A DNA stretch of 63,519 bases, the filler included, from Sphacelaria rigidula (lineage: Eukaryota), in NCBI GenBank assembly GCA_964200075.2. It is 5 parts of 5 records of this genome, joined end to end, with 100 filler letters (N's around TTAATTAATTAA, not from the genome) between each part and the next. Parts side by side here need not be neighbours in the genome. Positions count along the whole stretch, not along the records: positions 25,452 to 38,074 come from CAXNAA020003559.1; 4 more parts are not named here. One strand, 5' to 3'. The notes beneath the pieces are model-generated. The model saw nothing but the letters and a program-made list of their open reading frames with translations, was not told the origin of the DNA and made no database searches. Both the position numbers and the translations under genes were made by a program. Shown here one piece after another: positions 1-63,519 of this stretch (position 1 is the stretch's first letter; each line of letters begins with the position of its first letter).

Positions 1-72
1 GTAGGGATGCGAGGTCAATGATCTTATGACTATGGCATGCATGATCCTGAGTACACCCCCCGTCCCCCACCG
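1..72 (+). repeat. Short interspersed repeat, poly(C)-tailed family A (scaffold starts inside it)
   Basis: gggatgcgaggtcaatg...tatggcatgcatgat...gagtacac(C)n recurs at 11686-11740 (+) and 50727-50797 (-). Confidence 0.8.
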
Positions 73-2556
73 TGTTTCGTTCAAACAGGGAAATCATCCA
101 TATTGGTCGAAAGGCAGCTTGAGAGCACTCTGAATACTTTCGCAGGCAGCTGTAGTAGATGCAGGTATGACGCAAGAATTCATGCAGTATGCGGGCCACT
201 TTATATTGTAGGCGCTTCTCTCACCATCTCCGTTAACCATGTTGAAACACGACGGCAAAAAAAAGACAGGGTACACGAGGCGTGAAAAGGATACAGTCAT
301 CGTCCCTTCGTCAACCGCCTGTCGACTGCGCGCGTGTTGGTCTTGTCTGTTTCCACGATATATATATATATATACATAGGCAGAGAGAGAGAGGGACAGA
401 GGGAGGGAGAGGCAGAGAGACGAGAGGAGTAGAGAGAGATACGGGTCTTCCGGGATCGATTTGTCTTCGTAAATAGCAGTCGCGGGGTTGAGCCGGGCAG
501 CGGTAGAACACATACATGACTGACCAAGCCCAACACTGAACCGCGTTCTTTATCTACCTCGTCGAACGCACGACAATGATGCACACACAAGAGAGTGAGT
601 ATGCTGTCCCCAACGTTGTGAGGGACAAAAAAAAGAAAATGGTGAACGGTGACAATATATTGGTGAACGATAATTACAGATATATATATATATATATATA
701 TGTATATATGGCAATCGAAAAGAAGAAGGACACATCAAGCAAAAATGGAAATGAAAGGCCTCAACACTCGAGGTGGAACAGCCTGTCAAAAAATCTCGAT
801 GAAAAAACAGACACAGGAAGAAACGCACACGGCACCAAGAGAAAATTGGGAACGCCACGGCTGGTGAAAAAACAAATAATAGTACTTAGGAGCCAAAGAT
901 ATTTTTGTCAAGCTCAACCATGTCCGATATTTTCCCAACGAAACAACATCCAAACTACGCCTTGTACTAGCTTTCTTCCCCACGAAACATGTGAGTCCAG
1001 AGAAAGGGGCGCCTTTTATCGGCTCACAAGTATACGCAGCGTCCGCGGGGTGTGGGGCCGTAGCGATGGTGTCCATGGAGATGCAATACACGAATAACGA
1101 GATTCCAGCGGTGCTTGTGACGGATGTTGACACCTCGACCAAAGTCGCGACTACCCAGACGACCTATTTTTCGGTGTTTTTGCACAAGAGAGAACACGGG
1201 CACACGAACACAAACAAAAAAACGCGGAAGGATTTTTTTTTGTTAGGCTGATCCCAACCCCAACCCTGACCCTGACCCTTGGAAGCAAGAACAGAAATGC
1301 TGTCATAATCATATGCCTTACGCGGGATATGAACGATTGCCGAAGGGGGAGCGGATCCCAGATGGATAGCCGAGGTGGGTTCTTATACCTAGATAGATAT
1401 CCATACCCCAGATGGAGGTTGCACAATAGATCAACACCGTGGGCAGCGGGGGAAAGGGGAAATTAGTTGTCCGACTGCGAATCATCGAGGACGGATAGAT
1501 GACAGTCCATGCAAAAAAATCACGTAGGGCAGACATGTCAAGCCGCCAGCTGGTAGGTACACATGGAGGCTTCAAAACCTGGAATGAGAACACAATGGTT
1601 ACCCCCGGCAGGAAAGGGAGACAACACAGCTAGCAGATGCGGTGCTCGAGGTAACGATGAAGTGTTCACTCGCTGACAACACCGCCTTGCGCCAAGGACA
1701 GCATACAAAGGGGCGCTAGACCCCACTATGTGCGTGTGATACAGAATCACAAGCGTTTTTTGGCATGCAAAACTCGGACGTGAAGATTTCAAGCGCTCCT
1801 CTCTTTGAGAGAAACATTTTGGCACTTGCACTGTCCTTATCATGGAAAGCGGCGAGCTTGGCACAGCCCGACTGCCTCCGTACTGCTCCGTAGGGCCCAT
1901 CGTGCTCATCTATACCACGGGCTCCCACTGCAGTGGTCTTAACGGGCGCAGGCAATTCACATTCACGTTCCTGAGTAAACACATAGTGAGCTACATGGGA
2001 AAAATAAAGGAGACGTGTCCTCAAAGAAAACCACCGTCGCGCACATGACCCGAGAAAGCAATTTGTCCCATCTTTCGGCACATGTCAAAAGTCAAACCCC
2101 TCAAACCTTCACGACCGTCACCATCATCACAACACTCTGCAGCAGAGAACTTCGGCAGGGCAAATGATATTACATTGCACAGGTTTTTGATTGGCATAGT
2201 GGGTGGGTCAGACGGCACACGTGCTGCGTTGCTGTGGGTCGGACTCTCAAACATCCTTGAACAAAGCATGCGAACGCTCGACGCGCCTACCCCACATGAC
2301 TCCCGTGAGGCAGTCTAGCCGAGCATCAGGGTAATCGGCACACGAACCCGCTTGCGGGGTAAGAGCTGGATCGGGTGAGGCATCCTTCATCCTTCAAGGA
2401 AAAAAAATAAGGTTCTGCGTTTCTCTGACTGTCTGTCTGTCTGTCTGCCTCTCAAAATAGTGTCATCGTCATTATAGTTGAATGGAGATTTTCGATACAA
2501 ATGGGTTTCACGACTGCCCTACCCCTACCCGTCGACAGTTATAAACAACAACGTAC

Positions 2557-2976
2557 CCGGTCTTCAATTGTCGTAGGGACGAATATATGGTCCCCGGCAA
2601 GAACTCCGGCGCCAGTAGAATACACGATACCGTTGGGAAGCGTGACCGTAGTCTGCCCGTAGCAGCCCTCAATGTCAAGCACAGAAGACTCCACGGAGAA
2701 AGATGACAACGTGCCACAGGAGTCGTCTTCCTCCAACCCTCGTACTCGCTCCGCTTGCGCGTCTTGTCGAACGGTGGAGTGGTGGCTGAGAAGGAGGTGT
2801 TCTTCTTGCTGCCGTATCAGATCCGAAGCTTCTTCCAAACTCTCCACTCGGAGATCGAGGTTTCCCATCAGGTCAAGAGCAGCACTGGTCGCAGTAGCAC
2901 CGCTGACTCTGCCCTTCAGGTCTGCGGTATTTTCTGCACCCAAGCTAATATGCCGGACGCCTTGTATTTCAGAGAG
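2557..2976 (-). CDS. Putative internal exon of an unidentified (possibly decayed) gene
   Basis: 420-nt open frame (LSEIQGVRHISLGAEN...RVESLEEASDLIRQQEEHLL...TIEDR) bounded by a C-rich tract plus AG acceptor (2977-2978) and a GTACGT donor (2551-2556), phase 0-0. No family recognised. Confidence 0.35.
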
Positions 2977-4227
2977 CTATCGTGTGGTTCGTGCGTGCAG
3001 TTGGTGGGGTGAGGGGGTGGGTGGGTGGGTGGATCGGGGGTGGGTGGGGGCGGAAATCACCCGACGAGGCGTGATTGACAACGAGGGTGCGCGGACGGAA
3101 GGTTAGACCGACCGTAAAATTATGCATGTTCCGTTTCGTCGGAGATGAGCCATGTAGCATACATGCAAGATTGGGCGAGCCGAAAAAATGTGCATATGAT
3201 CACACTCTAGCAAACGAGCTTGCACCAGGATTACAGGATGAAGATTTCGTGAAAGGTTAGTGCTATTATTGGCTGTGTGCATCTGGAAGCAGCAACGAAA
3301 CGAGGGAAGCAGGAAGGGGGGGCGGGGAGCACGCGGGGGGTAGGAAACGCCGTATGCCCAGGGGGAATTTTTCTTCTACTTGTGGGTGATGACTACTTGG
3401 CAAATACCACAGAAAGTCCCGGTGGGAAAGGAGTTTGAAGGAGATATGGAAGTGTGCTCGACCTTGTCCAAAGAGTCGGATGTGTTGACCGAAAATAAAA
3501 ACATGAATCAATATTAATCCGGCGAGGGGTAGTTGGTGCTCGGCCAGGGCAGAAACGTGCGGTTGATTTTTCACAGGGTGATGAGACGATCGTCTTCCGA
3601 CTGTAGAACGATTTACGCTGTCGGTGGGGTGATTGTGTGTAGGTGGTAGGGCTTTGCACTAGTTGATTCCATCAAACATAACGCACATCGAAGATTGACG
3701 CGGCCAATACACCCATGGGTCATCAATATATGCGTCGGAGAATTTATTGGTGCCGCGCCGGCGCGTTCGCCGGGCGAGTGTCGGAGATACAAGGCAAAAC
3801 ATCCCTTCCGGCTGGTGAAGGGGACTCACCGCAGAAGCCGCGACAGACATGCACAAAACATACGCAGTTCGGCTTTATCATTCTTCGAAGTCGGACTCGC
3901 TGATGACCGCCCACGGGCAGCATCACGAACACGGAAGTTGGTTTAGCGGAGAAATGAGGAAGAACACACAAATATGAGATCGCATGTTCCATTCTGTGCC
4001 CTTGGCCGAAGTATGCACGCCACCTGTCCGTCCGTCTGTCTGTATGTCTGTCTGTCTCTTGCTCGCGCTTTCTCACCTCATTTCTACCCGCCATTAACGT
4101 CTCGCTGGGGTCTACCGCTCCCGCTTTGAACGCGAGCAGCAGCGGCAAGTAAAAGCACTTCGCCATCCTGCAATCTTCAGATCTTGGTTGTACAGCGGGC
4201 ATCTCGCTATCGGCGCTGCTGCTTAGG

Positions 4228-4273
4228 CACACACACACACACACACACACACACGCGCGCGCGTGCGCACGCG
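4228..4273. repeat. (CA)n-(CG)n alternating purine/pyrimidine tract
   Basis: cacaca...cacgcgcgcgcgtgcgcacgcg seen directly. Confidence 0.9.
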
Positions 4274-5519
4274 TCATCCACGTTAGTTTACTCTCTGTAC
4301 TTCGTTTCGGTGTTTCTCATTCGAAGACATCATTGTCGACGAACAGAGAATTGACTGAACGGACTTGATTGCTTGCTACAGCTTTGTCGACAGGGGACAG
4401 TGCATGGTGATTGCTGTCACCGGAGCAGAATATTTTGAGGCACAGTGTATCCAAACGTTTGTAGTTTAGATAGATCGCCCTGTGTCCAGGGCGCTTCCAA
4501 TTTCAAATTATTTCGGTTTTCGTGACGTTCCGGTCTCGGATTTCGGCGGTGAAACCGGAGTGGTCTCGGCTGGACCCTTCTACTCTAAAATATAGGTCTG
4601 CCGCACGCACCCGGGGTATGGTGATGTGTCGTTGCACGGAAGCGTACATTTGTATTGAAGCACCAATCGTGTTCGTGTTATCACCGTCGCCCTACATTCG
4701 CAAGGGCCCGCAGCAAGCCGGCGCTGAGACGTGAGTCGTTTCCTGGCAAATTCCCGCTAGGTCGTCCCGCACCAGTCCCGGTCCCTACCATTCCTGTTTT
4801 GAAGTACATGTACACCACTAGCTTCCCGGTATGCCAAAGACTATAAGTTGCAAACTGCCGTTTCTCGGGCAGACAGGAGACAGTGTCAAGCGTCAAGCAG
4901 CTGCACGATGGGCCGAGGGGCCCCATATCGGGAAATGACTGCACCACCACTCCCCAGGTCGCCCAAACCTTCTTCTGGGGCCACAGGGGGGGAGGAGGGG
5001 ACCCCTGGGTACCCTATTTGAGGAGGGGGGTACCCCCCTGATCGATGGATAATGGCCATAGTAGTTGCTGTGTGTGCGCGCATCGGTCTTCAGAGCACAG
5101 ATCTATGTACAAGTACGGTACATAAAATATAATGATTGCTGCTGTGTTCGACACTGCGTTCCCCTTTGCAGCGTGACGCGTTCGGCGGTACTACCTGCTC
5201 ACTGCACAGCGGCAGGGTGCAGGGTGACCAAGCACACCGCAGGACGTGACATCCTTAGCCTATCCCTGTCCTGCATTGATTTCGCGTTGTCCTATGCAGT
5301 TCGCCACATTATGAATGCAGCTGCTTATATCTGCGGCCAACGTATACGCAGGATATCACCCCTCGCTACGCACTATATCGCTGCGTCACATTTTGTAAAG
5401 CTGTCCGTGTTGCAGCTACAGCGTGCGTTTGCACCAGGTGGCGCACGCAGGAATGAAAAGGCCGCCTCCGCCGCTGTAATTGCTGCCTGTATCTTGGGCG
5501 AGGCTGTATGGTAACACAG

Positions 5520-5600
5520 CCGCGGCTGGTGCGCCCATATATACCGAAAGGTGGAGACCGGCGTCCAGAACAGATGGGACAACAACACTCACAACACACT
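5520..5600 (+). mobile_element. SINE family B, 3' tail fragment
   Basis: ggctggtgcgcccatatataccgaaaggtg..ggcgtccagaacagatgggacaacaacac matches the tail of the full copy at 22117-22485. Confidence 0.75.
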
Positions 5601-7127
5601 GACTGTGCGCAGTACACTTTCAACATCGTGTTCGTACTGACTGTATTTTTTTTTATTTTTCATCCACGGTCGGCTACGTTTCCAAATATAATGCAGGGTC
5701 TGGTACATCTCCACTTATGATATAACCGAGGGTCTGGTACATTTCCACATGCAAATGTATATAATATTACTCAGTGATATCGTGAAAAAAATCCGCAACA
5801 TCTGGACGAACTGCAGGTGAGGCAATCGCCGAAATATTCGCCCGCGAACTCTGCTCCAGTGCACTGTAAGTTGATGTCGCTAGAAGGACACTACCATAAC
5901 CACCTTGCCGGCTGCCAGATTGTCAGGACGTAGGATCCGCTAGCATTGCTACTGTCTGTCCGGGAATGTTGTCCCCTTGTCGGGTACGTTTTGGAGCATG
6001 ATACTGGATATACATCATCCTTCCTTGTACATGGGCACCAAACGCTGGGCGTTCTCACTCAACACGTCGATTTGGAGGATGATACTAGGTAGGCAGCAGC
6101 AACTGCTGTGTGTCCAGGTGCCCCTTGGAGCAAGATGTGTCCGGTTTCTGTTTGACAAACTTATAAAAAAAAGAACGAAATCAATAGGGGTTTTAGAGTG
6201 GAAAAATCTAGCAAGGCAAATGTCGCAAAAATCAAGTCGCCGAAATTAAGTCGCAGAAAATCCTGTCGCAAAAAACCGCTTAGTCTAATCTTTACCCGCA
6301 GCAGAAACCAAATTCACTTTGTGAATTTGGAACAAGTGTATCATGCCTACCGTCTTTCTTCTCACGTCGGCAGGCCACCGTGGGGCAGCATACTGTTATC
6401 TGTCTTCAGGAGAGCTATGCATCGTGACCAACAAATATTGGCTCAATGACAGCACATTGCACGTGATCGTATTGATCATCAGCAAAATCAAAAATCTCTG
6501 AAACTATATCAAGCGGGTATGTTATGCCTCAACGAAGTGAATGTGCACGGATTATGGTAATTCTAATGTTTGCTACATGAATAATTGTCATTGATTGTAC
6601 AGGCTAGTCCCAGCAAAAGGAACAAAACAATGCCTCCCGGGGAAATAGAACGCGCAGCAGTGAGACACAACACGAAAAAGGGAAGTAGGTTTCCTGCAAC
6701 CGGGCAACCACCTCGGAGTGCGCCGCGCGCTGTGACCTGTCATCTGGACACTTCCATCGTGTTGAACTACTATCCGCTGCCACAGCGAAGAATACGGCCT
6801 GCTGGCGGCAGTGCGGGCACGGTTTGATCGAAAAAAAATCAGCATTATGACTGAGTTATACTCGCTTGTTTCGAAATTAGGCGCGCTCGTTGCAGGAACA
6901 AAGACAAGGACTACGATGTCTGGTTCTACACCCAACTTATATCGCCTGTTGAAAAGTCGTGCGTGCCCCAAAACAAATGTTGGGGGAAGCATCCGCAGTA
7001 CAGTAGCGCGTTGAATCTTGGATTCGATCACAATTGAGTTTGGAGCGTCGAAACCTGAACCCTTGACGAGATAGCGACGACCACTTCTCTTCTAGTGCGC
7101 TCTTTTTGAATGATTAATTTGCCTCCC

Positions 7128-9290
7128 GACAATGCCACTGTCCATTTCCTAGTGTATTCAAGCGCCTTCTCTCTTTGTTTCTGCAACCCGTCTGGTGTTC
7201 CTGATATCCCCACGAAATTATCCGTGAACACCAATCCCGATACCGTACCTCCTCCCACCCTGACTCCTTGTTTCGCTCTTGTGATTGCTACTATCATGTC
7301 ATCAATGAAAATCTTGAATAAAGAAGGTAACAGCGTACATCCTTGGGCAACTCCTTGTAAAATATCAACATACTTCGATATTTCTCCATCTGGCATCGTA
7401 GCACTTCTCGCACATTCCGTCATCATTTCTTACCATTCTCTACATCTCCCCTCTAATCTCAATAGCCACATTTTCCCCACAGCCCATTTCTCCATACTGT
7501 GTCATAGGCCTCATGTTCGTCGAGAAAGAAACAATATATTGATCATCCCGCTTTCTTTCTACAGTACCTTCAAAAATCTTACCTAATGTGTACACAGGGC
7601 TCACGCAGCTACGGTTTGGTGTAAACCCTGCTTACCCCTCACTGATACTATTTTCCTTTCTTCAACATTGTTCTCACTCCCTCAATCAGAATCTTACATA
7701 CTGGTTTTCCTACGGTGCTCAGTAGCGTCATTCCTCCATATTTCCCTGGGTCAGCCTTGTCTTTTCTGTTGAAGATATTACTACTCCTTCTCCGCACCTC
7801 ATGGGTGTGTACTCGTTCCCCACACACAATTATACAGCATAACCATCACGGCGATCATTCCCTCTCCCTTGTTCTTAAGAAATTCGTTCACTATTTCGTC
7901 TGCCCCTGCTGCCTTCCTGTCCTTGAGTTTAGCTACACAATGCTTCACTTCCTCTTATATGAACTCTCCCCGCGATTCCTTTGAACCACCATTCTCCGGT
8001 TTTGATGCCTCTACGTTTGCCTCTACCCACGTGTTGGTTGCTTTATCGAATTCCGCGTCGAACCTCTTGTGAATTGTTGGTGTTCCTAGTTTTCGGCAAT
8101 GTTCGACTTGTACTCCTCTCTTCCCCTTGAGAGTGCCAACCATTTTACCGTTCAGTGCACTCAGTGTGGATATTTCTTTGGCAGCCTCTTCTGCCTGTTT
8201 GCCCCGTATCCCTTTTATCTCTATCCACATTTGCTTCATTCCGCCATCAAAGATTTCACTTTTGTTTTTTGAACTGCATCTTTCATTATCCCCTTGTATT
8301 CCTTCTCCACCATATTCTTTACTTATTTTCTATTATAAACAGCCGATCATCGAAATTGAGAATGGAGCTTTTAATTGGGGAGGAAAATCCGGAGGATGAA
8401 AATTTTCGTATTCAAACCAAATCTTCGAAATATGGTTTCATTCCTTCATCTACTGGTAGTTGTTGACAACTACTGCGCGCTATACAAATTTGAATTTCGA
8501 CAGCCGAAATGTTGGGGTTCTAGATGAAGAACCACTTTCGGGGAACTTCGGCGATCCGATCGGATCAACTTAGTTCCCCTAACTTTATTCTTCATCCAGG
8601 ACCCCAACTTTCCGGTTGTCAAAATCCCAATTTGTAGGGCGTGTACCAGTTGTCAATAGCTACCAGTGGGTGAAGGAATGAAACCATATTTCGAAGATTT
8701 GGTGTGGATACGAAGATTTGAATTTTCCGGGTTCTCATCCTCAACGAAAAGCTGTATCCTCAATTTCGGTGGGAGGAATAGCTATAGCATACTCCTCCCA
8801 CCCTACCGTAGTTGTGCTTGATGCATTAATCGCGTGGGCTGCTCCCCTTACCTTTACACCCTCTTACACTTCCTCATCCGACCATATTACTGCTCTGTTG
8901 CACACGATCAGTTTTTTCCGTATTGCTGTACTTGCTGTGGTCTTGACCGATTGCTCCCATCCTTTTATAACCTTCGCCATTGCCTGATCCCTTTCCGTTT
9001 CGGTATTAGCTACAGAATACCTACGCTTTCTAACAACTTGGGGAAATTTCACTGCATATTTGTTAATCTCTTGCTGGCAGTCTTGCTGTTTTTCGTTTGT
9101 TTCTAGTTTATTTATTCTCCGTTTGCACAGCTTCCCACCCCGCCTATTTTTTATAACTCTCGCCTGTAGGCCGCCCGTCCATATTAGGCAGTGATCCGTA
9201 GTTCCCACGTCCTCTGCGCATACATGCACTTCCGTTCCCTTACAACTTTGGGTGGGGGGCTGAATCCAACTATCTGTGCTGTCAGACATA
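7128..9290 (-). mobile_element. Degraded non-LTR retrotransposon (LINE) ORF2 fragment: end of APE endonuclease plus reverse transcriptase
   Basis: Minus-strand fragments DVGTTDHCLIW (APE C-terminal SDH-like motif) and QGVAQGCTLLPSLFKIFIDDM...GLVFTDNFVG...LQKQ...EYTRKW (RT QG..LSP.LF and degenerate F/YADD motifs). Multiple stops and frameshifts; interrupted at 8338-8771. Confidence 0.85.
8338..8771. mobile_element. Palindromic foldback MITE inserted into the LINE
   Basis: ~200-bp imperfect inverted arms meet at the perfect palindrome gatccgatcggatc (8553-8566). A terminal fragment of the same family lies at 12728-12795. Confidence 0.8.
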
Positions 9291-9454
9291 GCCCGACTTC
9301 CGCCAATGAACTTGGTTCAACAGCTCAAAGTACGTCCCTGAACTCAGAGATAGGCTATACTTCCTCGGGAGTGGTACGAATTGACCGCGAGTCAGAAAGA
9401 TCGAATTTATGTGGTCGTTCGAAAGACCAGTGAGGCGTCTGAGTTTCGGAGTAA

Positions 9455-9701
9455 GGGGTATTATCAACGGGACAACTTCTTCCAAACATTCCGACGTTTC
9501 AATGGGATTTTCTTCCGCCTTCTCCGAAAACCAATCGCTGAAAAACTAACCCGACGTTAGATTTTCGGAGAAATCTCTTGAACTGATCTGTTATTGTCTG
9601 ACTTAGTTAAGAAATCTGCTCTCGAATTTTACAGAGAGGATGTTACTTTCCGAAGAAGTAGGAAATTTCGAGGGGAAATACAGCCCCGTTGATAATATCC
9701 C
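9455..9701. mobile_element. PIF/Harbinger (Tourist)-like MITE
   Basis: TIRs ggggtattatcaacggg / cccgttgataatatccc, flanked by TAA and TGA (near-matching 3-bp TSD). Confidence 0.6.
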
Positions 9702-10402
9702 TGACCTGGATATTAAAGGCAGTGAAGGGAAAGATCAGTTGACCCCTATTAGTTGTCTATGCACTGTACATACACCCCTTCAGCCAATGCGTGTAGCACC
9801 TTTTGCTGGTGAAGACCTTACTCATACTGCTTTTTATCACGATTTTCTGAGAATGTTTCAATTGTTCCTAAAGTTCGATCATGTGGGTTGGGGAGTGGGG
9901 GAGACTGACATAACAGCAAATCCGCATCATAATACTGTAATGGGAGGGGTGTGGCGCCTGGACTGATGGACATGCCATGCACCCCTTGACCCATCACCAG
10001 GTAGATGGATTGGCACGGCGTGCCATAAGCTTTCGACATGAAAACCTGTGGCCATCATTTCAGGGCTGGCAACAAATTTGTAGTAGCACACAGGCACCCG
10101 CCATGCAACGCGCAGGCATCCACTGGGAGCTTTTTGATCGGACGCGTTTGATCCCGCACGGGGCGGGAATCGATGCGCATGGTTGTGCAGTGTGTACTCT
10201 TCCCGCACCCAAGATGTGCGCAGTCCGGGACCATTTGCGAGCGGTGCGCGGGTTTGCGAAAGCAGTCATTGAAACCTCATTTCCGGACAGATCACAGGCC
10301 ACACGAGGAAGCAAATACCAGGTCTAGGTACATCATGAGCGGTCGAGCAAGAGAGAGCTATCGTGAGGGCTATCGAGAGCACTGTATGAGGTCCCGTGAA
10401 AC

Positions 10403-11143
10403 GTGTGTGGACCCGATGCTGCCGGTGGCGGCAATAGTAGCGGGCTGAGGTATCGACGGAAAAGGTCTGGCAGGGGCGGGCTCGCGGACATATCTTGCGG
10501 CGGCGACAGACGGCGATCAAGAGGGGCGGCGCCAGAGCCGATCACGGCGCCGGACGCGGATGTTGATGCCCACGCGTACGGGCGACTCCACTATCGTATC
10601 TTGAGGCATTGACAGGCTTTGGAAGAAGGGGGGACCGCGGCAGCAGTAAAAGCATACCTGCCAAGTGCGGCGCTCCCCCACCCTTCTTGTTGTGCGCCGC
10701 AACTCCATCTGTTGTAGTGGTGTCATTGCAATGGGCCTGATCAGAGTATCCACAACGCATCTGGACCCGGTATAAGTCAGGAAGAGATGTCCGCAGTCCA
10801 CTTCACAATCCAGTTCGGGGGTTTGTTCGGGGAGCGCTTCAAGAAATGGCTCGTGACTTCCACCGATACTGACCAGTGCATTTTTGTACCCCTGGCTATG
10901 TCCTCCGAGTGTGTCACGCCGCAGAGCTCAGACGCGCTGCAAGTCGTTGTCAAACGCATTGTGAATGTTGGCCCCCGATACATACTGGTGAACAGGGCAT
11001 ACAACGCGATCGAGAAACTGAGGGACAATAGCGAGAGTGCTTGGCCGCCTGACGGACAGTGTCCTTGGCGGACGATGTACTATGAAAATGGTACTATTCA
11101 TCCCAACCCAACTGTTGGCCGGATGCGACTTCCTACCTCTTGA
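10403..11143 (+). pseudogene. Decayed reading frame of unknown family
   Basis: ORFs 10403-10612 and 10787-11143 share one frame, broken only by two in-frame stops. A further exon-like frame follows the acceptor cctttag at ~11351. Confidence 0.3.
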
Positions 11144-11645
11144 GTCCGGGATTGAGTCATGCCACGGTAGGGTTGCACACAACATTCCTCAGAGTTGAAT
11201 CGTTACGAGTCCTCTATCAAATCCATATAACGGCTTAAAATATATATATGAGAGCACGTAACGATTAGCAGTCCAACGATCCAGGGATATCTCGAGTGAA
11301 TTCCAAACGGGAAAATCCTGATCCATTTTCTTGTGTAGCTCCTACCTTTAGGAACCCCTCAATCAGAAACATCTGGACCGGAATATGCAACCCCTGCCAT
11401 GGCATAACTCGACCCCTTTCCCCAAGATGTAGGATTTCGTCCCGAAGGCTCTGAGACCAATGCTGGGGTTAAAGACGGTACCCTGGGGGCGGATATCGAC
11501 AAGGGCGTGAAGCTGCTAGCCACGATAGTTGTTTCAGGCACGAAGGCGCTTGTGCGCAAGTCGCCACGAATCCGGTACTTCTTTTCACCGTGTCCCGGCA
11601 GTACTTGGAGTCGTACGTGAAGAAGAACTGCCTCAAACTCTCAAT

Positions 11646-11740
11646 CTGGTCCGGCGAAAACCCGGCGTGCTCCGTCCCGGCCTTGTAGGGATGCGAGGTC
11701 AATGGTCTGATGACTATGGCATGCATGATACTGACTACTC
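11646..11740 (+). repeat. Poly(C)-tailed family A copy with longer 5' part
   Basis: ctggtccggcgaaaacccggcgtgctccgtcccggccttgtagggatgcgaggtcaatgg... The head also occurs at 63254-63298. Confidence 0.75.
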
Positions 11741-11974
11741 TCAATCTCACGAAAACGTGGTGATCGGTCGTCATAAAAAATGATCCAAGGTCGTGTCTCA
11801 GAATATTACTTTTCGATCGGAATGTGGGGTGGAAAAGGAAAGTTCTAATGTGATAGATCGCGATATCAACGATCATCATTTATGTTGGAATCTCGACCTA
11901 TCAGATATAATTTATTTTTTTCACCTCATTTTTTCGATCGAAAAATGATTTGCTTAGACACGGTCTTAGGCTCA

Positions 11975-12470
11975 TCATGAGGTTATTATCGATACTGTTT
12001 TTCGGAGATCTTCGAATTTTTCGGGACTGGCAAGGTACCTGATGACTCTTGCATGCTTGCGAGCACTACGGCGTACAAACAGGGCAGCTCTGCGAAGTGC
12101 TGCGTTGCAGTCCAAATGGTTCGAATTCTCCAAAAATGAACCTTCGAGCGAAATCAAGCCGCTCCGTTTTTGGAGAAGTCTAAACGGAGAGCCTGGTCAA
12201 CACTGGTTTTCGTAGATCTCAGTTTTATGTTTACTTTTCGGACTCTGCATTCAGACTTGTCCCAAAACTAAAAGCGGCTTGGTTTATGTTCCGAAGCTTT
12301 ATTTTCGTAAAAGCAAAAACAATGGGACTGCAACGCTGCACTTCGGAGAGCTACCCTGTGTGTACGCCGTGGCAGTCGTATAAGCGTTCGGGAGTCGTCG
12401 GGTAGCATCGGCTAGCTTGCCAGTCACGCACATTTCGGAGATGTCTGAAAAAACAGTGTCGATAGTTATA
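11975..12470. mobile_element. Non-autonomous inverted-repeat element (family F)
   Basis: Inverted ends tcgatactgtttttcggagat / gtctgaaaaaacagtgtcgat. The motif ctgcaacgc.gcacttcggagagct recurs at 55520-55745 and 56472-56675. Confidence 0.55.
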
Positions 12471-12559
12471 TTCCCGATTAATTTTGATACAGCGTTTTTG
12501 GTGATGTCCTGAAATTTCGAACATTAATAATGACGGATGAAAGCTTGTGAGCACAGAGC

Positions 12560-12627
12560 CGGTCGCCCCGGTGGCTCAGTTGGTTACTTCATAACCTTCT
12601 GATGGTTGAGTTGTGGGGTTCGATTCT
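12560..12627 (+). mobile_element. tRNA-derived SINE family B head (cut by scaffold end)
   Basis: Pol III A box TGGCTCAGTTGG and B box GGTTCGATTC. Homologous to the head at 22410-22485 (-). Confidence 0.75.
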
Positions 12628-12727
12628 NNNNNNNNNNNNNNNNNNNNNNNNNNNNNNNNNNNNNNNNNNNNTTAATTAATTAANNNNNNNNNNNNNNNNN
12701 NNNNNNNNNNNNNNNNNNNNNNNNNNN
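12628..12727. other. Artificial scaffold spacer N44-TTAATTAATTAA-N44
   Basis: Identical 100-bp linker with stops in all six frames, present four times. Confidence 0.98.
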
Positions 12728-13666
12728 ATTTTAATCCTCCGGGTTCTCATCCTCAATCAAAAGCACCATCCTCAACATAGATGATTGGCTGTTATTTCCT
12801 GAGAAATTTGCACTGAAATGACAAAAACCGTTTACCGAACCTCTCTAATGGTGAAGACTCAAAACCTCCTTTAGATTTTTCAGGATCGCCTGTTCCCAGG
12901 TGGACTGGGGTGCTGAGGCGACCGCTGGAAATATGAAAACTGCTTCCGAAGCGGTTGAACAAAAATACATGAGTAACAGGTTGAGGATCACGAAGTACAC
13001 GATGTGCCTGCATGCATGATGTCATAGAGGGTGCTACTCCCAAAAAGAGAGTAGCTATACACAGGTAGGGCGTCGGCCTAACCGCAGTCGAATGCCAGAC
13101 ACTATTATTATACTACTGGTTTTACTCGGGAATTTGAGAATACGTAACTCTCTACTGCTTCAACATATAGTAGATGACCCACCCTACCTGGCGGTCAGAA
13201 GGTTTGAGTCAAATAAATTTCCCTGCTCATGTCGTGGTCATTTGACAACAATATGCTACTATAATACGTACAGTATACTGCACGCTTTTACAGGGGAGGG
13301 GGGAGGGGCGGGAGGGGGTATTCTCTGGTGAAGGGACCTATAGCTAATTATACCCTTATTATTATCCGGTCAAGGGGCGGGGGTAGGGGTATCCGCAGCA
13401 GTATTCCGGAAGTACTCTCCGTCCGCAACTCCGTACGGCATACACAACATATAGGGTTCAACGATGGAAAGGTGTGAGAGCCTAGGCCTCATCATTTCGA
13501 CGATACAGTCCGTTTTCTTGTGTGCCGCGCCCTTTTTGTGTCACGGGTAACAGGCGATCTATACGATCCTCTGTACATTTTTTTTTCTCGGAAAGTCCAG
13601 ATCGATTACGACGAAAGGACAAACGGACCACCACCACCGCAAGCACTTGGCTCCTGTACCTTTTTT

Positions 13667-13750
13667 ACCGGGGAGAGATGGGTTGATCCCTTGAGACCAC
13701 GGACTCGTCCCGAGGAAGGGGAGGGGATCAATGTGCGAAGGAAAAAAAAC
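13667..13750 (+). mobile_element. SINE family S2, 3' tail fragment
   Basis: taccggggagagatgggttgatcccttgagaccacggactcgtcccgaggaaggggagggg...(A)n matches the tail of 22778-23095 (-) and 45324-45410. Confidence 0.75.
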
Positions 13751-14998
13751 TGTATATTGTTCATGGGGGACGATATGATGATCTAGCGACCCCACGAAGA
13801 GGCGTTTTTGTTTGCACAAAATCATGGAACCATACTCGAGAGAGCGGCGCGGTAAGTTGTACGATATTGTCTTTCCCTTGCTCAAAAAAATAAATCAAGT
13901 GACCAATCATCCATCCATCCATCCATCCATCCATCCAATTAATTATTATTATATATATATAATTCTTATTACCGTCGGGTACTAGCAAAAAATGTGTAAT
14001 TTTATCGAAAATCTCCGCTGTGTAAATTAATTCCACCGCCCAGTAGGGCTTGAGTAGGGCGACCGAAGCCACCTCCGCGGCTTGCAGCTTGCTGTCAGGA
14101 AACACGTTTCCTGCACCGTAGGATTCTTTTTCAAATCGGGTGAGTGTAGCACACAACATCCGTTACCACCAGGTTGCCGCCAGGAAGCGACAGAGATATG
14201 CATATTTTGAAGAAACGGCCGATCAGCGGTGTTGCTCGTCGGCTAAGCGGCGAAGTTGACGTTTCACATCATCCATCAGTATGGCAGATCATTCACTTGT
14301 TTTCATAAAACAGATGTATACTGGTTTCGGCTTTTGACCCCCCAAGGCCTTCAAGCTATAACGGCTCAGCTTTTGAAGGTTGACATCTCTGCCGTGCGGG
14401 GGGTCATTCACCTTGCATATGCATTGGCTCTACAATACCCTTGGGAATGGAGAGGTCAACGAATCGGATACTCATTCCTGTTGCGATACCCAAAGATCCC
14501 AACCTTTGCCCCTGAGAAGAAATTGCTGCTCTCTGTGTGCACGGTACTGTCACTGGTTTCTGCCCTTCTTTACAGTACAGCACGGGACTTTCTACGCCGA
14601 GCCATATGTGAACCTGTACTGTGCTACTGGATTACACCATTGTCGAGGGATCCTCCTGCAACCGTAGACTACGGATGGACAAGCATTTGTTGTACCATAC
14701 GGCAGATGTGGTTGTCCCGTGATGCAACGGCATCAAACCCACAATCAACAGGCCAACGGTTTCACACACCTGTCCATATTTCACTCCCTACCGACTACCT
14801 ACATGACCACCTAAAAGTGCGGAGGATAGCCCCGCAAGCCCAGTCTCACAGAACGCCGCAGACATCACGTTCCTGTGCATTACTGTCCGTCCAGACGGTG
14901 CAGTACGTTAGAGCCCTGCTTTTTGTACATGGTTTGTGCTTCAAAATAACAACTGAACATCGGGATTGCTCACCTACACGAGACTAACTTCATACAGG

Positions 14999-15178
14999 AT
15001 GGGCGAGCCAGGCGGCGGAGGCGGTGGGGGCGGTGCGGGGGGTGGTCGAAAGGAGATATACACGTATGAGGCGCCGTGGTGTATCTATGCGATGGGTTGG
15101 TGCCAGAGGCCCGACCCTACGGACAGGTATCGGCTGGCGGTTGGCAGTTTTACTGAGGAGTACAACAACAAGGTTCAG
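14999..15178 (+). CDS. DCAF7: DCAF7/WDR68/AN11-family WD40 protein, first coding exon
   Basis: MGEPGGG...[44 protein letters not shown] matches the family N-terminus (KEIY.YEAPW..YAM.W...[14 protein letters not shown]). Ends at donor CAG|GTGAGT, phase 0. Confidence 0.95.
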
Positions 15179-17098
15179 GTGAGTAGCCGTAGTGATACTG
15201 ATACTGCCGACCACACGGTTCTTTGAAAAGGGGTAGACCGTACAGCGGCCAGTAGAGCACACCTAATCCAGCAACGAACAGCTGTCTCAAGTGCAGCCAC
15301 GCTGTACGGCAATATACGTGATCATCAGTACAACAGTGCAAGATTGTGCGGTTTTTGGCCTGTGGACTACTGTTGTGCTGAACTTTCCAGTACAATAAGT
15401 GAAGACAGGACGAAGAGAGTGACCCCGAAGCTGGTCTACAATCTGTGCATTACCCGTGCAAGTTTCCTGCGCCTTTTGTCGGTCGTCTTCACGTAGCAGC
15501 TGCAGTTACTGCGCCACGCACGGGTTGTATTGAGAGAGATGGCTTGTTGAGCCGCTACAGCCCATTCCCAAGTTTGCTGGTGCAGCCCTACAAACACAGT
15601 TTGTAACTGCCGGACTGCGGAATCATGATACCACGCTGTGTTGCATCTACGATGAAAACCATCTCAAACTCGAGGTTTTCGGTATATTTACGAAGTAGTA
15701 AACATATCGCGAGACTCGAGTTTGAGATAACTCCAATGCGCTATTGGACCCTCGAGTTATCATGCACAAAGCTCAAGCTACCTTCTCGTCAAGCCGACAT
15801 GTGAGGTACATTCACCAAGCATGGACAGGCCAATGCAACAGCTGACGGAGGACAACACCCCCCCATGCATCGTTTCGGACACCTCGACAACCAACATTCA
15901 GATGGTGGTGGTTTTAAACATCTCAAGTTTGTACCGTCACTCGTTGAGACAAGTACTAAATACGTGCCATGCCGAATATTGATTCAAATATCTCAACGTT
16001 GACGTAAAATGTTGACTTGCACGATGCAAACTCCTCGTACTCACGTGCAGAGGTCAACCTCACAACACAGACCGTCATGTGTTGACTGTTGTACAGACGG
16101 TATGCATCGTACAAGTAAACGTCAAATTTAAAATGGGTGTTCTTTCGTTTTTACATCTTCAAGTAGAACATAATATTTTCAACCATGAGAGTCGCTCACG
16201 GGTTGGTGCGAGCTGCTACTTGAGAGGGCCTGAGGCGGACTCTTCCGGCAGGTGATTCGGATGTGAAATGTTACGGTTCGCCCAATCGCCCAATCGCGCG
16301 GACATGAGATCACCACATACATCACAGTATTACGAAAGGGTGATCCGTGTGATCTGTCGCTTTTGAGATTCTTCCTCATTTTGTTGTGAGAAATTCCGGT
16401 GATCTCAGGCTGAGAATACCCCCAAGCCCCAAACAAATGACCGTATATGTTCACCCTTGGATAATGGCAAATGTTGGGAGCGGCCTGTCACAATTTGAGG
16501 TGTGCTGGCGCATACTTACCGTGAGCACCCCTTGCTTAAGTTTTATGTATGCCTTGAGTTGGGCTTAGGCTTAGGCTTAGGCTTACGGTCTTTGCCTTGC
16601 GCTAAGATAATCTTGCTGCGAGTAATAGATGGGCTGTGTTATGGAAGTTGACGTGTGTGCTGCTGTACCATTTTTTTTCTTTGTGAAGGAAGAAACTTGA
16701 CCCAACACGTACCTCGCGAACGGATGCTGCTGTATGGTACAGTATAGTATTGTACGTACGTGGAGCCCACAAAATTATGTAGACACTGCTTCAAAAGGGC
16801 TGAAAAGACGACGGGGGGTCGAAGTAGTCATGCGGCAATGGTCAGTCGCCCGTTGTATTGTATTTGCCATTTTCCAAGGGTGCACATATAGTTTTCCCCC
16901 CCAAACTCGGTCCTCTGGATCTGGTAAACGACCCTCAAGGAGGCGTCTGCTGGCTGTAATGGTGATTATAGCCTTGACTCCTGTGCGTGCATCGCGGCTT
17001 CACCTGGGTGCACAGTTAGTTCTAGTGTACAACGATAAGGGGCACAGTTCGCGCAAGCCATGTATTGCCAACGTTGTGGCCGTTCAGACAAACCTGGC

Positions 17099-17710
17099 AT
17101 AGTTGTTCCTCTTCAATATTATGGAGGCATTTCACAGAAGTTATAATTCACAACCCGCGGCGTCCGTTGGAGATAGATGGTCATGCTCCAAGGCGTGAAA
17201 TTCACTGCGACTAGATGGACAGACGTCCTTGGAAGAGACGGGTCCGCATCAGCCTGGCAAAGTGGCGCCATTCAGGCAACGTCGCAGGCTGAGGCCCGCG
17301 GATGACAAGGAATACATGTCACTGCGAAGGGAGGAAACACTTATCATACCCTGAATAGTGGTTGTTTTATGTGTTACTGCAAGCGTCGACCGATAAGCGG
17401 CCGACCTAAACGACAACGCTGGCAAGATCTGCCGCTGCGTCCGCGAGGATTTCGTATCGTTTCCCTCCAGAAACGTCAATAGAAAGTGACAAGTTATACG
17501 GAAAATAGTCCGCGCTGTGCATAGCCATCCTTCCAAACCATGCAGCACCCAAAACGCCTTGGCTCACCGAAATGGTTTCGTCAACACCTACCTGTGGCTT
17601 CATGCCGCACATGCGTCAAGTTTCAGCATCATGAGACGCCAGGTGTGCTGTGTTTGGGCGCCTGATCTCCCAAAATACCGCCTCCATATTGTTGAAAACG
17701 GACAACACCG
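17099..17710 (-). mobile_element. TIR element family C, internally deleted copy
   Basis: Both ends are reverse complements of the ends of 20490-21582 and 54410-55480 (ttgttcctcttcaatattatggaggc ... gcctccatattgttgaaaacggacaacac). Confidence 0.75.
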
Positions 17711-17717
17711 CCCAGTC

Positions 17718-17924
17718 TTCGACTTCACGGTTGACGAGGAAAAGGGACTGCTGAACCCCTCTCGAGATGGAAAATAAGGAAGGTGGAGTAAGGAAGGTGG
17801 GATACCTGCCAAAAAAAAGCTCCTGTGTTGGCCTTCTTCCTGTGTGACCCCGGCTGATGCGCCTACATTTACTGAAAGGTGTAGACTGGCGTCCAGAATA
17901 GATGGTACGACTACACAACACACA
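17718..17924 (+). mobile_element. SINE family B, 5'-truncated copy
   Basis: gacgaggaaaagggactgctgaacccctctcg...ctcctgtgttggccttcttcctgtgtgaccccggctgatgcg...acaacacac. Confidence 0.8.
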
Positions 17925-20489
17925 GGCTCCCCCATGACCGCATCGCGTTTGTTGGTGACGAACAAAACGTGAGGCGAGTCATGTTTACGATCGCGATTGT
18001 CAGCACCAGGTGACACTGTTTCACAGTTCCTGTCGTTTCTGTGCACTCATGCTGCGCAGGAAGCAGAACAAAGGCTTTAGTACCGGCGTGTAGGTAAAGA
18101 AAATACACGCCAGCGCAGACCGTTGTCTTGCTCGCCGCGCTTTCGAACGGTGCCGAGTCACACACATCAAGCACAGTCATTGAACCCCTATAAAGTCAGC
18201 GCCCGTGAGATTGCTGGCCGCTTTTTTCTTCTTCACAGCCGGGCGTTCGGAGTAAGTGTTCAGGCAACGCCTACAACAAAAGGTCGTTGGCACGCACATG
18301 TGCGCGTCGCAAATATCACAGAACCTACTTGTAAATTACAGTCCGTAAATTTTCTTGCACCCGGTAGGACCAACGGCACTGCAGTCCCACAATTTTAAAC
18401 AGTATAGTACAGGAGCCTTCATCGCGCCAACATGCTGGTACACCTACATGGATGATGCATGTGGTCAACACAAACGGCTCAACTCTTTGTCTGCTGCACA
18501 GCTGAAGGGTGTGGCGCATATGACGAAAGGTGTACGGGTGTGCTTGAGTACTGTTTGATTCGGGCCAGAAGTTCGCGGAAGTTTGCCCCCCAACCCCAGC
18601 AGCCGACTGAGCAGGATGAACGCGCAAGTTGACACACACACACAAGTAACACGCACAGGACCTCAGTGTTGAGCTTATTCTTCTCACAAACTCCAGCTTC
18701 CATCCGCGGCTGTTTGCTGCTGAGTCTTGGGCACACACGGCCTACAAAAACCCACATCCTGTACAAAAGATTACATTGTCAAAAAATGTACTGCATACGG
18801 TATGGGTTTTATTGTCTATTGCAACAGACGCATTAGTCGATATTGTGCGCAGCATCACTGTATGACAATGTGTTCTTTCGTCCAAGGTGTGCAAAAACCT
18901 CAACCCGCGGTGTCCATCATGTTTGCCTGCTGCGATACTATTGGTCAAAAAATAAAGAGGCGATATCTGTTCTAGCGCCCGGACATCCTAGAACGTCTTA
19001 CTCGACTACAATATCGCCATCCTCCACGGAACTGTCAGGTCTCATTGCAGGACGCGGGGTCTAAACCAGCTAAGTACGAACCATGGGACGACTCTGGTGT
19101 GAACGTATTCATGCAGCGGTTACACGGCAACACATGCCACCATCGCACCACCAGAATTAAAATCGTAGGAGCATTTGATGGGACGAAAATATCATGGGAT
19201 GGTAAATGAGACAGGACGAGCTACCCCATCCTATCCCGTTCGTGCACATTCGACAAACGTCCCATCCTGTCCCAAATCTGAGAAGACATGCATGACTGCG
19301 TCGCGTCCCCTCGTAATTGATTCCAAAATAACCTTCTCGAACGTGACTATGCCCAAAACGACCATTGAATTCTTGAGTTTTATCGAGAGTCCTACATGCA
19401 GCTACGACTCCTGACAGCCAGGAAAAACGTGTCACGATGAACCATTCAGCAACAGGACACGCGACGAAATCTCACGGGACGAGAGTCATTTGTCCCGTGA
19501 AGTTCTGGACGGGACGGGACGGGATGGGACAGGATGGGACGGGAATATAAAGGAACGGCCGAATCTCGTCCATTGAGATTCGGGACGGGACGTCCGTCTT
19601 GTCCGTCGATTTTTCAGGATCGGCCTTCCCATCCCGAAATTCTGCAACGAACCTTGCCAAAACCGTGTAGGATAGTTTCAGGTGGTACTGAAAAATCTCC
19701 TTTCAACCAAATCATCCGAGTGATCGAGCCGCGACTAAAATAGAGAGGGGTGACCACGACGAGCTGCACTATACAGGCTGATATAGGGAAGATGTAGAAA
19801 ATTTTGTGGCCAACGTTTTGTCTAGGCATATAAAATCGATGAACGCAAACGAAGCAGGTGAATACTCATTGGTATACAGTATAGGAAACAATGTGGCATA
19901 CGCTCTTTATCAATGCCGGGCTGTGATTGGGTTCTAGGTGCGTGTGAAACAGAGGATCTGAGCGTGTATTGGGATTTGGTGCTGAATCTCCGAAAATCAA
20001 CCACGTCACTGTTCGTGTGATGTTCTCGTAGATGCGCCTCATCTTTTTTGTACTTTGTTTGTACCGCTTCCAGTCGTGTGCATCCAGCACAAAGCCGCGG
20101 TATTGCCAAAGCACGGTTCGTATTATAGCGTATGCACAAAGTTGGAAAGACAACATGCGACGAAATGACGGGATTTGGGCGATATGTAATATTGCGTATA
20201 GTATAGCCGCAGGGATGCAACTTCATCGCCGATTCTCCACCGTCTGTCTTACAATTTCGAAATACTCTCCCGTTCGCGCCATTTCCCTGTATGCCATCTG
20301 TAAGAGGCAGAAAACCTTCCTTTTTTACACAGATGTTCGTGAGTAAAACGTGTGATTGCCGCTGTCACGGTGCCTATCCGTTCGCCTAGTTCCAACGGTT
20401 TCATGGGATCCTCGGTCATTACATACCCTACGTTCCCGGATCGATCTCACATTAGCTCGATCTCTCGAACCCGTGGTCACAGAGTGTAA

Positions 20490-21582
20490 GTGTGTTATTT
20501 CTTTTTAGTAATATGGAGGCGGTGTCTTTGAAGATTAGGCTCCCCAACAGAACACCAGGCGTCTGATGATACTGAAAGTTGACGTATGTGTGGACTGAAG
20601 CCGCAGGTGGGTGTTGACGCAGCAGTTTCGGCGACCCAAGGCATTTCGTGCCCTGCGTGGCTTGAAAGGAGGATTATGCACNNNNNNNNNNCGAAAACAA
20701 GAACACTTTCTGATGACCATTCTAGAGGGTAACGATATGAAACCCGCGCGGAGGCAGGAGTAGATCTTGTCATCCTTGTTGTTTACATCGGCCCCCTGTT
20801 GGTCGAGGCTGACACCAAGGCGGGAAATAACCACCAGATAATGTTCTCCATATGTTAGAGGCAGATCCCCTTGAGTTTTACACGCCGTGCTGAGCAAGAC
20901 GCGGCCGCACAATGCAGCCAAGGAGAAGAGTGTCTTCTGACAAGGACCACTGCGGACCTGTTCGGGCAGGGGGCAGCGTCTCGTCCCTCACAGGGCCAGA
21001 CTTGGCGTGGCCGTTACCACGACCGTCTGAAAATGACAGGGGCAGTTCCTGTAGTTTTCTTCTGTCAGAATCAATCGGATATTCTTCGGGGGTGTGCTCC
21101 CACGTGGAGATATTTACCCTTGTCTGGCAAGCGGGTGGTCGCCCTTGTGCAGAGTTTTCACTTTGTTCCAGAATAGGACAGAGTGCGAGTTGCAATTTGA
21201 TTTTTTTTCACGGGTGGATCGCGGGTATTCTAACCCTGTCGAGGCGTGGCTCTCATCGTACAGTCAGCACTACAACAGTAATCGTTGTACTAGCACTAGG
21301 AACACACTGTGTCAACTTCGTCGGGTATTACCTTGGGCAAATGCATATCGTGCAATAAAGGCTTCCCCCTTTCGTAGTGATATGCACCCTTTCCCATCCG
21401 GCTGCCAAACGCGCGATGGCTGGTATCCGTGCTAATGTGGAGACCTCTCTTACAAGGACGTCTGCTCCTCTAGTCTCACCATATTTTAGGCCTTGTAGTA
21501 TGACCGTCTCCAATTGACACCACGGATGATGAATTATAATTTCAGTACAATGCCTCCATAATATTGAAAAGGAACAACACTG
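20490..21582 (+). mobile_element. Non-autonomous DNA transposon family C (~1.1 kb, ~30-bp TIR starting CAGTG)
   Basis: Collinear with 54410-55480 along its whole length. TIR consensus cagtgttgttccttttcaatattatggaggc. Contains a 10-N gap at 20682-20691. Confidence 0.85.
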
Positions 21583-22116
21583 TCAGGCCGTGTTGAAATG
21601 CAAAAGCCAATTTTCGCACGCGTTTCCCTCATGAGTGACACCCGAAATCACAAGAGTGAAAATACATTTCCTCGCACTCGGTTTCACCGGTTTCTCGGGG
21701 GTCTCGTCCACCATATACCCCACATTCTCAGAAATTTTCTATAATCCTTCTTTTCCTGGGCAATTCCTAGAAAATGAAAGAAACATACGTGTTTCTCAAT
21801 AAAGCCCAAGGTCACCAGTGTCTGGGTTTTTCCCTCCTCACTCGGTCTTATTGGCTCCGTAGGGTCTTCGGTTTCCGGAAATGGTCCGGGACCCTCCAAA
21901 AACGCTGAAACGTCGCGAGGGTACGTGTTCTCGATCATTCCCGACCGCAGATTTGCCTCTTGGCACACGTGTGCGAAACGTCGTCTTTTAACTCTTGAAA
22001 ACGAGGGGAGAAAGGGACCAAATGTTATTGATTCATGTGGTCCTCGTGAACCAGCCTGGACCACGTTGTCGGAAAGGTTTCACATTTTCTCCATTCCTCA
22101 CGCCAATATTGAGAGA

Positions 22117-22485
22117 TGTGTGTTGTCACCCCCATCTATTCTGGATGCCAGTCTACACCTTTGGGTATATGTGGGCGCATCAGCCGGGGTCACAGAGGGG
22201 GAAGGTCAACACAGGAGTTTTTAGTTTTTATTTGTTTTACGAGTAGTTCTCTACCTTCCTTTTGCGGTGCCTACCTTTTATTTTTTCTATCGCAAGAGAG
22301 ATTCAGCGGTCCCTTTTCCTCGTCGACCGTCGAGTTGAATTTTGTGTGTCGACGACGCAGTCACTCTCCACTGTTGGGCATGGTTTAAGAAAAATCCCAG
22401 ATCGTGTGACTTCACCGAGATTCAAACCCACGACCCAACCGTCAGAAGGCTTTGAGGTTACCAACTGAGCTGCCGGAGCGACCGG
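22117..22485 (-). mobile_element. tRNA-derived SINE family B, apparently full length (~370 bp)
   Basis: Minus strand: tRNA-like head (gctcagttggt...gggtttgaatc), body, shared 3' tail ending in (CA)-rich sequence. Confidence 0.8.
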
Positions 22486-22777
22486 GGCAACCGGCTTCGG
22501 CTAAATGGTAAATTATATTTCACATGCGTATTCCTCAAGGAACGCCGGGGGTCGCTCGTGATTCGGCAGTTCCGAATTTGTCTGTGTTTCACGGGTATGT
22601 CTTGAGGGCAACTCGCATGTGAAAAATTGAGCACCTCTTGACACCGGCGTGAGAAGTCACGTCCAAGTTTTTTATCCATATCTTCCGCGAGCAGTCTGTA
22701 GTCTGTAGCGAGCAAGGAAGCGATCGCATGGCATACCAGAAAGACTGCCACCAGGATATCCAGGATACGGATACGGT

Positions 22778-23095
22778 ATTTTTATTTTATTTATTATTAT
22801 TTGTCGCACTTTGAACTCCTCCCCTTCTTCGGGACGACTTCGTGGTCCCAAGGCATCAACCCATCTCTGCCCGGTACACACCTTGCATTTTGATATCGCG
22901 GATTTGGTCAGCACTCCCGCACCGCGTCAACTCACGTCAAACAAATTCAGCCGACTACTTTGTTTACTCGCGTTCTCACGCTTTCCACGGTGGAAATCAC
23001 ACACTACGAAGGAAAAACCCGACACTTCGGGAATCGAACCCATGTACTTTACACTCTGATGGCGACAGTCGGACCATTACACCACCGGGGCGCGG
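22778..23095 (-). mobile_element. tRNA-derived SINE family S2, full length with A-rich tail
   Basis: Minus strand: gccccggtggtgtaatggtcc (A box), gggttcgattccc (B box), shared tail, AAT/AAAT tail. Candidate TSD CGGTAT on both flanks. Confidence 0.8.
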
Positions 23096-23273
23096 CGGTA
23101 TACACAGTACAATACCAACGGTACTCTTCATGGGGCGAAAAACTATCTTGCCGAATGAGTGCCACTGGGTGCCCGTCAGCATGCCTTCTCCCTCCTCCCC
23201 GACGAATTAGCAGTGGCAACAGTCCAGCCAGATGCCCCTCACAAACAACGGTCGCAACACGTCTGGTACTCTG

Positions 23274-23274
<1 letters not shown>

Positions 23275-23312
<38 letters not shown>
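23275..23312. repeat. (GATT)n microsatellite
   Basis: Seen directly. Confidence 0.95.
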
Positions 23313-23313
<1 letters not shown>

Positions 23314-23373
23314 CTCACATTAGCTGATTGCAACAGTTCAGCCCGTAGTCAGGAGCAGCAGAAAAAAACAGTA

Positions 23374-23756
23374 GACTTTACCACTTGGTAGCTCAAGATA
23401 GTTCTCGGAAATTTACGACTTGTGGACAGGTGCAGTATTGGATTTTAGTGTAGACACCGAAATCTGGATCTTTGAAGGGGGCTGTGCTCCTGGCGTGCTC
23501 CTGGCGTGCTCCTGGCGTGCTCCTAGCGTGCGCAGAACGCGTTTTTGTCTGAATCGGCGCCTGGGGCGCCGATTTGAGGTCTGGCAACGCACACTTCGCC
23601 TAAGGAACACGCTGCACATCCCTAGCCCGAAGGTTCTCCGTATGTCTCTGTTAGGATATGGGTGAGGGTTAGGGTTAGTGTTATTCGAAATGCATCAGCA
23701 CCTACACAAACCATAAATTTCCGAGAAATATCTGTCAACTACCAAGTGGTAAAGTC
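23374..23756. mobile_element. Inverted-repeat element with internal telomere-like motif
   Basis: IRs gactttaccacttggtag / ctaccaagtggtaaagtc. Internal (gtgctcctggc)x~4 and gggtgagggttagggttag. A7 runs just outside both ends. Confidence 0.75.
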
Positions 23757-24530
23757 ACCTAAAAAAAGCAGAACAAGAAAGAAGTTGAGAAACAGAAGAA
23801 GATTTCGTATACCTTACCCTGATGGCGGTCTCGCTGGCATACCATGCACTCATCTTCCACTCGTGTTTGTGACGCTGTCCCCAATCACCCGAATGTGATG
23901 CGCTTTTCCGCCAGGGAGTGGGTAGAATTACCAGCGCTCAGTGGCAACAGCTCGACAAGATTAATTTTTCTTAGAGAGCGGAATCATTTTGTATTTTATT
24001 TCGTATAGCGTATGCCGCACGGTACCATTCTGGCATGCCATGCGTTCGTTTTTTCGCCCGTTGGCGTGCCCTTGTCGCAAGTCACGCTACTTTTTCAAAT
24101 CTAGATCGCCTGCCGTAGAATCGGCCTTAGTCGTCTGCTCAACATGCTTCCAAGACTGCTTCTTCTGCCCTTTGGAAAAAAAATCCAACTAAACTATTCC
24201 GTCGATTCAGGGCCGATTTTCGCAGGAATACCGGACTTCGCGGATTGTGTCACCTCTGGAAGACTTGCTGTACTCTCAGAGAGGATACTAACGCACGTTT
24301 CCGACCTTTCGTGCACCCAGATTGAGTTATGTCCGAACCAAAACATGATTTTCTGAGGATTCTCTGAGAAAACCTCTGGGAAACACGTCCACTCACCATC
24401 AATGATAATGCGTGAGACCATGAACCCCACGTGAATGGCAAGGTGAAATCAAACATAGCCTCGACCTCCTGCCTCAAAATCGGTGAGGGATTCTCATGCA
24501 TCATTTTCCCATACAACTGGTTTAACTTAA

Positions 24531-24628
24531 CCCTTGGACCGCGAGGGTAGTCTTTCTGGATCATGCATACTTTTTTCAAGTAAAATTGATGCCAATTCAA
24601 CAGATGACCTACTCTCGCTGTCTAAGGG
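24531..24628. mobile_element. piggyBac-type MITE (98 bp)
   Basis: TTAA|CCCTT...AAGGG|TTAA with ~20-bp imperfect TIR. Second copy at 62202-62300. Confidence 0.85.
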
Positions 24629-25152
24629 TTAACCCCTCGACTGTGGGTCGAGCATTAATTTCTCTAGGGGGATTGATGCCGATTCAACAGAATACCTACG
24701 GGTATCTGCTTGTGTAAGTAGGCGTGCTGTCACTCGAAAAGCAATGGCTGTGGTGCCAAATTGCCCGGACTCCATCTTGGTCCATCTACATTGTACGGGG
24801 AAGGGAGGTTGGTAGTCAAAAGTCTAACCCGTTGATCGAGACGCTTAGGGTCATCTCTCGACTTGGCATCACGCTCAGGTGCCCACCTAACGGTGGTCAA
24901 ATGCTGGAGAAACGGGGCTTACGTAAAGGTCGTGCACACTCTCATTCCTGTACAACATGCTTGAAACAGTACAGTTCAGCATTGCCATTATCCAACACGT
25001 GGAGCCTAGGCGCGATTTCAGGTTCGTTTGTCAGCGGGCCATGTCTACTCGTATAGACGAAGAGCGTTACAACCGGATGCTTGCGAAGTTAGGTTTCTGT
25101 CGTCCAACCTTTGCTTGCCTGTTGCCTTATGTTGATGGCTCTTTCGTTCCAG

Positions 25153-25276
25153 ATCGTGCAGCGCACGGAAACTTCCTTCGTTCGCACGGGGGAATTGGAG
25201 CATCCCTACCCTCCAACCAAGATCATGTGGTCACCAGATAAATCCCAAGCTGGAGTAGATTTACTCGCAACCACCG
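25153..25276 (+). CDS. DCAF7: DCAF7/WDR68/AN11-family WD40 protein, second coding exon (gene truncated by scaffold end)
   Basis: Acceptor ctctttcgttccAG|ATC. IVQRTETSFVRTGELEHPYPPTKIMWSPDKSQAGVDLLATT-G (family HPYP.TK.MW.PD...DLLAT.G). Donor G|GTGAGT. In phase with exon 1. Confidence 0.95.
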
Positions 25277-25288
25277 GTGAGTGTGCCC

Positions 25289-25351
<63 letters not shown>
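25289..25351. repeat. (ATT)n microsatellite at scaffold end
   Basis: Seen directly. Confidence 0.95.
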
Positions 25352-25451
25352 NNNNNNNNNNNNNNNNNNNNNNNNNNNNNNNNNNNNNNNNNNNNTTAAT
25401 TAATTAANNNNNNNNNNNNNNNNNNNNNNNNNNNNNNNNNNNNNNNNNNNN
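25352..25451. other. Artificial scaffold spacer
   Basis: N44-TTAATTAATTAA-N44. Confidence 0.98.
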
Positions 25452-25560
25452 GGAGGGGTGTACACATTTGTTGCTGGCCTTTGTCGTTTGACCATTGACC
25501 ACGCATCTCTTTCGAGACGGAGCATGGGAGGAGCATAGGGGGGGGGCGGGGGGGGTAGAT
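25452..25560 (-). repeat. Poly(C)-tailed family A variant (A2)
   Basis: Minus strand: (C)n..ctccgtctcgaaagagatgcgtggtcaatggtc..gcaacaaatgtgtacacccc. Homologous to 43240-43312 and 63161-63243. Confidence 0.75.
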
Positions 25561-28500
25561 GGGATGGATGGTGGAGTGTATTTCGTTGTGCTTGTGTAGA
25601 TTCTAGAGTGTCTGTAGTGTTCTCCCAGACTAGATCCTTGGTGGGAGCGCAAGGGCGGGAATTCAAAGTCGGTAGAAGTGTAGAATCAGTTCTGATTCCG
25701 CGGTGGTGCAGGTCCACCGGTTTAAGTTGACAATCGCAAACTTCGTTTTGCTATTCTTCAACGTCTGTTTGGTCTATCGTCAGTTTTTGGGCCGAGTTCG
25801 GGGTCAAAGTACGAGGGTGTATGACTGGGAATGAATGTTCGGCACCTGCCGTGTTGCTTCGGGTGCGTGGGGGATACCCGTGGGGAGGTTGTAACGTGAA
25901 GATAATTGTGGTGAGCGGCAAATTTTTGGCGTGTAATGTATTCGCTGTGAGCAACGGACACCCTGTCTCTCTCCGCAGTCTGCTGTTTTTGCTGGTTCTG
26001 CAATCTAGTCGGCATGTCAGCTGAAGGTGGTAGGCAAAGGGTGGTGTGGTTTAGTGCAGACGGGGCTACGGGATAGAGATTAGGGACTCGTGTGAGAAGT
26101 GAGTGCCGTGTGAGTATTTGTTTATGGTTAACCTTCTTATTGTTGTTGTTTCCTGGTATGGTGGTAGCGACAAGTGAGTGCGGTGGTCTCTGGGTCTGAA
26201 CCACAGGTTTTAGGTGATGGTGATGATTCTATTGCTTACCCAACCACCCGAACGCCCGGTTTGGGGGTGCACTGTGGTGGTTTGTTCGAAGTGTATTGCA
26301 GGTACGAGGGCGGATCCTGAACGTTGTTCTTTAAATGGTGTCTTGAGAGTGTTATTGATGCGAGTGTGACGGGCCCCTTAGGATGTAAACGCCGGGTTGG
26401 GGTGCGGACTTTTTCCCCCATCCGTCTGGCATACCTTAATAGGCAAGATAATACTGAGTAACGAAAAGCTTGGAGTGATCGCGGAAAGTGATGAGGGCAG
26501 CCCGTAAACGGTGGTAGTACATGGTTTTGGTGACTCCGACAAGCTGTGGTGATAGTTCCCCGGCCCATCCAACTACCAAGTAAGACACACGGGCATGAGA
26601 ATACGGTCGTTTGTGATCGTGATATTAGAGACCAACTGATCGATTCTGTATGGGAATCTAGCTCGTGCGGAATGGAGAAATTGTGTTGAAACGTTGCTGG
26701 TTCGATTTATATGGACTGCTGTGCCGACTTTTGTCAAGCGTCGTTCTGCAGGAGCCACCAGTATCCGCACGAGAGATCGCAACCTCACAGCCAGTGGGTG
26801 AAGTGAACGTAGGGCGTTGGGTGTGTATCCGAAGAGTGCGATGCCGTCGGAATTTCGTTGAATATGTTCACAGGTATGTACATTGTGGTCCGAGACTTCG
26901 TTGGTGCTTTCGCGACGTGTCATCCTGGGTAAGTCAACAGCACCATCCTAACGCTCGATAACTCCGGGGGGGCGAGGACGAGCGACTGATAGATGTTTCA
27001 CGAGCAACTTAGATAGCGTAAACGTCGCGGACAAATTATATGTCGTGTGTTTTGTATGAGTTTGGTGGGAAATGGCGCAGCTGCCAAGGTTTCCCCCTGG
27101 TAAATGGGTTTCCAATTGAAGACTATTTCCAACGGGAGCTGGGGCATTCTGATATCCAGTGCGTTTATGAGTCAGAGTAGGCAGATGTGACATATCCATC
27201 GCGAGGTCAGTTTGAAGGATGATGAGGCGAGTGCAAGTGTAAGCTCTAGCTATCGTCTATATCGTGCGTTTTTTCGTCAACTTTCTCTCGCTTACCAACC
27301 CGGCAGGACGAATTGGGGATAGTGTGCAGAACAGATTGTTGGCATACGTAATACAAGCTTAGCGGGACAGCACACCAGGCACATCCACCCGGACGAGATG
27401 GGGAAGCGCATGCCAGTGGTGGATGGGATCATCCAGAAGGCTCGTGTGGGTCATTATTACTGTGTAGCTTGAAATATTGTGCTGACCGTCCTCCCCGTGC
27501 TTGCGACACCCGAAGTGGCACGAGAGACTGTTTCCAATCTACGCGTTCTCGACTGATGAGCACCATTCGTCGGGAGTCGACCCTGCCTGCGGTGTGTATG
27601 CCCTTACACCGAGCCGATATAGATGTGCGTTGGGGTGATCGTTAGCACACGATCGTGAGGACATTCTGTCCAGGTGTTGCCCTATGCGTAGCACCCACCA
27701 CGCCGCGGTTGAGTTGTGCGGCAGTAATAGTCTCCGATAAAACCAGAGGCTTGACGGCGTGTCCGTATTCATCTATATCTATGTTTGATGGGCAATACTT
27801 GGTGAATTTTGGTTTCTGTTGACAGGTAATCGGCGTGGGGATGGCATGTGTACACTGTAAGAGTGAACGTATGAGTTCATTGGAGGGTACCCGTTGTGAT
27901 TGCTCTGTTTTCGATGATGATATATACCTGCAACCTTCACCTAGTAGTAGTGTTCTTTGGCGGTAGCAAAAGGAAGCGAAAGTCAACGTCAGAATTGATG
28001 CAGATTTTGTCCTGTCGGTCGTTGTTCCCTATGTCTTGTCGTGGAACGCGGAACTCTAACTCTCCCCTTCTCTCTGTTCTTCTCTCTCCGCTCTTTGATT
28101 ATCTGCCCTTTATATTTGCGCGTGGTGAATAAGTACCTTTGTCAACCATCTTCATGTTTAGGCTCGAGAGTTCCCGCCTAATTATGTAGCTTCCGGAACG
28201 TTTAGTCGAAACCTGCCCCCACATCCTTGTTACTTGTAGTGCCTGTCATCTGAAGCTCTTGCGGGGATCTGTCAGGGTATTTCTGTGCTACTGTCATGAA
28301 GTTAGGAGGCGTTTATGATCAAATTTATCATCAAATCTGGGATTTTATAGTTGCGGGTATGATCAAGCTTGACTAGGCCCCATGTGAGACTGATTGAAGG
28401 TACAGGCATGGCTTTTTGTGAGCCTTCCCGGCTCACTCGCTAAGTGGAGCTGACCGCTAAGCAATTGCTATAGCCGGAGAGCAACGTGAGAGAGCATCGA

Positions 28501-29225
28501 ACGGAGCGATAACGAATACGAGTGAAGAAGAGTCTTTCGTATCAAGTGGATATAGCTTACTGCGTGAAGCTATTGAGGTGTGAACTGATTTGGACACGAC
28601 CGTAACCTGATTGTGAGCCTTGACCCGCGTGCACACAGAGGTGCATGCTTTACAACACCATAACACTACCCTGCTGACAGTGGATTTTCGAAAATGGGGT
28701 TGAGAAACAGAATGAGGTTCAACTCAAAAGCCNNNNNNNNNNAAAAGCCGTGCTTTCCCTGACCTAAATTCATGAGAAATGACTTTCATACGGACGATCT
28801 CATCCTTCCCGACCTCCCAATTTTTTGTCCAGAGGCCGCTCTCGAAATCTCTGACCTGAGCGAATCGGAAAAGTGGGCTAGGCTCCTCCCGGTGGGGTGA
28901 TACAAAGTGTCCAAGACGCGTGGTGGCGATTTCCCCTGTTTGGGGGTCAAAAACCTTGTCAAATGTCCTAAAAGTGGAAAATACGAGCCAAACAAAATAC
29001 GAACCGGAAGAAACGGCCTTATATGACGGCTCGTTTGAGCTTTATATCGGTGATCAGGCCATGCGAGAGAGCACCAAACGAGGATCAATCAACCTGTAAA
29101 CAAGTAAGAATAAGTTTATTTTCTGATCAATAGTCGTGTGCACCTTCTGAGTAAATAGAAAGGAAGAGGAATAATTCCAGTGTGTAGGATACGCATTCAA
29201 TGTAACGTGGGTTAACGGATATGGC

Positions 29226-30480
29226 ATCCACCGTGTCATGTGTGAGATCACCTGCTCATATTTTTCTCATCTGCCAGAGTCAGATAAACGAAGATGTCCC
29301 CGAACGAGTGCTGGTGCTGGACAACGATTGGCACGTGTAAAACTCTGTGCCTCGAGTATTTTCACCTTCCAAGGAGTCATCCTACGATAGGGGGGGGGGG
29401 TATTTTGAGCCATTTATCGCACGAAATTCCAGGTCAAATCGTCGTTGAAAGCAGCAACGGTTGCTCGAATAAGCTTGTTATAGATACGTGACACTCATTC
29501 ATGCCGATTTACATCGTTTCGAACCAAATACAAGCGCACCGCGAGTGTGGCAGGTCGTCTGACACAATTATAAGCCTCTTTTTTCGTGCAACTAAATACC
29601 CCCCCCCCTATCGTAGGATGACTCCAAGGTCTGAGTAAAGATGATGTTCCCCACCAAGTGCCCATGGGTAACGACGAGTATCATGTGCAAGGTCTCCTAC
29701 TCATTTTTTTTCATTTGCCGGGGTGCAAAAATGATGGTACCGGATAAGTGCTGGTGATGGATAACGAGTATCTTGTGTGATCATTGGATCATACCGGTTC
29801 TCTGCCAGGGTCGTACCACAAGCGATCTCTCCGAGCAACTGATGGTGGTAGACATCCACCGTGTCATGTGTGAGATCACCGGCCGATTTTTTTTCATCCG
29901 CCAGAGTTAGATAAACAAAGATATCCCCGAACGAGTGCTGGTGCTAGACAACGATTGGCACGTGTAAACTCTGTGCCTAGAATATTTTCACCTTTCAAGG
30001 TCTGAGTAAAGATGATGTTCCCGACGAAGTGCCCACGGTTAACGGCGAGTATCATGTGTAAGATATCTTGCTCTTTTTAAATCATTTGCCAGGGTGCAGA
30101 AATGATGGTCCCGGACAAGTGCTGGTGATGGGGAATGAGTATCTTGTGTGATCACTGGATCATACCGGTTCATCTGCCAGGGTCGTACCACAAGCGATCT
30201 CTCCGAGCAACTGATGGTAGTGAACAACGGGTGTCATATGTAGTGTGACTAGGTCACATTCTCTCATTTTTTTGGGTCGAAGTAGACACGGCGTTCCCCA
30301 ACGAGTGCCGATGATGTACGACAACTACCAGATGAAAAATCCTCACGTGATATATTTTCATCTTCCAGGGTCGAATGGCAGACGGTGCTCCCGAAGGACA
30401 GCCGGTGCTCCACGACGATTATCATGTGATGACCGGGTACAATATCAGTGGTCATCTTTCTTTCATCTGCCAGGTGCTCA
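29226..30480. repeat. Tandem repeat: ~372-bp unit built from ~93-bp diverged monomers
   Basis: catccaccgtgtcatgtgtgagatcacc at 29226 and 29853; ggtctgagtaaagatgatgttccc at 29628 and 29999. Monomer motif ttttcatctgccagggtc recurs about every 90 bp. Confidence 0.8.
29374..29624. mobile_element. Sola-like MITE (251 bp) with 4-bp TSD
   Basis: TIR gagtcatcctacgatag(G)n tattt / aaata(C)n tatcgtaggatgactc. TSD CAAG on both sides. The neighbouring repeat unit has the empty site (tttcaaggtctg, ~29994-30005). Confidence 0.85.
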
Positions 30481-30775
30481 CGGGATATGACGGTTATACA
30501 GGAATGCTGATGGGGGATCAAGATCGAAATCTGTAAAACGCAGGGAAATGGGCATGTTCAGAGACATGTTGGAGTGTAACGACAAATCTGAAAGTACTTC
30601 CAAAAGCGTACATCAAACCGAGAACAACAACCGCGACGTCCACCCAATCACAGGCACGCCACGACCACCCACACTACTTTCCACCCACAGCAAGCGCACT
30701 CAATGGCATCACCGCCCCTGCCCGAAGAATACTCCCTCCCAGAGGCGACCCCCCCCCCTGCCCCTGCAACGCGCC

Positions 30776-33700
30776 TTACGAAGCCTTCCTCTGCTTAAGT
30801 ACCGCACGCAAGGAGACTACACTAACCCTCCCAAAGCGGTCAGACACTCGCATCAAGGGGAAGTTGCAAAAGCACCGTCCGCGGATCCAGATGTCAAATG
30901 CACAGACCGTGGCAGCCCCTCCCTTCCTGTGGTGCATGCTATTTCGTACGATCCTCATCAAGATTTCCCTGTTGATGGCCTCGTTGCGTACCTCGTAAAT
31001 GACTTGTAGAGAGTAAGTCAAGACCTCTAGCGTCATGTTGGATAGCGTATGCACGTGCAAAGTCAGGAAGGAATTGTCTTGCTCGTGGGGATCAAGTTTT
31101 ACGCCGCTAATTTCCGAGCATTGAGACAACCCAGCGTACTTTCGCCTGAAGTCAGCGTCGTGGTTCTTCTCGTGCGGACCATCGAGCCCGACGTACATTC
31201 CGCTCGAGCAACTCGTGTGGGGGTGCGGGCGACGCCGACCATTGGAGGTGTGCTTGTGGCCATCGTTGGCCGTATCGTGGAATTTTATGCCGTAACCTGC
31301 GACCTTGAAGTCCTGTCCGGCGCTGTCATGCGGAAGAACGTTCGAGGCCAGCGCTATTTGTAGGGACTTGACCGAGGCAACATTTTGGCTGAAGCCGATA
31401 CCACTGCGTACGGCACGCTCTGGAATATGGCGAGGGACGAGCACGGACGAGTAGGTTACGGTCAAACCCGCAGGGATAACTGACCGTTAGTGCGTTTCGC
31501 GCTTTTCGATGCACGATTGTGAAGCAATGTAGTATACGGACTACCTCGTGTGGGCTACACCGGGAAACTGGGGTACATTGTCTCACACATGGGGAAATTG
31601 CAGCGTGCGCGTGTGGCAGCACACATGGACAATCTGTGACCATTGGACCTTCTCCCACGAGCACGCGCGACGGACTGACTTACCGGCTCTTATCCGTTCT
31701 TCCGGGCCAGAAGGGAGCAGGCCTTCCACAACAAACCGGACCTTGGCCTGCGCGACGCGTAGTAATATAAAGCTTGCGGTTGGGAATCTGGACGGACAGC
31801 AGCTGAGTGAGTAGCTCATGGTGAGAAAAAGAACGACTCGAGCTAACCAGTCAGCGCTCGTGGTGAAAATAATACAGGGCTCCAGTACACGAGTGAAGTC
31901 CTCGTGGTCCAGGGAATGAATAGCTCGAGTAGTCGACTCATTCTCGTGGTTCAAAAAATGAATGACCCTAGAAAACGAGAGTTTGCTCCTGGTTACAAAA
32001 ATTAATAGCTCGACCACTCAAGTCGTTGTTCGTCGGGAAAAAAATTCATGACTCCAGCACTCGAGTCGTTGCTCGTGGTGAAAAAAATAAGCGACGTGAG
32101 CAAACGAGCCATGCTCGTTGTTTTTCGAAATAAATCACTCAAGCGTACGAGTCACGCTCGGTGTTTAAAAAAACACGGACGAAAGCATTCGTTTCGAGGG
32201 GTGGTCATTCCTCCGACGTATGGTATCTAAAACAAAACATGCACGATTTCGGCCGTCAAATTTAGTTATTTTGAACTCAGCACCTTCGTTACTCGTCCCA
32301 TCCTACCGTGGCATGTAATGATGGGATCGTCTCTGGCCACAGCTCCCTCACCTCTGCGTACGAATGCAGCCCGTCTATTACCCTGACGAACGGTCGACAC
32401 GTTGCCTGCTCCACTACCCAGTTGGTCATTTCTCCAAGCAACGGTAGAGAGGGTGGGATACCTTCCCGAGATCCCGATATCACAACAAGTAGCTCTCGCT
32501 CAACCTCCATAGCCTCTGACACGCGAATGGCTTGTGGTCTATCGTCTCCCACCTGCGACCATCCGCCCCCACTCTCAGAAGACGGTGGGGATGGCGTTAC
32601 ATCTGCAGCGAGCAGCTCCCATCCTTGAATCCCCACGGATGCGACTTCGATGCCCTGAGCCGTTACCGCTGAATGCCAATGGTACGTGAAAACGAGCACC
32701 TCGTAAAGAGATAAGATACGCTGGCCTTGCACGCGCAGCGATGAAATGCTGCGAGTAGCCGCCAGGGAAGTCGCCCTGCCAGCGGACGAACTCAAGTTGG
32801 CGTGGTAGGACAGGAGGTCCTCCACACTGAGTTGGCTCTGCTGGTCGTGAGGTTGCGACCTCGCTTTCAGCTCGTACACGTCGTGAATCGCGTTCCTCTC
32901 CTCGCAACCAGAAGGGTTGGGCGGCACGTTCGATGCGGGGAGACTGACACTTTGACCGTGGTTTCCCAAATGCGCCAGCTCAGGGAGGTAGATACGACCT
33001 CTCTCTACTCCCTCCGCCGCCGCTTCGATGCGTGACCTTTTCGCCCCGACCATCCCTGCGTCTCCTCCCCCGCCCCGTTTTGTCCTGGCCCTCCTCCCCG
33101 CAGGCCGCGCCGCCATCGGCGCTCCATGCGTAGGCGCAGTCACCCCCACAAAGTCCACGGCCGCCCCGTCTGCCCTTGCCTCAACCGCCGCTGCCTCTCC
33201 TTCGGGTCTTTGTCTCGACACGGCAACCTCCACGGCCGCTATTTCCGCCACGCCCCCGTTTACCGGCGCCGCCCCGTCTCGTGTCCCCGGCGCTGCCGCG
33301 TTCGACACAGTAGACCTTGTGGTAACCCCGGCCGCCGCGTCGCCTGTGCCGTACTGTGTCGTGGATCCTCCACTCTCGCACCCACAAGTGCCGGCGTAAG
33401 CGGCGCCGCTCGCTCGGTTGCCGCAATCGTCACCCCAGCGTCCCCCCCCGTCATCTCTCCATCTTTAGACCCTTCACCGAATCTTCCGCCGTGTGCGGCC
33501 GCGCCTTCTGTCATGGGGAGGCGAGGCAAGATACCTTTGTTGTGTAGCAACCCTGGCGCCATTTCCTCCAGTTGTTTTACGAGCCCGGATGCGAAGTCAT
33601 ACACGGCAAGGATCGGCTGCCACTGCGCGTGTGTGGTGGGCGAGACGGGGACTCACAGGTATAGTGGTACATACAGCGTGGTGAACATTTTTGGACGTCA

Positions 33701-35027
33701 CCGCGGTCGACGCGCAAGCAAGATCGCATGAAAATGCGCTAATTCATTCGCACCTCTGCTTCTGTGGCTAATGTGCATCAAACACTCCAGTGCCAACAGA
33801 CTGATCATCGTCTGTCGCAACCGGCAGACCCGACAGTACCCCCCGCGCGTGCTGCATGCGTCAGTCACGATTTTCCCCAGAGGGTAAGCACATAAGCGGA
33901 AGGCAAAAAAGCACGCAATCGGAAGGCGAAGCCACCAATCGTAATTGTACCGTAAAATGGGACCAGTTCGTCGTCTCGACCGACGTGCACTGGCATCCTC
34001 ACTCATTTACTCCCCGTCAGTGAGAGAGGGGGAACTATCCCCGCACTCTAGATACCTTCAATCCGAGAAGAGCATCTGCTGGGTTCCTCTCACTCTCCTG
34101 CGTCAGCAGCAGCTCCATGGTCACCAGAACACCCCACGGTGCGAATCCGGCGAATGTTCCCGCGGTCACGGCCGAGGCCTCCCTACCGAGAAACAACGTC
34201 GAGCAGTCGTCGAAGTTGGGGTTTTCCTTCGAAAAGTGAAACGTATGCAGGGCCTTGAAGAGCGACTTCAATGCTGCCACCGTCCCGACCCTACCGCCCC
34301 CCTCCCGGAGGCCCGAGCGCGTACTTTAAGACGGGGGAGACAGGCGTGAATCAGCATAGTGAAGAGTGACAGGGCCCCATGAACTAGAACAAATGGCGAC
34401 AACAACCCGCAGTTGAGGCCTCGCGAAATCCCTTCTACGTTCCGTGGGAGGTGAATGGGCGAACCCAAACGATGTTTGTTTATTTGCGGCGTACTGCACT
34501 CACTTTGAGACTCCCGTCGAGAAGCACTTCCTGTGCAGAGCTTGCAGCGTCTTCCTGTCCATGTTTTCGACAGCACCTATCCCTCAGTTATCCTTCGAGT
34601 GCTTCACCAACGCCTGCCCATTCCCCGTCTTGTGGACATCCTCTGCGGCCGTCTTGCCCCATGCCGACTCGTGGAGAACCTCCGATATGCGGCTGCGAGG
34701 CCCTATCCAGGTTGGCGAGTTGCCGGTATTGGCCCCGTCCACCATGACAAACGCCACTGTAAGGCCTCCGAAGAAGATCGGTGACACCAACGTCAGCTTG
34801 AAGAGGATTAGGCGAGGTCTGTGTCGATGTCCTGCTCTGGCCGCGACGCATACAGGTGGGTGCTCGTGACGAAATCGGTTCCGACTTTCATGCAGGCGTC
34901 GAAGGTTAGAATATCGGGAAAGTCGCCCCACTCCCAGCACCGGTACTCCATGGGAAAATCGATCAGCGCCAAGAATACTAGGAAGGCGTTCTTCAGCGTA
35001 TTGAGCAAGTTGTTGCCGCGGACAAGG
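30776..35027 (-). pseudogene. Spliced KDZ/Zisupton-type (HMGXB3-like) DNA transposase, decayed
   Basis: Ordered motifs on the minus strand: AFLVFLALIDFPMEYRCWEWGDFPDILTFD; SAP-like ENMDRKTLQALHRKC; AGTFAGFAPWGVLVTMELLLTQESERNPADALLGLK|WQPILAVYDFASGL; PHPHTSCSSGMYVGLDGPHEKNH...HEQDNSFL...LSNMT...RNE. Phase-compatible GT-AG introns at 34324-34503, 33623-34055 and probably 31788-32292, 31568-31683. Contains stops and frameshifts. Confidence 0.8.
31811..32165. repeat. Repeat-rich insertion (ctcgtggt/acgactcgag motifs) in a predicted transposase intron
   Basis: Multiple short direct and inverted motifs in an AT-rich block interrupting coding-like sequence. Confidence 0.5.
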
Positions 35028-35786
35028 CTAGCACGTAGAATAGAGAAACAAGACGGGCGAAGGTGGCACCGGCGGTAGCGACACGCACGGCAGAAAAGAA
35101 GCAGCATTTCTTTCGATTACATGTCCCGGTTTTGTGTTGTTGGTACTACATGGACTTAAAACCCCGTTCATCGAGGGGGTGGTTTTGAACGGGCATGGTC
35201 CAAAAACACATTGTTTAGGCTGTAGCGCTACGAGTGTATAGAAAAACAACAAATAGTCTATTTGATTTTTCGCCATAACAGCCGAATCTTTGGGTTGACC
35301 AAAAAAATAAGAGAGTGAAAAACTGTACCTATACACTCGTAGGACCCCGTACGACCGCTTAGTCGGTAACTCGTTCAAATTGGCGATATGGAATACTTTC
35401 TTCTATTAATTTGTCTCGGGTAGTCATCTCTCTACATTCCCAGATTCTGGGATCGAAGAACTCTGTACTACTTTCCCTACATTCCCAAAACCTGGGATCG
35501 AACGGAAACCTTGCGGAGTCATGGTGACCTAATAACCTGAAAAAGTAACGGACGACTCTATAAGATGAGGTTGTTCACCAAAATGAGGTTCAGCCCAAAC
35601 ACTGCTTTCCCTACACTTTCAGTGACTGTGCCCGATGATGTTTTCTCCCGCCTCATGCCACTCCATCGTGTTCATACTTTTTCAGTGCCCTTTCCCGACT
35701 CCGCGACCTTACAGCGCTGAGCGAAGCCCTCATTTCCCCCTCGTAACACCCCCCCTCCCCCATTACAGGGTAACTTATAGCGTTCA

Positions 35787-36553
35787 TTGCGCGTTTGTGG
35801 CGGACGTGGGCTTGAAGCGTGCAACTTCTAACTACTTCGTTGTAGTATGGAACCGTCTTTTTGGGTGAATTTTACGTCAAGGCAAGAAAACCTGCATGAG
35901 GTTTTCGATTTTTCGCACCAAACTTTGTGCATGTGTTCTTTCGACTATCCCGGGACGCATCATTTTAGTATTTTCTTTTGGGACACTATGTACCGGCTCC
36001 CGGGTCTTCATACTGGGACCCCCGGAAGCCGTTAGAGAACGGAGAAACTTTGAAATATCGTCAAGGATATATTTTTGCATTTGGAGCATCAATATCTACG
36101 GGACTGCCAAGTTTGAGAGCGATCGGAGCTTTTCTACAACAGATATAAGGGGCACCATCATGATGCTCCCTGGGTCTTTCGTGCGTATCATTGGTGGAAA
36201 TTAGGCGACGCAAACACCGGACATCACCGTAACATCAAGGTTTCGGGTGAAATTCGACCCCCGATTCCCGAGCCAATGACCGTTACGACGATTTGAAGCA
36301 TGTGGACATTAGGTGAAAATTGAGCTTGGATTTCGTAATTTTGATCTCAGAACAATTTGACGAGCGCTGATTGGTCAATATACATTTTCGCCCCTAGTAC
36401 TACCACCATGGTCTTACACACAAATCCGGCTAAGCCACGCTCTTCAGCTGTCCATAGCGGTCAGTATGATATCATGTGTGCGACTATTGAGTAGGAATTG
36501 CGAAATGCGTTTGCTGATGACACAATTTTGGGTGATAAGCGTGAACCAGCCTG
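35787..36553 (+). mobile_element. Tc1/mariner-type MITE family D, right-end fragment
   Basis: Collinear with 57983-58746; ends gcgtgaaccagcctg. Confidence 0.8.
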
Positions 36554-37610
36554 CATTATTTTTCTGTCCGTCGAAAATAGCTTGTTGCGATGGTGGGTAC
36601 AATACTCCAGCAAGGTAGTTCAATACTTGACCCTTTTGGGACTGGGCCTCCAGAATGACCAACGAGGCTGATTAGGAATGACGTGTCCTGCATATACATG
36701 AAACAGTGGCTTCATGTTGCTAAAAATCAACGAATGTATGTAACGGCAGGGTTTGAATCCGTCGAGACAATTGTACAGAACGTGCACCTCGATGACCCAG
36801 CTGTTGCCGAAATGAAAAACTCCGGTGCTCCGCCAGTCACCAATCGCAGCGGTCCGGCACCCACACTCCGTTCGGTCTACAGTGACTGCCTCCAGCTGGA
36901 GACCGCCAACGCCCTTAAAAAGGCAAGGTATGGGGAGGACGAAAAGGGAAGGATGGTGTTCGATTTTTACCGAATACGCCAGCAATTTCGAACACACTTC
37001 CTCTCGGGAGCATAGAAAAATTGGGTTTGAGCGAGGAGGATAAAGGGCATAGTTTTCCACCTCAGGAGAAAAATAGGTACACTCGCCGTTCCAAATACTG
37101 CTGTGCTGCCATATCATTGCCAGTTGTGCAGTCCATATTCATTGCAACCTTGCAAACTGGGCTGGAGGATTCTTGAGCCTGAAACTGAAACAATTATTCG
37201 CGAAAAATGATAATAATCAAAACTTATGTCAGACAAAAATAAATACAATAAATAGTAACCAGTTATTGTGTTAAAAAAGAAAAGAGGCAACTACAGGCTG
37301 GTCCAGCCTACAAACGGGTTTGAGCTCTCAAAGCAATATGCCAGCGACACAAACGAGTCGGGCTGTGACCCGCGTATCACATTCATCGTCTAACTAAGGG
37401 GAAGGTGCCCACCTGCTCAAAAGTCTGGGTCAATTTCTTTCGCTGATTTAACCTGTCTAGTAATTCCTACACCGTACGGATATACTAAAGTCTATATATG
37501 ATACCCCGGACGATGTGTACGGCGGATGATGACGATTTTTAGTGTGGACATTCCCTGGGGCACGGGGAAACGATATACTTCCTCGGTTCCATAAGTAATG
37601 GTACCAAATT

Positions 37611-38074
37611 TGTATGGGCCCTTAACGATGTCCGATCTTTTTTTTTGTATGAACTCTACGGTGTTTTTTGGGTCAAGAAAATGTGTTTGAAATTTGCAGC
37701 TCGTGCTTGAACCATGCCGCCGAACGGCTGCAAAATAAGTAGTCGACCCCAAAATGGCCGTTTTTTGCCCCTCTCCAAGGAGGAAAAAAGGGTCGAAATT
37801 TTTTTTCTTGATTTTTTTTAATCGCGTGGGACTTCCTGGCAGCCCCAGTAAAGGCAGCGGCGATTAAAAAAGTTCAAGAAAAAAAATCGACACTTTTTTT
37901 CCCCTCGGAAAGGGGCAAAAAACGGCCATTTTGGAGCCGACTACATATTTTGCAGCCGTTCGGCGGCATGGTTCAAGCACGAGCTGCAAAATTTCAACAC
38001 ATTTTCTTGACCCAAAAAACACCGTAGAGTTCATTGAAAAAAAAAACGATCGGACATCGTTAAGGGCCCGCACA
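37611..38074. mobile_element. Palindromic foldback MITE (~215-bp arms, ~35-bp loop)
   Basis: gggcccttaacgatgtccgatc...ttaatcgc mirrors gcgattaa...gatcggacatcgttaagggccc. Confidence 0.85.
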
Positions 38075-38174
38075 NNNNNNNNNNNNNNNNNNNNNNNNNN
38101 NNNNNNNNNNNNNNNNNNTTAATTAATTAANNNNNNNNNNNNNNNNNNNNNNNNNNNNNNNNNNNNNNNNNNNN
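38075..38174. other. Artificial scaffold spacer
   Basis: N44-TTAATTAATTAA-N44. Confidence 0.98.
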
Positions 38175-38489
38175 CTGTATGGCCATTTTTTTCGTGACAC
38201 TTTTAGCTGGTTTGGGGGGGGGGCTACCGTAGAAAGTGTCTCAACAATAGAATGTTCTCGGGAGCACCTATCGATAGCCGGTGACGCCAACGATAGGTTT
38301 TACAAAATATGTTGCTCACTGCAGTGGTCTTATGACATCAACGGCAATGTCCCTTACACATCAGCACCCAACTACGTAAGGCGATAGCTGGCCATAGCTG
38401 GCTTCTGTGGAATAAGATGGAAACATACATCGAAAAATGTGCGTATATAGCGCTAGTGATCGACGTCATTCTGCTACTTAAGTGATCAG

Positions 38490-38660
38490 CAATATATATA
38501 TTGGTGGCCGCGATTCAGGTTTCATTGTGACCGGCAATATACGTCGGTGGCCGCGATTCAGATCCTATTGTGACCAACAATATGTATTCGTGGCCGCGTG
38601 GCAGATCCTATTGTGAGCAGCAATAGACATTGATAGCCGCAGTTCAGAGCCTAATGCAAC
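38490..38660. repeat. ~43-bp minisatellite, 4 diverged units
   Basis: caatat..ggtggccgcgattcagatcctattgtgacc starting at 38490, 38535, 38578, 38621. Confidence 0.8.
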
Positions 38661-40893
38661 AAATAAAATGTATCGACAGACAACTTGGCCCCTCCATTGT
38701 CACGGCAATGATGAATTTTGTCCCTTGTTCAGAATCTATTGTCGCCTACAGAAACTATCGATAGACAGACATTGATGCCAGTCGATTATGATTGACGATG
38801 AACATTGACAGACATATTTTCGGGGCTATTGCAGCGTCAATGTTCTATTGCACAGTCTATTGTCCAGGGTATAATCACATCTGACCCACACAGAATAGTA
38901 CTGTAAGCGCTCATGTCCATCAGAGGGACAACCATAAGTACCAACACCACACCAACAACAAAACTTGAGAAAAAATGTCCACACATACTGCGGATCCCTA
39001 CAAAATACAAGCGTTCCATAATTGTAGAAAGGTGACGTCATATATTCACAACGTAGTATCATCATATACACACTGTATGTCCACCTGCGGCTTCTCTACC
39101 GTACTTCGACGAAGTATAATATACTCCATACGTAGTATGTTACAGTGTAGGTGTGGCAAGAGACTACAGAAAATATCCATCGGTAGGCAATGCATATCAC
39201 AGTAGATTCTGGTATGTATCTATCGATATTCATTGCCGCCATCAATAGATTTGGTATACAATCTGTTAATAGCCATCGTCTTCATCAACAGATTTGGCAC
39301 GCGGTCTTTCGATAGCCATTGCCATCATCAATATATTTGGAAAACTATCGATCGATACACATGGTCGGTCACAAAAGATTTCGGTGTAGGGTCACAAGAG
39401 CCTGCTGCCCGGACACGTGTGTGGGAAGCTGGTCTATCGATAGATATTGCCAACGACAAAAGGAAGAGAAACTTGCCGATCGATGGCCATTACGGACGAT
39501 AATATTGGCATCTACTGCAGCAGACTATATTGCTATTGCAATAGATGCCGTCCATTGTCCAGGGTGTGCAATCATAACATGAGGGCCGTGTGTCGTAGGG
39601 TGACTTTCGGGATAATTCTGAGCGACAGACGGCGAATATACCGGCACATGATATTTGGAACAGTACTCGTACAGTCCCTGCTTCAGGGCGATCTGGGTTA
39701 TTTGCACATGATCTTTCACGGCCAGGGTGGGCAATCTGGGCCTCAAAAGTCATTTTTGAAGTGAAAACGATGCCGTTTCAGCAGACAACAAGCAGACAAC
39801 CAACCCTGGTGGTGAAGGGGTTACTTGGAATGCTCAACTCCCATCCCCGGGTCAGACGCCTCATTAAATCAATACTTCGAAATAACAAAAGAATTCGGCA
39901 AACTGCATGTGGAGCGGGACGGATTTGCTTCATAACCGCCAATCGGATTGCTCCATTTTGCTCGAGAACGGCCAGGAGAGCAGTCTAGAACCTAGTGTTC
40001 GTGCGGCCGAATCTCACGGCCAGTGACGCCAGCACTCACGTACTATTAGTAGTACATATTGCAGTACAGTACAGTACAGTACACGGCCCCAACGCACAGT
40101 ACGAGCAGGAGTGTCGCAGCAGCGGACAGCGCCTTGTTTGTTTTACGAAGGACGAAACAGCCAACGCACCTTGAAGTTTTCAATAGTGTGCAACCAGCAC
40201 TGCGCGCCGACGAAGATTTTTTTCTGAGGAGACGACCACAACGATAATATCGCAGCTCATGCAATCCGAACCGTCTTCGCAATGCGTCAACACACCAGAG
40301 TGCAGACAACGAAAGCTTCAACACATGAGAGAGGGCGTGAGTGTGCTTTTGTTGCGGTACAGTGAAACGGGACATGTCCCATGTTTTCGTTCCCCGCCTG
40401 ATTGTGGACAGTCCCTCAAATGTGGGCGAGTGCCGAGTTTGAACGCTCGCCCATAGTCGCGCTTCTTTCAATTCACCCTGGATTACCTTATTTGTGTGTG
40501 GGAGGTCTGAGTTGTGATGGGAACTTCGCCCGCTAATTTGATTCAGCAGATTTTGTCCCGGTACATGTTCAGTTTGCCAAATCTAGGAAAAACCGGGCGC
40601 AACGGTGGTGCTCTCATAGGTACGGGTTGAATATCATAGTGCAAACCCTAGGTTCGAGTAATAAAGTTTGTGTTTTTGGCGCGTGCCCATACATTTCATG
40701 GTATATTTCATACGAGTATTAGAACAGACTTGATTTCAGTGTGCACTCCGTCACACACATTCTTGCCGGCCTTCTGGGGCCCGCAGCCGTCGTACAGTAC
40801 TATGTGGCGGCCGGATGACAATCAGGACAACAATGGTCTCGCAAGGAGTTTGTGTAGCCAACGTTCGCTTCGGGCGTCGCCGTGCCTGTGGTA

Positions 40894-41745
40894 CAGGCTG
40901 GTTCACGCGTACCATCCATAATTGTCTCATCAGCGGTTGCCTTCCGCGATACCTACCCGATAGTTGCATGCATGGTATCATATTGACGGCAATGAGCAAA
41001 TGAAGAGGGTGACATAGCCGGGTTTTTGTTCAAGGCCGTGGCGGTGGCGCAAAGGGCGAAAAGGTACCTCGACCAATCAGCCCCCTTCAAGTTGTGTTGG
41101 AAATTCAAACATGAGTTTTCACCCCAATTTCTACTCAATCTCCACATGCTTCAAATCGTATTAACCGCCATCAGCTCGGGAATTTAACGGGAAAAAACGG
41201 TGTTAAAAACGGTTACAGTACCATGGATCGGATTACACCCGAAACCGTGGTATTTCCGTGATGCGGGGTTTTGGCGTCGTCAGATTTCCACTGATGATGG
41301 GCACCAAAGATCCAAAAGCCACCTTACAATTTCCCTGAAATCTGTTGTAAAGAAGCCCTGGTCGCCCACAAACTTGGCAGTTCTATAAGTATTGGTGCTC
41401 CAAATGGAAAGTGTATTATGGAAGAATATTTCGTTTTTCTCCGTTTTTGACCGGTTTCAGGGGGTCCCAGCGTGAAGACCCCCGGAAGCTGGTACAGAAA
41501 ATCTCACAATAAAGGATAATTAAAAAATGCGTCCGTGGATGGTCGAAGGAACATACGTACCAAGTTCGGTTGCGGAACTCGGAAACCTGATGCAGTTTTT
41601 CTCGCATAAACGTTGAACATACTGGAAACAAATGTTTTTGAGACTAAAATCAAGTAATTTGGAGTGTGAACGTTTCAAGCTCACTTCATCGCACAAAGCG
41701 CGAATCTCCACGCCAATTTTCGGAGTTAGACTCTGAAACTTTGCA
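40894..41745 (-). mobile_element. Tc1/mariner-type MITE family D fragment
   Basis: TA|caggctggttcacg end, then the reverse complement of the 57950-58746 body. Confidence 0.75.
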
Positions 41746-42030
41746 CACACACACTATGGAACATTGGTATTTTTGTATGAGTGGAGTCTTTGCACTTTCT
41801 TCTTTATTCGCCAGTTTTTGTCGGTCCCAGGAGAAGAGATGTGTATGCTATACCCTTCTGGAACCCCCGATAACTGGCGAAAAAAGAAGAAAGGCCAAAA
41901 ACCCATGCATAAGAAGTTTTGGAATGCCTCTCTGGGACCCCCAATGACTGGCGCAAAAAGGAAAAGTAGGAAAACGCCGCTCGTAGCAAGTGTTGTAATG
42001 TCCTGTAGTAGATGTGTGCAAAGTGTCGGT

Positions 42031-42307
42031 GTATGTTTCGTCCGAGCAACAAAAAACAGCACACACCGAGGACGATCGAACTGTGTCATCTCATGCCTCG
42101 TCGCCGAAGCCGTGCAGGATGCAGCAATAAGCTGAGGGCAAAGGAGACTGCAACGCCAGCCCTAGCCCCCGCAACCATACAGCGTTGCAGTCTCCTTTGC
42201 CCTAAGCATATTGCTGCATCCTGCACGGCTTCGGTGACGAGGCATGAGATGACATAGTTCGATCGTCCTCGGTATGTGTTGTTTCATGCTGCTCGGACAG
42301 AACATAC
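42031..42307 (+). ncRNA. Long near-perfect hairpin; candidate pre-miRNA/hairpin RNA (or unrecognised MITE)
   Basis: 92-bp arms 42065-42156 / 42182-42273 with 88 Watson-Crick pairs, 2 G-U (on + strand) and 2 mismatches, 25-nt loop, plus ~34 bp looser outer stem. The hairpin is certain; function and strand are inferred. Confidence 0.4.
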
Positions 42308-43239
42308 CCCAAGGAGACTGCACGGTACTCACATCAATGCTGCTGGCTTCCTATTGTTGGCTGTCGTGCTGTTGTTCTGGATGGCTCGTGTTGATGAGTG
42401 CCGTGCGGACAGTACTCACCTGGTGCCCACTGCCTGGCCAAGACTAGCGTATCTCGCGGTATAGATACAGTCGGCACCGCGACAGAAAGTTTTTGAGAGA
42501 TACGATGGTGGAGAAAACAAAGCGCTCTACGCACGGGACATCAGACAGCTAACGTAAACATGTACCTCATCTCTCTTGCTTGCGTGTGCGACAACGTGTG
42601 TTAAGGCGCTTGCTTCCTTCCGGGCACACTTGCTTGATGGTGTATCTGATGACTGTGAAAATAATATCATGATGCTGACTGTACATTTTTTAGCTCCTCT
42701 GCTGCTACCATCCGGGGCTATAGCAACCTAACGAAGAGAAATGAAGCCCAGGCCAGGCCCGGACAACAAATACCCAAGCAGTGCAATCTTGTTGAGCTCT
42801 CTGCGGTAGATAAGGCTTGAGTCGCGCGTGTATTCACCAAAAACCTGAAATGGAAGCCGGTCAAGAAAAATGGAAAACAACGAAAAAATAGCTGATTTCA
42901 TACAGAGGTGGTTTCCAGCCGAATTAGGGAATGTTTGCACTATTTTCGTAGTTAAAGATTTCACTTGTTTTTTCGCGTGCCACACCTCATCACAGTGAAT
43001 TTTCGATCCCGAAGTTTGGGATTCAGGAGATACTAGGCACTCGCTCCACATTCCGAAACAATAATCATGTCTGCGCTTAATATTGAACGAGTTGTGAACT
43101 GAACTGAGAAGGGGTGTTACTGGCCGTTTTTCGTCCAGAACATGTTTCTTTCCGGCTCTAGCGTAATAGGTGAAAATATAAAAAATGGAACTGCAAAATT
43201 ATTCACGAGATTTATCGGGATTGGTTCAACCCCCCCCCT

Positions 43240-43312
43240 ACGTTCCGTCTCGAAAGGGATGCGTGGTCAATGGTTGGTGACAACGGCAAGCAACAAATTA
43301 GTACCCCCCCCC
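43240..43312 (+). repeat. Poly(C)-tailed family A2 copy flanked by C-runs
   Basis: (C)n-tacgttccgtctcgaaagggatgcgtggtcaatgg...gcaacaaattagta-(C)n. Confidence 0.75.
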
Positions 43313-44277
43313 GCGCGCGCGCTTGTGCTTTTCAGAGCTCGGTTGGGCAATTTCCGTGGTTGGGTATTCCCTGAATTTTCTATATATTCATTATTTCTTG
43401 GCGCTTTGAACTCCTCGCATCGATAGATATCATGAACAGCAGGTCGCGCTCAGGACACAATCTTCCAGTTGGTGTTAACGGGGTGATACGGAGTAACTGC
43501 GTCGTTTTCAGAGAGTGTTACCGACCATCACTGGTCCCCAATAATACAGTTTTTCGGGTCTAGCGCAGTGAATAGGTGGAAATGAAAAAAATATCATACT
43601 ACATTTTGTTCACGAGGACGACCGGGATTGCTTTAATCGAGCAAAAATACCCACGGGTCGGAGCCTGGGGCTGGCTAGTCACAGCGTCCCTCAATTTTTC
43701 TAGCCCAGAGATGATTCTATTTCGGAATTTTGAGCGGATACCTAAAATCTCCCATCCCCGAACTTTGGGATCAGACGTTCACTAGGATGAGCGGTCGCGC
43801 TCGAGAAAACTATTGGAAATCGCTGGCTACGAAAATTTTACAAGAACCCCCAAGTTTAGCCTCAAAATACTGTAATTTAATGACAACCCGTATCTATGAG
43901 CTCAGTGCCGGGCCAACCGTGGATGTGGAGGAACACCGAAGGAGATTTCACAGGCACACTTCATGCGCATACTATGAAACAAACGTCACCCCGGCGTGGT
44001 CGGAACAGTTTCGTCCAATGAAACCACGCTCCACGTGAGGCCATATTCCGTGCAGATGAGGATTTCTTGTCGATTTAACTTTTTTGGAAGGATCCAACCG
44101 ACCCACATGGTGATTTCTCTTGTGTTTTTGTGCCGCTTAGCCAAGATCATCATAGTCCATGACGTACAGGAAGATATCAAAGCCGCTGGACCAGAACATC
44201 GCCCATGTACAGCGGGATCAAGACACAAGAAAATCGCCGTTTGGTCCGATTAGATTCTTGCACAAAAAAGTCTCGTA

Positions 44278-44865
44278 GGCCGCTCCTTATAACAGACAAA
44301 AAAAAATCTGGAAAAGTGCCTTTTTGGAGCTTTGACGTCGTTCTACGCCCCATAATCGAGCTAGGTGGAAATTGACACCTTGGAATGACTTGCTCTACTA
44401 GTTGAGGCGATTCCAGGACATCTTCCCGTTTTCCGGTGGCCGCAGTTTTCGTTTTGGCCAAACAAGAATCTTTGCCCAAGAACGGTAAAAGACAATCAAG
44501 TCCAGAGGAAAGTTGAGGCGATTCCAGGACATCTTCCCGTTTTCCGGTGGCCGCAGTTTTCGTTTTGGTCAAACAAGAATTTTTGTCGAAGAGCGGTAAA
44601 AGATAATCAAGTCCAGAGGAAAGTGGCGATTTTTTTAGATTTGACTGTTTTTTACCGTTCTTGGACAAAAATTCTTGTTCGACCAAAACGAAAACTGCGG
44701 CCACCGGAAAATGGGAAGATGTCCTGGAATCGCCTCAACTAGTAGAGCAAGTCATTCCAAGGTGTCAAACTGCGCCTAGCTCTCTTTTTGGGGCGTCGAA
44801 CGACGTCAAAGCTCCAAAAAAGCACTTTTCCATTTTTTCATTTTTGTCTGTTAAAAGGAGCGGCC
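44278..44865. mobile_element. Palindromic PIF/Harbinger-like MITE with internal 111-bp tandem duplication
   Basis: Ends ggccgctcctt / aaggagcggcc, flanks GTA/TTA. Arms pair throughout; unit 44400-44510 is repeated at 44511-44621. Confidence 0.85.
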
Positions 44866-45148
44866 TTACCCACGAGAAAAATTACATCCCCATGAAAGAT
44901 ATCCTGAAGTCTGCCCGACTATGTTCATGTCATCATACTATCAGCTGCCGTGGGAGATCGACTGTTTGCGAGGTACTCTGGATTCGAAATTCTGTGGGGG
45001 TGTGAGTTTCAGGTGGGGTGTGTTTGAGCGAAAGTGGTTGCACCGAGATCACCTGAACCCACTCAAAGCGGTTGTGGTGATGAAGCCGTGAAATGTGTGA
45101 CCGTGTCACCTGTGCATCCAGACGGTTGAGCTATCAATGGAGAAAGTT

Positions 45149-45462
45149 CAAGGTTGTGTTCTGTTGGGTATACCCGAAAGTGAGGGAATTTTCGGATGGC
45201 GTACTAAACAATACCGAAATGTGTACCGGACATTGCGGTATGGTCCGGCAGAGTATGAAGTCTTGTTCCGAACAATCCCGTATGGTTCGGAAGAGTATTA
45301 ACCTGTAACAAAGTTCTTGTATATACCGGGGAGAGATGGATTGATCCGTTGAGATGACGGACTTGTCCCGAGGAAGGGAAGGGGTTCAAAGTGCGACTAA
45401 AAAAAAAGAAACTCTGCAAATGCCGGAATTTCAGCTGGTTCACCCTACGGAACGCAACGTTG
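45149..45462. mobile_element. TIR element carrying a SINE S2 tail insertion (45324-45410)
   Basis: caaggttgtgttctgttgggta / caccctacggaacgcaacgttg imperfect IR; S2 tail with A-run inside. Confidence 0.55.
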
Positions 45463-46740
45463 AAAAATTCAGTTGTTGCAAAATCTCATGTCTATGCGTT
45501 TGAGACGTGAGTGACTGAGCGTTGTTCGAAGGCACGGCAAACACAACAACGTGCGCTGGCCAACGTCAGCAATGGCTGGAACAGTATTTTCCCCATCTAC
45601 ACCTCGGTACCGAAAGCTTTGTTCACTTCACGATGTAGCATAAGTTTTGCCCAGAAACCGCGTCAAGTGTAAAATAAACAATGCCGCATGGTTCTCTGAC
45701 AAAATCACAGCCGTGAACGTGTCACGCCTCACGTCTTGAGTCATTACTTGACCATTTCAATGCCTTTCCGAGCGAGACCAGGATTGTCTGAACGCCCCCA
45801 ACGTTTTCGACACGTGGTTTGCACAAGCCTTTGCCCTTCTGGCTGTACATTGAGCTGTGCACCCAAATGAGGCTGCAATACGGGCGTAAGAGTCCAGGCT
45901 GTGACCCTCAATACAGCAGCAAACGACTCCTTGAAGACCACGCCCCAGATTCAGAGGGTCCGAAAGTACCGGTGATATCTAGCTGAGATTACCGAAAAAT
46001 GCCGAGCCCAGATTACCGAAAAATACCGGAACTATAATATTGCATGACCACAACCCCGGTGATCTGACCAGACATATCACCTCCTGTTACCATTTGGTCA
46101 GGTGATCTGAGGGCGTTTCTTGTCATGGGAGATACGTGATTTTGATCTTGATTTCAGATCTAGGTCCGCCGCTGGCGGCGAAAATATTTGGGAAATGTAT
46201 GAGAGTTTGGCCCATAGCGACCATTTGTGACAGGGAGAGCTGAAGGACAGCCGATCCGACGAGTTCGGACGGTGACCAAGAGAGTTGCACTTTAATCAAA
46301 ACAAGAGCTTGATAGCCCTCGAGATGGCTCTTACTCGACCACGCATGGCATACGTCCTTAATCTTTGATCCGACAGAAAGCCAGGTTGCGGTGACTGGAT
46401 CGTGTTCTCCAACACGCACAGCACGAATTGTGCCCCACCTGACACTCTGAGCCTCAACGACTGCACAACAAAGTATGTATGTGCGCACGTCGCTGGTGCT
46501 TGCTCACTACTGAACCGAAACACCAGACCGGAGAAACAACTTGTATTGCAGTGGGGCCGGGCTGACTGTGGATGTGTATTTTTCTATTCTGCAGGAGTCC
46601 GCACGTGATGCTGCATGCCCTCGAACGTGAGGCACACATTTGCCTCTTATTTACATCTCAAAACCTTCCTGACACGCTCTGATGAGCATACAAGCTCTTC
46701 ACGCCGCATACTCTTGTTATTAACACAAAAAACATTCAAC

Positions 46741-47064
46741 TTGACGATTCTGCGAATTGTGTCGGTTCTTGACGAAGACTCGGGAAATCAAAAGCGCCTT
46801 CTTGACCCCTCGGTTCAGCAGGCGAATCACAGCACCGTACTGTATTTTCAACTTCGAAAATGCACACCCTGGATAATGGCGATAAAGAACGTTGTCAAAA
46901 AGACTTGACGATTTTGCGAAGTATGTCGGGTTTTGACGAAGACTCGGGGAATCAAAAGCGCCTTAGTGACCCCTCGGTTCAGCAGGCGAATCACAGCACC
47001 GTACTGTATTTTCAACTTCGAAAATGCACACCCTGGATAATGGCGATAAAGAACGTTGTCAAAA
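46741..47064. repeat. 164-bp tandem duplication inside a dispersed repeat (family G; relatives at ~18770-18950 and 47810-47960)
   Basis: ttgacgatt..gcgaa at 46741 and 46905, near-identical units. Shared motif gtactgcatac.gt...gtctattgcaa. Confidence 0.85.
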
Positions 47065-50000
47065 AGTGTACTGCATACAGTGAAGAATCTACTGTCTATT
47101 TGCAATAGATGTAGTAGTCGATACCGTACATGAATTGTTTCCGACAATGTAATCTATTTTTCAGGGTGTGAAGAAATGTGGGCACACAGCCTGGCCGCAG
47201 GTAATGAGGTGGTCCAAGTCATCTTTTCGGCCGAGCTCACCGCATAAAAGTTGGCCTGAAAGCCCCGTTCTGCCAATTGTCGGCTTCAATATCTTTAGCT
47301 TCCTTGTGCTGCACGTCACGATCGAGTGTTACCCTTAGCAGGGTCACTTCAGATACCACGCCATGAAAAACTGCATTGCGAAATCCCATGCAGAACTGCA
47401 CTACTGTTTTCTAGACGATAAATATTAATAATGACCAATCAATCAAGCATCGCGCTCTCCGAGCTTGCAACGCGTCCCAAGCTTGCTCTAATGCACACAT
47501 TGCGGCCTTTTCTCACACGTAAATGAGTCGCGGACGGGCTGTTGTTGTTTTTCAAGGACGGAGGAAACCTCACCCAACACTTACCCTGCGAACGGGCCCG
47601 CGTGCCGAGTTCCCGGAGGCTCTGCTAGACCACCGTGTGGCGTCATCTGAGGCAGGCGCCGTGAGGGGTTCGCAAACTTTGCTCAAAAACAGTGGGGGTC
47701 CGACCCACTTCAAACCCTCTGTCAAGTTAGCGCCTCGAACTTTTGGAAAGCTTTGCTCAAGGCTGTGTGGGAGTTGAACCCAAACAAACCCCATACCAAT
47801 TCGGCGAAGTGCTTCATACCCTGGACAGTAGAATACACACTCAAAGAGTGTACTGCGTACAGTATCGACTATTGCGCATATTGCAATAGACAAACAGATT
47901 CCATACTGTACGCGGTACATTTTTTGATAATGGAATCTATTGTCCAGGGTGTGCAGTGCTTGCGCCGCCATCTCTGCCCGAACGATGCAATAGACGTCAT
48001 AACCAACAGCACGTGCATGCCTATGGCATACATGTGGCCTAGCACTGCTGTACTGCAATTGTGCTCGATTCTCAGGGGCACTTTCAGCAAGCGAGGATCG
48101 ATGTGCAAGCTAGAAGATATTTGCAACAAGATCACTCCGCATACAAACTTACATACACTAAAGGAATGTAGTGTTTCGGGTGGAACATTCGCACGGCGAT
48201 AAATCACAGGACGAGGTCTTCATCGGGTTTTGTTTGCGTTGGAATTCTCTCACTCATAATTTTCAGTGTCGTCAGAATATTGTTGTTTGTCATGGAAAAT
48301 ATTCAGAAGAGCCAGTACAAAGAACCTCATGAAAAAAGAATGGACACGCAAGTTGCACGACAGCAACTCGGCAGATTCCCGAAACGAATGGCTTCGCGTG
48401 ACTCCCTTAGCTCGCAGATTACAACAATATCCTCGGCTGGCCCTGGGTCACTGCCTTGTGAAAGATATAGGTATCCGACATGTTTTGGATTCCTTGGCCG
48501 GTCCGGCTTGTATCGACATCGATATTGACTGATACCGACAAGATACTCTCGGGGAAGGCGGCACTGAAAACGGTATAACTTGACACCGACAGCGATGTTG
48601 GCGACAAGACATAGCAGTGTTTGGGCGCTGTCATGTGATATTCACAACGTAGCGGGCAAAAGGGTGAAATATTATGGTTGTTTGTGGCATTTTGTATCCT
48701 CGAGTATGGCGTGTCCTACCAATCCAAGCAAGTCGAAAAGTCGCGTAAGGGTATTGAGGGATACTTTTTGTAGTGGCAGATTCCATGCGTTCTACGCACT
48801 CCTGAGACCGAAAACTCCTTCTGCATGCTCATCCCCGGATCAGGTATAGCGCCTCGAGCGGTAATGCCGATACGTTCAAACCCGGGGACATGATGACCAC
48901 ATCCCTGGGTTTGGGAAGGCGTTGAGAGCGGAAGGACATTCTGATCGGACTCGAACATGGCCATTTTAATATATTCAATGTATATTGCAGAAAAATTGAG
49001 CACGTCCCATGCAAGCGTCGCGCATAATTTTGATTAATTCTCAATCGATCTGGCCACAGTTCAACCCTGCGTTCCACTTCAAAGATATTTCCGCAAAAAC
49101 TACGAAAAGTCGCAGCAATAACAACACGGGAACAGATTGGCGCTGCAGTACCCGAATACTCCACGACTCCACCACCACTCAAATTTGCAGGATACGCACG
49201 AGGGCAGCGAGTGATTGAAAATATCCGCCCCGTTTCAGGCACGGGCTTCATGACCTGACTCAATCGCGACGGCCAGACCGAGGCCATCACCTTACACTCG
49301 AAGGTGCTACGGTCCCCGTCCCCCTGCCAACCGTAGCTGATGACGGGCAACAGGACGTGATCAACCTTAATAACTAGAAGCACGAAAAACCGGCTAAGAG
49401 TGCGCAGAAGAGAAGACCACGAGAATTAAAGTGCGGGCGATCGGCCGGCTGGGATCAGGAGGGGATGCTAAAGGGTTGAATCACGGGCAGCCCCCCCCCC
49501 GTGGCCACCTCACCCCTCCCTTACACTGTGGTACCGTATCGCGCGGAAGCGGCGAAACTGGCTGCTGAAGCGATTTAGAGAGGTCGTGAGTCTGTCAGGA
49601 GTGAAGCTATGGCGTGCCCCATGATACCGGCTATGTGGGGTACACGGAATCTACCTGCAGTGTGTGAGAATACCGCAGAGTCTTTCACTATGTCCAAAAT
49701 CGGAACGGTTTGTGCTGCGACCCGCTCGTCTCTTCCTGGTCCTGCATGTGTATGCAGCTATTCATGATGTACGACCATCTCACGCCTTTGGCAACAATGG
49801 GAAAAAGAAGAGGCGCATACATATCGCTGGAACTACCCATCATGCTCCGGTGGTGGAATGGACGGAAAACCGATTGGCATGTTCCTCGGACACGTTCGTT
49901 AGCAACGTCCCCCAAGCATGAGCGGACGACGGGCAACATTTATGTGCCGATATGGTCATGGAGTATGACCTAGTGCGCACAGTGGCTCTCAGTGTTTCTA

Positions 50001-50726
50001 TTATATTTCTTCACTACCAGCTGATAAACTACGTGTACACGAGGCCGTTTGAGTTCGCCACCTCGTGTGGATCGTCGACGTTCTTCTTGTATCTCAGAGT
50101 CGCCGGAAAAAAAATGCGCTTTATGCCGAAGACATGGGTACATCTCGCGACAAGATCATACTCCTGTACGGCTACATATAAAACGGACAACCTACATGAA
50201 AAAAGAAAGAAAGATCTGCTTATGACAGCTACTTACTCACCACGTGCAGATTTCAAATTTGGTTAGCAACGTCTTCGACTTCATTCCTGTATGCGAATGG
50301 TCCTGATGGCGTTTTTTTCATTATTTTTGTAAACGAACGCAAAAAGGTCCTGACCGAGGCATGGCGAAGCACGCGGGTACGGGTGTCGATCGAGGACTGC
50401 ACGCCTCACACCGCCGTGATCGCTTCGTTCGGAGCCGAGCCGACCCCGTCAAGGCATGAACTTCTGGCGCCGTCGACGCTGGACCGAAACGGGACGTGTG
50501 GCGTGGACGTGATAACAAGGCCGTCGTACACGAGGGACGGCGTATGGTAAGAGTGCTGCACTGCGGGTACTCTCGGGGGAGTAAAACGTGTTTTTTCGCT
50601 TTTCGTTCTGCTTGCGCTGTTCGAACAGTGGTCGTGCTTCCCCGTGGAGTAAAATTCACGGGTATTCTCGTCTCGGGATACCAAGATGAAAGCGACCAAG
50701 AGACTGACTCGCGGTGTCTCCAACCG

Positions 50727-50797
50727 AGGGGGGGCGCGGGGGGGGTGTACTCATGATCATGCATGCCATAGTCATATGACCATTGACCTCGCATCCC
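50727..50797 (-). repeat. Poly(C)-tailed family A copy at scaffold end
   Basis: Reverse complement of 1-72. Confidence 0.8.
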
Positions 50798-50897
50798 NNN
50801 NNNNNNNNNNNNNNNNNNNNNNNNNNNNNNNNNNNNNNNNNTTAATTAATTAANNNNNNNNNNNNNNNNNNNNNNNNNNNNNNNNNNNNNNNNNNNN
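50798..50897. other. Artificial scaffold spacer
   Basis: N44-TTAATTAATTAA-N44. Confidence 0.98.
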
Positions 50898-51332
50898 CCC
50901 GGCTGATGCGCTCACATATACCGAAAGGTGTTGACTGGTGCCCAGAATAAATGGGACGACAACACACACACAAAAGTAGACTTAACGGTCAACGAGGGAA
51001 AGGGACCGCTGAACCCCTCTCGCGATAGAAAAAAAATGAAGCCAAGCACCGCAAAAGCAAGGTTGAGGTACTAACAACGAACGAGAAAGAAAAAAGCTCC
51101 CGTGTTGACCTTCCTCCTGTGTGACCCCCGCTGATGTGCTCACATATACCGAAAAGTGTAGACCGGCGTCCAGAATGGAAAGGACGGCAACAAACACAAT
51201 TTAGATATGAATACATCGGGAACCTCGAGTTCGGGATATCTCTTGTGATAGTATGTGACCCAGGCTGGTGCGCCCACATGTCGCCAAAGGTGTAGAGGGG
51301 CGTCCAGTATAGATGGAATGATGACACACACA
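50898..51332 (+). mobile_element. Cluster of three SINE family B 3' ends
   Basis: Tail motif at 50898-50970, 50984-51200 and 51255-51332, each ending in CA-rich sequence. Confidence 0.8.
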
Positions 51333-54015
51333 CGCGCCTTGTTTCATCAAGGATGTATCATGTATCCATCTCCGCTTCGTATCTCCTTTTATTCGTCTGT
51401 CGCATACTGAATGTAGCTTGCTCTTGGATATTATTGCACGCTCTTCTCCGTGGTGACCCCCGGGCAGGCTCTTGCTTCAGCTCGTAAAGGAAGATAGAAT
51501 AAACATCCACGCTTGTGAAAGGCCTCAAATCATCGCAGGAAAGGATGAGCTGACATGCAACGAAACTTTCCACTCGCTCGCACGTGAACCCATGCATTTC
51601 TTCCCTCATTGTATCACGAAAACTTGCGCGAATGTGAAATGTTGTTGTTGCTGTTGATGGTGGTGGTGGTGAAAACACATTAGAAACCGTTCCGATATCT
51701 GCGCGTACTGCGCATCTGTTGCGGACGCCTTCCGTGGTCACAGGCCAACTACTCAAATTTGAAGCAAGGTCAACAAGGTATGATGCGGAAACCAAGAAGA
51801 TAAAAAACAGGGCCCACAAGAAATCACATTCAGGCTATAAAAATAGAAGTGTTAAGCTCATGAGTTCCGCTGCTGTCGGCGAGCATTCTGACGCTGGAAG
51901 CGAAGCCCAACGTTTCTACTCAGCATGACGTGAAAGAAAAATATGAGAAATGTGCAACACATCCTTCATGAACTTGCAGGATGCTCCATTCACCTGGCGG
52001 ACGAATGTAAAATTCGAACTCTCAAACTACAGAAGGATATGATTGACCAGGGGAAGAGCTCACGGTCCCATGTCTCCTCTACTTCAGGCATCATCACCCC
52101 CCGTGTTGTATAGCGTGCATGTGGAATGCAGTGGTCGTGAAAAGTAACACCCAGTTGCGTTCATACATGCGAGCATGTGCTTTACACTGTGCTGCCATGT
52201 GTCAGGATGGAGGGTCCTGCGACGATGACTCAACCGACAAATGAAATGATGATGAACGCGGAGGAATAATGAACACCGCAGCAGGTGATCACACCTGTGC
52301 CGAGGCCGTCATGAACAGAACACACGCTTCGTTATTTTTTTACTTGGTTTAGAATCGGACAGCTGTAGCACTTGAGATGAGCACATCAAGACGAGCAGCA
52401 TTTTCCACCCTTCTGTCGTTGTGACCCTGTGTACAGGTGTACAGAAACGTCAGTCACGGGTTAAAATGTACTGTAATCCAATAATATTATAGTACACTTT
52501 GTATAAGTGTGGTCAAGATTTCGGGGTGATTTTCATTGATATGATTCACCCCATTACGATCCAGTTCTTGCGCGTACAGCGGTTGGGGCGGACTTTTCCG
52601 AAGTACAATACCCAGAATAGGCCCTCATTCCAACCCATAACGGTCTGAGCACGATTGAGGTATCTCAAACTCGACGTTGACGGAATCTCAAACTCGACGT
52701 TGACGGTATCCTCAATAGTAGTACTGTATACTTGGCTTGTACGACAAAGAGCCTTACGTGTTTCCTAGAAAATGGTTGAGATACGCGTCCGTGATGTGTG
52801 ATGAGTAGGAAGAGGAGTAGGCTTGGCGGAGAAATAACAACAGTCGACACTCCCGCCGCTTGGTGCAACGCCATCGGCGACCATTTTGAGCATTATCGGT
52901 TACCCCATGAGGGGCGTGCGCTCAGCATCATCACGCCCTAGGTTGTCGGGTCTGCGTTCACGCTGGGGCCGTAGGGTCGCTATTCTCCGCAACGTTGTTG
53001 GCACGGATTCAGTGATCTCAAATGGGTGTATCCGCATCAGCGGAGATTTGTTCAGTGGGCAATCCGGTGCAACCCTGCAATGACATCAGTATAAACTTGT
53101 ACAAAACATACGTCAGGCGGGTCACTGCACCTTCACCACAAAATGGGGCCACGCAAACGACAGGCAGTCGGTGTTACGGTCCCCTGCTTCACCCACATTT
53201 GCTCGTATAGCAGAACGCCTTAGTGAGGACGTATTCAGCAAGCTACTACTAGCGACGGAGAAGTGCATTACATGCTCCCCGGGTTTTTTTTCCAGATTTC
53301 CGTCCAAGACCCAAACTACGTTTTGGATTGAGATGACTTCTTCGTGCTGTGCCACTGTTCCACACACTGCTAGAGACTTGAGTCCGGATGATCCTTGGGA
53401 AAGAAAAGATAACGTTGTTCCGCAGAGGGTATCCCACGGGCGACCCATTTTCAAAGTTATTTTGTCCGTAAAACGCACCGACAGAGAAAGGCGCATGAAT
53501 CGAGAGACCCCTCGCATCTTGGTGCTCTACATCGTCATGGAGTTTTGTCGCCGAGCTCGTGTGAACTTTTTCTACTGGACGGCTCCACTGGCCAAAATAC
53601 GTTCAAAATACAAGTACAAGAATTACTTGAAGTCCATACATATATCCGGAATGTGAACGTTCGCGGGTTGAGTTGGTCCTCGGACTGCGATGTGGGTGAA
53701 TTTAGTCCATCTGGATCACGCATGCACTATTCGAGTGAAATTGGTGCCGATGCACCAGGTGACTGACTCTACCCTCACGGTCTCAGGGTTGACCCTTTCA
53801 CCACGAGGGTAGGTCATCTGCTTAATCGGCATCAATTTCACTTGAAAGAAGTATGTTTGATGCAGACGGAAGTACCCACATCGCGGCGTAAGGCTGGGCA
53901 CGAATGCCCGTGCAGACAGATATCAATCGTGAAACTCAGGGGCTGGTCTAGGCTTTTGCTTTTGATGCATTTTTTCCTGTTTGTCCATGCGTCTCGATAC
54001 ATTTTTTCATGCTCA

Positions 54016-54193
54016 GGCTAACTCTTTTGGGAGCGTTTGTAATTTTATTTTGCAATAATTCTAAATAACTTTTTTTCTTTTTCTTTGCCGTGGTTGTGTA
54101 TTTTGTGTCCGTTCACCATGATGACAAAGAAAAAAAAAACTGCTCTGAAATTGTTGCCAAACAAAATTACAAACGCTCCCATAAGAGTTGGCC
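54016..54193. mobile_element. PIF/Harbinger (Tourist)-like MITE
   Basis: TIR ggctaactcttttgggagcgtttgtaatttt / aaaattacaaacgctcccataagagttggcc with TCA TSD. Second copy at 59028-59196. Confidence 0.85.
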
Positions 54194-54409
54194 TCAAATG
54201 TGAAAATTATGCGTTAATGCGTATTTTGGTGAAATATATCTTTTCGCGTCCTGGTTGTAGCGGTTCCTGGCGGCAGCCCCCATGGAACGTACCTTCGAGC
54301 ATGAAATAACACACGTTAAACATTTCGAGATTTTACGATCGCTCAAAAAAAGGGCTCGCTCGTTTTTTCTCTGTTCATCGATTCTGAAGGGCACGACTAC
54401 TTTCTTGGC

Positions 54410-55480
54410 CAGTGTTATTCCTTTTCAAAAATATGGAGGCGGTATTTTTGAAGATAAGGCGCCCCAACACAGTACACCAGGCGTCTGATGATACTGAAAC
54501 TTGACGTATGTGTGGACTAGAGCCGCGGGTAGTTGTTGACGCAGCAGTCTCGGCTACCAAATGCGTTTTGTGCGCTGTGTGGCTTGAAAGGATGACTATG
54601 CACGATGCTGCAGTGATTCCACAAACAAGAACACTTTCTGATCACAGTTCTAGAGAGTAACGATATGAAATCCGCGCGGAGACAGGAGTAGATCTGGCCA
54701 TCCTTGTTGTTTACATCGCCCCCCTGTTGGTCGAGGCTGGCACCAAGGCCGGAAATAACCACTGGTTGAGGTTCTCCATATGTTTTATACGCCGTGCCGA
54801 GCAAGACGCGGCCGCACAACGCAGCCAAGGAGAGGAGTATCTTCTGTCAAGGACCACTGTGGACCTGCTCGGGCAGGGGGCAACGTCTCCTCCCTCAAAG
54901 TGCCAGACCTAGCGTGGGCGTTACCACGACGGTCTGAAAATGACAGGGGCAGTTGCTGTAGTTTTCTATCAAAATCAATCAGATATTCTTCCGTAGTATG
55001 CTCCCACGTGAAGATATTGACCCTTCTCTGGCAGGCGCGTGATCACCCTTGTGTAGAATTTTCACTTGGTTCCAGAGTAGGACAGAGTGCGAGCTGCAAC
55101 TTTTTTTTTTTTCCACGAATGGATCGCGGGTATTCTATCCCTTTCGAGGCGTGGCTCGCATCGTACAGTCAGTTCTACAGTACTCATTGTAGTGGCACTA
55201 GGAACACACAGTGTCAACTTCCTCGGGTATTACATTGCGCGGATTCATATCGTGCAATAAACGCTTTCTACATTTGTTGTGATATGCATCCTTTCCCAGC
55301 CGGCTTTCAAACGCGCGAAAGCTGGTCTGTAGCGCCAGATATCTGTGCTGATGTGAAGACCTCTCTGCAAAGAACGCCCGCGATTCAAAACTGGAGTATG
55401 ACCGTCTCCAATTGACACCGCGGATAATGAATTATAATTTCAGTACAATGCCTCCATAATATTGAAAAGGAACAACACTA
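54410..55480 (+). mobile_element. Non-autonomous DNA transposon family C
   Basis: Homologous to 20490-21582, with TIRs at both ends; TGGC on both flanks. Confidence 0.85.
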
Positions 55481-55750
55481 TGGCTTCTACAGCGAGCGGT
55501 GTTGGTTGTCAGGCCCACAGTTACCGACACGACTGTTTTTCCAGAGATTTCAGAAATGTTCAGGGTTTTCGGACTCTGCATTCAGACTTCTCCGAGAACG
55601 GAGCGGCTTGATGTTTTCTCCGAAGCCTCACTTTTGGACAAGTCCGGAAAATTCGGGCTGCAACGCAGCACTTCGGAGAGCTGCCCTGCGAAAACGCCGT
55701 GACGCTCACAAGCATTTTAGAATCATCACGTACTTGGCCAGTCTCAACAA

Positions 55751-56060
55751 ATTTGGGCCATTTATGCTACGTGAGGATTTGATTTTTTGGACGGGACAAA
55801 TGCAACGTAACGTGATGTAACATATGGACCTTGAAGCAGTGTCTTTTGGTGTTTTCCAGATGTAAAAAAAGGCGTTTTTGTGAATTTTGAACGTGACACG
55901 TGACACGTGACATATTCACGAAAACCAGCAGAGTTTTCGTCACATTTGGAAAGTGAAACGCAATGTTAAGGTTCATGCGAAGGACTACTCGTTACATCAC
56001 GCTACGTTACATATATCCCATCCAAAAAATCAAATCTTATGTAGCATTTATTGACCCAAA
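55751..56060. mobile_element. MITE with ~70-bp imperfect TIR
   Basis: tttgggccatttatgctac..gatttgattttttgga..acgtgatgtaac mirrors gttacatcacg..tccaaaaaatcaaatc..gtagcatttattgacccaaa. Confidence 0.65.
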
Positions 56061-57262
56061 GTTACGTGTTTTCGAATGTGTCACATTAAAACGTCACGTG
56101 TCACATATCCCTCCCTGGAAAAAACAGTGTATACGTGTCTTGTTTTCATCCTGGAAGGTACGCGTTCAATGGAGGCTGCCGCCAGGAACCGCCACAACAA
56201 GGACGCGGAAAAGGCGCATAAGTCGCACGTACAGGACCTTCCTCTCCGCGACTTTACCCTTGCAACTCATATTTCAGCCCTTGCGTACATCAACCAGACA
56301 TCGTTGACATTTATCATACACGTACGTACTGGACGGCACGCCACTTTGCTCATCATGGTACCGCATTACACTCTAGATTCTGGCCCAGAAAACCACCCCC
56401 GCATCATCCACAGCCGACCGTGGCATTCTTCTCCTTGCGGTCGCGGTTGTATTTCAGCATTAGGGCCGTTATTATTGACACAGTTTTTTCGGAGATTGCC
56501 AAGATTTTAGGCGTTTTTGCACCTGGCGCTTGGCGTTCTCCGAAAATGAAGCGGCTAGATTTTTTCGCCAAGCCTTCGCGTTTAGCGAACACTGAATACT
56601 TCGGATTGCAGCGCAATACTCCGCAGAGCTGCCCTTGGCGCACGCCGTGGCGCTCGCCAGCATGCGAAAATTATTAGAAATCTTGCTAGTGATAACACCC
56701 CGGGCTATGTCGTGAAGTAAAAAAGCACCGCGGGTTGGCGGTATTTATCTCCGTTGTGCCCGGGCAGCGGTGTTGGAGCTGTTGAGCTGTTGGGGCCAAG
56801 CACGTGGATCGTCGTTTGCAGACATGCGCACTTTCGAAGTGAAGAGCAGGAACAATTCAGCAGCTACCTTGTTGCCTGCAGTCCTGCTACGAGTGTACGC
56901 TACTGCACCGTCTGAAAAATGTATAGTTTCATTGGGTGTATCTGCGCATACAACTCACAGAAAGCAAGCATGCTGCACTCTATGCCCGGGGCTTTCTACA
57001 GTCGGAATTTTTACTCATGTGGGCTGCTGCAGCATCCCGAGAGAGCAGGCCGATCACGTCCTACCCTGTCCGACTGCGCCCCCCGTGTCACAGAGAGGTT
57101 CTGAGAAAGATATTTCCCACAGGTGTGAGCGCCAAACACGGGCAGGTAGCATGATCCTGTCCTTCATTTTGTCGGCGAAAGCAAGGAAACGACGAGATCA
57201 GCACCATCTGTAATGAGATATCTATATAACAGCAACAGTAGAAGTAGATAATAATGAACCTA

Positions 57263-58746
57263 CCGGCTGGTTCACGCTTATCGCCCAAAAACATTCAGCG
57301 GCAAAACCTCACGCCATTTTAAGGAGTTATACCCTGAAATTTTGCACGAATGTTCTATGAGTCATCCGGCAACTGAGGAGGAACGGTTGTTTTTTTTTTT
57401 TTAACTTTTTTCACATTTTTCGGGGGTCCCAGTTTTTGGGGGGAAACCTCGACCCAATCGGACCCCCGTGAAAAACGGTAACAAAAAAATAAATAAGTAA
57501 CCTCGTTCTTCCAGAGTTGCGTAATGTCCCAAAGCACAGTTGTGCAAAATTTCAGGGTCTTAACTCCTTAAAACGGCGTGAGATTTTTGGCCTTCGTGCG
57601 ATGAAGTTTGCCGTACCGCGGTGAAACCGCAAACTACTTGATTTTAGTACCAAAACGGCGTTTTTGGACCTTCTTTGACGTGACTATGGAAATTCAAGCA
57701 CCAGTTGATCGAGTTCCGCGACCAAAATTTGTGAAGCCCATCCTCGGGTTTTGCGGAGGCAGATAGTTCGTGAAAAAATGAAGAAAAAATATCGTAGTGT
57801 CGTTTCACCAGGGTCTCAGAACGGAGTCTACTTCGAAAAACGACTTCGATCCCGTCGGACCCCCGAAAAACGGTGAAAAAGTCGAGAATTAAAGAAAACA
57901 TCGTCCCTAGAAAGTTGAGTAAATATATATAGCATATTTTATGCGAAGTTTCAGGATCTAACTCCTAATGATAGCTTCAAAGTTTGCGCGTTTGTGGAGG
58001 ACGTGGGCTTGAAACGCGCAACTACGAACTACTTGGGTTTAATATGGAAACGTCTTTTGGGGTGAATTTGACGTCAAGGCAAGAAAAATTGTATGAGGTT
58101 TTCGACTTTCTCCACCAAACTTTGTACATGTGTTCCTTGGACTCTTTCGGGATGCATCATTTCATTATTATTTCGTTAGAGCATTCTGTACCGCCTTGCG
58201 GGGGTCTTCATGCTGGGACCCCCGGAAGCCGGTAGAGAACGTAGAAAACATGAAATATTGTCGAGAATACAATTTTTCCATTTTGATCACCAATACCTAC
58301 GGAACTGCCGAGTCTGAGGGCGACCTGAGCTTTTCTATAACAGATATAGGGGACACCGTCACGAGGCTTCCTGGGTCTTTCGTGTTTATCATTCGTGGAA
58401 ATTAGACGACGTCGACCCCCGTAGTAACCGTTTTAAAAATATGATTTTCTCGATAGATTCCCGTGTCGATGACCATCACTACGATTTGAAGTATGTAGAG
58501 ATTGGGTGAAAATTGGGCTTGGTATTCGTAATTTCGATCTCGGAACAGTTTGAAGGGCGCTAATTGGCTGAGACACATTGTCGTCCATAGCGCCACCGCT
58601 ACGGCCCTAGACAAAAATCCGGCTATGCCACCCTCTTTATCTTTTCATTGCGGTCAGTATGATACCAAAGATGCGACTATGGGGTGCGTATTGCGGAAGA
58701 CATTTGCTAATGACACAACTTTGAGTGATCACCGTGAACCAGCCTG
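57263..58746 (+). mobile_element. Tc1/mariner-type non-autonomous element family D, complete (~1.48 kb)
   Basis: TA|ccggctggttcacg ... cgtgaaccagcctg|TA. Internal diverged sub-repeats; no transposase ORF. Confidence 0.85.
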
Positions 58747-59027
58747 TAGGCGATTCCCGAACATTCCACCTTCTCCCACTGTTTTTCATTTTGTGTGTGT
58801 GTGTGTTGTCGTCCCATCTATTCTGCAAAATTCCTGTCTAGAACTGCCTTTTGGGCCCCTCTCCGGAAATGCTAAGTTGCCCTGGAACGGTCTCAATGAG
58901 TAGAGCAACTCATTCCAAGGAGTGAATGTCCGGGTAGCCCTCTTTTCATGCGTAAAACGACGGAAAAGGGCGAAAGAGGCAGTTTTAGACAAAAAAAAAC
59001 GAACGGCTACCATTAGTGTCGGTCTTA

Positions 59028-59196
59028 AGCCAACTCATATGAGAGCGTTGAGAGTTTTATTTTGCAATAATTTGAAATGGCTTTTTTTCTATTCTTTGCC
59101 GTAGTTTTGTGCCCGTTCACCATGACGACAAGGGAAAAAAAAATCCCTTGAAATTGTTGCAAAATATTTTTTCAAACGCTCCCATGATAGTTGGTC
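59028..59196. mobile_element. PIF/Harbinger-like MITE (same family as 54016-54193)
   Basis: Collinear sequence, TTA TSD. Confidence 0.8.
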
Positions 59197-62100
59197 TTAC
59201 AGCTGATTCTATATTATCACTTGGACCGTGTCCTATCCAATTATTTTCGTGTCGAAAACTTGCGGTCGAATCAAATTCGCTCGTTCCTGACTCGTCCACT
59301 CTATTCATTCCCTCAGATGGTTGAGAACATGAACATGAATGCCGGGGACGTATCAGGTACGAGCAAATTCGACTCCATCGCATGTTTTCTGGTCGAAAAC
59401 AATTTGATCAGATACGGCCTTGGTGCCCTCTGTGTGCGCGCATAAAAAGCTAAAGCCTATCCAGTTGTGGGCTGAACTGGTTGATGTGTGACGTTGTGGC
59501 GGAAGCCGCCGTCTGATATGAAATATGGCACGTACGTTGATTTTTTCATCAGGTCCACATGAACATGAAGTAGTTTACATACAGCACAATGACTGATAAC
59601 AGGCCCGCAACAAATTAAAAAAAATTACGAACACGAACGCCACGACTCCGCGAGCCACGCCACATGGAGCACCAGTGGGCAGCTCCCAGCTGCTGGGCAG
59701 GGGGTGCATAATCCCGTTGGAGTACTGTATGCGCTAAGTTATCACGAAATCCCCCAAAATATATGTTTTTCAATCCTCTGGGAACCCTCCCCTCCCGCCC
59801 CCAGTCCACACGCCTCGTTATTTCGAGTGCTGACGAAGAAGGAAGAATGGCAAAAGAAGATACCAACAACCATTTTCCGACGGACGGCCGCAGAAGAATC
59901 TACCGACATACGTCATACTCGCACAAAAAATGTCGCCCCGGTGCGGTCGGATGAGTTTTCTCGACGCGACGGGTCAAGCATGTTCGACTTCGTGCACAGC
60001 AAAAACCAGCACCGCGGCCTCTGAAACCCATACAACAAAAATCAGCGCCACCTCTATATTTTCTATATATTGAGTTCCGTGTGGCACTGCGGCACACATC
60101 TATATAGGTGACGCACCCCACCGGAGTATTGTTGTGCTGCAGCCCGGAGGTTGTACTCGCCCAACACTTTGCAAGCGTGCTAAATCGCATTGTAGAAACA
60201 AAGTAGTATGCCCGAGCACACAGAAATCCCCTCATCACACGTCGAAAGATTGAGGTATGATACAGTATTTACGCGAATCACCGCCAGTTGGAAGCGGTCG
60301 CGGGTCTGAAAAACACGCATCTGGCAAAATAGTCGTCGTTGGAAGATGCAAACAATCAACCATATGTTGTTCGAAAAACAGCACCTCGAACTAAGCACTT
60401 TTCCACTTCCAGTAACAAGAGGGTTGAAAAACGCGTATGGTTACGCGCGAAACCCCGTTTTATGCCAAATTATATGCGCACATGAGAAGCTAAAGCCCAG
60501 GCTGATCATCTGGGTTTTGCATCAATTTTCCAAGTTGAAATAATGAAGAGGCAACGGGTGGGCCACACTGGCACTCACAGGCAGGAGAAGTGCGCGATTT
60601 CAAACACACGACGTGCCTACTTGAAAATTATCTGACGGGATTTATCCCTCAGACAGCGACCCCCACGCTGGCCACATTTGGGGTTCAGAGCAGCTCTTTT
60701 CTCGCTACACAAGACGCCTTCTTCATGAACATGTGAATATTTGGCATCTATATAGAAAACAGTCCCGGAGAAGCCATGAACGGTTTTGACCCTGCAGTCA
60801 CTTGCGTGGAGTCAGTTTGTATGTGTGCTGTATGTCTTCGCTGGATACAACGGCAAGAGACAGTGTAAGTGCGCACTCTCTCTCCACTGAACACAATTTA
60901 CTGCATGCTGCTGATGCCTCTGCTTATTCAACAACACTACAGTGTGAAGCTATGCTGGCAACACGTGAGGCGTCAGACAGGCGGCACAAACCTCGAGCAG
61001 GGTAGAAAACAAATTATTTGTACCCATGTATTCTATGGTGGAATCGTCATGACCAAAACGAATTTTGGCCGTAGACAGCGAAGTAGTCCACCTGTAGTAC
61101 GTCGTGGGGAGGGTCTTTTCGGCGGGTGTAGGGCCGGGTTCGCTTTCAAGGAGTGGTTCCTTCTCACGACCACTCTTGGCCAAGGACATGGTGTGGTGGT
61201 AGAGTTGGGTCAGCGCGGTGCTCATCAGGCACACCCACCCCTGTTATAATGCAGCAGTATAATATGTCAACACGCTAAATACCGGCATACTCTCGAATAC
61301 AAGCAATGTAATGTGTCAACACCTTGAGTGTGGGCACATGCTGGGATACGGTGTGTGCGCGGGGGCAGTTGACACCGCTGTCGAAACCTGGCGCGCACAC
61401 CTTTGATACGAAGGAGCGTGTGCCGGTGTGTAGCCTGGCTTCGGCGACAAGGATGGAGGAGGGGCGGTCGGCGACGGACGGGTTGGGTCTGGTTGAGCCC
61501 CCCGGACGAGACACTTACTGCAGACCACAACCAGAGTCCAGAACGAAGGAGGAAGTGTTTCATCACGAAAGGAGGCAGAGGGAGCACTGTTTCGGATCAT
61601 GGACACCGGCGAGGATGGGCGGTTGGATTGGCCATTGACGCTGGTGAGGACAGATGGGAGCGTCAGGGCGTCAACTTCGGAGAGGACCTTGCAGCAGAGA
61701 AGAGCAGAGCAGGCGACTAAAATCGTCGAGGGCGGAATATCAGTTTTGTATTGTTGTTGCCGTTGCTGTTGTCTTCACATTGAAAACCGTTCCGATAGCA
61801 GTACTCTGTACTGGGCATCTGATGAGGACGCCTTCCGTGGTCACAGTTTTATTTTGATCGCATCGTGGACTCTCTGACTTTTGCTAGTCCGGTGGTTGTC
61901 TTGTATCAACGGCAGGTGCAAGTCTCCTGCTCTGTCCGACTTTACTCCTTCCTCGCTCCTGATGTGCGTACCCACGCGATGCGCAGCTCCTCCATTCTTG
62001 TCTAGGCTGTCCCCACTGCGCTCTCCGCTGCTGCATAGCCCCGGTGTCCAGGCCGGTGCTTGCGCATTGAGCATGCTGCTACTTGAGTTGTTCCGAAACG

Positions 62101-62201
62101 AAGCACTCTCGCGATCGTGGTGCCTCTTGTCGTTCCAACTTAGTCTCGCCGTCGATACGGCGCTCAGGCTCGTGTCTCCGCTGTCGTTGGATGGTCTTTA
62201 A

Positions 62202-62300
62202 CCCTTCGACCGCGAGAGTAGTCTTTCTGGAATCATGCACACTTTTTTTCACTTGAAATTGATGCCGATTCAACTGAAGACTAACCTCGCGGTCTGAGGG
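62202..62300. mobile_element. piggyBac-type MITE (99 bp)
   Basis: TTAA|cccttcgaccgcgag...ctcgcggtctgaggg|TTAA; homologous to 24531-24628. Confidence 0.85.
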
Positions 62301-62837
62301 TTAAGGGGATACTACATTCAGATGGTATCCAATGTTTTGGTTGAACATGGGACACTCTGAACAGGTCGTGTTTTTTTGCTGATCGCGGTATCCCGTGTGT
62401 AGGCTAGACGCGCCCTGTCTGTTGTGTTCCCATGACGATGCTACATAACCAAAACCTGAGGGAGATCGGAGTTCCTGGCTTTCCTTCCTCGTTGCCGACG
62501 GCTCTTCCTTTCTTTTTTTTTGTTATTTTCATCTTCATGTCTGACGTTGTTCAGTCACCTGTGCGCAGGCTCTGTAGAGGATCTCCTTGAACAGTACGTG
62601 GCGAGGTGATCGGGGAGATCGCACGCGGGGGCTTCTTAGATTCCAATAGGTCTTCTGTAGTTCAATCGGTCTTGAAGGGATCTATCGCAGTGTAAGTGCC
62701 TTTTTTTCGTGTAGTTGTTTTGTTTCGTACCTACCTCTGCGGGCTGTTGATTCATGGATATGGGTGGTATGCTCCTTGCACTCTGTGACCACGGGCTCGA
62801 AAGATCGAGATCATGTGACGAAATTACAAATATATGA

Positions 62838-62892
62838 ATGATAATCATGATAATCATAATCATAATGATGATCATAATCATATAATAATGAT
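62838..62892. repeat. (ATG/ATC/ATA)n degenerate microsatellite
   Basis: atgataatcatgataatcataatcataatgatgatcataatc seen directly. Confidence 0.85.
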
Positions 62893-63160
62893 GAACAGTC
62901 CAACTGTGGGGGAACCAGGCGCTGATTTTAACAAATCCACACTCCGGCACGGAGCGCAACACATCCGCAAACCCCGACAGCAGCCGTCCTCACGGTTCGC
63001 TGTCGCCCCCAACACCATAACGCGTCGGCGTCGACACGAGGAGACAACGAATTTACCACGACCACAGAAGGATGTATGATTCGTCGTGACAGGCGGGCAG
63101 GAACCATCACCCCAACTTCCGGGAATGGAGACTATCGTGGATCCAAAGTGAGGTTTGACT

Positions 63161-63298
63161 TACTCCGTCTCGAAAGCGATGCGTGGTCAATGATCAAACA
63201 ACTAAGGCAAGCAACAAATGAGTCCCCCCCCTTCCCCCCCCCCTTCATTCAGCCTGGTCCGGCGAGAGCCCGGCGTGCTCCGTCCCGGCTTTGAAGGG
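63161..63298 (+). repeat. Family A2 copy, C-run, then family A head
   Basis: tactccgtctcgaaagcgatgcgtggtcaatg...gagt(C)n followed by ctggtccggcgagagcccggcgtgctccgtcccggc. Confidence 0.75.
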
Positions 63299-63519
63299 GC
63301 GGACCCCCGATGGGGGTGGCGTCGGTTGGCGATCACGCTATAAAACATGCCACTCACTAGGGAAGCTAGGCAACCAGGTTACCGTTTTTTTTTTTTTGCG
63401 CGCTCGCGTTTTTTTTTTCTGTGGAAATCATGATGGTGGTTGAGCTATATCATGTTGTGCGGCGTGGGAGAACCTCAACTCTGCCCAATGGGGGTGATCG
63501 TACCACGTGGTGTTTATAT

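What the first reader, a model, noticed from the sequence alone, without database searches (positions are those of the whole stretch)
30776..35027. Intron-containing KDZ/Zisupton (HMGXB3-like) transposase hidden across several unrelated-looking ORFs
Seen: splicing 34056|33622 (GT..AG, phase 0) gives LLGLK|WQPILAVYDFASGL, and splicing 34504|34323 (phase 2) also keeps frame. Knowledge, from recall: Zisupton/HMGXB3 proteins have the motif order F.AL.D...C..CG..P...D, a SAP-like segment, GG...CP.G...ES.RD..D.LL...P...VYDFA.GL, HP.TG....Y...D.FHE.N and EQ.F......L.NM. All are present here in order. Inference: this is a diverged algal KDZ lineage with at least 4-5 spliceosomal introns, some conserved Cys positions substituted (FAPWG, CWEWG, DGPH), and stops/frameshifts in this copy. 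KDZ elements are best known from fish and fungi, so a spliced stramenopile member could be a poorly described family or a decayed domesticated gene.
Basis: partly seen in the sequence, partly recalled or inferred. Interest (0 to 1): 0.75.

Follow-up and report, generated by a model that had tools for sequence, protein, structure and literature searches.

The report
Decayed spliced transposon gene, brown alga
This is a transcribed but broken, intron-containing copy of a repeated mobile-element gene of a brown alga, probably a KDZ/Zisupton-type transposase; such elements were described in the brown alga Ectocarpus in 2025, so it is fairly ordinary.

Summary
The minus-strand ORF pieces at 30776-35027 belong to one real, spliced, transcribed gene. 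RNA-like contigs of three runs carry GT..AG joints that the DNA-like run lacks. Five introns are supported. The donor at 34504 is right, but the acceptor in use is 34182, not 34323. This copy is broken in four places: a 1-nt frame break at about 34809, an in-frame TGA at 34584-34586, a frame change inside exon 3, and a 2-nt acceptor shift at 31417. A paralogue lacks the first two lesions, and a deletion derivative also exists as DNA.

The last exon belongs to a family of 85 database proteins. All seven named clusters are from brown algae, and one Sphacelaria rigidula record equals this locus's spliced product.

KDZ/Zisupton homology is not shown. Single exons, 88 family members and read-through frames gave no Pfam KDZ, CxC, CACTA or Plavaka hit. 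No long homologue and no fold match were found. The support for KDZ is motif order plus the published Ectocarpus picture of giant KDZ elements with spliced, often pseudogenised genes (PMC12477816).

Verdict: a decayed transposon gene, a candidate KDZ member, of low novelty.

The parts
36788..37138 (-). Upstream exon E0. The 3' end is fixed at 36788 and the 5' end is not determined. The ORF 36623-37138 is open in the frame that runs into exon 1.
   Evidence: Joint 36788|35027 (CT..AC on +, which is GT..AG on -) in X3, X5 and X7 and not in X1. Donor context GAG|gtgcac. RNA-like depth is 7.5-8.8 at 36801-37000.
35028..36787 (-). Intron 0 (1760 nt). It carries nested very high-copy repeats at 35787-36553 and about 36554-36753.
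   Evidence: joint 'skips 1760'. X1 summed depth is 31,000-84,000 at 35706-36800. The window holds two further copies of the 35787-36553 repeat.
34504..35027 (-). Exon 1. It has a 1-nt frame break at about 34808-34810 and an in-frame TGA at 34584-34586.
   Evidence: It is contiguous in RNA-like contigs covering 34503-34906 and 34877-35027. Paralogue contigs have one extra base at 34808/34809 and A>C at 34586, which turns TGA into GGA (tables 3 and 4).
34183..34503 (-). Intron 1 (321 nt).
   Evidence: Contig lengths and near-zero RNA-like depth in bin 34173-34391. Splice contexts AAA|gtgagt and ggtag|GGAGGCC.
34056..34182 (-). Exon 2 (127 nt): ...EASAVTAGTFAGFAPWGVLVTMELLLTQESERNPADALLGLK.
   Evidence: It is in frame with exon 1 (the 35027 frame) and with exon 3.
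33623..34055 (-). Intron 2 (433 nt), partly retained in the RNA-like runs.
   Evidence: GT..AG, phase 0. Contig ends at 33623/33624. An intron-only contig covers 33595-34085 at roughly a third to a half of the exon contigs' depth.
32352..33622 (-). Exon 3 (1271 nt). It starts with WQPILAVYDFASGL (33581-33622). The frame changes somewhere in 33263-33464, where a G8 run lies at 33442-33449. The second frame stays open to the donor.
   Evidence: RNA-like contigs are contiguous over 32922-33624 with 0 differences, and over 32351-32509.
31748..32351 (-). Intron 3 (604 nt), with a 43-nt tandem repeat at 31997-32088.
   Evidence: Joint 31746|32351 'CT..AC (cut +1)' in X3, X5 and X7 and not in X1. TRF result.
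31684..31747 (-). Exon 4 (64 nt): AKVRFVVEGLLPSGPEERIRA.
   Evidence: X5 contig 17 spans exons 3, 4 and 5. The same junctions appear in database proteins P0003 and P0001.
31420..31683 (-). Intron 4, with two acceptors 2 nt apart. An exon start at 31419 keeps the frame. An exon start at 31417 shifts the frame and runs into a stop at about 31326.
   Evidence: joint 31417|31684 in X5 and X7, and joint 31414|31684 with 5 replaced letters (a paralogue using 31419) in X3, X5 and X7. P0003 uses 31419.
30776..31419 (-). Exon 5 coding part, with the stop at 30776-30778. This is the conserved family module: DGPHEKNH at 31160-31183, DPHEQDN at 31073-31093 and GRCFC at 30866-30880. This copy departs from the family majority at several conserved sites, for example C to F at residue 113 and P to L at residue 101.
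   Evidence: phmmer gave 85 hits. In other copies 31185 A>G gives P.
29225..30432 (.). Block of 94-nt and about 371-nt direct repeats starting about 350 nt downstream of the stop. It may be subterminal repeats of the element, but this is not shown.
   Evidence: These repeats have no partner elsewhere in the window.

Best explanation
The locus is a pseudogenised but still transcribed and spliced copy of the main gene of a multi-copy DNA transposon of a brown alga (the record matches Sphacelaria rigidula). Most probably that gene is the DDE transposase of a KDZ/Zisupton-type 'giant' cut-and-paste element like those catalogued in Ectocarpus.

An intact copy would work as follows (inferred). The spliced mRNA, of at least six exons, would encode a transposase of more than 900 aa. 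Its RNase-H-like core would be spread over exon 1 (first acidic block, ...TFDAC...), exons 2-3 (second block, ...VYDFASGL) and exon 5 (H-x3-H-x3-C, then a ...PHEQ... block, then a C-terminal Cys cluster). The protein would bind subterminal repeats, cut the element out and insert it elsewhere.

Shown here: transcription; five GT..AG introns; extra copies, including an internal-deletion derivative; four ORF lesions in this copy; and conservation of the last exon across brown algae.

Inferred here: that the product is a transposase, that it is of KDZ type, and which residues are catalytic.

This copy cannot make a full-length protein. At best it would be moved in trans.
For: Splicing and transcription:
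- CT..AC joints 36788|35027, 31746|32351 (cut +1) and 31417|31684 occur in the RNA-like runs X3, X5 and X7 and in 0 contigs of the DNA-like run X1, whose contigs run straight across the splice sites.
- Database protein P0003 (NCBI CAM9374918.1, Sphacelaria rigidula, on a 12,623-nt contig) is the spliced product of the exon 3 end, exon 4 and exon 5 of this locus.

Multi-copy, transposon-like behaviour:
- Paralogue contigs differ by 10-14 letters in 245-287 nt.
- A form lacking 32953-34731 (TG..TG ends, so not an intron) is present in DNA (X1) as well as in X5 and X7.
- X1 summed depth is 877-1532 over 30450-31763 and 31983-32420, and 57-133 over 32640-35267. Exact-match contigs have depth 16-25. 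The tool warns that summed depth is not a copy number.
- A high-copy repeat is nested in intron 0.

Decay:
- The paralogue restores the frame at 34808/9 and reads GGA where this copy has TGA.
- This copy differs from the family majority at conserved columns.

Family: 85 hits at E<=1e-3, with 7 of 30 looked-up clusters named, all brown algae.

Literature (PMC12477816; passages and supplementary file 1 read). Ectocarpus KDZ comprises 8 families and 6403 copies, of 2-30 kb (the gene-bearing families 9-30 kb). They have 8-bp TSDs, termini rich in tandem repeats, spliced transposase genes (KDZ-1_Ec32 'best blastp Zisupton_XM'), fixed nested TE insertions and frequent pseudogenisation. The anatomy here matches each of these as far as it can be seen.

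This is recalled, not tested.
Against: Pfam found nothing relevant:
- No KDZ (PF18758), CxC, Plavaka or CACTA hit in 11 locus ORFs at E<=1.
- None in 34 plus 54 family members.
- None in two read-through frames of the gene at E<=10.
- None in all six read-through frames of the 12.6-kb stretch at E<=1.

Other points against:
- All 85 phmmer hits are 56-357 aa. No full-length transposase, HMGXB3 or fish Zisupton is among them.
- Word-indexed searches for longer relatives found none (weak evidence).
- The AlphaFold model of the last exon has no fold match.
- No terminal repeats or target-site duplication could be defined, because only one copy on a 12.6-kb stretch is in hand.
- The putative catalytic E of the PHEQ block is kept in only 23 of 34 aligned members.
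- Ectocarpus giant elements also carry non-transposase genes.
Confidence: 0.55

Rival explanations
1. It is a non-transposase gene that rides in a transposon, or an otherwise amplified brown-alga-specific gene family of unknown function. The motif resemblance to KDZ would then be coincidental.
For: No profile, sequence or fold link to any transposase was found. All relatives are short 'unnamed protein product' records or unnamed ORFs. [quoted passage not shown]
Against: Several motifs fall in the order expected of a DDE core, with H-x3-H-x3-C shortly before a conserved acidic block. Within the 12.6-kb stretch no other candidate transposase ORF was found by Pfam. The gene is long (at least six exons and more than 900 codons), as expected of KDZ transposases.
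Confidence: 0.22
2. It is the transposase of a different DDE group, the CMCT clade (EnSpm/CACTA, Plavaka and relatives). These elements are also giant, spliced and abundant in Ectocarpus.
For: An H(3)H motif (HEKNH; H conserved in 22/34 and 27/34 members) lies shortly before a conserved E. This is one of the two CMCT signatures named in PMC12730594 (passages read). Plavaka and EnSpm families are numerous in Ectocarpus.
Against: No C(2)C lies between the VYDFA block and the H(3)H in exons 3-5 of this copy (and by eye for exon 5). No Pfam Transposase_21, Plavaka or DUF4218 hit was found.
Confidence: 0.15
3. It is a domesticated, HMGXB3-like host gene derived from a Zisupton transposase.
For: It is transcribed and spliced, and gene models are annotated on it (P0003).
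Against: The ORF is broken at four places. Several diverged copies and a deletion derivative exist. No HMG-box or any other Pfam domain was found. Differences between copies are mostly non-synonymous in the 29 listed sites, of which 8 are synonymous (this is a partial list, only 40 of 331 differences were printed).
Confidence: 0.03

Closest known systems
KDZ-1_Ec32 to KDZ-5_Ec32, giant KDZ DNA transposons of Ectocarpus (PMC12477816, Genome Biol 2025)
   Same: The host group is the same (brown algae). Both have a spliced, expressed main gene and frequent pseudogenisation or frameshifts. Both have unrelated TEs nested inside, tandem repeats near the gene's end of the element, and many copies including deletion derivatives.
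   Different: No sequence comparison with these elements was possible, because their sequences are not in the tools. Termini, the 8-bp TSD and full length are not seen here. The Pfam KDZ model does not hit this locus or its family.
Zisupton transposons of fish, and Zisupton-3_cRei of Chlamydomonas (PMC9977147, passage read)
   Same: These are large cut-and-paste elements, and they are present in algae.
   Different: Similarity is not detectable by phmmer with the last exon.
HMGXB3 (vertebrate gene derived from Zisupton)
   Same: Only the recalled motif order.
   Different: HMGXB3 is a single-copy intact host gene with an HMG box. This locus is multi-copy, broken and has no HMG box.
CMCT clade transposases (EnSpm/CACTA, Plavaka; PMC12730594)
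   Same: H(3)H before the last acidic block, and giant spliced elements in brown algae.
   Different: No C(2)C lies between the second and third acidic blocks, and no Pfam hit was found. The TSD is unknown.

Membership tests
KDZ (Kyakuja-Dileera-Zisupton) DNA transposons | Transposase with significant sequence or profile similarity to the KDZ catalytic domain (Pfam PF18758, or Repbase Zisupton/KDZ proteins) | tested here: not met
   0 Pfam hits for 11 locus ORFs (E<=1), 88 family members, two read-through frames of the gene (E<=10) and six read-through frames of the stretch. Caveat: the fully spliced, frame-corrected protein and Repbase proteins could not be tested.
KDZ (Kyakuja-Dileera-Zisupton) DNA transposons | CxC-type cysteine cluster N-terminal to the catalytic core | tested here: inconclusive
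   No Pfam CxC hit. A degenerate C-x2-W-G..P stretch (34913-34939) precedes the first acidic block, and the upstream exon has ECGC. The 5' end of the gene is not defined.
KDZ (Kyakuja-Dileera-Zisupton) DNA transposons | 8-bp (7-bp in Kyakuja) target-site duplication at defined termini | not testable with these tools
   Only one copy is held, on a 12,623-nt stretch bounded by N blocks. No genome is held. No partner for the downstream repeats was found.
KDZ (Kyakuja-Dileera-Zisupton) DNA transposons | Brown-algal KDZ anatomy: giant element, spliced transposase gene, nested TEs, tandem repeats in termini | tested here: inconclusive
   A spliced gene with five introns and a nested high-copy repeat are met. 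A repeat block at 29225-30432 is present, but it is not shown to be a terminus. Element size is unknown.
KDZ (Kyakuja-Dileera-Zisupton) DNA transposons | DDE catalytic triad in an RNase-H-like fold | tested here: inconclusive
   Candidate blocks are TFDAC, VYDFAS and PHEQ/PHE-x-NH. Only the last exon could be folded, and its model (pLDDT 65, C-terminal 100 residues confident) has no fold match.
CMCT clade (EnSpm/CACTA, Plavaka, Transib...) | [quoted passage not shown] | tested here: not met
   H(3)H is present (HEKNH). No C-x2-C is present in exon 3 frames or in exon 5 before it (and by eye). No Pfam Transposase_21 or Plavaka hit. This copy is decayed, so the absence carries only moderate weight.
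HMGXB3-like domesticated gene | Single-copy intact ORF with HMG box | tested here: not met
   Broken ORF and extra copies. No HMG_box hit.

The most novel reading that the evidence does not exclude
The conserved last-exon module (H-x3-H-x3-C, a PHEQ block, then a C-terminal H/Cys cluster ending in GRCFC) would be the catalytic-E plus zinc module of a brown-alga-restricted DDE transposase lineage. Every current Pfam transposase model (KDZ, CxC, Plavaka, CACTA) misses it. It would then be either a very deep KDZ branch or an unnamed superfamily sitting between KDZ and the CMCT clade.
Probability: 0.12. Interest if true: 0.5.

Novelty: new member of a known kind. Interest (0 to 1): 0.22.

Why it matters
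The main value is for annotation. The locus shows that a repeated gene of brown-algal genomes is invisible to Pfam. Repeat-masked annotations cut it into short 'unnamed protein product' models of 56-357 aa. The exon structure given here, together with the 85-member last-exon family, could seed a profile to label such fragments across brown-algal genomes.

If the KDZ link is confirmed, it extends the Ectocarpus finding of giant spliced KDZ elements to a Sphacelariales-type genome. That would be an expected result, not a surprise.

Tried and rejected
- Whole-genome search: no genome is held for this window.
- Word-indexed protein searches for longer relatives found nothing. These used the last exon (813 candidates), its family profile (7999 candidates) and the VYDFA region of exon 3 (3 candidates). 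The tool calls this weak evidence.
- ESM Atlas: no usable hit for the window ORF. The best score for P0004 residues 98-294 was 0.85, to SPRY/Neuralized clusters, which is treated as noise.
- Loci with relatives: none in JGI metagenome contigs (110 pattern matches, 0 confirmed), IMG/VR (28, 0) or GTDB genomes (46, 0). The first attempt, with alignment A1, had no conserved stretch.
- PDB by profile: 4 matches at E 0.011-0.81, all designed repeats or paxillin, judged not meaningful.
- Fold searches of the last-exon model: Foldseek best E 1.1; VIA-align wide best Z 3.4 with none at 5 or above. These are partial-domain searches and so uninformative.
- RNA runs: no holder is on record as RNA. X3, X5 and X7 are labelled 'RNA? 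(a guess)'. I treat them as RNA-like only because they carry GT..AG joints that X1 lacks.
- Rfam and tRNA scans of the window: nothing.
- Earlier notes of this scan: nothing on this genome or sequence. The word search returned only unrelated Naegleria and red-alga transposons.
- Papers not held: Bohne 2012 and Iyer 2014. The defining KDZ/Zisupton motifs could therefore not be read.
- The supplement of PMC12730594 holds only DNA consensus sequences (cut) and TET domains, with no transposase alignment.
- Searches for print on brown-algal KDZ: 'Zisupton'+'Ectocarpus' gave 6 papers; 'KDZ'+'transposase'+'algae' gave 6 papers; 'Sphacelaria rigidula'+'transposable elements' gave 4 papers, listings only, none about this family.
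- Considered and rejected: that the 1779-nt skip 32952|34732 is an intron. It has TG..TG ends and is present in the DNA run, so it is a deletion derivative.
Full report
WHAT IS THERE

The window is eukaryotic. It is not one continuous piece of genome. N blocks at 12628-12727, 25352-25451, 38075-38174 and 50798-50897 cut it into five stretches of about 12.62 kb. The finding lies in stretch 25452-38074.

The window holds no second copy of the gene, and no whole genome is held for it.

TRANSCRIPTION AND SPLICING

Eight public runs from three studies hold the stretch. I laid four of them on 30450-37000.

X1 behaves as DNA. Its contigs run straight through the splice sites (for example 35024-35737, 33807-34165 and 34263-34514).

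X3, X5 and X7 are labelled only 'RNA? (a guess)'. They carry joints with CT..AC ends, which are GT..AG on the minus strand, and X1 lacks these joints:
- 36788|35027
- 31746|32351 (cut +1, so 32352|31747)
- 31417|31684
- a variant, 31414|31684, with five replaced letters; this is a paralogue using the acceptor 2 nt upstream, with the exon starting at 31419

Two more introns are inferred, because they were not among the 15 of 57 joints printed.

The first is 34504|34182. The X3 and X5 contigs of 530 and 524 nt equal 34906/34900..34504 plus 34182..34056. RNA-like depth in bin 34173-34391 is 0.3-0.6, against 7-15 in the exons.

The second is 34056|33622. Exon contigs stop at 33623/33624. A separate contig at roughly a third to a half of the exon contigs' depth covers exactly 33595-34085, which is the intron plus 30-nt overlaps.

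All ten splice sites show GT and AG.

The database gives independent support. Protein P0003 (NCBI CAM9374918.1, Sphacelaria rigidula, partial, on a contig of 12,623 nt, the length of this stretch) reads MTNWVVEQATC...HSYAE|AKVRF...IRA|ERAVRSGIGF.... That is exon 3 end, exon 4 and exon 5 joined at 31419. P0001 spans the exon 4 to exon 5 joint as well.

It would also keep the frame, since it lies 141 nt upstream of the real one.

THIS COPY IS BROKEN AND HAS SIBLINGS

In the spliced RNA the frame is interrupted four times.

1. At about 34809 the frame carrying ...TFDACMKV...DIDTDLA hits TAA, and the sequence continues in another frame. Paralogue contigs carry one extra base exactly there (34808/34809), which joins the two frames (table 4).
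2. TGA at 34584-34586 reads GGA in the paralogue (34586 A>C).
3. Within exon 3 the frame that starts with WQPILAVYDFASGL ends at 33260. The frame that runs into exons 4-5 opens at 33464. A G8 run lies in the overlap. RNA-like contigs identical to the window cover this part, so the break is real in this copy.
4. The acceptor at 31417, used by this copy's transcripts in X5 and X7, shifts the frame into a stop at about 31326. Only 31419 keeps it.

Other copies exist:
- Contigs with 10-14 differences per 245-287 nt.
- A form that lacks 32953-34731. It has TG..TG ends and is present in X1 as well as in X5 and X7, so it is a DNA deletion derivative and not an intron.

X1 summed depth is 877-1532 over the 3' 2 kb (30450-31763 and 31983-32420) and 57-133 over 32640-35267. 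The exact-match contigs have depth 16-25. The tool warns that summed depth is not a copy number, so I take it only as a hint. It suggests that many copies keep the 3' part and few keep the 5' part, as with internal-deletion derivatives of DNA transposons.

Intron 0 holds unrelated repeats of very high copy number (X1 depth 31,000-84,000). Two more copies of one of them are in the window.

Of the 29 printed differences between copies that fall in exon frames, 8 are synonymous. This is a partial list, drawn from 40 of 331 printed differences. There is no sign of strong constraint.

RELATIVES

phmmer with the last-exon ORF against 1.84 billion representatives gave 85 proteins at E<=1e-3, 46 at <=1e-10 and 5 at <=1e-30. 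All are 56-357 aa long.

Of 30 clusters looked up, 7 carry a name. All seven are brown algae: 3 Sphacelaria rigidula, 3 Ectocarpus and 1 Laminaria digitata, each an 'unnamed protein product'.

The family consensus (34 aligned sequences) keeps these features:
- ...GPDGPHE-x-NH-x3-C... (H 22/34, E 27/34, H 27/34, C 27/34)
- G-x3-C
- ...NPHEQ... (H 27/33, E 23/34)
- M, INR and H
- a C-terminal cluster, C...W..GRCFC..P....D..G

The window copy departs from the majority at several of these columns: P101L, C113F and others. At 31185 the other copies read the majority P.

IS IT KDZ/ZISUPTON?

No tool result says so.

Pfam found no KDZ, CxC, Plavaka, CACTA or HMG-box hit in any of the following:
- 11 ORFs of the locus at E<=1
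- 34 plus 54 family members
- two single-frame read-throughs of the gene with X at stops at E<=10, each holding three or four exons in order
- all six read-through frames of the stretch

The other searches were also blank:
- No long relative was found.
- No relative was found in metagenome, viral or prokaryote contigs.
- No PDB relative was found by profile.
- The AlphaFold model of the last exon (mean pLDDT 65, last 100 residues confident) matches no solved fold.

A joined sequence cannot be handed to the tools, and the two founding papers are not held.

Three things speak for KDZ:
Both are recalled, so this is a lead and not a test.
- The absence of the C(2)C that CMCT transposases carry between the second and third acidic residues (PMC12730594, passages read).
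- The close fit to the published anatomy of brown-algal KDZ elements.

That published anatomy comes from PMC12477816 (passages and supplementary file 1 read). Ectocarpus has 8 KDZ families with 6403 copies, making up 1.8% of the genome. The elements are 2-30 kb long (the gene-bearing families 9-30 kb) and have 8-bp TSDs. Their termini are 'complex', with tandem repeats. Their transposase genes are spliced (KDZ-1_Ec32 'best blastp Zisupton_XM'). They carry fixed nested TE insertions and frequent frameshifts or pseudogenisation.

The same paper warns that such giants also carry non-transposase genes. That keeps the accessory-gene rival alive.

VERDICT

It is unproven as to KDZ, and outdated as to novelty.

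My odds are:
- about 0.85 that this is a decaying gene of a multi-copy DNA transposon
- about 0.55 that it is a KDZ-type transposase
- 0.22 that it is an accessory or unknown family
- 0.15 that it is a CMCT-type transposase
- 0.03 that it is a domesticated gene

Interest is low.

Noticed in passing
window 12628-12727, 25352-25451, 38075-38174, 50798-50897: The window is five stretches of about 12.62 kb joined by blocks of 44 N, 12 bases and 44 N, so features on different sides of a block are not genomic neighbours. Stretch 25452-38074 is 12,623 nt, the same as the contig length recorded for P0003. There are also 10-N gaps at 20682-20691 and 28733-28742.
   Followed up: partly
window 35787-36553 (also 57984-58746 direct, 40894-41602 inverted): A repeat of about 770 bp inside intron 0 has enormous summed depth in the DNA-like run (31,000-84,000, against 16-25 for exact single contigs) and is also abundant in the RNA-like runs. 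The three copies in the window are 73-79% alike. A second very high-copy piece follows at about 36554-36753. There is no Pfam, Rfam or tRNA signal.
   Followed up: partly
window 29375-29623: A 249-bp MITE-like insertion with 27-33-nt terminal inverted repeats (AGTCATCCTACGATAGGGG... and its complement). It is flanked by a duplicated CCAAGG at 29369-29374 and 29624-29629. The uninterrupted sister repeat unit at about 29990-30000 shows the empty site.
   Followed up: partly
window 29225-30432: A block of direct repeats with units of 94 nt and about 371 nt (88-93% between the best pairs), just downstream of the gene. The period is not a multiple of 3. It may be subterminal repeats of the element.
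   Followed up: partly
window 7031-7429 (-): An ORF with a sub-threshold reverse-transcriptase match (RVT_1, E 0.00035, 20.8 bits against a cut-off of 29.6), probably a retroelement relic on another stretch.
   Followed up: no
window 37638-38045: A 180-nt inverted repeat (88% complementary, 48 nt apart) near the end of the stretch, upstream of the gene. It is hairpin or MITE-like.
   Followed up: no
window 20547-21581 and 54469-55479: About 1 kb shared between two different stretches at 83-97% identity. This is another dispersed repeat.
   Followed up: no
window 31211, 31324 (minus-strand acceptors): Further joints from the exon 4 donor to 31211 (X5, X7) and to 31324 (X3, X7), each with 1-2 extra letters. 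They may be alternative acceptors or transcripts of other copies (tables 5 and 5c).
   Followed up: no
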